Of a stretch of DNA of 64,000 nt, positions 1 to 64,000 are shown piece after piece; positions within the stretch are counted from its first letter, which is position 1, and the number at the start of each line of letters is the position of its first letter. Source of the DNA: Amoebophrya sp. A120. Its lineage: Eukaryota > Protista > Dinoflagellata. Both the position numbers and the translations under genes were made by a program. Where the stretch lies: NCBI GenBank assembly GCA_905178155.1, contig CAJINV010000015.1, positions 1-64,000 of the forward strand, in the 5' to 3' direction. The notes under the pieces were generated by a model, which was given only the letters and a program-made list of their open reading frames with translations, ran no database searches and was not told the DNA's origin.

Positions 1-55
1 AAAACCCTAAAACCCTAAAACCCTAAAACCCTAAAACCTAAACCCTAACCCTAAA
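1..55. repeat. Telomeric repeat, (AAAACCCT)n = TTTTAGGG, with degenerate proximal units
   Basis: Four perfect AAAACCCT units (1-32), then AAAACCT, AAACCCT, AACCCT at the start of the window; C-rich strand at the 5' end as expected for a left chromosome end. Confidence 0.92.
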
Positions 56-3000
56 TCCGAAAGCCAGACCCCAGGCAAGACACGCTCTGAGTCCGCCCCC
101 CCTGCCCGACAAGTCCCGTAGTACGGGACTTGTTCCGGAACACGACCTGAGTCCACTGACTTGCCTGGTTGGCTTCTGTGGGGTTCCTGAACCCCAAACC
201 CTGGCCCACTGATCTTCGAAAACGAGACCCGAGGCAAAACACGCTCTGACACCGCCGGCACCCCCAAACCCTGCCCGACAAGTCCCGTAGTACGGGACTT
301 GTGCCGAAACACGACCGGAGTCCATTGATTTGCCTGATTGGCTTCAATGGGGTTCCTTAACCCCAAACCCTGGCCCACTGATCTTCGAAAGAGAGACCTG
401 AGGCGAGACACGCTCTGAGTCCGCCGATATCCCCAAATCCTGCCCGACAAGTCCCGTAGTACGGGCCTTGTGCCGAAACACGACCCGTGTCCATTGATTT
501 GCTTGATTGGCTTCCGTGGGGTTCCTTAACCCCAAACCCGGGCCCAATGATCTCCGAAAGCCAGACCCCAGGCGAGACACGCTCTGAGTCCGCCGATATC
601 CCCAAACCCTGCCCGACAAATCCCGTAGTGCGGGACTTGTGCCGACACACGACCTGAGTCCATTGATTTGCTTCATTGGCTTCAATGGGGTTCCTGAACC
701 CCAAACCCTGGCCCGCTGATCTTCGAAAGCGAGACCTGAGACAAAACACGCTCTCAGTCCGCCGATAACCCCAAACCGTGCCCGACAAGTCCCGTAGTGC
801 GGGACTTGTGCCGAAACACGACCGGAGTCCATTGATTTGCTTGATTGGCTTCTGTGGGGTTCCTTAACCACAAACCCTGGGCCACTGATCTCCGAAAGCG
901 AGACTCCAGGCAAAGCACGCGCTGAGCCCGCCGATATCACCAAACCCTGCCCGACAAGTCCCGTAGTGCGGGACTTGTGCCGAAACACGAGCGGAGTCCA
1001 TTGATTTGCTTGATTGGCTTCTGTGGGGTTCCTTAACCACACACCCTGGGCCACTGATCTCCGAAAGCGAGACTCCAGGCAAAGCACGCGCTGAGCCCGC
1101 CGATATCACCAAACCCTGCCCGACAAGTCCCGTAGTGCGGGACTTGTGCCGAAACACGAGCGGAGTCCATTGATTTGCTTGATTGGCTTCTGTGGGGTTC
1201 CTTAACCACACACCCTGGGCCACTGATCTCCGAAAGCGAGACTCCAGGCAAAGCACGCGCTGAGCCCGCCGATATCACCAAACCCTGCCCGACAAGTCCC
1301 GTAGTGCGGGACTTGTGCCGAAACACGAGCGGAGTCCATTGATTTGCTTGATTGGCTTCTGTGGGGTTCCTTAACCACACACCCTGGGCCACTGATCTCC
1401 GAAAGCGAGACTCCAGGCAAAGCACGCGCTGAGCCCGCCGATATCACCAAACCCTGCCCGACAAGTCCCGTAGTGCGGGACTTGTGCCGAAACACGAGCG
1501 GAGTCCATTGATTTGCTTGATTGGCTTCTGTGGGGTTCCTTAACCACACACCCTGGGCCACTGATCTCCGAAAGCGAGACTCCAGGCAAAGCACGCGCTG
1601 AGCCCGCCGATATCACCAAACCCTGCCCGACAAGTCCCGTAGTGCGGGACTTGTGCCGAAACACGAGCGGAGTCCATTGATTTGCTTGATTGGCTTCTGT
1701 GGGGTTCCTTAACCACACACCCTGGGCCACTGATCTCCGAAAGCGAGACTCCAGGCAAAGCACGCGCTGAGCCCGCCGATATCACCAAACCCTGCCCGAC
1801 AAGTCCCGTAGTGCGGGACTTGTGCCGAAACACGAGCGGAGTCCATTGATTTGCTTGATTGGCTTCTGTGGGGTTCCTTAACCACACACCCTGGGCCACT
1901 GATCTCCGAAAGCGAGACTCCAGGCAAAGCACGCGCTGAGCCCGCCGATATCACCAAACCCTGCCCGACAAGTCCCGTAGTGCGGGACTTGTGCCGAAAC
2001 ACGAGCGGAGTCCATTGATTTGCTTGATTGGCTTCTGTGGGGTTCCTTAACCACACACCCTGGGCCACTGATCTCCGAAAGCGAGACTCCAGGCAAAGCA
2101 CGCGCTGAGCCCGCCGATATCACCAAACCCTGCCCGACAAGTCCCGTAGTGCGGGACTTGTGCCGAAACACGAGCGGAGTCCATTGATTTGCTTGATTGG
2201 CTTCTGTGGGGTTCCTTAACCACACACCCTGGGCCACTGATCTCCGAAAGCGAGACTCCAGGCAAAGCACGCGCTGAGCCCGCCGATATCACCAAACCCT
2301 GCCCGACAAGTCCCGTAGTGCGGGACTTGTGCCGAAACACGAGCGGAGTCCATTGATTTGCTTGATTGGCTTCTGTGGGGTTCCTTAACCACACACCCTG
2401 GGCCACTGATCTCCGAAAGCGAGACTCCAGGCAAAGCACGCGCTGAGCCCGCCGATATCACCAAACCCTGCCCGACAAGTCCCGTAGTGCGGGACTTGTG
2501 CCGAAACACGAGCGGAGTCCATTGATTTGCTTGATTGGCTTCTGTGGGGTTCCTTAACCACACACCCTGGGCCACTGATCTCCGAAAGCGAGACTCCAGG
2601 CAAAGCACGCGCTGAGCCCGCCGATATCACCAAACCCTGCCCGACAAGTCCCGTAGTGCGGGACTTGTGCCGAAACACGAGCGGAGTCCATTGATTTGCT
2701 TGATTGGCTTCTGTGGGGTTCCTTAACCACACACCCTGGGCCACTGATCTCCGAAAGCGAGACTCCAGGCAAAACACGCGCTGAGCCCGCCGATATCACC
2801 AAACCCTGCCCGACAAGTCCCGTAGTGCGGGACTTGTGCCGAAACACGACCGGACTCCATTGATTTGCCAGATTGGCTTCCGTGGGGTTCCTTAACCACA
2901 CACCCTGGGCCACTGATCTCCGAAAGCGAGACTCCAGGCAAAACACGCACTGAGCCCGCCGATATCACCAAACCCTGCCCGACAAGTCCCGTAGTGCGGG

Positions 3001-3825
3001 ACTTGTGCCGAAACACGACCGGACTCCATTGATTTGCCAGATTGGCTTCCGTGGGGTTCCTTAACCACACACCCTGGGCCACTGATCTCCGAAAGCGAGA
3101 CTCCAGGCAAAACACGCACTGAGCCCGCCGATATCACCAAACCCTGCCCGACAAGTCCCGTAGTGCGGGACTTGTGCCGAAACACGACCGGACTCCATTG
3201 ATTTGCCAGATTGGCTTCCGTGGGGTTCCTTAACCCGAAACCCTTGCCCACTGATCTTCGAAAGCAAGGCCTGAGGCAAAACACACTCTGAGTCCGCCGA
3301 TATCCCCAAACCCTGCCCGACAAGTCCCATAGTTCGGGACTGGTGCCAAAACACGACCCGAGTCCATTGATTTGCTTGATTGGCTTCTGTGGGGTTCGTA
3401 AACCCCAAACCCTGGCCCACTGATCCTCGAAAGCAAGGCCGGACGCGAGACACGCCCTGAGTCCGCCGATACCCCCAAACCCTGCCCGACAAGTCCCATA
3501 GTACGGGACTTATGCCGAAACACGACCGGAGTCCATTGATTTGCCTGATTGGCTTCCGTGGGGTTCCTTAACCCCAAACCCTGGCCCACTGATCTTCGAA
3601 AGCAAGACCTGAGGCAGAACACGCTCTGAGTCCGCCGATATCCCCAAACCCTGCCCGACAAGTCCCATAGTACGGGACTTGTGCCGAAACACGACCTGAG
3701 TCCATTGATTTGCTTGGTTGGCTTCTGTGGGGTTCGTTAACCCCAAACCCTGGCCCACTGATCTTCGAAAGCAAGACCCGACACAAAAGACGCCCTGAGT
3801 CCGCCGATACCCCCAAACCCTGCCC
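56..3825. repeat. Subtelomeric tandem satellite, 169-bp unit, ~22 copies
   Basis: Identical spurious ORFs recur every 169 bp (864, 1033, 1202 ... 2216). Central copies are identical and flanking copies diverged. The unit contains CCCAAACCCT motifs and an ACAAGTCCCG..CGGGACTTGT inverted repeat. Confidence 0.97.
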
Positions 3826-4822
3826 GAGGACTGGATATGGAGAATTCAATCGAGGATGAGAACTTGAGAATGAGAACTGATCGAGTGATGATCGTGAATC
3901 AATGCGACAAATTCAAAAGTGGGTGAATGTCGGATTTTTGCAGGCGGAAAAATGCAGACGCCTCTACTATTTTCACAACAATCTGCTACTATTTTCACAA
4001 CAGATAGTTCTACTTCGAGCCCCTCGGCAGGCTAAAATAAAAACTACTGGTCGCGCACTTCTCGGTCGTTTTTCTGTTTTCTCAAAGCAACGCTTTCACA
4101 TTCAAAAAAGAATACTGATCCTTTCATCAAAAGTAACAAAGAAAAAACTTGAGTTTCGGCGTAAGACAGACCTTTCGAGGCTCTGCAGCACACGTAACCC
4201 ACAGCCAGGTGGGCAGTAGCAAACCTTCAAAAAAAGTAAAAACAAAAAACAAAACTTTCGACAACAGCAGCACTTTAAGTCAGGAATCTCTTTCCACAGA
4301 GGCATCTTTTCTCAAAAACACGTTTGTTAGTCTCTGCGACCGCTTTTACTTTTCTCTTTCGCGAACCTTCCTCTGTTTTCTCGTTTAGCTTTCAACTACC
4401 AAGCAAGGCTTTTCAACATTTAGACTTTCCCTGTCGATTTCAACTTTTTTAGCAGCAAAGCTTTTTCATTTTCGTTCTACCAGGAAGTTCTGTTTTTCTC
4501 AAGAAAGAGCTCAAAGTGGCTCACTCTAACTGGTATTTTTATTGAAATAGCGCTAGCACACACGTGAGAAGAAAACCTTCGCCCGGATTCCGTGTATCCA
4601 TTACCAACAACAACAACAATCTGTCCCGATGCTTATTGTAGAGGAGAAACAACGCAAAGAGATTCTGAATCTGGATCGCAATAGTGATGCTTTCGAGAAA
4701 TTTTTTCATTGTTTATTGGCGTGCCTGTACTCAAATGCAGGTCGTGTGATATCTACAGCCTGTGTCTGCGACTTCAGTACTGTCTATGTTCTGAAGACGA
4801 GTTTGTGGCAAGTGGGTTCTTC

Positions 4823-4876
4823 CAGAAGCGTACGCCCCACGAACAATCAGAAGCGTACGCCCCACGAACAATCAGA
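4823..4876. repeat. 25-bp tandem duplication
   Basis: CAGAAGCGTACGCCCCACGAACAAT occurs twice in tandem. Confidence 0.85.
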
Positions 4877-5221
4877 CGAAAACAGGGAAGCGGTGCGAGT
4901 AGCCGCCGAAATGAGGTGTTCTACGAAAAACCGGAGGGCAAAACAGTGGCCCCCAACGAGGAAACTTTGAAAGATTCTGACGTTGCCCACAAAGAGGTCC
5001 TCAGCAAGACACTTGTTTCGGAGCAGGAAAATAAACACGCTTTTCGACGTGGGGAGTTGATACTATTTGTGTTTTGCAAGTATCTTGGAATTTTTCTACA
5101 GTGCAAAAGATCCGACGCTTGTAACAACAAAGCGCACGCTCACTATAATTTTTCCCTAGGACTGCAGTGCTTCGACTGAAAAACTGGTCTTCTCAGAATC
5201 TGCAGACAAACAAGTCAGCTG

Positions 5222-6944
5222 CTAAAAGAGTTCTGCATGCGCACACAGATCTGCATGCAGACACTTAATCAAATTCAGCTGTGGCCAGAAGCGGGTCTCC
5301 AGCATTTTCCGATACGGTTCCATTCGCTGTCGCCAGGCTTCACACCGGCTTCTGGTCAATCCTACATCGGTTTTGCCGGTCAATGCAGGATCGCAGAAGC
5401 TGAACGTCGTGGCAAGTAACTCGTTCTCGGTGTTTTGCGATCCGGAGTTGCCGCTTTGGAAGGATTCCGGCGTTATTAGCTTTCTACTCAGTTGCAGTCC
5501 CGCCTTGATTCGCTGCTGCTCAGTGAACGTTTTCGGTGCAAAGTAGTTGAACAGTATCTCCTCCCCAGGCAATATGGTTTGCGTTGCCCGCGCGGCCTCG
5601 GCACCGATCGGATTACTCCTCGTCGCCTCGAAACCCGCCCACTCCGCATTGGTGTGATGGAGGTCATGATTGGCCATGTCGATGAAGGGGATGATGGCGA
5701 CTTTGTTGCGCTCGGAAAACATCGGGATGGCGCGCTGGTCTAGGAGGATGTGAGCGCGTTGTATGCAAAAGAAAAGTTTGGCCCTTCTAAGAATGAAGTG
5801 CTGACGTCTGCCATACAGAAGTGGTCTACGGAACAAGTTTTTCGGAGAGGTTGACAATTTGCAGCATAGTCATTCATCCTCACACATGCGCTGCTCCATA
5901 CTGATTCGTAGGCCCCTACGTCTCCAGATTTCAGGCGTTGCATGCCGTACATGGGCAGGCAAAGACGGAAGACTCGGACAAACTACTACGAAAATGGGGC
6001 AAAACAGTTCTCGTCGTACGCAACAGTGCGTCGTCCGGCATCGGAATGTCTTGCCGCTCCGAATGCGGTCGGGGTCCCGCCACAGAAGAAGAGGCGTCTT
6101 GCTTTTCGTATTTCTGCCTCGCCATGTTCTTCTGTCGATCGAGCGCCTGCGCAAAAGTGACCGAGAAGGACTGGATGTTCTTCAGGATCGACTCGGGAAG
6201 CCGCCACAGGCCTTGAAACTCTTCCAGCGATGGTAAAAAGTTCGCGTAGTCCAGAAACGAGGTTTTGTCTTGCTTCGTAGCTGATTTACGTTTGCAGGCA
6301 GACGAGGCGATCAGTGCCGGCGGTTGCGTGGAATTCATTTGCGCCGTACCATTTGTCTTCTGGGGATCTTCAGTGGGCACTGCAGATGTTGAGGTGACGC
6401 CACCGGTGTCTTCAATGTCGAAGCACTTCTCTTCATGTCCGAGCACCGAGAGCGTATCTCCATCCGCTGCTGTCGTATGCTCCCCCGCGGCGTCAGGTGT
6501 GTTTTTTCGTAGCTCGTCTGCTGCCAGGAGCGTTTCCGCAAAACCGTGAACGCAGGACGGCACGCTCCGTGCGGGGCAAGGAAACAGCAAATCTTGCGGG
6601 ATAACGGCAATAATGTCGTTCTTTTCGATCTTCACCCTGGCAAACAGACCGCGAATATTCGCGCTGTTCTTCCTAGTGCCGACATACACCTTTGTCAAAT
6701 TCGTTCGCGGATAGTCGCGCTCATACTGTCGGGCCAGTTGCTCAAAAGCCAATAATGCTTTTCCTTGAGCTGTTTGCTCCCCTCCTTGGGCGGGATTTTT
6801 AATGAACAAGTCTGCACGTAGTGCAGGAGTTGGCATCGCGGAAAATTCCTCGGCGGAAGCAAAGACCACGATATGGGCCAGAAAAGTACTGACCTGCCAG
6901 CACTGCCAAGAGGCGACTACGAGACGGAGCAAATACGCCGTCAT
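5222..6944 (-). CDS. SET-domain protein lysine methyltransferase (Rubisco-LSMT/SETD3/SETD6-like), 2 exons, hydrophobic N-terminus
   Basis: Motifs IRGLFARVKIEKNDIIAVIP, YANFLP, IIPFIDMANH and ILPGEEILFNY. ORFs 5931-6944 and 5222-5857 join in frame if 5762-5949 plus 5 nt is removed (..FACPCAHILLDQRA..). Confidence 0.85.
5762..5949. mobile_element. Degenerate introner in the SET gene
   Basis: Ends TATGC...CCGTA, flanks CGTTG/CATGG; removing 193 nt restores the frame. Confidence 0.55.
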
Positions 6945-7356
6945 TTTGTTTTTCCTCGCTAAAGAGGCTCCGAAGCCACAAAAGTGTACATTTTTGGCAA
7001 AAGCGTCAAGCTGAAATTCGATCTATCTGCAAAAAAAAAAATCGGTCGCCCTTGCGAGAATGTGCTTGCGCACCTTTACTATATCTAAGGTGTGCCCGGG
7101 GGTTTGAGAAGTCGCTTCGCATGGCGAAAGCAGTTCGTTGTGCCAGACTAGTGATGTCTAAGGAACACAAAATCAGACCGCTTGTAGAACCATTACACGT
7201 GGCAGTGCGCAGAGCTTTGCACACCAACTGATGCGTGTTTCTACACGACTCTGGACTGGGTCTTTTGAGTCAACAAGAACCACAGAACAAAAGACAACTT
7301 GGCAAATGCGTGTAAGAACAGATGATAAGTACTCGTATAGAGGACAGCGATCTACT

Positions 7357-10300
7357 CTACTCGTCCGGCCACAAGAAGTTTTGTATCAACGGCAGAACCT
7401 TCAAATGACTGACGTCGGCGAAAATGACTTCGATGTCTTCCAGAGACTTTGCATTCACAATGAGTTTCTCCTTGAAAGCGAAGATTGCAGCTGCGAGTAC
7501 CGCGAAGATTTCCGTTGATTCGTACCCGAGAACGAGCTATGGAAGGAGAATTTGTCATGCGTTGTTCACTTCATCGAGTCAGTCGCTGTAGTACGAGAAG
7601 GTCGGCGAGCACCTCCCTCATTATGCTTTCAGAGGGTCTACTCTTCACAGTGCTCTTGCCGCTAGAGCAAAGATTTCCACAAGGCAACATTTCCATGACA
7701 GATGACTCCGCTCTGCATCACAGAATGATCATGTCGAAAATACACCCAAATTTTTCCTCATTTGCATACCCGATCCCACAGGTACAACACCTCGTCCGTG
7801 TGCAAAAATCCCACGAAGCCCTTCACTATCCAAGGAAGCACGATTTTCAGCGCCAGTGCGGAGGCTTGGTGGAGTTCGGCAGCCGTTGGTGCGTGCGTAA
7901 CGTTTGGGTTGTTCCGCGAATTGCTTGCGGTGCTGCTGTTGTGTGCCCCATGCTGCCCACCTTGCCCTGCAGTACAGCTCGCGCTCCCGATTTTCATCAG
8001 GTTGTGCGCCGCGAAGGGGCAGGCGAAGCAAAACAGCGTTTCGAACAGAGAAAGCAGTGGGAGCAACGTCCCGCGCTCCATGCTGATGGTGTGGAGCTTG
8101 CACAAGTGCCGACAGTAGAAGGCCTGGTACAGCGGGTACACGATATAACACAATAAACGCCCCCAAACAAAATAAAACTGGTTTCGCTATGGGCAGCAGG
8201 GCACTTCCGCATTCCAACTTTCCAAGTGCTAGAGCTATCAGGCGGTCATCTGTCGCGTGTTGACTCTTCTCCCAGGTGGTGACTGTTTGGCATATCGCGC
8301 CAGGCCACTGCACAACCCTAACTACTTAAGCTAGCGCTGCGCCCCCGTCGGCCCGACGCCGACCAAGCTAAACGGTTCTCCCTACGCCGAGGGCCGCGCG
8401 GAGGTGCGGCGGCTGATGCGGTGCCCAGCTTTTCAACTGGGCCCGCGCCGGGCTTTTGCGGTTTCTGGCGCTGGAGGAACACTCGAAAAGACGCGGGCTG
8501 CCACTTCGCAAAGATGGCTCGCGAGGCTTCGAAAAGCTGTAGCCACAGCTGCGCCGCACGCAGCTGTCTCGGGCCCGGGCCGAAAACGAGGCACGGCACG
8601 AAGACGGGCAGGCCCCCCCTTGTGCCCGCCAGGATACCAAACCCGGCTCAAACGCCCGCGCGCCGCGGAAACAAGCAGGCAACGCATGGGTGAAGCGCAA
8701 CAGGTCCGCTTCTGCACGGTCTCCCCCGCGAGTTGCCTACCAGGCCCCCGTGGGCAAGAAAGAAAGTGCGCGTCCTCGCCGTCGCCACCTAGTCAAAAAG
8801 TGCGCGTCCTCGGCGAAGCCGCTACTTCCTACCCGCCTTTTCCTCCGCCTTCCCCACCAACTCCTACACACAAGGAGAAGCGATTGCCTTTACTTGACAC
8901 TGCGCCCGCCTGCGCTGCACGCCTCTACACTGATCCCTTCACCCCCGCAGAGCAGGATGCGACTTCGGCCCCAATGGCCCTAAGCACTCAGGCGACTTAC
9001 AGCCGCCGCCCCTCCTGCGCAGCACAGCTTGAGCCAGTGGCCCGGAGCAATTTTGGTGTGCCAGACTCTCCTGGCTTTCTGTTGCGCAATGCTAGCGCGC
9101 AACGAGCAGCGACGCGATCCGGGGAAGAGGCGCAACGCGCATTCTGGTGGTGCGCGAGACAGAAGGGGGTCGCTTACTCAAGGCCCAATCGCCCAAGACG
9201 GTCGTCTGGAAGGATTTTCACCGCTGCCACCTGGCCGGCGCCACGCCACTCATGCTCATCCGCATGGAGCGACACGCACGGCATAAAACGTCTAAGCTTT
9301 GCTGGCCATAGGTTATTTCGTTCAGGGCCGACAGTAGAAGGCCTGGTACAGCGGGTACACGTCCTCCATCTTCATCGACAGGTAGCAGAACGGCGCCGCG
9401 TACGCGGAAAACCCCTGGAACGGCACGATACCGGAGGGGGGGATTTTTTGCAGCTTGCTCTGTTCCTGTTCCACTTTGGATTTCTCGCGGTAGTTGGAAG
9501 AAGTTGATGTGTGGTGAAAACTGCCCGTGGACGAGGAGGAGGCTGCGTAACTGCTCGCCGAATTGCTGAAGCTTTCCGGCTTGTAGCAAGGCAACAGATG
9601 CGTCGTCGGTGCCAGGAACGGAATTTGGGGCGTCACCACACAGTCGTCGAACACAGACGGGTCGCGGGTTAGGACTTTCACCAAATTTTCCATCAGCTCG
9701 TCAAAGGGAAAAAAATGCGGGTCGGATCCGCCGTTCTCACTGACGTCCAGCTTCAGCACGTCGTCGACCACCCACTCCGTGTGCTTCAGCAAGGATCGCG
9801 CGATGTTTTTCACCCAGTTTTTCTTCCGCGTGAACTCTTCCGGAATCGGCAACAGGGCGTTCTTCCAAAGCTTGTAGCGCAGGCCCGCGGGACAACCAGT
9901 GCGGGAGAATTTGAGGAAGTCAACAGCGTAGTTGCTCGTCGCTGGTTGTGAACTTGTGCCGGACGAAGGCTTCGAGCGGGTATTAGGACGAAGGGGTTTG
10001 AGCCAAGGCAAGAGATTTATTTGAGTGGTCTTCACAGAACCGACCCAGTAACAGGATCCATGGGATGCATCTACTTCTACACGTCACTGTTACTTTGGCT
10101 TCTAGACAGCACTACACGATTCCAATTCTGACTCAAAACCCTTTTTTTTCTTCGATAGCTTGAGGACGAGGATTTTTTGCTTGGGGAGGACAGCCCGCCC
10201 TGATTTGCGCTGCTTTCCGTCGGATGAAGCAGCTCCTGAGCCTCCGCGTACTTCTGCGATATGGCGTTCTCGATGTACTCATTTTCCTGCTGCAGTTTTG

Positions 10301-11761
10301 AGAGACCGCTTCCGCCGCCCCCGGCACAGGCCGCGATCTCGTCATCCAAATCGCTAAACAATGGATTACGGTACTGAGGTTTGATTTGATTTTTTTTTTT
10401 GAGATAAAGCCATCACTTCTTGCAACCAGTGCATGACACATTCCTGTAGTTTCCAACAGAAAGAATTATCGTGCGACACAACAAGCAAACATTCAAGAAC
10501 TTTACCGGGAAATCGTCTGCCCCAAGATTTATCAGCGGATTTATCCTACTCGCGGCCATGGAGCTGCTCAAATTGCCTGCTTCATCAGCACAATTCGTTC
10601 CGGGCATTAGTTCCGCGAAGTTTTTCCTCAAATCCGAGAACGACGGTACGTACAGCTGCGCCGGCAGGTGCAGCCAGTGCAGATCGGTATGCGGCGGCCC
10701 GCGGTTCGTCAGCATGTGAAACAAGTCTTTGAGCTCCGCGACGTACCGCGTCTTGACGCAGACTTCTTGGTCGTCCGTCGAGGAAAACAGGTTCGCAACC
10801 GTCTGCGCCTTCAGGGTTGGCGGCAGGTCGTCGGTTTTGGACATCTGCGAAATCGCGTTCACGTTCTCCATCACAGAACTCGGGGTCTGCTGATCAGACG
10901 TTCGATCGGATAAATTGCTGTTGTTCAGGAACGACGAATTGTTTCCGGGCTTCACATCGGCGCTGCTGGTGCTCGCAATGGTCAAATCGCGGAAGAACGG
11001 CTGCTTTTGCTCCTGCGCAAGCGCCTTCAGCTCCCGCAGTAGGGTTTCGCTCCACTGCTGGTACAGAATTTCGATCACGTTCAGGCTGCAGGGATGCAGT
11101 ATGGAATTATTCCCGATCGATATCAGAGAAAATAAAGGCCCAACGCAAGAATTCGAGTCGCGAAAATAGTTATACTTGTATGTAGAACTAGAAGGCTTAC
11201 AACCTCGTTATTTTTGCACGATTATTGACAAATGCTTCCCGTAGAGGGAAATCGCCCGGTACTTACTATTCGCAACTTTCCTACATAGAAAAAGACCACA
11301 CAGACGCTCCAACTACTGCGAAGGGTAGTTCTTTCTCACCCCATACTTGGTGGGATCGGATATTCCGGGCAAAAGATGTTCCGGTACACGTGGCGGTCCT
11401 TGTTGAGCCGCATCATTTTGGTGTACGTGAAATTCCGCACCTTGTTTCGAATCAGCGGCAGTGCGGGTGCGACCAGTGCCTGCGAGTCCATTTTCTTTAT
11501 CTCTGCCATGGTGACATCGCCGGAGGAATTGTCTTCGGGTTTCTGCTTCGGATTCGCTGCCTCCGCCCCCGAACTGCTTGCTGAAAACCAATTTCCACGA
11601 AAAGGCTCGTGCCTGTACACCTGCGCCAGCAGCTTCTCCTGGGCGTGCTTCTTCGCCAGCCAGAAAGTCTCGTCCCGCTGCAGGTCACTGCAAATCGAGC
11701 TGACATCCTGCTCTTTCAGGACCTTCTGGTGGAAGATGGAAAGTCCGTTACTCAGCGCCAT
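7357..11761 (-). CDS. TBC1D19: TBC1 domain family member 19-like Rab-GAP, at least 6 exons
   Basis: Reconstructed peptides GCPAGLRYKLW, DPHFFPFDE, PPSGIVPFQGFSAYAAPFCYL, YCRHLCKLHTIS, GFVGFLHTDEVLYLWDRVLGYESTEIFAVLAAAIFAF and LKVLPLIQNFLW follow the TBC1D19 pattern. Stop TAG at 7357-7359; canonical GT-AG intron 10374-10505. Confidence 0.88.
7538..7768. mobile_element. Introner with decayed TSD
   Basis: TATGG...TGCATA; removing element plus 5 nt gives the conserved WDR-V-LGY in frame. Confidence 0.75.
8108..9361. mobile_element. 1184-bp GC-rich insertion (8143-9326) flanked by a perfect 35-bp direct repeat of exon sequence
   Basis: GCCGACAGTAGAAGGCCTGGTACAGCGGGTACACG at 8108-8142 and 9327-9361; both copies encode VYPLYQAFYCR. 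Confidence 0.85.
9981..10157. mobile_element. Introner (degenerate, B-like ends)
   Basis: TATTAGGACGAAGGGGTTTGAG...CTCAAAACCCTTTTTTTTCTTCGATA; flanks GCGGG/GCTTG; frame restored. Confidence 0.7.
11100..11345. mobile_element. Probable old introner
   Basis: TATGG...CCATA ends; removing element plus 5 nt joins the 11336-11761 and 10413-11078 frames. Confidence 0.5.
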
Positions 11762-14279
11762 CCTGCACCACGAGTGGGAGCGAGCGGAGCTTTATTGGCA
11801 CATGAGCTATAGAAGCAGCCGTATCAATTACTTACGAGTGGCCACAACGTACTATCATCATATTTTGACTCAAAGAAAAGTGCCACGACCCGCTGGCTTC
11901 CTCGGTGAGAAGTGCGCTGCGCGAGCAATCGTTCGTCTAAGTAAGCAGGGGCAGAGGGAAGCCGAAAAAACGAGTTGCGACCGCAGCTGTTCTTTCCACA
12001 TTGCAGTTGCAATGCTCCGGACACGTAAACCAGAAAACCACAATAGAAGCAGGAACACTGCAGATCAGAAATCAGAGACAAGAACTTTCGTACTGGCACC
12101 CACCGCAACAGGACGACCTCCTTGCGCGGATCTTACCGACGAAGGTGTCTGTTTGCCTTGCGAGTTGTATTTTTATCCATCATGTAAAAAAACTATGCTG
12201 CATTTTCGGAAAAATTACCAGTTTCAAGCCGAAGTTGAAGATTATGATTGTTTGAGACAGTCTCGTACTTGAGGCAATTTGCTCCTTGTGTTTTTTCGTG
12301 CTGCACGTATCACCAAGTAGTTTACTTCAATACTTGTCCTCTCATCCTCGTACCAAAGTGGGAGCGCGATAAATTTCTGTCCAATGGAGCAGCTTTGCTT
12401 GACGGATTCTAATTACACACGGCATCGCAGACTACAATCGTGTCTCGAAATACCGCATCCTCGTCCTCAATTATTCTTGAAATATTTCTAAGTACTGGCT
12501 TCATCCATGAATAAATATTCGTCTCAAAAATAGATCAAAATGCTGTTTGTAGTTTTTGTTGCGTACTTACCCCTGTAATTATTCAAACTAACTTGGTGAA
12601 GCGAGATACTCGTGCTCAGAAAAAGCAATTTTGTTCCGTCTGCGGGTAAAATAGAAAATGATGGCAAGTGTAAAGTGATCGTGTATACTAGAAGTGCAGC
12701 TGCAGGATTACAACAAAAGTCCGTACCCACAGCATTTCTTTTGTGGCACTCCGTTTGTGCAGTGACTCTGCGAAAAGCAAATAAAACATACGCTTGATCA
12801 TAGCGTTCGAAAAAACAAAATTGCATCTTGTTCTTGAATACTACTATTACTTGGTAAAGTACGGTAGCACAGAGAAAAGAAGGGAAACAGAGGAATTGGC
12901 TCGAGGGCGATTTTGCTTTTGACAGACAACAGAGAAATGTGCTGCAATGCAAGACTTTGTTTTTCGCAGCAACAATAGAACTAGCGTGGGCATGAAATTT
13001 CTTTCTACCCAACGCAATTCCTCGAAAACTAATTAGACCCAATTTCTTAGGCCTGAAAATAATGCGGATGCAAATTAGAGATGCCATGAAATATCGAGAC
13101 GACGATGGATTCCATGGTCACAGATGCTGATAATTTTGAAACCCACCGGCGAGAGGTATTTGCATGCCCCTCGACTTCAGGCGATGGTGCATTTAAATGA
13201 AGATAAATGTGTGCCACTCCATTCTCCAGAACGAAAAATGGTGAAAAAGTGAAACTCTGGATGTTGTAACGATTGCGTCTTTGCTTCGCCGCGGAGAAAG
13301 CAACTGGACACTCAATGTGTTCACGAATCTTGCGGCTTTCCCTGCTAGTGCAGCAAAAAGGATTTTCCTCCTGCTCCGCTGCCGAATCTAGAAAAGAATG
13401 CTCTGACGCCTGTTGACATCCGGAAACTTCCTGTGCAACAAATCCGTTTAGAATTAAAGTATGAAGAGTAGACATGACGTATACTGCAAACTGAAGCTTG
13501 CTATGCTCTTGCGAGAATTCTCATGCGTGAATATGGTCAGTGAAAAATGTGAGGATGGAAATATTGGTAAAGTCTAGTACTGGGAGAAATAAGTCTTTAT
13601 AAAATTTCCAGCACGCGCACGTGCCTTGAGAAAAATGATGCTTCGCTATCACGACTGACATTCGACAACTAGGACCGCATTTTGCGAAAACCAGAGATTT
13701 TTAGGGTGTTCATGGAACCTAGCGTGCATGCGCATCACACTTAGATTGCCGAAACACAAATGCAAAGATCTAGCACGACCTCAATTGAGAATAGCTCCAC
13801 CATCTGCTTTTGTCATTAGGTATCAAAAAAAGATCATGTAGAAACATTGCAAATTATTAATTGGATGCTTTGCAAAGCTAAACCGGAAAAACCATATCGC
13901 TGTAGATAAAGGATAATTAGTTAGTAGCTATTAATTAATTACTTGTTTGACAAACAAAATTTCCTTGACTGCTGTTGAACTTGAAATTGCGAAATGAGAA
14001 AATCTTTATGAAACAAACAAATAAAGGTTACTATCCTGAGCCACTTTCTCAGGACAAAAAAAGTCAAATATTGCATGTAGAACGTTGAAACTTTACCCCA
14101 ATAAGCAATTGTTGCACCAGATTCTTCGAATATTATTCATTGCTCACAAATGCACTATCAACATGATGCTACAAGACTCTCAGAAGCATGAATAGAAGCC
14201 GAAGTGCGCACAGATATTCATGGCTGCAGCGACGAGAGCTCCGAAACATGGACAGTTTGTATGAGCAGCATGAAAACAA

Positions 14280-17200
14280 CTATCTTGCAACTTCTTTCTT
14301 ACAAAGTATACTATTTTTACAAGTTTTCTTAACCTTGGTGGTCACTGGTCCGAAGAATGGTAGTTGTAGTACAAGTGCGGGTGCGTCTGCCGGGGGTTGC
14401 GCGTCGGGTCGATCTTTCGCCGGCTCATCGGCTCGGGGGTATCCAGGGGTAGAGAATCGTTTTGATTTAGCGCTACAACACACATCCCACTTCTTTTTGT
14501 CATGCCTGTAGGTCACTGCCACTCAAATCAGATGCTTCGCGTTCGCATGACAAAAAAGCATGCATGGTGAAACAGAAATAAGTGTTCTTGCGATAAAGCA
14601 AGAACGATCACCGGCATTCTTTTTGATAATCGCACTGTGACACATACTCCTCGTAGATGAATAACCGCGCCATGGCCTCCAAGCGACGGTGTTTCTGTAT
14701 TTTTCATTAAGGAGTATATTGATCGCGTTTTGTCATAAGTACTCATCTATCAATCTGCAAGCTTTTCTCGCTCACGAGATGTTTCTGTCGCTGTCCATTA
14801 CAGCACAGGAGAAATAACCGCAAGTAAAAAAAGTACGTTCCGCAGGTGCAGAATAGAAGCGTCCAAAGCGGCCTGGTACACGACAAAGTTGAAGCGCTTG
14901 TTAGAGTTATCAAATGCAAATATATCTGGGTCTGGAAGATCGCCATGTTTGTCATGCATATTTTGCGTGGCCCATGATGTGTGTAATGCATGCCATAGCG
15001 TCACAGATTTTTAGGGGGCTTCCTAATGCCTATTCCGCATGAGAAATGCCGTCCACGAGTGGCACAAACTGGGCGCCTCTTGGTTGTCATGCAATACAGA
15101 TTTTTTTGGAATCCAAAAACAGCATCACAAGCTGCAACCCTCCAGACACAGACAAATTTGCAGTTGATAAGAATCGTGCTTCGGCAACATCTTGTACTGT
15201 TTCAGGTACTCCACGCACTGTCCCACATCCTGCGCTACACCATGTGCCTTGATCATCGCGGCGGTAGCATGGCTGGATAGTTTTGTGTACATTTATTTTT
15301 TGCAAAGTCCTAAATTTTGTTTGGGAAAGAGACTGCTACTTTCCTCACTATCAAGACAAATTCGACGTCACAACAGAAAAATCCCATACAATGTAGTCGT
15401 CGTTTTTTCATCCCAAGTACAACTGCCGAGAATTATGCAGCAAACAAGCCAGTACGAGTTCCGCGCCGGCAAGCGCTTGTAGATGTCCAGCATGGCCCCC
15501 ACGTACTTGGCCGGTTCATGGCACTTTTCGAAGCTGCGAATGATGAGGGTGAACAGTTTGGTTTTGATCTCCACCTGCATCTGGCGCAACCACTTCAGAA
15601 AATGCCACACCAGGTTGAAGGCCTCGAACGGGCGGTCGGTTTCCAGGGGCTTCATCAACTGCACAATCACGTCGTTCAGCAGCTTCTCGTCGATCCCGTA
15701 GGAGTTAATCCGCTTCGAGTAGTGCTTGATGATGTAGTCGAAGGTTTTGGGGTAGTCAATGAAATCCTGCTTCGTGTCGTAATAATAATCCTCGAACCTG
15801 ATACGATTTGTTTCATTTGTCGCAAAGAAATGATTTATTATTGTCCATGACAAAAAATGTCACCTCCCGTCAGGGTCGCAACGCTTCAGTACACTCCGAT
15901 CTATCAGACGTGAGGAGGGCAGTCGAGAGCATCCTATAAAACAGAAAAAGTACTGCTTCCGAGGCTTGGTCGGATCGATGAACATGTGCGGCTCGGCTGG
16001 TACACCCGGACCCGGGTCGTTCTGGTAGTTGCGCCGCTTCACCTCGTACCACTTTTCCTGCACCAATTGCTGCGCACTGGCACCACGATCTTGGGCAGCC
16101 AGCTGCTGCTCCATGCGCTGCGTCGGAGAACCGTTCCCGTTGGGTAACTTGCTGCCACCCTGCTGCTGCTGCATAGTCATGCTATCCTTGCTGGCGTAAT
16201 TATTGTTGTTCGTCGACGATGGCATGTGCATTTGCGAGCTGAGATGCTGATGCTGTCCCGCATTGTTCAACATCCCGATCGCCATTGCGGAAGCGCTCTG
16301 CGGGGCCGCAGACGGTCCTCCGCTTAACATTCCGCTCGCGGTGGCCGTCGAGCGATTGTTCGAGTTCGGCCCGCCCAAATGAATACTTTGTTGCTTTTCC
16401 AACCCGGCGGAGGTGCTCGTCGATCCATAGCCGTTCGCGTGCTGACCGTGCAACATGTTGTGGGAGTTGTGCTGGTGATAGTGGTTCGCGTTGTAGTTTG
16501 CCAAACCAGATTTGGTCAAGCCCATCGTGCCGATGGAACCAGAAGTGGTGTTGTGCAAATTTCCGTAGTTCATCGTGCCAGCAGTAGTCGCGTTGTTGGT
16601 CAGCCCCACAGATCCATGGAAAGGATTGCCGCTCATGCTGCTGTCATTGTTTCCGTTCATCGTTGTACCTGTTGCACCTGGCAGCTGGCTCGCCATAAAC
16701 TGCTGGTGTTGATGGAGATGATCCGTAGCTGCGGAAGCTGGTTCTTGGTGGGAAGTGGAAGCCAGATGTTGTTGAGCCAATGTCGCTTGTTTCGGCTGCT
16801 GCGCGGAAGACATGTTACTTCCGGGGGCACCTGGGGCCGCTTGAGCGCCAACTCCGTACATCCCTGCCGGAGCAGTGCCAAAAGCAGCACCGGCCGGGTT
16901 GAAGGCCGTCGGGGGCACCACACCCGCGGCATTCAAGAACGGAAACGAGGTGGCAGGAGCGCTCGCTGGGTGGAGCCTGAAAGTCGGATGATTCTTCCCA
17001 TTGCTCCGTGAAGGAGTTTTCAAATTTTTTTTGCAATATATGCATGACAAGATCGATTTTTTAGAATGGTACTCATTGTAGAGTAAAAACCTAAACCAAC
17101 AGCAAGAAATACAATCCCATTCCCAATCCCGGCGGCGGAACCTGAAACGGGTCGCAGTACGGAGCAAAGTAGTACAGTGGCGGATGGTACAAAGCGGCCA

Positions 17201-20200
17201 GGTCCATCGGGGCTTGATTAAACATTCCGGTCGTGTCTGGAGAGCCGAAAAGTCGTTTTTCACGAATTACGAATTTGGATAACAAAGAGAACGTAGGACT
17301 GGGCTCACAGAGAACCAATCCTCATCTTCCGATCTAAATCTATCGATGCACGAAACTAGCGCATGACAAATTTCAAACGACAAACCTTTACCAAAATGAG
17401 TTGAAGAGTTATTACCTTGTCCCGCCATACTGTTCCCCGCGACAGCAGCACGTTGCTGATGACCACCAGCTTGCGGGAAATTATTGCTCAAGCCCGCAAT
17501 TTCCACGTTCCTCTCTTCCGGATATGCATTGCAAATATGTCTGGGTCTGTAAGGTTGGAACTTGTGATGCTAACTTTGGACTCCTAAAAAAATCTGTATT
17601 GCATGGCCAGCAAGACGAGACGCCCAGTTTGTGCTACGCAGGGAGGGCATTTGTCATGCGGGATAGGCATCAGGAAGGCCTCTAAAAATATGTGATGCTA
17701 GATCACGCATTACAGACAATCCTGGGTCATGCAAAATATGCATGACAAACCTTGTAACCTTCCAGACCCAGACATTTTTGCATTTGATACCGGACTCGCA
17801 GTGACGAATTCCTTCTCCAGTTGCTGGTTTAGTAGCAGGTTTTTCTCCATGTTCTCCAGGTCCGGACTGGCCAGCGACACCGTTTCCTCGTTGATCGAGG
17901 TGCGCCGATAATTCATCTCCACATCCTGCTCTGCGCAAGAGATCTGGTCCGACAACCGCTTCTTCTTGAAACCGCCCGGCGGCGGGGGCGGCGGCGGACG
18001 GTTCGGTGGGGCGTGCGGCGCCGGGTAGTCGAACTCCAACAGCGTCTTGGCATGTTCCTTGTCGATATGGTACGAAAAAAGTGTTCGAGTTTTTACACAC
18101 TTGTTGTAACTTTAGCAACACAAAGTGGCTTGGTATCATGACGGAGAAAACCTGTAATGCAGAGATCATAAGGAAAAACACGCATACTAAACCGAGTTTT
18201 CTGAGGTGGATACTTACTTATCCGGCATGACAGAACTTGTCTCTCTTACTTCTTGTCTCGTAACACAATGTGTGATTGTAGCACTTTTTTCTTTTGGTAG
18301 TCGAAGGCAGCAAAGTACTGGTCCGCGTTCGGCATCTATCCAACAAAAAAACAACTTTAGGTGTAACTTTGTGATGCGCAACATGCGGGACATGCATGGC
18401 AGGGCCCATTCAAGTGCATTTTCACGTACTATCTGTGCGTGACAGGTTTTTGTTGCCATGCCAGACAGATTTGTAATGCTGTTTCTGCAAAAAAGTTACA
18501 CCTACAACGTTCTTTTGTTGAATAGCATCTGCATCGAGGGATCTCCACCCACTTATCCCAAAGAAAAAAGCTAGCGCATGATACTCATTTGCAATGCAAA
18601 AATCAAGACACAGGAAAATCTGTATTGCGTATCTTAAACGGCGTGCTATGCGCGATCCCCTTGAGAAATCTTTCTGTGAATAATTGATTCTATGCATTAC
18701 AAATGTGGCACCCGAGCTTTTTTCTCTTCGATACCGCTCCCAGATTGAACAACTGCTCCGAGGTATCGCAAGAAAAAACCATCTGTCTCAAACCTTTGCA
18801 GACTCAGCATGAAACGGAAAACCTGCGATGCGTCAGACACCAGGGAAAACACATAGGAAAGACGACCTTCTTGCATGTTCAGCATGACAAAAAATCTTCT
18901 CAAGGAAGTTGTGCATCACAATTTTAGACTGAGACAGTTTTTTCTCACGATACGACGACGTCAAATTCGCGGTGTCGAACACGCTTTGTTGATGCTCGCC
19001 CAGCAGTACCTGCAATGGCTCCATGTTCGATTCCGCGATCTTGATCGCCTCGTCGGCAGTTTGGGCTTTCTTCAGCAAATCCTTGCACTTCTGCAAAATT
19101 TCCTTCCCGGCCGGGGTCGTGTCCTTGGTGTGTTCCAGCTGTTTCGCCATGGACTGGATTTCGTCCGCGATCATCTTCATCGAGGAGTCATGCTGCGGAG
19201 CGGAGCCGCCGGTTGTCGGGGCGGGCAGTGCTTCTGGTATGAGGAGGGAAAATGGAAACGATCAAGGGGACTAGGTCGACAAAGCAAAAACGTTTATCAG
19301 AAATGCTAATCCTGATGCTGGCCTCATCAAAACACCAAAGGCGCGTTTAAATGGATTTGGAAGGAGCATCATGGTTGAGCATGACAAACAACCGCTTTGC
19401 CCGTTCCCTAGCCGAATGAACGCAAATCTTCACGAATGCGACTCCATATTCTGACTTCCGTCAGCACGGGAGGAAGGTTTCTGCGGATTCGCAGTCTGCG
19501 CGCCCGCGTTCGTCGGAACAGTCGGCATAGTGCCCATCGGTACCTGGTTCACGGGCACGCCCATCTGCGCGGGGTGAAACCCAAACGGCATACCGGGCAT
19601 CGCCATCGGCATCTGCATCGCGGCAAAGTCCGCACCGAACCCCATCGCGGAGGGACCGTAGGCCAGGTTGCCTCCTCCGGCCATCATCGGGAAGTTCCCG
19701 ATCTGCAGCAGCTCGGAAGCGCCGATTGGCTGGAAAAAACCGGTGGGTCCGTAAAATGGGTCCATAAACGCGGCCGGAGCGGCACCGGGTTGCTGAAACG
19801 GAGCTGATAAGGATTTTGATATTAGCGAATAGCGATGTAATTGTGGTATCAGAGATAATTGTCTGGTAGAATTACTGGTAAATGCAATAAGGTGCTAAGT
19901 ACAAGGAATTCGGGAGCAAAAAAACGACGTCAATCCATACTGCAGAATACCTCCCGTACCCGGATTCATGACGCCTGCGCCTGCCTGCGTCACCACGCCT
20001 TCCGGCTGCTGCAGAAACCCTTGCATCTGCGCCGCAAAAAACGCCGGACTGGGGGTCTGCACCGCGAACGGGGTGGTCATGTCGCCCTCCTGGAGCGCCG
20101 CAAAAGTGGTACTCCCGGTGATGCCGAATGGGTTGTATCGAAAGGAAAAACGTCCCCACCCCCTAGTCAAGTTGGGAATCTAGCAACACAAGTCTCCAAG

Positions 20201-21356
20201 TTTTGGGAGCTGTGCACGACAAATTTCCCTCTGCAGTGTAATGCTGGTTGGCAAGTGACGCCGCATGAGAAAGCCATTTTCTCATGCTCTTTACAGCATT
20301 ACAAATTCCAAAACACGACTGGAAATGCCTCTCATCATGGAGCTGCGCATTACAAATGTTCCTGTCATTGCGCATTTGCATGACAACTCTGGGGTGGGGA
20401 CGTTTTTACATAGGATAGGTTGGGCAACGTGATCATCTGGTTGTTCGGATTGTTATTTCCGTGGTCCCCCTCTCCTTTCTCGTGCTTCCCACCCACCTGC
20501 TGTTCGTCATGGATCAGCAGCTTCTGCGAGTAGTCAGCGTCGTCGTCAAACAGTTTCTCCTCTGTCATGCGCTTGGCGGTCTTCGCATCGGTGATCGGCA
20601 GGGCCGAGTGCTTGTTCACTTTCTGATGCTGGTTCTTGCTATTCTGCGACGCAGCTCCATTTGCCGTGGAGGGTTTGTTATTCATCATTCCGTTGGAGGT
20701 CGTGTTAGAGCTGTTCCCGTGCGCCAGAAACCCCTTGCGGTTGCCGTGGTTCCGTTCGCCAGCCGTGCCCGCAGTCGACGCGTGCCGATGTTGGCCATTC
20801 TTCCCCGATGTCTTTCCGTTTTTCAGCGTCGCCGCTTGGTGATCACCGTTTGCAGTCGTTTTCGAGGAGCCGTTCTTGTGGTTTTGGTTGTTATTCATCT
20901 TCTGCGCTGTTGTGCCGTTCGTGTTCAACGCCGGGCTCCGCTCGGCACCGCCCTTCCCACCGGCAACACTACCCTTCTTGCCACCAGCGACGGTGGTTGG
21001 GTGCAGGTTCGAAGTACCAGTTGCCGATTTGTTCCAGTTTGCTTTCTTTTTCTGCTCGTTTTCCGTGGACAGAAGCAGCAAGTGCCATCCAGACGGATCC
21101 GTTTCGCCGGCGGAACTTATCGTAGGAAAAAAGCGTTTTACTGTAAGGATTTTGCAATTTTTGTATTACGCACAAATTTGTTCATCTCTTTCATGACAAG
21201 GAAAACTTGTCATGCATGCTTAATAGGGGACAACACATTTAAAAGCCAAATGCTTTGCATGCGTAGCAAGACGAATGCGTCTGCGTTCCATTCTATGCAT
21301 CACAAGCTTACAGTAAAACAGCTTTTTCTTGCGATAGAAGTTTGCATTTGTTTCAT
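14280..21356 (-). CDS. Large multi-exon protein: low-complexity N/Q/G/P-rich N-terminal part and C-terminal PPR-like helical repeats; both ends uncertain
   Basis: Exons join in frame across 9 introners and several GT-AG introns (15798-15953, 19804-19950). PPR-like segments LFTLIIRSFEKCHE, ATAAMIKAHGVAQDVGQCVEYL and VVYQAALDASI. Two junctions near 17.0-17.4 kb were not resolved. Confidence 0.65.
14908..15169. mobile_element. Introner family A (262 bp)
   Basis: TIR TATCAAATGCAAATATATCTGGGTCTGGAAG; flanks AGAGT/AGAAT; frame restored (KHDS-NKRF). Confidence 0.9.
17523..17789. mobile_element. Introner family A, reverse orientation
   Basis: ~30-bp TIR; perfect TSD CCGGA; frame restored (TASP-EERNV). 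Confidence 0.92.
18066..18299. mobile_element. Introner family B-like
   Basis: TATGGTACGAAAAAAGTG...CACTTTTTTCTTTTGGTA; perfect TSD GTCGA. Confidence 0.88.
18337..18524. mobile_element. Introner family C
   Basis: TATCCAACAAAA..TAGGTGTAACTTT / AAAGTTACACCTA..TTTTGTTGAATA; perfect TSD GCATC. Confidence 0.9.
18554..18733. mobile_element. Introner (B-like ends)
   Basis: TATCCCAAAGAAAAAAGCT...AGCTTTTTTCTCTTCGATA; flanks CCACT/CCGCT. Confidence 0.85.
18764..18952. mobile_element. Introner family B-like
   Basis: TATCGCAAGAAAAAAC...GTTTTTTCTCACGATA; flanks CGAGG/CGACG. Confidence 0.87.
19238..19448. mobile_element. Degenerate introner
   Basis: TATGAG...CCATA; removing element plus 5 nt restores the frame (GSQ-K-ALPAP). 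Confidence 0.6.
20136..20417. mobile_element. Introner family E
   Basis: TIR core AAAAACGTCCCCACCCC; perfect TSD GGTTG; homologous to 33804-34082. Confidence 0.92.
21118..21336. mobile_element. Introner family B
   Basis: TIR TATCGTAGGAAAAAAGCGTTTTACTGTAAG; flanks GAACT/GAAGT; frame restored. Confidence 0.9.
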
Positions 21357-24300
21357 GTCCGCGACTTGGATGTCCTTGGTTTCTCGAGTGTGGAGGGAAA
21401 AAAGTAGACTTTGTGTTGCTATAGTGGTCGCTAAACAATAGACTACTAGTCTTCACGCATCACAACTTCACTACGGTATCCTCATCATGCCTGGTACAGC
21501 AACACAAAATCAACAGTGACGGTGCGTTCAATTCCCTAGTGCATGATGTCGTGGGCCTCCAAATCGTCCTCGTCAGTGTCGTGGTTTCCGGTAGAAGACG
21601 TGTCGGAGTTTCCGTCCTGATTTGTCGTGTTTTAAGTTCATCTACAAGTTCTACAACTTCATCATATGTGTGCATTACAAACAAGCACGGTCGTCGTTTA
21701 AAGGCACATGCAAAGTCACACAAAACAAACAAAACCTCACTTTTTCATACTCCCTTTATACCTGGCTACGAGTCATCAGGCGATCGCGGTGACGGCCGAA
21801 CGCTTCTCCAGACGAACGTTTGCGCAGATTCACGATCGGGTTGGCGTTCACGGACTCCGGGTATGGGCTTGCAAAATGAGAGGGGCCGAATTTACCAAAA
21901 GAAGGACAACTTATTGCTGGCGTAGTACATAGAGAAGGGGAAGAACTTGAGCTACCGTCTGACAAGCGCTGTAGAGCTTGGACAATCTAGATGCCATAAG
22001 GCGTTTAGTTCTTTCATGCAATGATCCTTTGATCTTAAAAAAGTTATCAATGACGGCGGCTGTGTTCACCACAGCATGTAACGCTCGGAGAAATTCGGAA
22101 GGAAGAAACATCATTTTTCTGGTTGATACCAAATTCGGAAGGCTAATCGTCGCGCCAGGTTTTTCGTCAGCGTGGAACCACATTTCTTCTTCCTCGGCGT
22201 ATCCGGACGAAATCTTGTGTCGGGTCAAAATTGAAATGCCATTCTGTCATCTATTTCGATGTCAACATGCAGACGATGGTACTCACTTCTTCCGCATAAA
22301 AAGTGGGCTATACATTCCGTCCTTCTGCACAGCAGGCACAGCACAAGCAACACACTCAATTTCAACATGTAGACACAAAATTTTTCCAAGGTTACGGTTT
22401 CCAGATCCAAGCCCGGCGGCGGTCCTTTGGGGCCGGTTTTCGTTGTGAATTTCCACGGCAAAGTATGGAGGAAAAACAAGCAATGCTGGAAATTGGCAAG
22501 GTCTATCTCAGTTCGGCAAATCATTCTTGTTTTACGCTTTGAGGGTACTATGCAGCAAATATCCTTCGCTATATCATCATGCAATAGGAACGAATTTCTC
22601 GCCTCTATTTCCCCGAATTCTAATTTTTCCTGTCGTACATCGATTTCGAAGCCTGCACTCCATCCTCCGTCAAAACGTCATCGTGGTCCTATTTTGAAAA
22701 TGAATTTGTCATGCTTTTCTTCAATCAAAAATATGCATATGTTTTTGAACTCGCATCTTGAGTTGTCATGCTGTAGGCATCAAAACACTAGAACGTCTTC
22801 TTACCTCCAACAACGTATTCCCCGCCCCGCAATACACCTTCGTCAAACCCGGATCCATCCCAGCCTTGTTGCGTGCAGCAGAAAAGGCCTCTCTTTGCTG
22901 CATCGCCACACGGTCGCGTTGGCTCGCCCGACCCGTCGCCACTGGTGATTATTCCTTTTTGCTGGGGATAGTTTCTAGCTTCCAACCTTTTTGAAAGGTC
23001 GTACTGCCACTTTAAAAGTGCAAACGCGACGACTTGATCCTTTCGTTCTACTGCAATCGAATTTGTGGAGAGGAAAAACTAGTGTGGCTGTGTCCCACAA
23101 TCTTTGGAAAACTGCCGAGCTTGTATTACTGGAAACAAATTATATTGGAGCAAACTTCCTGCTGCCCTTTTGTATCCCGTGAGCTTGAAACCTTGAAGAA
23201 GTAAATCGTCGAGTCGGCCTAGGACGACTCCATCAAAAATTATAGACATCAAGCTCCACCAGGGCTTCGAGAACCAATTCCATGCAAATTTTTCCTCAGT
23301 TTTCCAAAGGTCGGGCTAGGGACTACTACAGAATTGTGCGTGGATACTTATTTAAAACGAAGTTGAAAAGTAGCCGAAGTAGTCAGTACACTAATCCCAC
23401 TGCTTGTGCAGCTAGAAGGATATGCTCCGAACTACTCCTACTGCTACGAATTTTTGTTCATTTGATTCCTTTTGGAGATCACTCTCCTGTGCTGATTGAA
23501 AAATAATGTTTGCATGTAGCACTGTAATAGGTCACGGTTCAGAAATGGTCTTTTTTTCGCGCGTTCTTTTTTGTCGCACTACTTCATAGTACATAATTGT
23601 CAAAGCAATTTTGCGTCTCTGGCGCCATACTCACATCAGATACGGAAAAGAAAGAGTTTGCAAGAAATGTCGCTTCGCTCGAAGAACAATGTGCGCACAA
23701 AGATGGAATGGCAGGACTATGGGAGGAACACAAAAAAGCGTCCTCAGGTGGAATGAGTCGGCACTACTCCTGCGGCGGGACACGCGCAGGCAGTTGGTGT
23801 TAGAATTCTTTTTGAGAGCGACTCTCTAGCCTCTTTCGACCAACCGAATACATATCTTCCGCCGGCAAAAAGTGTTTCTTTTTCTGTGATACTTAGAATT
23901 TGCTTGTTCTACAACTGACGCGGCTACGCTAACAATTTCGCTACATTCATAACTGATTTTGCAGTTTTTACAATCTCCGGAGGATAAAACGCAGGCTAAT
24001 GTAAAGCTAGGAAGCGCCTCCACCAGAAGTCCCGGGTTTCGGGGGTACAGGACAATTTGTGTGTGAGATAAACTTGCAGTTTGCGACTTGCATTAACTTT
24101 TCGTGTAAGTGTGATTGAGCTTGTTGTAATCAAATATCGCTTCCGTAGTTCTAAGCTGCTACTCATTAATACTTATTTCCATTACGTGTTGGGGTGATAC
24201 ACAGCGAACGCTGTTTCCTCGTACGTCGGAGTCACGGTAAGATGAAGCGTCACCACTCTAATATCCGACGTTTTTTTTTTTTGAAAAAAATATTCACAGC

Positions 24301-24376
24301 AAAATTTTTTCGTTTTTCGCGGAAAGGAAGGCGAACTGCTGCCCGGTGGGACGAGTGGCAGAGAACACCAAGCCAG

Positions 24377-27300
24377 CTACTTTTTCTTCTTCCCGAGCGA
24401 TTTCATGACGGGTGTCTTCTTCATCGGTTGCGCAGCTGCTTTGCCTTTCATCGCGGTTTTCATCGCCGCTGCCTTTCCCCCCGTTCCTGCCGTGTTGCCT
24501 TTCCCGCCCTTTGCGCCCGCTTTCGCTTTCGCAGCCGCCACTTTCGCTTTAGGCTTGGCTTTCGCTACTTTCGGCGTCGCGGCAGTAGTTGTACTTTTTG
24601 CCGACTTCATCGCTGCTTTCGCAGGGGCTGGGGCTGCCTTCATAGCGGACTTCTTCGCGGAAGGTTGCGTGCCGGTTTTCTTCGCAGACGACTTCTTCGA
24701 GTCCGACGGCTTTGAGCCTGCTGCAGCTTTGGTATTCATTTTCGCAGCTGTCGAGGAAGAAGACGATGCAGCTGCAGTCGTGGCGGTTTTCTTCATTGCA
24801 GCCACAATGGACGACGATGATATCAACTGCAAATATGTCTGGGTCTGGGAGATTGCGAGGTTTGTCATGCTAGTCGGGCATGGCTCTCAAGTCTGTCATG
24901 CACGCCACCCAAAAGCCACACTTCTCTGTCATGCAGAAACGCAGTTTGTCATGCAGATAGACAAGACTATAGCAACTCCAAAACTTCTCATGCTTGGCTG
25001 TCAATGAAGGCGTCCACATGATTCGCCAAACAGCATCACAAATTTCCAGACCCAGCCATATTTGCATTTGATAAATGAAGATTGTGCACCATTCGCAGAA
25101 CTACTACTGCCACCATTTTCTTTCTTTGCTCCCGACGATTTGGCGGCTGGTTGTTGTTTCATCGCGGCAGCAGAAGCCTTCATTGCTTTTCCTGCTCCTT
25201 CCTGCTTCATCGAAGTCGTAGAAGAAGAAGCCCCGCTGGACTTGTTGTTCGCAGCTGGTGTTTCTGCAGTCTGTTTCATGGCTTTGGAGGACGAGGATTT
25301 CATGGCGGTCGTTGCTCCTTGCGGCTCTTTATTTTCCTCTATCAGTTCCTGCTCAAAATCCTCTACTTTGACGGCGCCTTTCGTCCCGGTCTTTGATTTA
25401 CCACCCCCCGCAGAAGAAGTGGCTTTTTTCATCGCAGGAGCTACTTTCATCTTTGGCGCAGGCTTGGTCGGACCTTGGTCCGGCTCGATGTTGTCTTGCT
25501 GGTCGAGGGAAATCCCGCTAGTATAGTCCAGATCTCCTTGCGCCGGTTCTTCTTCCGTCACAGTGGCCTTCTTCGAACTAGCACTACTCTTCGTGGTTCC
25601 GCTTTTCTTCATCGATACCGTCGTCCCACCAGCTCCAGTTTTCGCCCTTTTCAAGTTCTTCGCGCCTTCTATCAAATGCAAAAGTGTCTGGGTCTGGAAG
25701 AATGCAAGATTTGTCATGCATATTTCTCATGACCCATGATGCCCGTAATGCTTGGCCTAGCATCGCAGACTTTTAGAGGGCTTCCTGATGTACCTTCCGC
25801 ATGAGAAATGCCCCGTCCGTGTAGCAAAAACCGCACCCCTCTTGCTGGTCATGCAATACAAACTGATGTAGAGTCGCAAAAACAGCATGACAAGTTGCAA
25901 TCTTCCAGACCCAGACATTTTTACAATCCATACCTTCCATCTTCGCGCCACACTGCTCCATCGCGTCTCTCTTGTTGTTCTTTTCCAAGGTCGGGATGCT
26001 CTGCTCCGGCTGGACAGCGGCAGGTGGTTGTAGTAGGGGAGCATCGACTGCCGTGCCGGACGATGCTGGAAGGAGTTGATGTGCCGCAGCTACCTTGTTT
26101 TCCACCTGATCATTAATTCCCTTGGATCCTACTTTTCTTTCTTTTGCAGATTCTTGTGAAGGTGCTTGTTTCTCCTGTGAAAAGTCCTCCACGTCCATCG
26201 CGTCCGGATCATCCTCTGCTTCCTGCACGTCTTCTCCTACAGGACGGTCCTCTTCCACCTCAACATCTGCGACCTGCATCTCTACGTCACCGACGATTTT
26301 TTCTTCCTTTGTTTCTTCTTTTCCGCCGCTGGACACTACAGGCGGGTGTACTAGAGAAACGTCTTTCACAGTCGCACCAGGTGCCGGCTCCAGTATGACG
26401 AGCTGGTCTTGCTGCAGCGCTGGCTTCGCGGTCGGACCAACTTGTTCCTCCAGTGCGGTTGTATTTTTTTTATGTACTTTTTGCCTAACAACTCCTTCGC
26501 TGTTGTTCGCAGCGTCCGCTAGTTCTGCCGCAGCTACACTCGCTCCAGCGACAATACTCCCAGTTTCGGCAACTCCAGCTCCCGCTTCCTCGGTACTCGA
26601 TAGTACGCCCTGCGCCGCTTTCTGGAGGACTTGCCGCTCCTCAAAGCGAACCATCGGCGCGTCTTCGAGTGGTGTGCCTGGGATGTCGAAAACATCTTCG
26701 ACCTGCGTGGTTTTGTCCCTTTCTCCTGCGTCCGGTGGCGATACTAGAGGATGTGCTGCGGTGGGACCAGGAGGCGGAAATGCCGTACTCGGTATTTGCG
26801 TCCTCTCCGCGTTTGATTCCCCTTCTTGTTTTTCCTTCGCCGCATCAGTGTCTACATCCATGAGTTCGTCATTCGGGTCTTTATCTGCCGCCAATGTTGT
26901 TTCTGCTGTGGGAAGATCAATGTTTTGGCCGGAAGATGAAGATGAACTACTCGACTGCATTCGAGCCGCATCTGCACTCGCGGCCGTTGGTCCTAATAAA
27001 TTCCCCGGAACCAGGGAAATCTTCTTGCTTGCCTGAGAACTTCTAGCGTACTTGCTCCCCCGGTCGCCGTTCGATTCCAAGCCACCGAGCGACTCGTAGG
27101 CGGAGAGAAAAGAATCGCGGCGATTTCGGTCGCTCGCGCAGGGTGAACCCTCGAGGGAGTGAAACGCGGTCAAAGGCGGAAAATGAGACTTGTCGCTGAG
27201 CTCGGAGAAGACATCTGTTTGGATATTTCAAGAAGCGTAGATCTGGTGTTCATTAAAAGACAGTGCAGCCTGCCTGTTCACGCGTGATGACAAAAAAACA

Positions 27301-27920
27301 AGCGAAGTTTTCCTCCGTTCCATCGCATATTTCCAAACACCTACACCCATACCTGGACTATTCTTGACCTTCTCTTGTTCTGCGAACTGATTCGCAACAA
27401 AATCTGTTCCCGCTTTCACCAGCTCTCCCAAAACCATCGCCGTTTGCTCCGATCCCGATTTGACGGCGGATTTGACCAGCGGCGCGCCCACCGTGACCGC
27501 TTGCTTGACCTGCTCGGCCCCATAGATGAGATTTTCTACCCCGACGCCGGCAGCTTTTGTCGTCAGGGTCTTCGCCTGCAGCAGACCCTCCATCGCTTTT
27601 TCCTGCAACAAGTGCTTGATCTGCGACTTATTCTCCTTGTCTTCGTCGGAATTATAGGTCGTGTTCTGGTCCCTGTTTTGGTAATCCGGGTCGTTGTTTT
27701 CGGAATAAAACCGCCTCGGAGGTGGCTGATACTGGGCGTTTGGATTGGTCTTGTCTTGCGGGTAAAAGTTGGAGGAGGAAGAAGACTTTTGGGTGAATTG
27801 CGGGTCTGGTGCTAATTGCTGTCCACTCGGCTGGTTGTGCGCGGCTTTTTGGTAGTGGTAGGGCTGTTTTTCGAGAAGGTTTTGTTTCATTTCATGCGAT
27901 TGTTTGCTGCGACGAAGCAT
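24377..27920 (-). CDS. Low-complexity protein with acidic middle and histone-H1-like Lys/Ala-rich 'AMK' C-terminal tail
   Basis: ORFs 27228-27947, 25773-27173, 25001-25717 and 24377-24868 join in frame across introners; tail ends KAAAMKTAMKGKAAAQPMKKTPVMKSLGKKKK*. Start codon uncertain. Confidence 0.75.
24821..25073. mobile_element. Introner, family A TIR with second internal body
   Basis: TATCAACTGCAAATATGTCTGGGTCTGG...CCAGACCCAGCCATATTTGCATTTGATA; flanks GATGA/AATGA. Confidence 0.9.
25670..25932. mobile_element. Introner family A
   Basis: Perfect TSD CCTTC; frame restored (KME-G-AKNLK). Confidence 0.92.
27224..27329. mobile_element. Possible short degenerate introner (106 bp)
   Basis: TAT...ATA ends and frame restored with +5 nt, but alternative GT donors lie nearby. 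Confidence 0.4.
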
Positions 27921-28029
27921 GGAATTAAGTCTGCGGGAATTGCACACATAGGCTCAATTTGCAACGACCTTTGACGTAATAACTGCTCACGATCTAATTG
28001 CCTCTGAATACATCACCATATCAATACCT

Positions 28030-29898
28030 GCGGTTGCAGCAAGTGTTGATTTCCAGACGGCCGGTCCTTTCCCGCGCCGCCGAGCGAATTTTTCGTGTAA
28101 CCCGACCCAGGTCCACCATACGATCGGATCGCAAAGTAGCTACTACTCTCCTGCTGTTTGCTGTGGCCCCGCAAACGATCCAATGGGTTTGCTAGCTGCG
28201 AGCCCCCACTTCGAAGATGCTGACCACTCGCACCATTTCCCACTTCCCCCTGCGAGGAATTTCTGCCGGCCAGGTACGAGGGACGATCCGACGGGCCGAC
28301 ATTCAGGCGCGAGCTGGACCGATTGAAGCCGTTGTCGTACGAGCCGTTGCCACGCCCAAAGCTGACGCCGCCGAAGGAACGGTTTTGCTGCTGGCCTCCG
28401 TACATGGTATTGTAGCCGCGAACGTAGTTGCTAGAGCCCGCTCCTGCGCGACCAGAATGATTGAAACTCCCGTTGTACTGCTGCTGCGAAGCAGGACCAA
28501 GAGCACCTCCATTCTGCGACCGATAACTACCACCATGCCCGCTGCTGAAGTTGGTCCGGCCGAAGTGAAAGTTCTGGTCTCCCGGCATGGTGACGCCGCG
28601 TTGGTGCGAACTGGAGGTGAACGCGTTGTGGGGATTATAGTTCCTTGATGAACTACTTGTCGTCCCGGCTAGGTTGTACTTGGTGTTTTCCTGGATCGGC
28701 AACAGTTTCGGTTCGTACGACAGATTCTCGTTGCGCACAATTCCCTCCGCGAACTTGCGCTTCAAATTTTCCCCGTCGTGGTGCGGAATCTTCGCCACGT
28801 GGTACAACTCGCAGTTCACGTGCCGGACTCCACTTGTCGGGTCCGACGGAGCTGTTGAAGAAACGTTCTCCGACATCGTACTGCTAGTCGTGTGCTTATC
28901 CGGCAGAACGAGGAGTTCCAAGGAAAACGGGTCCTCCTTCCGGTCAATGGTTTTCACCTGGCACAGCTGCTTCTGCCGAATCACGTAGTCGTTCAGGCGG
29001 AACGCGTCGATATTGGTACTGACGTTGAGAAAGACCTCTGCGGAGGTGGCGTCGGAGGGCGGTGGAAAAGCAACAACGGGTTTTTTTGCAACGCTGCAAT
29101 TGCTCTTTCCCTCGAAGTCAACCGGCAAAATGACGAAGTGCTTGCGCCCGCCGGACTTTGAAGTATGCACGGGAAAAGCCTATGAGAGAATAGGGGGTCT
29201 TTTGTGGCCAGAGATTTAGGTCAAAACCTTCATAGCAGCCTGAGAGGTACAATTTTCATGCCTTTTTCAAATATTTCAGCATGCATTCCTACTGCAAGTG
29301 CACTTAAACAAGACCTCGACCACAAGAGGCTACCAAAATTGCTATTGTCTCGGATTTACTTGGTTGATACGAAGATGAGTATGGGGATTTGGTGCCGCCG
29401 TAGGTTTTTTTTTGCCCCTGCGCCTCTCCACCGACAGTGACAACGTCATATGGGACGACCTGTGTTTTTGGGTTCAGTATTTCATTATCTTACCAGGATC
29501 TCGTTTTTCTTTTGATTCCCTTTGAACACAAATGTGCGCTTCTGTCACGAATATGCACAATGAAGATGCAGTCGCAGTATTCATGCTATATGTGCATTTA
29601 GTTCAACTTTTCGATTCCTTACCTTTCTCGGTGCCGCGATTACGCCGTCCCTCGGCGTTTTGTTCACCACAGCGCCCAGCCGGTAGTACAGCCCGCGAGG
29701 GTCGACGACAGAAGCCAAAGACCCGTACTTCCCAGGACTGGCCTGAGAAGAGGAAGATGTCGCGGGCGTCGAGAGAAGCGCGTCACAAAGTGGAGTAGCT
29801 GTAGCCTTCTTGACGGTGACGATGTTGGTGTCCAAATACATACAGGAAACCTCACAGACCACGAGGGACTGGGCGAACTGCTGCGATTGCGGGTCCAT
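28030..29898 (-). CDS. Hypothetical protein with Gly/Ser/Asn/Arg-rich C-terminal half (possibly RNA-binding); multi-exon
   Basis: ORF 29581-29898 (donor AAG|GTAAGG near 29622) and ORF 28013-29170 (385 aa, donor CAG|GTATTG); linkage between them is not fully resolved. Confidence 0.55.
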
Positions 29899-30582
29899 CT
29901 TGAATCTCTACGGGATCGCTACCGCCGCAACCAACAATGGCACTTTTCGGTATCTCTGTCTGATAGTAACGCCTTTCTTACTCTGTGCTCACGTAGTCTA
30001 CGTGGACGAGTGCGCTCAAGATCAGTTCTTCAAGTCCAAATTGCGTCCGCCATTGCAACAACCATTCATATTCTAGCGAAGACAAAATTTCGTTGCGCGG
30101 ACAGACGGCGTGATAAAAGCATCCAAAGATAACAAAGCATGGGATACAAGGTATCGAAGCTTCTGCATGGAAGTAGAACGAAACGAATTGCAAGTGGAGC
30201 CTCGTACCAAGGTGAGCGCAACAGTGGCTGGGAAAAGAACACTTTTAGATCGCAATAAAAAAGTAGGTTTTAACTCAAAGTTTCTCCGTCGAGTAAGTAC
30301 ACAATTGCAATCAAAGCAATACTAGTGCACTCGCCTTCTTGTCTCTCTCTCTCTCTCCCTTCGTCATTCCTGTTTTTTCAGCGCCCCTCGTATTAAAACA
30401 TCAAGGAATTCCCTACGAAGCAGAACATCATGGCAGGGCAATTTCATTCGCAACACCATGATCGCGATCATTGATCCTGCACGGGAAAGGGGCGTGCGGA
30501 TGGCTGTCCCTGAGGCAGAGAACCCTCAAGAAGCGAAGAGTTTTCGACCTACCATGGTTGCGTAAAATATCCTTTATAGTTC

Positions 30583-30984
30583 CTACGGAGTGAGCGAGGG
30601 GCAGCGCTCATTAGCCCAGTCTCTGAACTTCAGTATCAAATCCCAGGCTACTATCTCCGTCGCCTTTGGTCTTCGGTTGATATTATACACTGCGAAGCCG
30701 ACAGCTCCTTCTAGGTAGTTGATCGAGCGTTCAACCACGGACAATTTGGTAAGGCGGTTACCAAAGACGTCTTTATTTTCATTTACGATACGATGGACCT
30801 CTCCGCATGCTGTTTCTTTTAGTGGTTTTGAATTATAGGCACCTTGGCCAAAAAATGGGGCTCTTTCCAGCTTTGGTTGGTCTTGGCAGTGTTGGATATT
30901 GTTTAATAACCCGTTTGCGTCTATCTCAGAACGTCTTGCAAGGTTGTCCGCAATTGTACGCTGCTCCCAATCCGTGCACACCAT
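30583..30984 (-). CDS. Hypothetical protein (133 aa ORF)
   Basis: Protein-like composition on the coding strand; no recognisable motif. Confidence 0.35.
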   Translation of the reverse strand: MVCTDWEQRTIADNLARRSEIDANGLLNNIQHCQDQPKLERAPFFGQGAYNSKPLKETACGEVHRIVNENKDVFGNRLTKLSVVERSINYLEGAVGFAVYNINRRPKATEIVAWDLILKFRDWANERCPSLTP

Positions 30985-31443
30985 CCTCTGTGGTAGTTTT
31001 TGGATGAAAAAGGTATTAATTCAGTCCAGTAAGCAGCGAGCAGATACAAAGCCTTATGAAAGACCTAGACGAGCAGATTCTATTTTTATTCAAGAGAAAT
31101 AGATGAAAGAAGGCCCAAAAACCTCATCGTTTCAACTTTTCCCGCGGTTCAATCGGTTTAGAATGAATCACCGGCTCTGCGGCCGGAGTCTGTTTATGCT
31201 TGTGGTGTGAAGTACCATATGCTGGAAGGAAAACGTAGTACCCTCCGAGCCGCTAATGCTAGTTCGTCTGAAATATAAATCAAGAAAATAACGCTGACAT
31301 ACCGTGTCCTCTTGGCTCGAAATAGGATGACGTGAAAAATCAGTGACAACTCGTGACACCAGAAAAAATCGCGCAGCGCATTTTATCCGAGAGGACTGCC
31401 GCGCTGCCCCTCTTGCTCCGCCAACAAGTGATACAATCTAATC

Positions 31444-34337
31444 TCAAACAAGGTAGCAGTGAAAATCATCTGTTTTCATGCCTGGCGGAGACCGCAGGAA
31501 AGCTGCTTTGCTTAGCTTTCTTTGTGCGAAAATGATTCTGGCGTCACGAGTGCTCGCCCAAGATTCACAGGAATAAGGGCCGCGCCACAAGTCGTATGCG
31601 GTATTTTGGACGGTGCGTCTGTGACTGCTCGACGCTTCGTCTGCCTCTAAAAGGTCTTGTTTTTCCTCTGGTTCTCTCGGACTGCGGGAGCAAACGTTTC
31701 GCACCCAGTGCCCGAACCTCCTCCAGCCCGACGGTCGCTGCGATTGGTTAGGATTCCGCTCCACAAACGTATGCAAATCAAATATGTCTAGGTCTGCAAG
31801 ACTGCAAAACGTGGTCGGTTGGTTGGTTCGTTGGATAGCGCCTGTTGCCAGTGCGGGTCCCGCCCTCCCGGCTTGTCATGCTTGTTTCGCATGAATCTGA
31901 ACTCTGTGATGCATGTGCCCCAAAAGCGCATCTTTTCTGTCATGCAAAAACGGAGTCTCTCGTGCAAAATACGCAAAACGTAGCAGCCCACAAATTCGTC
32001 GTCCGTGGCTACATACTGCCGTGCGCTCATCATTCGCAGACTAGTCTTACAACTTTCCAGGCCCAGACATATGTGCAGGGGATAAAACGTGCTGCGCGGC
32101 AACTCCGACGGCTGTTCCTGCTCCGCGACAGAACCCTTACCGATCGACTGTTCCTCACCATTATCCCTATTGGAAATCTCCATCGCCACATCCCGGTTTT
32201 CTTGTATCGCCACCTCCTTCAAGAACCTGATATGCGACAAAAAAAACGCATCACAGTCGTTTTGTTTTCATGCAAACCATCCATGAGCTGCAATCAAAAA
32301 CATTTTCGATCCTCGTTGCAACATTTTGAATCATTTTTTTCCAAACTACAGTCATTGCTTCAGAATAGCACGAGTTCTGGGCTATCTGCGATTGTGATGA
32401 CTTTACTTTCGCTGCATATTTCAAACAGGAGGAACAATAGTCCTCAAATGTCATTCGCAAAGTGAAGATGTCCTCGGTGCCGCTAACATCTTTGCTGCCG
32501 GGCGGACTCACGGCGCTCTCTTGTTCATTTTTGCCGGGCCGCGATTGTTTGTGTACTTCTTTAGCGCCATCCGTAGCTTCGCCTAATGCCGGTTTTTCCA
32601 GTGTATTTGAGGCAGGAGGAGAAGTAGAGGAGGAAGCTTGTTTTTCGTCGAGGTGTTGCATGACTTCTTGCGCGTCTTCTAAAAATTGTTTAGTTTCCAA
32701 ACCGTCGGAGGAATCCAAAGAATCCGACCCGTTGGTGTCTAGGTGCCGGAAATTCAGCACGAACTGTGGGTATAAGATGCAAAAGCGCTCCGAAAAGAAT
32801 CAAAACTGAAAAACTAGCGTGACAGTTCGCTTCTGGAAAAAAGGCACGATCTTAGTACTTTCTTCATGACATGCGGTAATTCTACTTATCTTGCGCAGGC
32901 AATCAGTGTTGATACTGCAGGAGCAGACAAGCACGCTATGGTTGGTATCATGCAGCCTCGTTTCGTACGCCGGATTTTGCATCTGATACGGCGAGCACAG
33001 GCTTCGGAATGGTGGCTAAATCCGGGTTCCGCACGATCTTGTCGACATGAAACTGATAAATTTGTTTTTTTTTTCATGATTTTTATTCCAGACACAGCGA
33101 TTGTTTCAGAAGATCACGGGTGCACAGACAACTTTGGGCTACAGTGCAATTCAGAAAAACCAAAGCATGCAGAAAAAACCCTGTCTTACTTGCATCCTGT
33201 GCTAAAAATCACCAACATTCATTCTACCTGAATTTCCTTCCACTCCGCCGGAAAATTGTGGACTATCAGTTCGGTGTCCGTGATGTACTGGGCGATTAAC
33301 AACCTCTTTCCGTTCTCGTCCACTGACGATGTCGCTAAAGCCTGACGGTTTCCAGTGTACTGCTCGAGAAACGAAAGGTCCACGGCCGACAGCGTTTCTC
33401 CGTTAGTCCCTTGTTCCGTCTGGATGGATTTACTGGGGAATTGTTTCTTTGCAAATTTTCATCGCAGTTAAAAAGCCCCCACTGCCACGTACTCACTCAA
33501 AGGAAACTTGCATAAGTAGCATGACTGGTGGTCGCAAATCAAGTTGTCATGCCAGAAGGGAAGAGCTGCGGGCTGCAGTGCTGTCTGATAGGGAAAAGCC
33601 CTGCGTTTTCATTATGACAGGCAGAAACTGCATTGACCGCGAGTGTGTGCCTTTGCCTTCTAGCAATACGAGCCGACTCGTAAAGTAAGTACACAAATCA
33701 TGCACGACAAATCTCATGTGGCTGTGAGTGTGGGGTGGGAGGATTGTGCCCCGGAATAAATTTTTCGGCTTGGTGATATCCTGGTTAGTTTGCAACTGCA
33801 GCTTATCCTGTGTAAAAACGTCCCCACCCCAGAGTCAAGATGATACGAAATCTGCAGCACAAATGTACAAGTCTTGGGAGTCGCGCATGACAGATTTCCG
33901 ATGCAGTGTAGTGCTGGCTAGCAAGGGCAGCCGCATCACAAAGACACAACCGTTTCCTGTTTACAGCATTACAAATGCCAAAACACGACTCGAAGTGGGG
34001 TGAAATGCGCATTACAAGTGTTTCAGTAGTTCCGAATCTGCATCATGACAAACCTGGGATGGGGACAGTTTTACGCAGAATAGAACTGCTCCTCCCCCTC
34101 TCGATCGTCCGTAAGGAACGCCCCGTCCTGCTGTAATACCAGCTCCTGGATTCCTTCGTCGCCTACGACCTGCACGCCGTTGCGGAGGATGACGGGAAAC
34201 GCGCATGCGGTTTTAATGGTCTTCAGGTGGTTACCCTTGCGCTGTTGTCTCCTGCGCAGGTGCTTTACCCGGATTTTTTCGCGCTTTGAAGCAGGTGCTA
34301 AGTGTAGGCGTGTGTCCTCCGCGGAGGCGTCCATCAT
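31444..34337 (-). CDS. Hypothetical multi-exon protein
   Basis: Continuous frame reconstructed across five introners (33804, 33460, 32771, 32231, 31770) and one GT-AG intron (~33053-33227). Confidence 0.65.
31770..32084. mobile_element. Introner, family A TIR with second body
   Basis: Perfect TSD AAACG; frame restored (RSTF-VERNP). Confidence 0.88.
32231..32418. mobile_element. Introner with decayed TSD
   Basis: TATGCG..CATCACAGTCG / CGATTGTGATG..GCATA; frame restored. Confidence 0.7.
32771..32988. mobile_element. Degenerate A-like introner
   Basis: TATAAGATGCAAAA...TTTTGCATCTGATA; frame restored. Confidence 0.75.
33460..33758. mobile_element. Degenerate E-like introner
   Basis: Imperfect inverted ends; flanks ATTTT/AATTT; frame restored (PKN-F-AKK). 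Confidence 0.6.
33804..34082. mobile_element. Introner family E
   Basis: Homologous over its length to 20136-20417; flanks CAGCT/GAACT. Confidence 0.88.
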
Positions 34338-34379
34338 GCTGTCACCGACGCGCAATGTCCTGTTGTTGTAAATATCGAG

Positions 34380-36330
34380 GTTCGACGCTTCCATGAAACG
34401 CAAGAAAATCATGATCACGCTATCGATAGAAGCTGTAAGTGGTGATAGACATGACACGACGCATGGGAGATCAAGAACGGACCTTGATTCCAGCTGCAGT
34501 GTCGGGTCAATCGCTTCTGCTGTTTCTGCCGTCGCCGAGCCGCAACCTTTGCCGAGGTGCATGCCGTACCCCTCGCAAGACCTTGCTCCCCTGAACCTTG
34601 AATTTTCGGGTTCAATCTAGTTGCAGCAAAGCCAGCCGGTAGATAGGAACGAAGGACGCTCGTTCCTATAGGGACGCTCGACTTCTTTGTTCATTTGTCT
34701 TTCTACTCTCGGGAGCGGACATTAGCCTTCACATCAAGAGTGGCACATTTATATGACGCCTTCATGCGATTATTAACTCCTAGCAACGATATGTCGGACT
34801 CCTGCGAATTGTTCAGAACAACACCTCAGAGTCGCAAGGCCGAATTCATTGGTGGGCCTCATGCCTCGCTTCGCGAAAAAGCAACAAATAAATGTACTAC
34901 TTCTCGTTAACCTTAACGTTATGATCGATGAAAATTTTTCCAGATTTGATGCGCAGACGCATGACGGTCACGAACTATTTGGCTGAAGTTTTTGCAACTG
35001 GAGTTTTCTTCTTTGTACTTGACGCTCCATTATTCGATGTCTGTTTCGCTTTTCTCGACGGTGGAGGTTTTACGGTGGTTTTAGCCTCCCTGCCTTTTGC
35101 ATTTTTACTCGTACTCGTGGTCTGCTGCTTGTTCAGAGTCTGTTCTTTGGCCGCGCGATTTGCTGCTTTACCTTTTTCTTTTTGTGCGGATGCGTTTTCG
35201 TCACTTGATTTTTGCCGAGCTATGCTGCTTTTGTCCAGCTTAGAATTCGCGGAGGTGGACGCTGCAGAAAACCCAAGCGCTTGCGTCACCTCGACTTGAA
35301 TGTCCGCTGGAAGAGAGGAAAATCCAGCGAGAATGGCATTGAGGTTGGCCGGCTCTTTCAGTTTGTTGTCCGCGACGTATTGTCGTAGAACCGGCGATAG
35401 CGCGCTGGCGCCCTGCATGCTCAGGAAAAATCGCGAACCATTTCCACCACACTCGGGCTTTTTCGGAATACCTGAGTGATGGTTGTCGTTGTTGAATAAT
35501 GTGGTCCAGCTGCAAGAATGCTATCTGCCGCGAACATTAGGCACGTGGCACCTGCAGCTTTTCGTTCATCACGCGCCTTACTTCGAATTCTCCGCTTTTG
35601 GCACATCATGCATATCGAAGATTCGCCGCATTTAAGACATGCCAACCCCAACAGCAACACGCGTGAAAAAGTGAGTACTGTATATGACAAAGCGAGGCTG
35701 TCCTTTCTGCAGTTTCTCCTTCGTTCGCTTGCAGGCTCCTGCGTTGCCTCGGTCTGCAATTTCAATCGACACGTCCTTCTCCACAAAGCAGTTGAGGTGT
35801 TTGGAAATCACGCAAGTTCTCCCCAACATAAAGGCTTCCATAGTCACCTTCCGGTCGCCAGTTTTTAGAGGTTCCAAGCAGTTTTGCTTTCCGAGGTGCA
35901 TGCCGTACCCCTCGCAAGACCTTGCTCCCCTGAACCTGATTTGATGTTGGGGCTTAGAAAGATAGAACTCCTATCAAAAGCAAGAAAATCACACGAGAAA
36001 CCGGAGTTGTAGTGATGGACATGACCCTTGTCGGAAATCAAAAACGGACCTTGATCGGTGCAGCGCCGAATCATTGTTCGCCCTGCATCTTCCTGGTGCT
36101 GCCAAGCAGTAATCTTCGCCGACATGCATACCGGACTTCTCGCAAGAGGTTGCCCCCCTGAACCTGATTTGATGTTGGTACTTAGAAAAATTTCCTATGT
36201 TGAAATGCATCAAATCACACCAGATACCACAGTGGTAGTGATAGACATGAACACCCTTTTCGAAAATCAAAAACGGACCTTGATGATTGCAGCGCCGAAT
36301 CCAGGTTCGCCCTTGATGTTACAACGCGTG
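34380..36330 (-). pseudogene. Frameshifted, internally duplicated Cys/His zinc-finger-like gene relic
   Basis: Three related blocks translate as GPFLI..HVYH.., with one reading HYHCGIWC..RGATSCEKSG..C. Frames break between blocks; a 47-bp near-identical segment occurs at ~34552 and ~35891. Confidence 0.45.
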
Positions 36331-37987
36331 TCGCTAAGCGAGACAAAGCTTTGTCCCCATAAACCTTGTCCAGCCCGCCGGAGGTTGTGGCGCTGATGTT
36401 GTATTTTCAGAACAACATTGATGCTCCGAAAAATCATTTTCAATTCCCCAACAACGAAACACGCCCAATGAATCAAATCAATCCAGAATAACATGCAAGA
36501 GCAACAACGAACCTGTAGAGCTGCAAGCCCGATGCTGAAGTCACTGGAGACATTGGTGCTGCTGACGCACAAAAATCCTTGTCTGACATCTGCTTCCGAC
36601 CGAGTTCCAGGGTCATGTCTTGGACACTGGGAGCCGATGCCATGCTGGCGTAATCTGGGGTGATGTCGCCCTCGCCGGCGGCTAGCATGTTTATGTGGTG
36701 CGCACTTTAATATTCTATCGCATGGCTGAGACGCTCAGTAATTGTTTTCCACTCTCTCTCTCTCTGTTTCTCTCATCTCTACCACCATAGTGTGGAAGAA
36801 TAGACGTACCTAATTGCATCACTTTCATTAAAATTTCGTGCGGGAAGAAGGAGCTTGCTCGAGAACGTGGAGAAAAATTGAAGGAGATTTTTCACTCTAT
36901 CTTTGAAATATATGACACGCGCAACACCCACGGATCGTCGAACATGGAAAAATGTACCGATGCGACGGTATTTAAGTTTCCCGCGAGAAAGGTACGCACG
37001 ACCCACCCGGCAATGAATAAAAACGAGGACTCTATTGATAGTTCAACGCCAACATCAATTCCAACATATGAATTTGAAATTCTTCTATGGTTGTCTTCGA
37101 TTCAAAAAGCCTTCGACAAGCAAAAACTTCTCGAGAAACCTAGCTCGCGCTAAACATTTCTTCGTCGTTCATTCTCGTACTCGATCTCATCTGTAATTGC
37201 AAAAATTGCAAGACAAAAACAATACGAAATTCTCTTCATGTTGGTGTTGTCTAGTAGAGTTACTGTGGCTGTTGATGTGTCTTCAGTTTATCTCGTTGTA
37301 TAGGAGACCCTAGACTCAGCCGCAAAGTAAAGAGCATTCTGCTCTTGGTAGAAATTGTAGTCGTAAAAACTGCTATATTCTCAAAATAAAATAACATCCT
37401 CAAAAGTCCGGGCGGTACTTCATACCTTTAATGAGTCATGACATCAAAAGTTTCGTTTCAGAAGAAGCAGAGTACTTTTTACATACGCTAGCTTATCAGT
37501 TTCAGATCAAATAGAGGCCAAAATAAGCTTCGAAGTTCAATCGGTCTTTACATTTTTCTTTTGTGGCTAGTCCTGCCACATAGAAAGTAGTCAGCATTAT
37601 GCGTGAGGCAGATCATCCTCACTGTTGAAATTCTAGGAACAAAGAAATAATTTGCTACCAGCGAAATACGAGTCAATCAGAGACTAGTTGCTGGTGAAGT
37701 AAAGCGATAAACACATGGTTTTCAGATAGCGAAAATAGTTAACAATAGAAGGATCAGATTCGGTTTAAGCAATCGATAATTTCAGAGAAAGTAGTCACAA
37801 AGAGATTTTGCGTGGCAATTGCATTCAAAACAAGAAGTGCTAGATGAAAAACAAAAGATCAGATAGAAAGTTCTTACGACTGCGATACTAAAGGCAGCTT
37901 CAATTTTCTGGGTTTCTTGAGACGTCAGCGTGTTCCTGAGTGTGCAGATTTAGACCAGGCACCGAGATGAAAGCTCCAAACAACCCT

Positions 37988-40900
37988 CTACTCCCCCATG
38001 TCCACATCGGGGTCGGCACCCGGTTGTTTCTCCCGCTTTTCATCTCTCCGGACCCCACCAGTCCGCGCCGCCTCGTCGCCTTCCCCACTGTCCTATGCAT
38101 TGCAAATATGTCTGGGTCTGGAACGTAGAGCTTTGTCATGCACGTTTTGCATGGGCCATGACATCTGTGATGTATGTTTAGCATCACAAATTTTCTTAAG
38201 GCATCTTTATGCCCATTCCGCATGACAAATGCCCCGTCCGCGTAAGTAGCAAAAAGTGGATTCCTTTTGCTGCTGATGCAACACAGATTTTTCTAGAATC
38301 CAAATGCAGCATGACAAGTTGCACTTTTCAAGACCTAGACGTATTTGCAGTGCATACGTCCTCGCTATCCGTACTCGATGAAAAAACCGCGCACTCTTCC
38401 ATGTTCCGCTGCTCGAGTCTCTGGAAGGTTTTGTAGTACTTCAACAGGTTCATGTATCGTGAGAAAAAACTGTTTCACTGTCAAAAACTTGTGATGCAGA
38501 AAGTGTATTGCAGAAGTGTCTGTGTTGCTACACATGCAAGACATTGGAATTCCAGACGTGTTTTTCCTGAGGAACCTCGCATGGCAAATTTTCTTCATCA
38601 TGTAGACACCAAACTTGTGATGCAAGACTTGCAAAGTGCTTACAGTGAGACACGTTTTTCGTACGATATCATGGATTTCAGCTTTGTAGGTGTGTTTCCC
38701 TGCTCTTCCGGCGCTCCTCCTTGTCCTTCACCCTGCGGCTGGAGCAAATTTTTTGTCACGTGTGACTTGTGTTCCTGCAACTTCAGCGAGTCGATGAAAA
38801 GTGAGTGGAAACCGCTGGGCATCCGGACGGGAATTTTGATGCGGGTGATCGGGTATCAAGTGTAAAAATGTCTGGGACTGGAAGATTGGAACTTGTGATG
38901 CTAACTTTGGACTCTAGAGAAATCTGTATTGCACGACCAGCAAGAGGAGTCTAGTTTGTGCTACGCAGGGAGTTCGTTTGTCATGCGGAGTAGGCATCAG
39001 GAAGCCAGCTCAAAATCTGTGATGCGCGGTCGTGCATTACAGACATCCTGGGTCACGCAAAACATGCATGACAAATCTCAGAATCTTCCAGACCCAGACA
39101 CTTTTACATTTGATATCGGGTCTTTGTAGGAATCGGGGTTTTTCGCAATGAACTCCCCCGACACGTTATCGTACGAAAAAAGTGTTTCACTGTAATGATC
39201 TTGCAAGTTTTGCATCACAGGTTTGTAGTTCTACATCACAGGGAAAATTTGCCATGCGAGACTCCTATGGGAAAACACAGCTAAAAATCCATTGTCTTGC
39301 ATGTGTAGCAAGAGAAACACTTTTCAGATGCATTTTCTGCATTACAAGTTTACAGTGAAACGGTTTTTTCTTTGCATACACGTCCCAAATCATGAACTCG
39401 TTCTCCTTTCCCTATCCACAGTAAATTTCCTGTACACGTACAAATGCTGTCTCTGCATGACAAAATTTGCCTTCAATCCTAGTCTAGCATGACAAGTTGT
39501 ACACTGCAACTTAGCAAAATTTGTCATGCATTTTGTACATGTACGGGAAATTTACATTGCATATTCCGTCCAACGAGTGCACGAATCCCATAACGTAGCC
39601 GTCGTCCTCTGCCTGAAAATCCGCTGGTGAAGAACCCTGAGGACCTGCAGCAACTGCACCTTTACCATCCCGAAACTTCGGCTCGAAGTACATCTCCCCG
39701 CACCGCTGGTTTGGCCAGTCCGGCAGTTTGTAAAACGCGACCGCGGTTTGTTCTTCCAGGTCGTATTTCACGAAACCTTCAAAATCAAACCCCGCGGCCG
39801 GTTTCTTCGCGCGTCGCGCCTTCGTGGCGGGCGAGTTGACCTGCTTCTCCGTCGCACCGGTGGCCCGGTCAGCCGCGGGAAAGGTGGTCGCGCCGTAGAA
39901 GTACCGGTTTTTCTTTCCGGTGAATCTTTCGTTGATGCGTGGGAACTCCACCCCCATCAAACCCGGGCGGATAATCTCGCCCAACGCGGCGGTTTGCTCT
40001 TCTTTGGTTGTCGCGGGGAAGGGAAAAGATCTCGCAAGGCCCGTTTCGCTGAAGTACAGTGGTAAAATCTCCATGCTGACGTTTTCCTCACCTTCTGCTT
40101 TGTCCAGATGAAATACGAATTTCGTCAACTGCGGCACAAACGGGGTCGGCTTGCCATTCGGCGGCTTGTCATCTTCTTGTGTAGTGGTCTTTGATGCGCC
40201 AGCACCGGCTCCTCCCTGCTCCTTGTCCTTCCCTTTCTTGCTCCCACCGAGCTCCAGGCCGAGGTCCAGATTGAAATTCTGGTGAAACGCGCACCCGTAG
40301 GCGACGATGACGGCTTTTCCGTCCGCATCCAGCTCTTCCCACGCGTTCACAAAGTGGAACACCTGGTGCGCGCCGGGGATCTTGAACCAGCGAATGTTCT
40401 CATTGTTCTTCCCTGCCGAGTCCGCGGATTTCGGTAAAACGCCGTAATACGCGTTGCAACCGTTGTCGAACTGGTAGGGCGACTTGCCCTCGGCACACTT
40501 CTGGCCGTCGAAGAACAGCGGGAGGTAGGGGAAAACGACAAAATTCTTCGTGATCAGCGAGTCGTGCATCATCACCGGCTTATTCACAACCGCTTCGTCC
40601 TCGCCGACGTCATATGCAGCGAAAAAACAAGTGTCGCACTCGTATTAATCGCAATCATGCATGACAAATCTTGTTTTCTTCCTGAATCAGCATGACAAAC
40701 TTGAGTTTTCTTCATGCAAAAATTTATCATGCGACTTATACCAGTACGATCATTTTGTAATGCATACATCCACGGTCTTGACAATTTTCCCGGTCTCGCC
40801 ACTGATCACGGAGTAGGACAGGTACGGTGGCGCGGTGATGTGGTAGGCGAAAACGTACATGTCATTGGTGTCCGGATCAATCTTCGGATGCGCGTGCATC

Positions 40901-43900
40901 GCGTGGTTGAGCTGGGAGGGCGGGTTCTGAATTTCCTCGTTCACTGAGGATTCAACACCTGCTGCATCACCACTCTTTCCTGCACTGTCACTGCTCGTCT
41001 TCACCATTTTCCTCCCCGTCGCAAAGTCGTGGAACCCGATGGAAAACAACTCTTTGGGCCGGACAGTGGTTGTCGTTTCGTTCGCATCAACCACCGGCCT
41101 CTGGAATTTCTCGTCCCGAGTCCTCTCCGGAAACGGGGCATCCACCGCGAGCGGAAACTCCGGAATCTCGTTGTCGGGAAGGAAAGTACGGTCGCCGAAT
41201 TGTCGCCCGGAGAGGCTTCTAATCTTCGTCTTTTCATCCAATAAGTCCTCACCGGTGTAAGAAGCGGCAACTGTCTTCGAGTCGGCTGAAAACTCTCTGC
41301 TCTTGGTCTCATTTTCTACCCCAAAATCACCCCTTTCCTCTTCCACCGGAGCGAGGAATCTAGTGCTTGATTTGGATTTGGAACTTGTCCGCGGAGTGTT
41401 GGGCGGTTCCGAAGAAGTCGCGGTCTTTTCTGCTTTTCCCTTGCTCGTCAGGGTTGTGTTGAAGATTTTCTGGTCGAAATCAGAGTTATCGTCCGCTTCA
41501 TTTCCACCACCCGCGTTGGTTTCTTGCTCTACTCTGGTATGAAATGTAAAAATGTCTGGGTCTGAAAGATTCTGAGATTTGTCATGCATGTTTTGCATTG
41601 GCCATGATGTCTGGGATGCACGCCCTAGCATCACAGATTTTTTGAGGGTTTCGCGATGCCTATTCTGCATGACAAATGCCCTCTCCGCGTACCAAAAATT
41701 GCATTCCCTTTGCTGCTCATGCAATACAGATTTTTTTGGAATCCAAATTCAGCATCACAAGTTGCATTCTTCCAGACCCAGACATTTTTACATTTGATAT
41801 CCGGTCTGCAACAGCAATTTCCGCAAATCCGCAATTTCCTGGTCGATCATGGTGTCGGCATGTTAGTCCCGTGGAAAATCGTCACCAAGACCCTATGGTG
41901 CCGCCGCATCACTGCCCCTTTTTCTCATTCTGATTGGAGCATGACAAAATGTATACGATGAGCACTTCTGCAGAGTGCTGCTCATGGGTGGACTGCGCAT
42001 GACAGCTCGCTCGGGGCATGCAATTTGGCATGACAAAGACAAGCACAGGGTGTGGACGTTTTCAAATAGGATAATCTTCGTCCTCCTCCTCGAAGATCTC
42101 GAATTCCACATCTGATTCGTATCCTGAAGAAGAGCAGTGGCATAGAGCATATTTTTGTCATGCAAGACCACTATCGCAGAAATGCATACTGCAGGGAAAT
42201 CCCATGACAACATTCGGCTTCGAAAGCTGCAAATAGAAACCGATATTCGTTTTACGTAAAAGCGATTTTGCATGACAAATAGCATGAATATGTTCCCGAT
42301 TGTGCTCTTCCACGATAACTCTTCCAGCCGGTCCAAAAACTCTTGGTCCACCGGAAGCCCCGCTGCTTCTGCTTGGTCGAGCAGGGAAGCCGTCGTGGCG
42401 ATCGAGGTTAAGGAGGAAGGATTGCGTTTCAGCGGTTCCAGTGTGTCCAGTGGCTGGTCCTGAGTTAGGATGGACTGCTGGGGGGTTTCTCTCTCCAAAG
42501 AACCATCGTCCGCCGATAGTTCATTTTTCCGGTCCTCCCGCTTTTCAGACTCGCTGTAAGCCACTTCGAAGGGCAAGTTCGTTTCGTACAGCGCGAAAAT
42601 TTTCCCCTTGTGGTACGCCATGGCGGTGTTCGCCGTGCCGGCACGCAGCGGGTCGGACTCCAAGACGCCAAGTAGGGATTTCAAGAGCATTTCGTGGAGC
42701 AACAGTCGCGCAACGCCGTATCAAAAGGAGAAATCTTCCCTCCCCATATCGAAAACGAAATTTGTGATGCTGTATCTGAGTACACAAATCCATTTGTAAT
42801 GCTAGAACGCAAAGAGCCGTAGTCGTGGCCTCGTCTGCAGGCAATTTGTCATGCTGTTTTGCACTTCCACCTGCCTCCTGTCATGCTGAAGCTGCAAGGC
42901 TTTGTTCCCACACAAACCAGCACTACAGTCCGCATCTTTTACCTTCTAGCATGACAAATCTGATTTGTGACCACAAATCTGCATTACAGATTTCCGTTCT
43001 GATATATAGAGGGGGGATTTTTTTTCTTGATACGCCAATCCCGCCCCGCATCTCCCCCAGGCGGAGATACAGCAGTTCCCCGTTGGTCAAAACCTCCGTT
43101 TTCAGCTTCGGCGTTTCCAAAAGGCGGTTCCCGTATAACACCACCTCGCCGTTGTCAATTTCCAAATAGTGCACCATTCCATCCCCGTCGAATAAGTGAT
43201 GCATCCGTGCGTCCGTGGAGCAAACGGCATTCGGCCCCACGCGGCAGTACAGCCCCTTCAGGTCCTTCGGAATGGTGCCCGTGATCTCGAATTGTCCGGT
43301 CCGCCCCATCACGGTGACCTCCTCGTCGACGGGCGCGAACCGCCCCTCCAAAAACGGGTTCGACCGCATGGGCCCGGCCTCTTTCAGCTGCTGCGATTTC
43401 AATTCGTTCTCCAGGGCCAAAAACGCGCGGCACAGGCTCCGGCTCAGGTTGTCGGAACCCAACAGGGTGGTCTCACTGTCTATCAAATGCAAACGTGTCT
43501 GGGTCTGGAAGGAAGCATGGTTGTCATGACAAACTTTGTCATGCCTGTCTGGCATGACTCTCAAATCTGTCATGCAGGTTACCCAAGAGCATCATTTTTC
43601 TGTCACGCAGAAACGCAGTGTATCATGCAATATAGGCAACACCTAGAAGCTCAGAAACTTGTCATGCTGAGCCAGCACTTGTGGCCTCCGCATGATACGC
43701 CACCCAGCATCACAGATTTCCAGACCCAGACACATTTGCATTTGATACTGTCGTCGTCACTGCAGTTGACCCCCGCTTCGGTTTTGATCTCGTCCAGCAA
43801 AGCCTTGGCGAGCAGGTCTTCCTCGCTGAGCTCCGGATTAGTCTTGCGCAGCGCCAGGATGAAGTTCTCCTTCTGCGATATCGGTCCCATCGTGGCATCT

Positions 43901-45699
43901 GGTCGCCTTTGCGACGATTCGAAACCGCTGTCTCCGAGTTTGCCGCCCTCGAGCGTTTCCCCGAAGGGACCGCGGGACGTGTCTTGGCCGAACAAATTCA
44001 CGTTTTCGAAGCTGGTGGAAAAATGCAAGGCGTTCAGGAGCATGTAGTAAGCCTGCAAGGTTTGAAACAGGCTGACCAGCTCGGGGTGGCTGCTGCCGGC
44101 GGTTTGCAGGGACACGATGGAGTGCGGATCCGCTTGGATCAGCAAGGACAGTAGTAGCGGGGGCAGAACCCGGGGTCGGGCGTCGAAGTTAAATTTTCGC
44201 TGCAACTGTTCCTCTTCTAATTTCATTCTCTCCTCTTCCGACAACAGCTCCTTCTCCCACTCCGCAAGCCCGCTCCGCCCGTTTTCCTCCCCCTCCGCAG
44301 GCACCGATGACAACCTGCCGAAAAAGCCATTTGGCCCGCCCTTCGTCAAATACCCCAGCGGACGGAGGACTTGCTTCAAGAAGAACCGCTTAAACGCGAC
44401 GTAGCCGAGCCGGGCTTCGTAGTAGTACTGATCCTTGGTCCCGAACATGGTCGCTTTCTCCGCGCGGCTCAATGTTACCAGCCGCTGAACGAACAGCAAG
44501 GTCCGCTTGACAGCGCTGCGCAGCCGCCGGCGCCAGTCGTTCAGTTTTCGCTGCTCTTCGGGGCTCATCAGCGGCCGCTGATATGATTCAGACGGTGAAG
44601 CTGATGGAGAGTTGTCAACATCATCCTGTCGTTGCTCTTCCCGCGACCCTTTGCGAAAGTTTTGCGCAGTAAGATCACCCATTCTAATTTCCGGGTCCGC
44701 GTCCGTTCCCGCGATAGATTCCTCCACCACTTCTGCCTGCAGCGCAGCGCCAGTGGATCGACGGGTCGTAGAAGTGCCTGCACCTCCTGCAGCCGTGCTG
44801 CTAGAAGCTGCTCCAGTGGTAGAAGACGACGCTCCGAAGGCTGCACTTGTAGTCTTCCCACTCCCAGCGAGCTTGTCAGCAGAGCCTCCGGAAGTTGTAG
44901 ATTTCTCGGCGCATTTCCGGATCACTGCTTTATTTGGCGAAAAGGTGGAAGAAGCCGGGTGCGTGCCAACATTGGATGTTGTTCCTCCCCCACGATGTTT
45001 GCTCCGCCGGTTCTGCGCGCTCATCACCCGGGCGCCGCCACCGGGGGTTGATCTGCGGCCGACTAAAGCCGCGACTGTGGACGTGGCGAGCAGCTTGTGG
45101 ACAAACATCGAGGGCGGCGTCGCGGTCTGCTTCTTGCTGCCTTGTTTCGCACCACCCGCAGTCGGGCTGTCTTTTGCCAGGAAATGCTTGTATCTCATAT
45201 TGGTCTTTTTATTTACGCCAGATGGAGGAGAAGGGTCCTCAAAATTTTCTGCAGAACCTGTTTGCAGAACCTCCTCGTCATCCCTCCCTTCCGCAGACCC
45301 GCCAGCCTGCTTCCGCAAGCTACCGCCTGCCAGGGTTTGGTTTGACCCGGCATTGTTACTGCGTGCTCTCGAGGAGGTGGTGGAAGAGGTTGTGCCGTGG
45401 CCGGGCCCCAGCGCAAAGGCTTCCAGTCCGCCGGGCAGGTGCGGATACGGCTGCTCCCGCAGGGTCGGAGAGGAAGGCGCGAAACGGTGCACCGGAGAGG
45501 ATCCTTGCACGGGCGAGAAGTTGCCGCTGCGTAGTTTTCGCCGGCCCAAAACTCTGATAGGAGAAAAGGTGCTGGCGTAGATGAAAATTACCCAGAGCGC
45601 CAAAGCGCCAGGGTATCGAGTGGTTTTAGTTCCGGTTGAAAGTTGCATTTTGATTTTGATCGGCAATGGTCGCCACCGATCGCTGTGGTCTAGCTCCAC
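37988..45699 (-). CDS. Carotenoid cleavage dioxygenase / RPE65-family oxygenase with ~700-aa N-terminal extension; 12 exons
   Basis: NPFLEGRFAPV, GLYCRVGPN, HLFDGDGMVH, GTANT, the four iron-ligand His motifs (AHPKIDP, MMHD, FHFVNAWE, PSGFHSLF) and EFPRIN, EDDGYV. Frame is continuous after removing 11 introners; stop TAG at 37988. Start may be 45648. Confidence 0.92.
38094..38356. mobile_element. Introner family A
   Basis: TATGCATTGCAAATATGTCTGGGTCT TIR; flanks TGTCC/CGTCC. Confidence 0.9.
38455..38668. mobile_element. Introner family B
   Basis: Perfect TSD TCATG; opposite orientation to 39167-39378. Confidence 0.92.
38854..39115. mobile_element. Introner family A, reverse orientation
   Basis: Perfect TSD TCGGG; excision yields YKDP-I-TRIKIPVRMPSGFH. 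Confidence 0.93.
39167..39378. mobile_element. Introner family B
   Basis: Perfect TSD CACGT; frame restored (IWDV-SGEF). Confidence 0.92.
39413..39563. mobile_element. Introner family F
   Basis: ~35-bp TIR (GTAAATTTCCYGTACAYGTACAAA); flanks TTCCC/TTCCG. Confidence 0.9.
40613..40766. mobile_element. Introner
   Basis: TATGCA...TGCATA; flanks CGTCA/CATCC; frame restored (KTVD-V-GEDE). Confidence 0.8.
41538..41799. mobile_element. Introner family A
   Basis: ~30-bp TIR; flanks TCTGG/TCCGG. Confidence 0.92.
41865..42073. mobile_element. Degenerate E-like introner
   Basis: Flanks ATGTT/ATCTT; left end mutated; frame restored. Confidence 0.55.
42141..42290. mobile_element. Degenerate introner
   Basis: Inverted TTTGTCATGC/GCATGACAAA near the ends; frame restored with +5 nt. 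Confidence 0.55.
42719..43032. mobile_element. Introner family G
   Basis: ~50-bp imperfect TIR; flanks CGCCG/CGCCA; related to 60294-60615. Confidence 0.9.
43481..43747. mobile_element. Introner, family A TIR with second body
   Basis: Perfect TSD CTGTC; frame restored (DDD-S-ETTL). Confidence 0.93.
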
Positions 45700-47349
45700 T
45701 TAAGTAAGTCCGGCGTGGACTTTTAGCAATAAGAGTGCATGAAATAGTACTCGTTCTTGGCGTCGTCGAAAATTGCGACGCGATTCCTGTTCTTAACGTG
45801 TGTCGTAGTTTTGAAAATATCGAGATCCACACCCGACATAGACGTAGCGCAACGAACAAACTGTGTACAAAATGAAGTTGTATTTACATAAGGCTGTGTG
45901 GCAGGGCACGAACTCAGCAATGTACTTTCCTTTGTAGAAAAGTCAGAGATAATGCGTGGTGTCGCCGTTCCGAAATTGAGAGGGAGCACAACTAAACTCT
46001 TTTGATGAGTCAATAAATATTGCAAGCAGGAAGGAACGTGCAGGGAAAAGAACGAGCAAGGTGGAAGATATCTACCAGCAGTTACCTGTGGTCATTTTTC
46101 TGGTTTCGGTGCCAGAAGTGAGGAATAGGAAAAGGATATTTGTAGTTCTTTAGAAGAAGCTCCACAGCAATCGGATCAGAAAAGCGCGCATCAGTTCTTC
46201 TAAAAAAAAAAATGGGCAAAAAGAGCGCAAGACAGGTAGATGCGTAGCTCGAAAGATTCAAAAACTGGAAAGATGGCATTGCTCTGGTATTCGAAAAGGC
46301 ACGGCAAGCAAATTTTGATCTTGATCATCCTCGCTTCTGGTAGAAACATTTCATCTTGGATTTGCCGCGAGGTTTCAATGAACCGGAAAAACAGAACAGC
46401 AAAGTGTTGGACTTCTTACTGCTAGCTTGTGACTTTTCGTAAAAATGAGATGTCTCAACACATAGCTACTGCTCCACTCAGATGCTTTTCTTCCCGACTG
46501 CAAAAGATCCAGAAGAGTTACGGGCACTGTAGACGTCGGCGACAACATTGACATGATTCGGATTGTTCTGGTAGTACGAGCGACACTTTATTTCCTGCAC
46601 AACTGATGTATGATCGTCCGGCTTCTAGTTGTCCGATGCAGGAAGCGGAGCTTTTGTCTATCAATCGTTGAGGTACGTACTATTGGCGAGGCTGAAACAG
46701 CACCCAGTCATGCAAAACACTGATGAAAGAAGAGCGCCTTACATTTTTGGTGCATAGTCTACTTCTACTACTCAAGAGACAAAAAGATGTACTCACAAGT
46801 GGCTCATCTGAAAGACCGGACTTTGTTGCAAATACATTTGTGCTCTTTCAGTGGAAAAGAAGGTGGCAATCACACAACGGCTAGCTTATTGAAGGAACGA
46901 GTTACGTAATACGAGCGAGCATTTTTTCAACACCAAAAGCAGCTGTAGGGTTTTAGGATTTTATGGATGAGAGGATCAGCGTGGAGACTTCCGTCCTTCT
47001 TTTTTGCGTGGCACACAAAGCAACTACTGAAGTTACCACTTTGCACCGGAACGCGCACTGGATTCAACGTCTGTGTGCTGGATTTATCCTGAGACAAGAT
47101 CTGCCGATTGGGATTGCGTGTCGAGCTTTCATCAAATAATTTGTATGTTCTTTAGCGGACTCTGTGTGTTACGAAACAGCAGGAAAACATTTTGTGTATG
47201 CGTAGTATCTCACACGAAAACGAGAGGGCAAGAGCATAATCGTAGTCAATCGGAAGTGGGTGCGTCTGACGTCAATGTATTTGAAAGCTGAATGCTCCAA
47301 GGGCCGTTCCAGCCAGCTGCATCTAGCCGGTCTTTACCGGCGGGTGAGC

Positions 47350-47850
47350 TCACTTCTTGACTTTTTTCATAGTCCTCGAAGATTTCTTCGCCACCAGTGC
47401 ATTGTAGGCCAGCCGGGCTTCTTTCTGGTTCAGCTTGCTGGTTTTCCTTTTCAGCTGTTTTTTGTTGAAACCAGCCGCCTTGAGAACGGGGTACTTCTTG
47501 CCTTTCTTGATTTCGGCCATCAGAGTTGCGTAGTCCACCATCTTGGCGCCGCCGTTCTGCTGCCGATGCGCCGCAAGGAGTGCCTCATACTCCTTCACTG
47601 CCTCCTCGGTCCAGTATTTCTCACGCCGGTCCACCGCCTGCGGGTTCTGGTCTGCCGGAACCTGAATTTTTTGCGAAATTGGATTGTCGGAAGTGTCACC
47701 CTTGTCTTATCGAAACATCGAAACCTGGAAAAGTCCACCTCTAGGTCTAGAAGGATCGTGATATGACAATTTGTTATGCGAAATCGAATTAGACTTAAGT
47801 ACTTCCGGCTTCCCGAGAAGCATGCGCTTGAAGAGGCTAACGAGACCCAT
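47350..47850 (-). CDS. Small basic protein (119 aa), possible Myb/SANT-like helix and Lys-rich tail
   Basis: Exon 1 47803-47850 (MGLVSLFKRMLLGKPE), GT-AG intron 47662-47802, exon 2 47350-47661 (..KYWTEEAVKEYEALL..MKKVKK*). Confidence 0.7.
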
Positions 47851-49422
47851 CGTCAGTGGAGGTTTTTCTTGAAAAAGGGCGTTTTCGCGAATATGTAATG
47901 AAGTTTGAGTGTGAGTGAAAATCAAAAATAAATTGGTGGTCGCTGATAAGGAATGTGGAGAAATCGGCCCTGCTTGAGATCTTCGCTTGCCCTCCAGGGC
48001 GAGCAGCTTGATGCACCTATATAGAAAAATATACTTGTAGTTGGATCGGATATTCTTGATCCACTGTCTTGCGCCACCTGACTCTAAAGTCGAGCTTTGG
48101 AAGATCCCGGTGGATGGATCGGAAGATCTGTGAATGCAAATGTTGATCAATTTCTATGCAGACATGCTGGATCCTCTTCTTAATGCTGATGAGCCTGCTA
48201 TCTTGATCTTCTGCACCAACAGTTCTGTCTACTTCTCGTTTGTTGTTGCAGCGTCTGCCGCATAAGTACTTGCTGCTGTCATCAAAGACGCAATCGTTTT
48301 TGAACCGAAAGCAAATAATGCCACCGAAAGAGGGTTCTATAAAAGAATTGAAGACCGATGGGTAATGTGATTCCATGGGCACGTCGGTATGGAAAGCACA
48401 CGCGACGAAAAAGATCTCGAACATGGACGTGACCGAACGGTCCAATTAGGAGCTCTGCTAGCGCAGCCACAATAAAAAAAGAACTCTGCATCAATTATAA
48501 GCCGAGATAGACACCATCTTTTGGGAAGGAAGTTTTACTATCATGCGTGGGGATCGCATGACAAAAAGAAGTTCATCTTCGTCGTTCTTCAATTCAAAAT
48601 GCCATTGCAGCATTTTAGTTTTAGTACGAAGGAAAGAGTTCATGTGGGTACTGGATTTCCTTTGTTGATCAAATAACAAATGACTCATCTGTCCCATTCT
48701 ATTCTTACCCGGCTCTCACCCGGTCTCTTCTTACGTTTTCAAAAACTATCTTTGTGATATCTAATATTTGCCCTTTAGAAAAAAACTACGCTCCACCTCC
48801 CTTAGCTGTTGGTGGAAGTTTTCAGTTCTCTTCTATCCCGCAGACAAGTTGTTCTGTTCCAAAGTTGAGTTGTCGTGTGATCAAAACTGCGCTCCTTTGT
48901 TTTCCAAATTTTTCGTATTCTAAATCTTCTGCGACCGTTGAGTTTATTTCTTCACGGTCTTCTTGAGAAGTAAAAAGTAACTTGTTGCAATCGCTTTTTC
49001 TCTAACAATAAGCTATAGAATTCCTGAGAGTGATTAAGATTATTTCTTCGAAAGTGTCGCTAGTTGTGTGTCTTTTTTCTTCGCTTTCATCGTATCGATG
49101 ACTACATTCTTCCGCCTGTTCCGCTTTCTTGTTCCGCTTAAGTACTATGTTCTCGCAAGGTTTCATCTTGTCGTCTAGATTCTCGTTGAACCTTAAAATC
49201 ATCCTGGTCCTTCCGTCCCGCGTGCGCGGTCTGATTTGATTTTTGGTGAAGAATCCGAAAGAACTTTTCTATCCCTTCATACACATCTTTGATGTTGCGA
49301 TCAATCGAAATCGCATGATTCTCCGGCAGTGACAACATGCACACCGATAAATACATATACATTGCGAAAAGATGTACCACAAACGAAAGCGCCATTCCAG
49401 TTTTATCCACTTCGGTGTTCGC

Positions 49423-50856
49423 TCAGACCGCTCCGCAGATCTCGATCTGAGATAGCACCGCAGCGCCATCACCGTACGCCTCATGCCATTTTTATCATGC
49501 GGGAAAATTAAGCTATGGTATGCTTAGCGGGTTTGTCATGCAATTTGGCTTCATTTCTCGCCCCCACAATTCATCCCTTGCTCGCCTCTAGGAGGCCCCA
49601 GAGCTGGAGTATGCAAAACTGCTGCTGGCCTGAATCAGGTCTTTCTCAAGGAAGTCTCTTCATGTTTTCATGCATGATAGATTCAGCATACCAAGCTACA
49701 TTTTCCCCACTCATACTTCCGCAACGGCTTTCTTCTTCTCCGCACAAAACACGTGCTTCGTGTTCACTATGGAATGCAAATATCGATCCGGGTCCGGAAT
49801 AAACTTGTGATGTTATTGTGTTGATGGTACGCACTCTCCTCTTTGGGGCCATGCGTGACAAGTTTTTGAGTTGCTGTGTCTTCCGTATCCCGCATGAGAA
49901 ATCGCTTCATTGCATGACAAAGAGGCGCGCGAGGCTGTTGTATCACAACAGGCATGACAAGTTTCATTTCTCTCCTGGCAACCAAGCACGACAAACTCTG
50001 TGCTACTCCAGATCCAGATACTATATTCGCATCTGATATGCACCTTGTACTTCCAGATTCTTTCGCGCTCCGCTTTCTCGATCGCGGCCTTCCTTTCCGC
50101 CTCGAAATCGCGTCCCTGCCAGTAGATCTGAAACAGCGTTTTCAGCAGTTCCACCACCGCCGCCACGCCCCTATGCATTGCAAGTATATCTGGATCTGGA
50201 AGAATGCAAATCTGTGATGCTGATGCGGGAACAGGCAAAAATCCGTGCTGCATAGAAAGCAAAACATAGGCGCTTTATTGCTTTCGGTAGGACATTTCTG
50301 ATGCAGATTACGCATGTAGATTGTAGAAGTCCTCTTCGCAGTAGAGTTTGTCATGCTCTGTGTGCATTTCAGGTTTCCTTTCAGCTGCAAAAAATGCAAG
50401 ACAAGTTTCCAGATCCAGAAAGAACATTTGCATTCGATACCCCCGGATCCGCATCAATTCTTTCAAAGTTTCCACGACGGAGGAAAATTTCTTGGCGCGC
50501 GGCAACTCCTTCAAAATCTTCACCAAAACCTCCCGGACGGGCAGATAATATTCGTCCGGAGGCTGTTCTTGCACCATGTTCCGTTCGTTGCGCTTTTTCC
50601 GCTTTTTGCACTCGGAAAAGTAGCTTTTTCCTTCCTGCACATTGATCTTCATATTGATCACTTCGATATTCGTAGGCGAGAGGGGATAGCAATCGGAGTC
50701 ATCCTCCTCAAGACCGCTGTCGTCCATCTTCCCAAAAAAATGGTCAAGCGAAGAGAAAGGCTGCGTCATGACGTAAGTAGTTTGTTCTTCGTATGATTTT
50801 TCCGATAAACTCTGCTTTTCGACCGCTTGTAACATATAAGGTGGGCTTGAAGTCAA
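49423..50856 (-). CDS. Hypothetical protein, 4 exons; start uncertain
   Basis: Frame continuous after removing elements at 50172, 49768 and 49493 (MRIRG-VAAVVELLK...WKYKV-TKHVF). Confidence 0.65.
49493..49715. mobile_element. Introner family D
   Basis: TATCATGCGGGAAAATTAAGCTATGGTATGC / GCATACCAAGCTACATTTTCCCCACTCATA; TSD decayed. Confidence 0.75.
49768..50038. mobile_element. Introner, A-like
   Basis: A-type TIR; flanks TTCAC/TGCAC. Confidence 0.85.
50172..50439. mobile_element. Introner, A-like
   Basis: A-type TIR; flanks GCCCC/CCCCC. Confidence 0.88.
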
Positions 50857-52079
50857 ATCTGTCGCGATGAACCTGTACTAGTCTTAGCACGTGACAATTA
50901 TACCGACAGGTAGGATCGCTTCGGAGGACCGAGACTCTTCTCCGATGTAGTTTTTGATCGTAAAAGAAGGTGTAGATCGGGAGCTGGCTGTGCCACAGAC
51001 TACAACGTCAAAGCAAAACAATCGTGCTGTAAAAGAGAACGAAGAGCGGCGTTGAAAACTGTGTGAACCGAAAAAAAATCAAAAAAAGAGCTTGTTGAAC
51101 TCGGAACGTGTAGGCATGTGATCACAAAAACAAACCCTCAATGTGACGATCTTCTTGTTGCCAGTAGCACCGGAAAAAAAAACACATTTAGGCTGAGCGA
51201 TCCTTTTCTCTGCGGACACAGCGGAAAAAAGACATGTGTCCAAAGCACGATCCCGAGGCGACTGCGCACGGCAATCGGTCAAAAAAAAACATGGCCAAAA
51301 AGAACACGACAATGCTATACGACTGACTGAAATTTTGTGGTCGGACCGGTGCGCGCGCGGAGTAACCACTGAGCCAAAGAATTCGACGATCAGTGCGAAA
51401 AATAGAGGAAGATGGTGAAACAATACCTGCTTGTTTTGTCTTCACATGTTGCGCGAATCATGAGCGTTTCTATCTTTCGGGCATTTTCTGCAAATTTCAT
51501 TTTGCATAAAGAAACGCGACTACCAACATTACTTTTGCGCGACACGTCGTGGTGGTACTGTCAACATAGTCACAAGCAAGAAAATCCTCTACTTCTTGTC
51601 TACACGCGTGGTTGCCCAGCTTGTCGTTCTAGGCAAATGAAATCCAATCCCGTTCTTTGCGAAAATTAAATCCAAACACCCCGAGTTTTTGAGAAACATT
51701 TTTTCTTCGTCCTTTGAATACGATGATCCTTGGCATGAGTAAGTAATAAGTCCTCAACTTTCGTAGCTTCAATACTTCCTACAAAAATGCTGTTGTTTAG
51801 CTAATGGCCTTGAAAAAATCACAACTGCGATTTCAAGCTTTCAAATTAACTCCTGTAACTTATACCATACATTGTTCCTTCCAGTTTGAATCATAACTAA
51901 TTGTCTTGGCTTTGAAAACCCTACTTACTTGTCTCTCACTTCTGCGAACTTAATCTAGGTAAAATCAAAATAGGGACCCTAAATCCTGAAACCCTATCCA
52001 CACCAGCCTCGTAGATGGAGTGTGCGCATGAGTAGGAAAAAAGATTGGTACGAAGTCCGAATCCTGGTGGCAGACCGCG

Positions 52080-54480
52080 TTTTGCGTCGCTTACAAACGG
52101 CCGTTTGTAAAACACAAGCGGCTGACTTGTAAGACGTAGCCCCAATGGGACTCTGCAAATCGAGACAAGTGCAAGAGTTGAAGCTCAAGCGATGATCACC
52201 CTCCCAGAGAAAGCTATTCTCGATGCTGCTGCGCACTTCAGGGGGGCGTTTGTAAAAATACAAACGGGCACCGGCGGCGCAAGAAGGCGCAAGAAACACA
52301 GCGGGATTCCAGGAAATATCAAAACACTTGCAGTTCACGCGAGAAATTTCCAAAATCGCAAAAGATACACAATGCCGGTGGTGGAGTGCTCTTTGCGTCG
52401 TTAACAAACGGCCGTTTGTAAAACACAAGCGGCCAACTTGTACGACGTAGCCCCCACGGGACTGCGCAAACCGAGATAAATGCAAGAGCTAAGGTTCAAG
52501 CAATGACCATTCTTCCGAAGAAAGCTATCCCGCATGCTCCTGCGTGCTTTAGGGGGGCGTTTGTAAAAATACAAACGGTCACCGGCGACAAAAGAAGGCG
52601 CACCAAACACGTCGAGAATCCAGGAAATCTTAAAAAAATCGCAGTTCATGCAAGAAATTCCCCAAATCGGGAAAAAAAGTGAATCTCGATGGCAGAGTGC
52701 TCTTTGCGTCGTTTACAAACGGCCGTTTGTAAAACACAAGCGGCCAGCTTGTACGACGTAGCCCCCACGGGACTGCGCAAATCGAGAGAAATGCAAGAGC
52801 TAAGGTTCAAGCAATGATCATTCTTCCGAAGAAAGCTGTCCCGCATGCTACTGCGTGCTTTAGGGGGGCGTTTGTAAAAATACAAACGGGGACCGGCGGC
52901 AAAAGAAGGTGCACCAAACACGGCGAGAATCCAGGAAATCTTAAAAAAATCGCAGTTCAGGCAAGAAATTCCCCAAATCGGGAAAAAAAGTAAATCTCGA
53001 TGGCAAAGTGCTCTTTGCGTCGTTTACAAACGGGCGTTTGTAAAACACAAACGGCCAATTTGTACGACGTAGCCCGCACGGGACTCTGCAAATCGAGAGA
53101 AATGCAAGAGCTAAGGTTCAAGCAATGATCATTCTTACGAAGAAAGCTATCCCGCATGCTACTGCGTGCTTTAGGGGGGCGTTTGTAAAAATACAAACGG
53201 GCACCGGCGGTAAAAGAAGGTGCACCAAACACGTCGAGAATCCAGGAAATCTTAAAAAAATCGCAGCTCATGCAAGAAATTCCCCAAATCGGGAAAAAAA
53301 GTCAATATCGATGGCAGAGCGCTCTTTGCGTCGTTTACAAACGGCCGTTTGTAAAACACAAGCGGCCAACTTGCACGACGTCGCCCCCACGGGACTCTGC
53401 AAATCGAGAGAAATGCAAGAGCTAAGGTTCAAGCAATGATCATTCTTCCGAAGAAAGCTCTCCCGCATGCTACTGCGTGCTTCGGGGGGGCGTTCGTAAA
53501 AATACAAACGGGCACCGGCGGCAAAAGAAGTTGCACCAAACACGGCGAGAATCCAGGAAATCCTAAAAAAAATCGCAGTTCATGCAAGAGATTCCCGAAA
53601 TCGGGAAAAAAAGTAAATCTCGATGGCAGAGTGCTCTTTGCGTCGTTTACAAACGGCCGTTTGTAAAACACAAACGGCCAACTTGTACGACGTAGCCCCC
53701 ACGGGACTCTGCAAATCGAGAGAAATGCAAGAGCTAAGATTCAAGGAATGGTCATTCTTCCGGAGAAAGCTATCCCGCATGCTCCTGCGCGATTTAGGGG
53801 GGCGTTTGTAAGAATACAAACGGGTACCGGTGGCAAAAGAGGGCGCACCAAACACGACGATAATCCAGGAAATCTCAAAAAATTCGCAGTGTGCGCGAAA
53901 AATTGCCCAAATCGCAGTAAAAAGACAATCCCGATGGCAGAGCGCGTTTTTCCTCGTTTACAAACGGCCGTTTGTAAAAAGCAAACGGCTAACTTGTAGG
54001 ACGTAGCCCGTACGGGACTCTGCAAATCGAGAGAAGCGCAAGAGTTAAGCTTCAAGCAATGATCATTCTTCCGGAGAAAGCTATCCCGCATGCTCCTGCG
54101 CGATTTAGAGGGGCGTTTGTAAAAATACAAACGGGCACCGGTGGCAAAAGAAGGCGCACCAGACACGACGAGGATCCAGGAAATCTCAAAAAATTCGCAG
54201 TGTACGCGAAAAATTGCCCAAATCGCAGTAAAAACACAATCCCGATGGCAGAGCGCGTTTTTCCTCGTTTACAAACGGCCGTTTGTAAAAAACAAACGGC
54301 CAACTTGTAGGACGTAGCCCCCACGGGACTCTGCAAATCGAGAGAAGCGCAAGAGTTAAGCTTCAAGCAATGATCGTTCTTCCGAAGAAAGCTTTCCCGC
54401 AAGCTGCTGCGCGCTTTAGGGGGGCGTTTGTAAAAATACAAACGGGCACCGGCGACAAAAGAAGGCGCACCAAACACGAC
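52080..54480. repeat. Internal tandem satellite, 311-312-bp unit, ~8 copies
   Basis: TTTACAAACGGCCGTTTGTAAA recurs at about 52091, 52401, 52712, 53023, 53334, 53646, 53957 and 54268. Confidence 0.95.
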
Positions 54481-54561
54481 CGCAACCACGTCGTCTTCCA
54501 CTTCTGCGAACTTCATCTACAAGATAAAAATTACTGCTGTGTAACAACATCATGATGTCTC

Positions 54562-57500
54562 CTAGGCGTACGGATTCGGCATTTGCAGCTCGAAGGAGTC
54601 GTCTTTGTGTAAGTCAAACTCGATCGTCTTCAGTACAAACTCCTCAAAGTCGACGTGCGTCCCGCCCAGCCGTACCTGCAGTTTGCCGTTCACCAAGTTG
54701 CAGAAGAATTTTCGGTCCCCCAGCTTGTAGATCATGGTTTTCAGCCGAACCAGCTTCAACTTCGACTGGTCACCTTGAGTGGGGCCTGTGTTGAGGTTCA
54801 AGGTGTAAGGCTTTTCAGGAAGAAGAGCGAGTTCTTGCATAATGTTGTGATTTATTTTGCTCCGGAACATCTTTAATGCATGACAGATTGCAACATTTTG
54901 TAAAGATGTTGCGTGAACAACAGCAACAGCTTCGCGGAACAAATTTAGTTCATAAAAATTTTACTGAGCTTCAAGGTCGGCGGCAACCTCCCCACTGCTT
55001 TCTCTACAGCAATGTCCACGGGGTCTTTTGGATCGACAACCCGGTACCGAATTCCACCGCCACTTACAACACTCGCTCGGCCACTTTTCCGCTCCGTATC
55101 GCCGAAGCTAACCCTTCTCTGCTGGTTACTGGAGCTGTTGCCTTGCGGCTCCGCGTAGTAGGTGTAGTTGCTGTAATTGTAGCTGCTAGTGGTCGCATCC
55201 GTTGCCCCGGGCTCGTCGTAGTAGTTGTAGGAACTACTTCTATTTCTAGCACCCGCCTTTGCCGCCGCCGATGCTGTGGTAGTAGCTCCTGGCGAAACAC
55301 TCCGCCGCACCGCCGAACTAGCCGCTTTTGCAGATGAAGCACTACCTGCACCAACTGGCACCACTGTCGTTCCTCCAATGGACACGCGCGGCTTTGCCTT
55401 CGCGAAAACCCCGCTATCGTTACCGGCAGACATCATTGAGGGAGAACTGGTGCGACGGGCGGAAGGGCGCTGCTGTGGTAGGTTGGTTGCGCCGCCATTC
55501 GGGGAGACTGGGGAGGAAGATCGGGACTTTCTCACAACGACCTGCTGCTGCGCACCACCAGCAGTCGCTGTCACTCCACCGCTTGTGGAAGATACCCTGC
55601 TGTTCCGGCCGATGCTGGAAGGCCTTCCACTACTAGTTCTGTACGTGTCCTGCTGGTAGGTGTCGATAATTTCTCCCTGTTTCAACATCGAAGCCTGCTT
55701 TTTCGCCGGATTATAGCCGCTTGCAAGGTTATTTTGCGTGGCGGATCCGTTGCCGTAATCTTGGTTGTAATAGTCGTTCCAATTATCAGTCCCCTTCGAG
55801 TTGCTGTTATTGAAGGCTGACGACATACTGGCCGCACTTCCTCCGATTCCCGCTCTGACGCTGTTGCGCGTTTTCGGCACGGCGGACTGCGATTTCGGCG
55901 AGACCGAGCCGGAGGGGGAGCTTTTTCTCCGTGGCGGTGGCTGGGTGGCCGGCAACATCGATCCCGTGCCCCCCACGGTCACGCTCGAGCGGGGGCCCGG
56001 CACGATTCTTTGTGTTGAAGACGAACTCGTCGGAAGCGCTGCAGCTTTCGCGAGAGAAGCGCGTGACGGCTGAGCAGCGGAGACAGAGGTTCTCGTGGCT
56101 GTTGAGGCGGTTTTTCTAGTGGTGTTTCCGGCAGAAGCAGTCGCTGCTGAATAGTAGTCACTCTGTGCAGCAGCAGCAGAAGCAGCAGCAGCACCACCAC
56201 CTCCACCTCCGCCATCGAGAGAGTATTGACCCTCCTCGGGCAAGACGACGGCATCTTCGGGGAGAGAAGATTCAAACACAGCTGGCGTGGTTTTCGAGTT
56301 TCTGCTACTGCCCATTCGGCTGCCGGGGGATCTTTGTTCTGCCATCGACGGTCTTTGTTCTTCTGAATACGCGGAATTATGGAACATGAATGCACGTACT
56401 TACTCTCGCACCATGGCCGCTAGGTTGTTTTTCATTTTTTGAACGCGACATAATCACAGGCTACCGCATGGCAGCATGCGGACGCACCCTTGTAGCTCTC
56501 ATACAAAAGACGGCGGGTCTACTTATTTTTCTGCAAATCAGACCTCGACCACGGGTGGTTGTGGTTCGCATGTCATTTGTTCCATAAGAGTAGCTCTTGC
56601 TCTGGTTTTGCAGGAACTGTTCTGCTGTCGCGTCGTAGGAATCGTAAAATGCGTCGTCGTAGTTGTTGCCGCCTTGAACTACGCCAGCGGCTCCACTATA
56701 ATAGCTGTCGTAGGACGACGCGTTCGTGTAGCTCGTTCCTGCAGCCACCGCTGCAGACATGAGTCTGTCCTCCACCTCGGCTGTCGTCGCTGCGTTCGCT
56801 TGTTGCACAACCTCTCCACTTGCAGCTGCCATGCTCCCACCCGCAGCATTTGCACTTGCGCTACTCCCTCCAGCACTTATGCCCGCACCTAGACCGGATG
56901 CCCGACTCAGAGCTGAAGTAGGAGACAATCCTTCATTCGTCCGCAGTTCTTGTTTCGTTTGGTCAGCCGAAGTTTCCAAAATCGCGTTCATTTTTCCGTA
57001 AGGGTCCATTGGATTTACCCCACCGTCAATCCCTGGGGCCTTCAGCAACAGCCGCTCGTACTTCGGGTTATTCCTTGTCGGGGATTTTATGATCTCCACC
57101 TCCTGGCCCGGCTGCAGCAAAACGGTCCGCGACAACTGCTCGTCGGTTTCGCTGGTTGCGTTGGTCGCGAAGTTTGGTGTTTGGTTCGCGTCGAATATGT
57201 TCGCGTTGAGAACACCAGCGGATTGCTTGCTGCTCTGCGTTGACTTGAGGCCCATCTTCTCTAGCAAAGCGTTCTCTAGCTCTTCCACGCGGGCCCGCAA
57301 ATAGGCCTCCTCCGTTGATGCCATTGCAGCAGAAGTTGCAGCATTTGACATTTCTGGACTTCGCCTATTGTCCTGCGGGAGTAACGGCGTCACAGGCGAC
57401 GCACGACCGCTGCTTCTGATTGTGGAAGATAGCAGCGGCACCGATGTTCCAACGCCCGCTTGTGGATTCCGTACTAGTACTGGACTGCCGCCGCGTTGCA

Positions 57501-60500
57501 TGCTGGAATTTAGAGAAGAACTGTGTTGTTGGCCCCGCGGACCAGAGGCTGCTGTTGCTATCCCAGCAACACCGCTATCGCTGTCGCCCTTCACCACCAC
57601 GAGCCGGACCTCATCCGCTTTCTGCAGTTCCGACCGCATGCCAAACACCGTGGTTTGGTTGTTGACGGACAGGATCAAATCGCCAACGTCGACGGTGTAT
57701 GCATTGCAAAAGCATCGCACTCGTAGTAATGGCAATGGTCCATGACAGATCTATCTTTGTAATCTAACCAGCATTACAAATTCCATTTTTCATGCTGGTC
57801 GGATTCATTGTCATGCGATTTATATATTCTACCAGTGCGAGGATGCTTTTTTCTTTTGATACGGTGTTGAGCTGTTGATCAGATGCTGAGCCTGATGCAG
57901 CTTTTTGTCCAGCCAATCTTTCCTGCTCCAAATTCCACTGGTACAGCAATCCGTACTGGTCCACGAACTTTACCAACAAACTGCCATTCTGCAACGGATT
58001 TGAACTCGACCTGGAGCCGTTGAAAAACCCGGGGGGGGAGTTGTGGTCGGCGAAATTCGGCACATTCACCAGCCCGTACTTCTGATTTGGGTTGTTCACG
58101 CGAGACAGAAAAACCTCGATTTTTCGCGGTATTGGCTTCACTCGATTTTTCGCGTTTTGTTGCAGAATACCCGGAATGAAGGATTTGCTCATAATTGGCG
58201 GAGAAGATGCAGCGGTTCTGCCAGGCTGTAGTCCTGTTGGGGAAGGTTGTCTACTAGAAGAAGTACCCTGATGCCTTTGCAGCTTCGCCGAAGACGGACT
58301 GGACCCGCCAATTTGCAGATTCAGAGCCGAGGCGCCACGGGAAAAGGCGGCAGTAGTTGCAGCTCCCGGTTGTAGTGGTCCAGAACTTGTTACAGCAGGA
58401 GCAACCGTTGCGGGAGAGAACGTCGTGGGCTTCTTGTTCGGCAAGATGAAGCTGCTCAGCAGGCGGTCGTCTTGCAGGTTTTCGTTTCCACCATCAAATG
58501 TTGGCACTTTTTCTCCCACGGCTAGACTGCTCTGATTGTTCAGCGGTATCGTGGCGTTTAGCGTGTCCAGGGGTGAGCGAATCACGGAACTACGTCTTGT
58601 ACTACTCTGGGAAGCAGGTCCTGGCTGTATTAAACTGCTAGCAGCTGCATTTCCTGCTCCGTTCATCAGAACGGTCGAGGATCCATTCAATGGGTCCAAT
58701 ACGAGCGTTGAGGAGCCAAGTTTGTTCATTCCTGGTTGTAGCACCAGCTGCCCAGCTGTTTTGCTAAGTCCACCTCCTCGTCCGGGTGAAGATTCGCGAA
58801 TGGTGATGTTCTGCGTTGCCGATTGCTCCCTGGACTGGTCGATCGTGTCCTCCTCCTTCGCGCCCGAAGGGATGCTTTTCCGGCCAAAGCCCGACCACTG
58901 TGGCCACTGGGGTTGAATGGGCTGGATGCCAATCTGAGGTTTTTTCGGATCGATTTATGTTTGTCATGCAGATCATGAAATAGGAGTTTGTCATGCAGAA
59001 ATAGGTAAACAATGAAGCCCCTAACAGCTCATGGGTTCTTGGCTAACCTTTCTTCTCGTGCAAAGCCGTACCTGTTGCGAGGAGGAACTGGGATTTTCAG
59101 CGGTGCCAGCAAACGGGTTGGTCAGACCCAGCGTTCCGACTCCCGCGCCGAGCGGCGAGCCAGCAGTGGCTCTCGTCCCGCTACTTGCGAAGAACTCCAC
59201 ATTCCCCGCATCCGCTTGCGCAATGGCGAATCTGACCAAGGCCTCTTCCTGTTGCTCTTTCGGCACACTGTTCGTTTGCTCGAACACTTGCAGGATTCCG
59301 ACGATCAGGTCAAACAGCTTCGACTCCTGCAACCAGGACAGGTTTGGATCGTTAATAGCCGCGCCGGAAGACGCTGAGCTCAACATCCCCGCCGACGCAC
59401 CAGAAGCAGCTCCAGCTTGTTGCTTCATCACAGTCACGAAGTCCCGCAAAGCGTGTGACGTTGGCTTCAAAGCCAACGGATTCGCCGACGCAGCGCCGAT
59501 CAGCGTCAGGCGGTTTTGGAGACCAAAGTCACCTCCTGCATAATTTGGCTTGATCGCCTGCTCCACCAGAGTCCGGATCCTTTCGGAAACGGCGATCAGT
59601 TCGTCCCTCATTTGGTCAAACTCAATTGAAGGGAGATTCGGATTGACCGCGGTCCTCTTCAATCTCACCAAGGTCCTCTGCAGGCGGCGCCACGTGCCAG
59701 CCAGCTCAAACGCCCGCCGGATTTGCTGGACATTTGGATTGTTGGCGAGGTTGGTAGAAGCTTGAGAAAATACGTCAGGTTGCAGTTGGCGCGGCTGCTG
59801 GATTTGCTGTTGAGAAATCGTTGCCAGGCCAGCAGTTAGTGCTGCAGATTGCTCTTTGTCTACCAACACGAGTGGCTGTAATGAAACCTGTGGGAGCAGC
59901 GAAGGACGCGACTTTCGGTGTCTCACGTCGGTCGTCCGGGCTGGGGAGTTTTGGTGTTCAGGGTTTGTACGCTGCTTGTGCTTTTGCTGTATTTCGCATG
60001 GAAACCTGCTCCTGCACAAAGGAGAAGCATTGCTTTCATAAACCTGTCATGCATGTTGTTCGAACAAAGAGTCCTCGACCACATCAAAATAGAAATCATT
60101 ACTGAATCGACCAGCTGCAGGTTGCGCCGTTCCCTCCACACCAGGAATCAACTCCCCTCCCGGTGGTCCAAACAAGGTTGTCAGCCCGATCGTTTGCCGC
60201 TGTTGTTGGCCTGCCGCTCCCCCAAGAAGATCGGCGTCACTCGCTCCACCAGTCAGATTCGGCGGTATGTAGCTCAAGTTTTTCTGTATCCGATATTGAG
60301 AGGAAACATTCCCCCCCCCCATATTGAGAAGGTGTGTTTCCAAAAATTTGCGTTGCGGATTTGAGGTCACAAATCACGTCTGTCTTGCAAGAAGACAAGG
60401 GCAGAAGCTTCCGCACCATTATGGAAGCGATTTGTCACGCTGTTGGGCCTAAAGGGGGGCCGTTTGCCATGCTGAACTACTAGACCCATACGCCGCTACC

Positions 60501-61468
60501 TAGCCTGGGGATCTGGCCGCAGTGCCTCTCTGCAATACAAAGCTGATTTGTGGTCACAAATCAGCATCACAAATTTCCGTTTTGATATGGGGAGGGGGGA
60601 TTTTTCATTTTGATATCCGACCCACGGTGGAGGAAATCGCCGTTAACCGACCCTGGATATGCATTGCAAAAGCCTCGCACGAGTACAAATTGCATGACAA
60701 ATTTCGTATAAAAGGAAAACAGGAATTTGTCATGCGGGTTTAGGCAACCACGCAGATCTGTCATGGCAGACAGCAATGTGTACGGGTACAATGCTTTTGC
60801 AGATGGTACTGGATTTGCTTGAACAGTTCCGGGTTCTGGCGCACCTCGCGCAGGTCGAGCAATTTGAGAAACACATCGGATTTTGGCTGTGGTTTGTCAT
60901 GGTCCCCTTCACGTTCAATTTGCCTTCGCGGGCCGCTGATGGCACTGCGGATGTCCTGCTCGAGAACAAGCAGCGTGCCAGATTGGTCGAACAAAAGCTG
61001 CTCGGGGACGGGCACTTCGAAGTAGTTCTGGATGTTCGTCTTCAGAATCGAGATAAAATCCCGGTGGTACACCGCCTCCGTGGTTTCCAGGTCGAACCAG
61101 TTGTAGCAGTTGCCTGTCGAGATTTAACATTTGTTGGACGGTTCGGTCTAGGTCGAACAAAGAAAACGTTCTGCCATCAGAGGTGCATGAGCAAAAAAGG
61201 AGATGATGTTTAGGTCTGTGATAAGCTCGAACTCCTTTGGTCGTGAAAAGATGTAGTTTTGTATTTTCCATTACACTATACCTTGGTATTCCAGCTTCAA
61301 AATCCGGCCACCCGCCGCCTGCCCCACGTTCTGGTCCGTGGCCCGGTTAGTGTCAGTGGTGGGACCCATTTTCCGGTCCGCGGGGTTGTACGCGCTTCCG
61401 GACGCAGTCGAAGGGCCTGACCGAGACCCCGGATCGGGGGGCGCGGAATTCGTGCTAGTAGTCGGCAT
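54562..61468 (-). CDS. Large multi-exon protein with central PDZ domain and C-terminal GAS2/GAR (microtubule-binding) domain
   Basis: PDZ-like KYGL...LLVKFV...VDVGDLILSVNN...VRLVV; GAR-like YKLGDRKFFCNLVNGKLQVRLGGTHVDFEEFVLK. Mix of GT-AG introns and four introners; junctions near 54.9 and 60.0 kb unresolved. Confidence 0.78.
56378..56586. mobile_element. Old introner
   Basis: TATGGAACA...TGTTCCATA; flanks GGAAT/AGAGT; frame restored. Confidence 0.75.
57698..57861. mobile_element. Introner inside the PDZ domain
   Basis: Perfect TSD CGGTG; excision yields QLNT-V-DVGDLIL. Confidence 0.88.
60294..60615. mobile_element. Introner family G
   Basis: Perfect TSD TCCGA; TIR shared with 42719-43032. 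Confidence 0.9.
60658..60808. mobile_element. Introner
   Basis: TATGCATTGCAAAAGC...GCTTTTGCAGATGGTA; perfect TSD CTGGA. Confidence 0.88.
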
Positions 61469-61499
61469 GATGATTATTTTGCGGCATCTCTTTCCCGAC

Positions 61500-63000
61500 G
61501 CTCTGCCGAAGTGATCCCCGTGCCACCCCCATGGCCCAACTGTCGCTCAAGAGAATTGCGCGACGCTTTTGTGTTCTGCGTGTTCATTTCTCAAAGGTAC
61601 TCCCTCTGCGCGTGCGTGGCATCTCCTCGAGGCGCTCTTCCTTCGCTGTGCGCTGCGCAAAACACAGACACCTCGCTCGGGGAAAGAATTGACAGAGAAA
61701 ACGACAAGGCTCTCCCTGCGAAGACTCAGAACAGACAGCGGCGCGCACCCGCCCCGTGGAGGTCTGGTGACTCCGAGGGTCATTACATCTCGCTGCGCAG
61801 TGCAAGCGCATAGACCTGAATGCGACTTTGGCTGGCTGGCTGCTCGAGTTGCCAGCGGCTGGAGGGTTTGCACACATTCATGCAACACACAAGCGGCTTC
61901 GGCTACACAGGAAACAAACATGGAAGCTAAGGAGCGCGACGCCTGCCCCACTGACTGTCTGGCTCTGACTGGCTGGCGGCACTTGCCTTCCAAAGGCAAC
62001 GCGCCTTCTCCTTCTGTGCCACGCATTAATGGGCACATCCCCACGTCGCAGGCATGGCACGTGACGCCGCCCCGGCCGCCAGCCCGCGCGCCCTGGCCGG
62101 GCCTGCCGCAAGCTATGGCCCAAAGCGCGCCACAGGCTGCGGGGGCTTGGTCGCCAATGATTCAACGCTGCATGTGCGCGGGCTCGCGGGGGCGCGGGCG
62201 CAGGCGAACCAACGGCGGCGCGCGACACCGACACGCCGGCCCAACGAACAAAGAGCCACGCCGGCAGCTTGTCGGGCGCGGGCCCTCCGTCCGCGCGCGT
62301 GCGCGGGGCGGGCCAACTTGAGATAGAGGCGGGCCCCCGCCGGCCCGCCCGGCCCAACCAATTGGCAAAGAAAACAAAACCAACAAAACCAACGCGCCGG
62401 CCGCCCAAGTAGAATCTCCTTGACGGCGTCAGCGAGTTGCGCCGTTGCGTTCGCCCACGCGCGCCGGCGCGACCCTACCCCGAGGGGCGGCCCGGGATTC
62501 CGGGTCCGTTGTTGGCGACCTGATACCCGGGCGCCGCTGGCCCCCCATGCCCCGGCAATGCCGGCGGCTACTTGGGGCCGGCGAACGGGGCCGCGGCACG
62601 CAATCAAACAAAGGGGCAACACGCGGCCCCAGGCCCCCGCCGCCTGCTGTTTCTCCTACAGCATTCCGCTGCCGGCCGGCGCGCGGCGTTTCCTTCGCTT
62701 CGCCAAGGCGGCTCGTGGGTAGCTGGGCGAACACTATGGCCCCGGCCAAGGACGAGCAGGGCACCGCCTCGCCCCCCCTTCCGTGCGGCCGGGAACCGCC
62801 TGCCGGCACATGCGCAGCCGCCCCGCCACCTTCCAGCCCAAAAGGACTGAGGGCGGGGCTGCCTGCTCGGCAGGTTAAGCTGGCCCCAAATTTTCGAGCG
62901 AAAGAGCTTCTTCTCGGTGGGGATTTCAAAAACGCTGCGACGCAACGGACCTGTCGCCGAACATCCTTAGAACACGGGGAGCTGTTTCCAATACTCATGT
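61500..63000. other. GC-rich non-coding island upstream of the PDZ/GAS2 gene
   Basis: Abrupt rise in GC; overlapping ORFs in all frames without protein-like character. Confidence 0.5.
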
Positions 63001-64000
63001 AGCTCCGTCTATATGAAGACTTTTGGAACTACGCAACTTGTCCAAAAATTTGCCAAATTGTTTTCGCGTTTTGCTAGGTTCGGAAATGAACGCTACCGGT
63101 ATTGTACAACATTTTCTGGCGAGCATTTGCACATTGGCTTCGCATTCCGCTATCTATCGCGAAAGTGCGGACCTCTGGTGTCTTGCGTTGATCAATTTCA
63201 ATAACTATTGGATTGCGATGCGGCATCGCGTCTTCGTCAATATCATACCTTCGTCAGATTTTCATCTCAGGTGGTTCGCTAATTGCGCCCATAAACTACA
63301 CAAACGGAAACCAGATGAAACATAGCACATAGATGTAATATAATTGAATGTCCTCAGAAGAATAATGAACATGAAAATTCCAATGCTGTTCTTTGATCAT
63401 GAATATGGAAAGTTTTTCTATATACAGGAAATCGTAGTCCTCGTACTGAGTTCCGAGCGACAAGTCAACACGATGACACAACAATTTCCACCCGAATGGC
63501 GGTTGCGCTCTGATGAATGCGCGTCGATATCAAAAGAGTAAAAGAGAATAAGCCGCACTCTCGCGGATCTGTAGGTAGTAGGTAGACTGTAAAAATGAAG
63601 AGGAAGTCAGCTTTTCTATATGGTACATGGATATCTGACGTTTTTGCGGAACAACAATTTGTAGATAGAAACGAAACGAAGTTTCGCGAATTCTTTCTGA
63701 AAAATGCAGCTGTAGTGGTGAAGAATCGTACAAGAAATTATGCAGTTGGTGAAAGCAAGTGCGTTCGGAATTTCCGACATCTAGCCCATGAAGATTGATG
63801 AAGGTCTAGAGCAGCCCTAAGTCAAAGTGTATTTTTATCTTTCTTTTCCACTTCTTCCCGTCGTCAAGTTCTCCTTTGCTAACTCCACCTCCCCTCACGC
63901 CTGACGAAAGCGTGCGTTGAAGATCTGGTCAAACAAGTCTTCGATTGTAGTAACCTCACTCCCAATAACCACGCTGTCAACATCCGCGTCACCGCTAACC

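What the first reader, a model, noticed from the sequence alone, without database searches (positions are those of the whole stretch)
8108..9361. 1.18-kb GC-rich insertion with a perfect 35-bp exon duplication in the TBC domain: a second route to intron gain
Seen: a 35-bp exact direct repeat (VYPLYQAFYCR codons) flanks a TIR-less insert with no recognisable protein; removing 1219 nt restores the conserved domain. The repeat is far longer than the 5-bp introner TSD and still perfect, so the event is recent. Two excision readings exist on the coding strand: GC-AG at CCAG|GC inside the repeat, or the introner geometry GACGT|GTACCC...GTTATA-TCGT|G. Inference: a non-autonomous retroelement, a recombinase-type integration or staggered-break repair, tolerated through the permissive splicing system.
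Basis: partly seen in the sequence, partly recalled or inferred. Interest (0 to 1): 0.78.

Follow-up and report, generated by a model that had tools for sequence, protein, structure and literature searches.

The report
New intron with long target duplication
In the marine parasite Amoebophrya, a 1.2-kb piece of a repeated element sits inside a gene between two 35-base copies of its landing site, far longer than the organism's usual intron-making transposons leave; a close relative lacks it, the cell likely splices it out as a new intron, and DNA-break repair probably put it there.

Summary
Confirmed. An exact 35-bp repeat (8108-8142, 9327-9361) flanks a 1,184-bp insert in an exon of a TBC-family gene of Amoebophrya sp. 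A120. A relative about 3% divergent (L001) has the empty site: one copy of the 35 bp and a gap of exactly 1,219 nt. DNA contigs hold both junctions and show about 3-4 near-identical copies of the insert elsewhere, plus diverged relatives. RNA contigs fit an mRNA lacking exactly 1,219 nt, and the public gene model equals my spliced protein. So it is a recent, probably spliced intron. It is a derivative of a longer repeat with inverted ends, and lacks both tips (about 21 and 22-24 nt) and an internal part. It joins the host through a 6-nt microhomology, so a transposase probably did not place it. Best reading: capture or templated copying during repair of a staggered break (about 50%); rival: retrocopy of the element's RNA (about 30%). 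A second, unrelated 1.3-kb insert with a 47-bp duplication lies in the same window. Repair-type intron gain is known; this length and recurrence I did not find in print.

The parts
8108..8142 (-). 3' copy (in gene sense) of the 35-bp duplicated exon segment; its first 6 nt on the coding strand (8137-8142) are also shared with other copies of the element (microhomology)
   Evidence: loose ends at 8137
9327..9361 (-). 5' copy (in gene sense) of the 35-bp duplicated exon segment
   Evidence: single copy in L001
8143..9326 (.). 1184-bp insert: tip-less, internally deleted derivative of a multi-copy repeat with decayed inverted ends
8143..8765 (.). left arm, shared with about 3-4 near-identical copies and diverged relatives that carry frameshifting indels
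8763..8812 (.). copy-specific internal junction: longer copies diverge after 8765 and before 8769; 8763-8778 equals 8797-8812, read as a templated patch (inference)
8769..9326 (.). right arm; other copies run on at least 22 nt beyond 9327
8124..9342 (-). candidate intron, GC-AG reading with both sites taken from the duplication (1219 nt)
   Evidence: register not testable from mRNA
8140..9358 (-). alternative candidate intron, GT donor and a 3' cut 4 nt after ATA, the geometry of two RNA-supported introners of this gene (1219 nt)
7357..11761 (-). host gene, 801-aa TBC (Rab-GAP) family protein, identical to the A120 model P0151; four other introns shown by RNA contigs (joints 7531/7768, 9974/10157, 10373/10506; loose end 11117 matching 11348)
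34552..35937 (.). second case of the same footprint: exact 47-bp repeat (34552-34598, 35891-35937) around an unrelated 1292-bp insert

Best explanation
This is a recent 1.2-kb insertion into an exon, flanked by a 35-bp duplication of the target, that is likely spliced out as a new intron and was probably placed by host repair of a staggered DNA break rather than by a transposase. Steps: (1, shown) the site was a plain exon, as in L001; (2, inferred) two nicks 35 bp apart opened it; (3, inferred) the host end annealed through 6 nt to a position about 21 nt inside the tip of a repeat with inverted ends, either an excised molecule or a chromosomal copy; (4, inferred) that DNA was captured or copied, with the middle lost through short-homology jumps either then or earlier, and was rejoined 22-24 nt short of the other tip; (5, shown) fill-in left 35 bp on both sides; (6, likely) because any cut at the same position in both copies restores the exon exactly, the permissive spliceosome finds a usable donor and acceptor inside the duplication and the 801-aa protein is unchanged.
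For: Empty site with a gap of exactly 1219 nt in L001, 232 mismatches in 7353 aligned nt, no trace of the insert. Youth: 2 differences listed against the other copies over the arms, against 6-22 mismatches per intron between the two strains. Multi-copy: contig depth 2.6-4.3 times the flanks in two DNA runs, and loose ends into other flanks. Missing tips: other copies extend left of 8137 and right of 9327, and the two extensions match each other as inverted sequence, the left one beginning with the TAT-7nt-AAA motif described for A120 introners; TIR transposases need their tips (established knowledge). No poly(A) or repeat tail. Splicing: all 5 RNA contigs laid from X3 are listed; the upstream exon contig (depth 19.4) ends in a 30-nt overlap with the downstream contig (29.4) that holds the whole repeat, none runs from the repeat into the insert's 5' end, and 8442-8769 is uncovered. 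P0151 is identical to my spliced protein; 139 of 145 homologues that span the site have no gap near it. Every 35-nt window of this CDS holds a GT or GC and 18% hold AG|GT or AG|GC, against 49% and 1% for 5 nt. A second, unrelated insert has the same footprint, which points to a process indifferent to cargo.
Against: The junction marks (3' microhomology, shortened other end, template jumps, long duplication) fit target-primed reverse transcription equally well. Both ends stop close to the parent's tips, which suggests a discrete template and not random capture. The parent's tips are read from loose ends of at most 30 letters, from one contig each. Another copy starts at 8141 with at least 255 nt of unique flank, so it has no perfect duplication of 31 bp or more; duplications of the other copies are otherwise unseen. 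The mRNA junction is inferred from overlapping contigs of one run, not from spanning reads; contigs drop rare forms; the gene model may rest on the same RNA. About a fifth of downstream RNA depth enters through the insert's last 300 nt (depth 6.1), so processing is not clean or the insert starts transcripts.
Confidence: 0.5

Rival explanations
1. Retrocopy made in trans: a non-LTR reverse transcriptase nicked the exon, primed on 6 nt of the element's RNA (a transcript or an excised intron), jumped over the middle, stopped short of the 5' end, and a second nick 35 bp away made the duplication.
For: Variable long duplications are typical of non-LTR insertions (8-35 nt screened for tailless retrocopies, PMC5322556; 126 bp and a median of 900 bp in PMC9977147). 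Internal priming by complementarity without a tail is described. A120 has non-LTR elements. Another copy's right arm is in the RNA run. Two copies stop within 4 nt of each other at the left end (8137, 8141).
Against: No tail on either insert in the window. The parent looks like a DNA element with inverted ends. The internal junction carries 3 extra, apparently templated letters and is not a clean splice. No reverse transcriptase can be tied to it.
Confidence: 0.3
2. A dedicated mobile element whose own enzyme (transposase with a wide stagger, tyrosine recombinase or HUH nuclease, encoded in the missing middle) makes long duplications.
For: Longer copies hold at least 255 nt on each side of the deleted middle; inverted ends; Replitron-1 makes variable duplications and some truncated ends (PMC10288648); the + frame is unusually open.
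Against: Both tips are missing here; one other copy has no long duplication; the second insert in the window is unrelated in sequence; no terminal direct repeats; no protein homologue for the open frame and diverged copies break it.
Confidence: 0.12
3. Not a real intron: the joined RNA form comes from reverse-transcriptase switching between the two repeats, or from cells in which recombination between the repeats has deleted the insert.
For: 35-bp perfect repeats around a GC-rich structured insert are the setting of false introns (PMC8240250, seen as search listing and start of abstract). Contigs cannot show an empty allele because the repeat exceeds the 31-letter word.
Against: The locus-specific inner part of the insert has no RNA cover, which a retained insert would give. 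The DNA junction contig is not shallower than the flanks (43.1 against 18.5 and 27.8). The RNA run holds this locus's junction, so its cells carry the insert, and its exons show 0 differences from the window.
Confidence: 0.1

Closest known systems
Amoebophrya introner elements (Farhat et al. 2021, PMC7789003; sections 10 and 11 read, other passages, supplement searched as text)
   Same: Repeated non-coding element in an exon, removed at the RNA level by a permissive spliceosome; the parent appears to begin with the A120 TAT-7nt-AAA motif.
   Different: Described direct repeats are 3-5 nt and inverted repeats sit at the intron ends; here 35 nt and both tips lost. That study used introns of 40-1000 nt only, so a 1219-nt intron was outside its set.
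A120 introner families in Gozashti et al. 2025 (PMC12130899; passages and 56 of 58 A120 rows of supplement file 8)
   Same: Families called TIR DNA, non-LTR or unknown, some about 1.2 kb long.
   Different: Duplications listed in the rows seen are 2-6 nt, one of 11, one manual 8-9, many not given. No sequences were visible, so membership in fam103 or fam135 could not be tested; the gene's id was not found in the 14 supplements.
Intron gain during repair of staggered double-strand breaks (Daphnia; PMC4202315 passages; review PMC3443670 passages)
   Same: New, polymorphic intron with a direct repeat of exon sequence at its far end; splice sites can come from the duplicated segment.
   Different: Repeats there are 4-12 bp and the source of the insert is mostly unknown; here 35 bp, and the source is a traceable repeat family.
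Tailless retropseudogenes and long-duplication LINE insertions (PMC5322556, PMC9977147; passages)
   Same: Long duplication, priming by short complementarity, shortened ends.
   Different: Cargo is a piece of an inverted-end repeat, no known LINE target motif or tail, and it became an intron.

Membership tests
Amoebophrya introner element (IE) | 8-20-nt inverted repeats at the two intron ends | tested here: not met
   Only a decayed inner match in this copy; ends do not pair in the folded pre-mRNA apart from 9 pairs in exon or repeat sequence. Other copies appear to have them.
Amoebophrya introner element (IE) | 3-5-nt direct repeat | tested here: not met
   35 nt; 3-7 nt in 14 of 14 other elements measured.
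Amoebophrya introner element (IE) | repeated in the genome | tested here: met
   Depth 2.6-4.3 times flank and other flanks seen; no second copy inside the window.
Amoebophrya introner element (IE) | removed from the mRNA | tested here: met
   Inferred from contig overlap and cover in one RNA run and the public model; no spanning read seen.
Repair-derived neo-intron (staggered break) | exon end repeated at the far end of the intron, empty allele in relatives | tested here: met
Repair-derived neo-intron (staggered break) | made by host repair, not by an element enzyme | not testable with these tools
   Inferred from lost tips, microhomology and unrelated cargo.
Non-LTR retrocopy (in trans) | variable long target duplication and shortened 5' end | tested here: met
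   35 nt; at least 22 nt missing at the right end.
Non-LTR retrocopy (in trans) | poly(A) or simple-repeat 3' tail | tested here: not met
   None at either end; tailless forms exist.
Non-LTR retrocopy (in trans) | marks of an RNA template (spliced junction, ends at RNA ends) | tested here: inconclusive
   Internal junction is not a clean splice; RNA ends cannot be read from contigs.
Tyrosine-recombinase or HUH element (Crypton, Replitron) | short direct repeat at both element termini, intact ends | tested here: not met
   Ends shortened relative to other copies; features as.
Tyrosine-recombinase or HUH element (Crypton, Replitron) | enzyme gene in the autonomous parent | not testable with these tools
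   The missing middle is seen only as 30-letter loose ends; no genome held.

The most novel reading that the evidence does not exclude
Amoebophrya has a general long-duplication route that turns kilobase pieces of almost any DNA or RNA into ready-made introns, and this case is an excised introner RNA copied back into a new gene: the copy stops one base before a branch-point-like TAAC in the parent's tail, as a trimmed lariat would. That would be RNA-mediated intron transposition caught between two close strains, running beside the DNA introners at roughly two events per 60 kb.
Probability: 0.12. Interest if true: 0.85.

Novelty: new variant of a known kind. Interest (0 to 1): 0.52.

Why it matters
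Most recent intron gains have no traceable origin. Here the empty site, the source family, the junction scars and the RNA outcome are all visible for one event younger than a 3% strain split, and the same gene shows the ordinary route in the other strain (a 328-nt introner with a 5-bp duplication). A long duplication offers 36 equivalent cut positions, so with a spliceosome that tolerates odd acceptors almost any such insertion is survivable. If the footprint is as common as two cases in this window suggest, it is a measurable second source of introns that TIR- and short-TSD-based introner screens would miss, and it can be tested directly with the public A120 assembly.

Tried and rejected
No genome was held, so other copies could not be read whole. 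Raw RNA runs X9-X11 laid 0 reads each: no test. No RNA holder is on record as RNA; X3 is taken as RNA because it joins exons. Rfam on 8000-9500: 4 matches, all far below gathering score. Insert frames: no Pfam family (frame 8335-9504 only), no homologue at 181-578 aa or for the left arm at 252-2000 aa; other frames not searched. A 21-nt end pattern found 0 matches in metagenome and viral contigs. The upstream exon found nothing among longer proteins by word search or in the PDB, and Pfam missed the separate exons (in one search the downstream piece was in the wrong frame). Atlas searches gave no answer. The L001 record could not be searched for the second insert's site. Solo LTR rejected: no TG..CA ends, wrong duplication length. 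Loss in the relative instead of gain in A120 rejected: the insert is far closer to its other copies than the strains are to each other. The 4 synonymous differences inside the 35 bp between strains are not special: another cluster of 4 in 35 nt exists in the CDS. One diverged copy's contig breaks 28 nt outside the element, which would fit a long duplication, but an A-rich run there explains it as well, so it is not counted. The three fixed-offset identity figures were misaligned and are not used. Literature: no report of long duplications at Amoebophrya introns in searches (open-access library only; the journal version of Roy et al. 2023 and figure content were not seen; its preprint 10.1101/2020.10.14.339549 was read in parts 1-2 of 4 and lists 3-8-nt duplications; bioRxiv supplements are closed).

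Full report
Observation. The 35-bp repeat is exact, at 8108-8142 and 9327-9361, 1219 nt apart; shuffled sequence gave at most 18 nt in 50 trials. The 1184-bp insert is 61.7% GC and has no second copy in the window. It interrupts a minus-strand frame that is restored by removing 1219 nt.

Host gene and organism. RNA contigs of run X3 give three joints and one loose end that define four other introns. With the 1219 nt removed, the exons give an 801-aa protein identical to P0151, which the source names as an Amoebophrya sp. A120 protein. So the window is A120-type and the public model already treats the insert as an intron. A profile from 110 homologues scores the spliced form 361 bits and the retained form 204, and aligns straight across the site; 145 of 177 homologues span the site and 6 of these have a gap near it. 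Homologues carry PF00566; A120's own score is below cut-off. The label TBC1D19-like is my recall and was not tested.

Empty site. A metagenome scan found 1 locus among 97 candidate stretches. L001 is unspliced genomic DNA, 3.2% different from the window, with the same four other introns, one copy of the 35 bp and a gap of exactly 1219 nt; it holds no piece of the insert. It carries its own extra 328-nt TAT..ATA introner with a 5-bp duplication at window 10793. The gene thus shows two reciprocal intron differences, one ordinary and one not.

What the insert is. In two DNA runs of one sample, contigs on the insert are 2.6-4.3 times as deep as the flanks (depth is a rough guide only), with 2 differences listed; at lower stringency single-copy relatives with many substitutions and frameshifting indels appear. 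Loose ends show how other copies differ. Two begin matching at 8137, inside the repeat, so host and element share 6 nt there; one begins at 8141 after at least 255 nt of unique flank. Others run at least 22 nt past 9327. Others leave after 8765 and return before 8769 with at least 255 nt each, and the contig across that junction has single-copy depth. The left and right extensions match each other as inverted sequence (a 9-mer and a 12-mer), and the left one starts with TAT-7nt-AAA, the A120 introner motif, right after what resembles the end of the introner at window 20146-20418. Inside the window an 11-of-12 inverted match survives. I infer a longer parent with decayed inverted ends, of which this copy lacks both tips and the middle. 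The inner junction repeats 8797-8812 exactly, as a polymerase that slips on short homologies would leave it. The 330-codon open frame is odd but has no homologue and is broken in the diverged copies; I treat it as unexplained, probably chance or a remnant.

Is it spliced? All 5 contigs laid from X3 are listed. The upstream exons (depth 19.4) end at 9332, overlapping by 30 nt the downstream contig (29.4), which begins with the full repeat. The only other way into that contig is the insert's last 300 nt (6.1). No contig leads from the repeat into the insert's other end, and the locus-specific middle is uncovered; the two remaining insert contigs belong to other copies. The simplest reading is an mRNA lacking exactly 1219 nt. 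This is inference from a graph in one run, without spanning reads. All 36 cut positions give the same mRNA, so the splice sites cannot be read from it. The GC-AG reading takes both sites from the duplication; the GT reading cuts 4 nt after an ATA, as two RNA-supported introners of this gene do in their GT registers. I cannot choose between them.

Mechanism. Ordinary introner transposition is unlikely: tips are lost and 14 of 14 other elements measured have 3-7-nt flanking repeats (boundaries set roughly), as in the literature. All three junctions can be read as one strand primed at the host's 6-nt microhomology, jumping once or twice, and rejoining 35 bp upstream. Repair of a staggered break with capture or copying of element DNA explains this without a tail and explains unrelated cargo; target-primed reverse transcription in trans explains it nearly as well. 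I put them at about 50% and 30%, a dedicated enzyme at about 12%. Separately, I rate the insertion as real and recent at about 95% and as spliced at about 88%.

Not a one-off. An earlier, unchecked note of this scan (e1-10627074) reports 37-57-bp repeats around 0.7-1.8-kb inserts elsewhere in this genome. It sent me back to a 47-bp exact repeat at 34552/35891 that I had set aside. Removing 1339 nt there gives a continuous 228-bp-period array (305 nt at 75% across the join), so it too is probably an insertion with a long duplication; its 1292-bp cargo is unrelated to the first. These two are the only perfect repeats of 25 nt or more among 22 hits spaced 0.3-8 kb apart outside the tandem arrays; most other hits are introner-to-introner matches; 10 shuffled controls gave none of 25 nt. 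No empty site or RNA was checked for the second case.

Comparison and verdict. Intron gain through repair of staggered breaks, through transposons and through duplication of a proto-splice site are listed mechanisms; Daphnia repeats are 4-12 bp; long duplications are known from LINEs. The A120 introner rows seen list at most 11 nt. What is new is the combination: a 35-bp duplication, cargo from a clipped introner-like family, an empty site in a close strain, and signs of recurrence. New variant of a known kind; interest 0.52.

Noticed in passing
window 34552-35937: Second insert (1292 bp, 48% GC) between exact 47-bp repeats, inside a 228-bp degenerate tandem array; carries a 147-codon minus-strand ORF with a lysine-rich tail and no Pfam match.
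   Followed up: partly
L001, site matching window 10793: A 328-nt TAT..ATA introner with a 5-bp duplication present only in the relative; related to window elements at 42719-43032 and about 60300-60615.
   Followed up: partly
window 8113-8442: RNA contig (depth 6.1) runs from inside the insert into the downstream exon with no matching upstream junction: an internal transcript start or a splicing intermediate.
   Followed up: no
window 8335-9324 (+): 330-codon open frame across the insert's deletion junction, rarer than 1 in 500 shuffles, without homologues.
   Followed up: partly
window 8532-8544: Loose ends on both sides of a 13-nt overlap: another copy of the family is broken or interrupted here.
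   Followed up: no
window 1-3800: Chromosome end: 8-nt AAAACCCT repeats grading into shorter variants, then a 169-bp subtelomeric tandem array; the published A120 telomere motifs are 7 nt.
   Followed up: no
window 52091-54450: 311-bp tandem array with a 22-bp palindrome in each unit.
   Followed up: no
window 39511-43591 (-): RPE65/carotenoid-oxygenase family gene split by several introners.
   Followed up: no

What the first reader, a model, noticed from the sequence alone, without database searches (positions are those of the whole stretch)
18061..18957. Four different introners in a row leave three 24-32-nt micro-exons that reassemble in frame
Seen: elements 18066-18299, 18337-18524, 18554-18733 and 18764-18952 are separated by 37, 29 and 30 bp. 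Applying the +5 rule yields ..TANLTSS-EQLFNLGAG-GDPSMQMP-NADQYFAAFD-KEHAKTLLEFDYP.., with no stop and in frame with both flanking ORFs. This is strong internal evidence for the rule. It also implies each left end pairs with its own right end despite similar neighbouring ends, which may favour family diversity in TIR sequence.
Basis: seen in the sequence. Interest (0 to 1): 0.8.

Follow-up and report, generated by a model that had tools for sequence, protein, structure and literature searches.

The report
Four transposon introns leave three micro-exons
Four short transposon-like inserts packed into about 110 bases of a protein-coding gene are each missing, together with one copy of a 5-base landing duplication, from an assembled transcript that is likely RNA; they match a published kind of odd-ended intron from the marine parasite Amoebophrya, and the junctions suggest the cell likely cuts them at fixed distances from their ends rather than by hairpin pairing alone.

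Summary
Observation confirmed. Four 180-234-nt elements with terminal inverted repeats and 5-nt flanking direct repeats (5/5, 5/5, 4/5, 4/5) interrupt a minus-strand gene. A 2807-nt contig of run X4 (RNA by guess; it also lacks GT-AG introns) skips element+5 nt at all four, keeping micro-exons of 32, 24 and 25 nt. The reading frame alone proves little: 2187 of 6561 offset combinations stay open. The elements match the published Amoebophrya A120-type introners (PMC7789003), so the kind is known; the scan noted similar introns in other genomes, none on this DNA. What this adds: 6 of 6 junctions with mismatched repeats keep the upstream copy, and only one register (1 nt before the 5' TIR, 4 nt past the 3' TIR) fits 11 of 11 junctions, giving N-TA donors like the local GTA donors; just one junction separates it from the next register. 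A second micro-exon cluster lies at 38455-39563.

The parts
18066..18299 (-). Introner D (234 nt, TIR to TIR); likely intron 18062-18300; 5-nt direct repeats 18061-18065 and 18300-18304 (5/5)
   Evidence: joint 18060>18300 skips 239; weakest terminal stem of the four
18337..18524 (-). Introner C (188 nt); likely intron 18333-18525; direct repeats 18332-18336 and 18525-18529 (5/5)
   Evidence: joint 18331>18525 skips 193
18554..18733 (-). Introner B (180 nt); likely intron 18550-18734; direct repeats 18549-18553 and 18734-18738 (4/5; transcript keeps the upstream copy, giving Ala rather than Val)
   Evidence: joint 18548>18734 skips 185
18764..18952 (-). Introner A (189 nt); likely intron 18760-18953; direct repeats 18759-18763 and 18953-18957 (4/5; upstream copy kept); relatives at 38455 and 39167
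   Evidence: joint 18758>18953 skips 194
18301..18332 (-). Micro-exon, 32 nt (18300-18331 in the next register)
18526..18549 (-). Micro-exon, 24 nt (18525-18548 in the next register); skipping it would stay in frame
18735..18759 (-). Micro-exon, 25 nt (18734-18758 in the next register)
17790..18061 (-). Downstream flanking exon (about 271 nt)
   Evidence: contig piece 17790-18060
18954..19232 (-). Upstream flanking exon (about 280 nt); no family above its curated cut-off, no homologue found
16620..21900 (-). Host gene, part examined: 14 exons, 9 TIR-type and 4 GT-AG introns; open for 902 codons without a stop; low-complexity protein of no identified family; both ends not mapped
21385..21539 (-). 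Decayed introner whose junction has no ambiguity: cut 1 nt before the 5' TA and 4 nt past the 3' end; the one junction that fixes the register
   Evidence: joint 21384>21540, both=0
19234..19449 (-). Decayed introner (19238-19448), weak stem (-8.4 kcal/mol for 30-nt arms), still removed as element+5
38455..39563 (-). Second cluster: four introners (38455, 38854, 39167, 39413) with 46- and 29-nt micro-exons and a 180-nt exon at the 3' end of a carotenoid-oxygenase (PF03055) gene

Best explanation
Four non-coding transposon-like elements, each flanked by a 5-nt direct repeat that is likely a target-site duplication, are missing as element+5 nt from an assembled transcript that is likely RNA, and are likely removed by a relaxed spliceosome that cuts at fixed distances from the element ends. 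Shown: the anatomy, the element+5 removal, the three micro-exons, retention of the upstream repeat copy wherever the copies differ. Inferred: insertion by a DNA-level transposase or integrase making a 5-nt staggered cut (no enzyme found here); four separate insertions, since the interiors differ; a 5' cut one base before the TIR so that the TIR's first bases TA supply intron positions +2/+3 as in the gene's ordinary GTA donors while +1 is whatever the target gave; a 3' cut four bases past the TIR with no AG, placed by distance from the U-run/ATA end. Because 4 nt of the upstream copy and 1 nt of the downstream copy are kept, any insertion site is restored exactly. End pairing likely helps, and each 5' end likely takes the first 3' end transcribed, but stable own-end pairing is neither required nor decisive. 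Confidence is about 0.95 that these are spliced introner-type introns and about 0.6 for the register and ruler.
For: Element+5 removal at 11 of 11 TIR-element junctions seen in contigs. The same gene's contig joints include 4 GT-AG introns, and the spliced frame is open for 902 codons. Word shares 0.38-0.42 in X1-X4 against 0.34 expected for spliced RNA and 0.92-0.93 in X5/X6. DNA-like run X5 has a contig running unbroken through element 38455. Upstream copy kept in 6 of 6 junctions with mismatched repeats; register 4 fits 11 of 11, register 5 fits 10, register 3 fits 8, registers 0-1 fit 5. In register 4 all 11 begin N-TA (G 4, C 5, A 2) and 5 of 5 local canonical introns begin GTA. In Table S4 of PMC7789003 the 9 of 9 sites labelled predominant in A120 have T at +2 with G, C, A or T at +1, and the text puts four nucleotides of the commonest direct repeats upstream of the 5' end. 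In the second cluster +5 gives the best score against four bacterial carotenoid oxygenases (33.8 bits, against 26.1 and 24.6 for +8 and +2). Weak-stem elements (18066, 19238, 21389: -8 to -12 kcal/mol) and the cross-pairing pair 39167/38455 are cut at their own ends.
Against: The four junctions rest on one contig of one run whose RNA status is a guess; contigs drop rare forms, so skipping is not excluded. The three raw-read RNA runs gave no test (0, 1 and 86 reads laid, none wholly on the stretch). Only one junction (21389, a decayed element whose ends I placed by analogy with the TAT-N7-AAA motif) separates register 4 from 5. The Table S4 rows cover only about 20% of A120 introns and depend on the aligner's choice within repeats; the paper reports variable splice positions and did not detect U1 snRNA. 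Three of the four elements do form strong predicted own-end stems. No transposase, lariat or spliceosome dependence was tested. Folding results are equilibrium predictions.
Confidence: 0.72

Rival explanations
1. Hairpin-defined removal: the TIR stem brings the ends together and itself sets both cuts, so each end must pair with its own partner and neighbouring elements are selected to differ (the first reader's view; akin to the model drawn in PMC7789003 and to euglenid nonconventional introns).
For: Own-end pairing averages -25.1 kcal/mol against -9.6 for skip-geometry cross pairs at 30 nt; A, B and C pair with their own ends in the folded block; no AG at the 3' end in 10 of 11 junctions; within-gene cross-pairing is slightly weaker than between genes at 30 nt (p 0.07).
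Against: Element 18066 and two decayed elements have weak stems yet exact junctions; 39167/38455 and 41538/38854 are same-family neighbours with cross-pairing equal to or better than their own, and contigs keep the exons between 39167 and 38455; no significant TIR diversification within genes at any arm length (p 0.07-0.31; 0.91-0.96 for the four).
Confidence: 0.2
2. Non-spliceosomal removal, by a dedicated endonuclease and ligase acting on the element ends.
For: 0 of 11 junctions are GT-AG in register 4 and both terminal bases vary freely; U1 snRNA was not detected in A25 or A120 (PMC7789003).
Against: Positions +2/+3 equal those of the local canonical donors; the paper finds 83 of 89 spliceosomal proteins and IR/DR structure in 15% of canonical A120 introns; a tunicate splices non-canonical introns with a modified spliceosome (PMC13326754, abstract only).
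Confidence: 0.06
3. The contig comes from an element-free allele, strain or retro-copy, and the elements are not spliced at all.
For: Precise absence of element plus one repeat copy is what an empty site looks like; X4 is RNA only by guess; no DNA run was laid on the four elements themselves.
Against: The same contig set lacks four GT-AG introns too; mismatched repeats resolve with a 5' bias in 6 of 6 cases; unspliced elements carry stops or shift the frame; X5 runs through such an element as DNA.
Confidence: 0.02

Closest known systems
Introner elements (IEs) of Amoebophrya sp. A120 (Farhat et al. 2021, PMC7789003; seen: abstract, sections 10, 12, 16, passages of 11 and 32, supplement legends S19-S25 and Table S4 text, no figures)
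   Same: Non-canonical introns of about 200 nt with terminal inverted repeats starting TAT-N7-AAA, direct repeats of 3-5 nt across the boundaries (legend S19 names 5 bp), many unrelated families, mixed with GT-AG introns in one gene, no transposase inside.
   Different: The paper leaves the border position unknown and calls it variable; here a constant 5-nt repeat and one register fit 11 of 11 junctions. It proposes hairpin-aided joining; here weak-stem and cross-pairing cases argue that pairing is not decisive. It does not treat micro-exon clusters in the parts I read. Identity of this window with the A120 assembly was not tested.
TIR DNA-transposon introners of Micromonas, Aureococcus, Symbiodinium and others (PMC9860276, PMC12130899, review PMC11282704; passages seen)
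   Same: MITE-like elements with TIRs and target-site duplications, removed together with one duplication so that the mRNA is restored; a splice site partly recruited from the duplication.
   Different: In the examples given, splice-site bases such as GY and AG come from the element or the duplication; here neither G at +1 nor AG is needed.
Euglenid nonconventional introns and Fritillaria non-canonical introns (review PMC11282704, passages; PMC13326754, abstract)
   Same: Non-canonical ends, TIRs, duplication-like repeats at the junctions, likely MITE origin.
   Different: Different end motifs (CAG/CTG at fixed positions; AG-AC/AG-AT); unrelated lineages.

Membership tests
Amoebophrya introner elements (PMC7789003) | Intron with ends other than GT-AG | tested here: met
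   None of the four is GT-AG or GC-AG in any register compatible with the contig (read from the repeats and registers); register 4 gives GT-TC, GT-TG, CT-TG, CT-GA.
Amoebophrya introner elements (PMC7789003) | Inverted repeats of 8-20 nt at the two ends | tested here: met
   14, 14, 16, 16 of 20 terminal bases complementary; predicted terminal stems, weak for 18066.
Amoebophrya introner elements (PMC7789003) | Direct repeats of 3-5 nt across the exon/intron boundaries | tested here: met
   5/5, 5/5, 4/5, 4/5.
Amoebophrya introner elements, A120 type | IR motif TAT, seven variable bases, then at least three A | tested here: met
   6 of 8 ends match strictly; one starts TAC and one has its A-run shifted (motif).
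Amoebophrya introner elements (PMC7789003) | Repeated in the genome (family membership) | tested here: inconclusive
   18764 and 18066 have relatives among 8 other window elements (scores 72, 72, 52 against shuffle maxima of 27 or less); 18337 and 18554 have none in the window; no genome held.
Amoebophrya introner elements (PMC7789003) | Junction supported by at least 3 RNA-seq reads | tested here: inconclusive
   One contig at depth 7.63 in a run that is RNA by guess; raw-read runs did not cover the gene.
Amoebophrya introner elements (PMC7789003) | Host is Amoebophrya A120 or A25 | not tested
   Inferred only from the end motif and from the genes examined lying on one strand.
MITE / non-autonomous TIR DNA transposon | TIRs, constant-length target duplication, no coding capacity | tested here: met
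   Flank match 0.82 at 5 nt against 0.17-0.34 at other lengths over 17 elements (part of the set was picked with a 5-nt filter); stops in at least two of three frames of each of the four.
MITE / non-autonomous TIR DNA transposon | Mobilised by a cognate autonomous transposase | not testable with these tools
   No genome held; PMC7789003 found no transposase in A120, while PMC12130899 assigns A120 introners to several transposon classes.
Spliceosomal intron | Lariat with branch point; dependence on snRNPs | not testable with these tools
   No branch consensus at a fixed distance: the sub-terminal motif lies 45-183 nt from the 3' cut or is absent.

The most novel reading that the evidence does not exclude
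These introns follow one exact rule that the literature left open: a spliceosome that needs neither G at +1 nor the 3' AG reads only the transposon's own ends, cutting one base before the 5' TA and four bases past the 3' end, so a transposon with a 5-nt duplication can land at any sequence, even 24 nt from another copy, and be erased without trace and without relying on its hairpin.
Probability: 0.45. Interest if true: 0.72.

Novelty: already known. Interest (0 to 1): 0.38.

Why it matters
The kind of element is published, and clusters like this are expected in a genome with tens of thousands of such introns (roughly 6-250 runs of three exons of 32 nt or less under a simple random model). The value is in the test it offers. 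How these introns are cut without GT-AG is open in PMC7789003. Mismatched target duplications read out the true cut position from ordinary RNA-seq, and dense or same-family clusters separate end-reading from hairpin pairing. A fixed rule would also repair gene models: a catalytic-region motif of the neighbouring carotenoid oxygenase is assembled across micro-exons that standard gene finders would likely miss.

Tried and rejected
Open frame as proof of +5: rejected. Selection for TIR diversity among neighbours: not supported. Sub-terminal motif GCATNACA as branch point: no fixed distance from the 3' cut, absent in some elements; more likely a sub-terminal repeat; it is enriched in the window (134 hits against a shuffle mean of 31). 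Clustering beyond chance: about 0.004 per position at this gene's exon density, chosen after the fact, and a second cluster exists in the window; not shown to exceed chance. Exon skipping: none listed among 15 of 17 joints shown, but contigs cannot show absence; raw-read runs X7-X9 did not cover the gene; no listed holder is on record as RNA. The joint 17605>17762 was dropped as likely from another copy of a repeat family. The second read-laying was swamped by repeat joints from X5 (15 of 128 shown), so only two new junctions and one 76-letter gap could be read from its table of pieces. Host protein: no homologue for the upstream exon among longer proteins (294 candidates, none at E 0.01 or better), no Pfam family above cut-off for 4 exon pieces, Atlas gave no result. 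Rfam: 0 matches in 17000-22000. No whole genome held. Literature: no paper held 'dinoflagellate'+'introner'+'microexon'; searches listed no paper whose title points to the Amoebophrya splice register; Roy et al. 2023 (Curr Biol) was seen only as cited, and the figures of PMC7789003 (Fig. 3, S19-S25) and the datasets of PMC12130899 were not seen and may already show the register.

Full report
Observation. The four elements lie at 18066-18299, 18337-18524, 18554-18733 and 18764-18952, separated by 37, 29 and 30 bp. Each is A+T-richer than the exons (GC 0.38-0.41), has imperfect terminal inverted repeats (14-16 of 20 bases) and is flanked by a 5-nt direct repeat matching 5/5, 5/5, 4/5 and 4/5 (joint chance about 2e-10). 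The host gene is on the minus strand. That alone is weak: offsets 2, 5 and 8 all keep the frame, as do 2187 of 6561 independent combinations and a skip of the whole 81-nt block.

Transcript evidence. Of four runs laid on 15500-22500 only X4 covered the gene. It shows joints skipping 239, 193, 185 and 194 nt, each element+5, at the depth of one 2807-nt contig that has 81 letters between the two flanking exons. Of the 15 joints shown (2 not shown), 9 are TIR elements, 5 are GT-AG introns and 1 was dropped as a likely repeat artefact. Joining the exons gives 902 codons without a stop. X4 is RNA by guess, but loss of the GT-AG introns and the word shares (0.38-0.42 for X1-X4 against 0.34 expected for spliced RNA, 0.92-0.93 for X5/X6) fit spliced RNA. 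X5 may be the source of the assembly and is not independent. The raw-read runs gave no test, so rare skipping remains unexamined.

Where the cuts fall. Where the two repeat copies differ, the transcript shows which was kept. Over 11 junctions (9, 2) the skip equals element+5 in 11 of 11, and 6 of 6 junctions with mismatches keep the upstream copy. Keeping 4 nt of the upstream copy fits 11 of 11, 5 nt fits 10, 3 nt fits 8. The single junction that separates 4 from 5 is the decayed element at 21389-21538, whose ends I placed by analogy with the end motif. In that register every intron starts N-TA and ends four bases after the 3' TIR with no fixed dinucleotide (AG in 1 of 11), while 5 of 5 local canonical introns start GTA and end YCAG. 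Table S4 of PMC7789003 agrees: the 9 sites labelled predominant in A120 all have T at +2 and varied +1, though they cover only about a fifth of introns and the paper states that no clear signature was found.

Pairing. In the folded block, A, B and C pair with their own ends (21.9, 14.1, 21.1 expected pairs) but D does not (0.69), and B's 5' arm pairs better with D's 3' arm than D's own does (-14.5 against -11.7 kcal/mol). Two decayed elements with stems of -8.4 and -10.6 are also cut exactly. In the neighbouring carotenoid-oxygenase gene (PF03055, E 7.5e-36) the same-family elements 39167 and 38455 are predicted to pair with each other rather than with themselves, which would drop 226 nt; yet X1 joins 38449 to 38669 and X4 keeps 38669-38847 plus 76 letters, the length expected for the two micro-exons. 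Cross-pairing in skip geometry within genes (n=57) is not significantly weaker than between genes (n=126), p 0.07-0.31, and among the four it is stronger. So the claim that pairing favours diverse TIRs is not supported. The simplest reading, inferred, is that each 5' end is committed to the first 3' end transcribed, with ends read by sequence and distance.

Independent check of +5. In the second cluster, +5 at three elements gives the best match to a profile of four bacterial carotenoid oxygenases (33.8 bits; 26.1 for +8, 24.6 for +2, 20.7-23.0 for the rest) and assembles the C-terminal proline-arginine and GFH motif across the micro-exons.

How unusual is the cluster. A random model gives about 0.004 per position at this gene's exon density and 6-250 such runs among the 66,565 introns reported for A120. 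The window holds a second cluster. In X5, 10 of 15 joints shown link the right end of one element to the left end of another, and 6 of 12 rows with listed spacers show 4-39 letters between such ends; these come from other loci and suggest that closely spaced elements recur. The table lists only spacers up to 40 letters, so it says nothing on enrichment.

Comparison. The anatomy matches the A120-type introner elements of PMC7789003: IR motif TAT-N7-AAA (6 of 8 ends strictly), direct repeats of 3-5 nt, non-canonical ends, many families. The organism is inferred from this match only. It works like a TIR-transposon introner that recruits part of a splice site from its duplication (PMC9860276; PMC11282704), but needs neither G at +1 nor AG. 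Earlier notes of this scan describe similar introns in other genomes and none on this DNA; I did not check them.

Verdict. Real, spliced and of a known kind. The micro-exon cluster is a vivid but expected case. The part worth following is the register and the evidence against pairing as the determinant, which rests on few junctions from contigs and may already be visible in figures that I could not see. Interest 0.38.

Noticed in passing
window 38455-43474: Carotenoid-oxygenase (RPE65 family) gene on the minus strand with at least seven TIR elements; its C-terminal motif spans 29- and 46-nt micro-exons; long low-complexity inserts between conserved blocks.
   Followed up: partly
window 17523-17789, 38094, 38854-39115, 41538-41799, 43481, about 24820: One element family with long, near-perfect TIRs recurs several times in the window and draws very many contigs in X5; likely young and abundant.
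   Followed up: partly
window 17756-17794: Raw RNA run X7 has about 85 reads matching only this TIR end at 90-95% with other flanks: a related element present unspliced in that sample's RNA, from another locus or strain.
   Followed up: no
window-wide, e.g. 17563-17741, 42763-42982, 43522-43708: A sub-terminal motif TGTNATGC / GCATNACA, often pointing inward from both ends and at position 33 from the 5' end in 5 of 17 elements, is shared by otherwise unrelated families; a candidate transposase-binding repeat.
   Followed up: partly
joints in X5, table 5c (41799>38092): One DNA contig shows a right end followed by a left end only about 6 bases later; if inside a gene this would leave an exon of about 1 nt.
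   Followed up: no
window 15795-15954, 16976-17113, 17236-17416, 19803-19951, 21616-21762: All five canonical introns start GTA and end TCAG or CCAG; two have TA just before the last four bases, as the introners do, so some may be old introners.
   Followed up: no
window 864-3900: ORF ends recur with a period of about 169 nt, pointing to a long tandem array.
   Followed up: no
window 24380-24800: Lys/Ala-rich low-complexity coding stretch on the minus strand, histone-H1-like in composition (read; label from recall).
   Followed up: no
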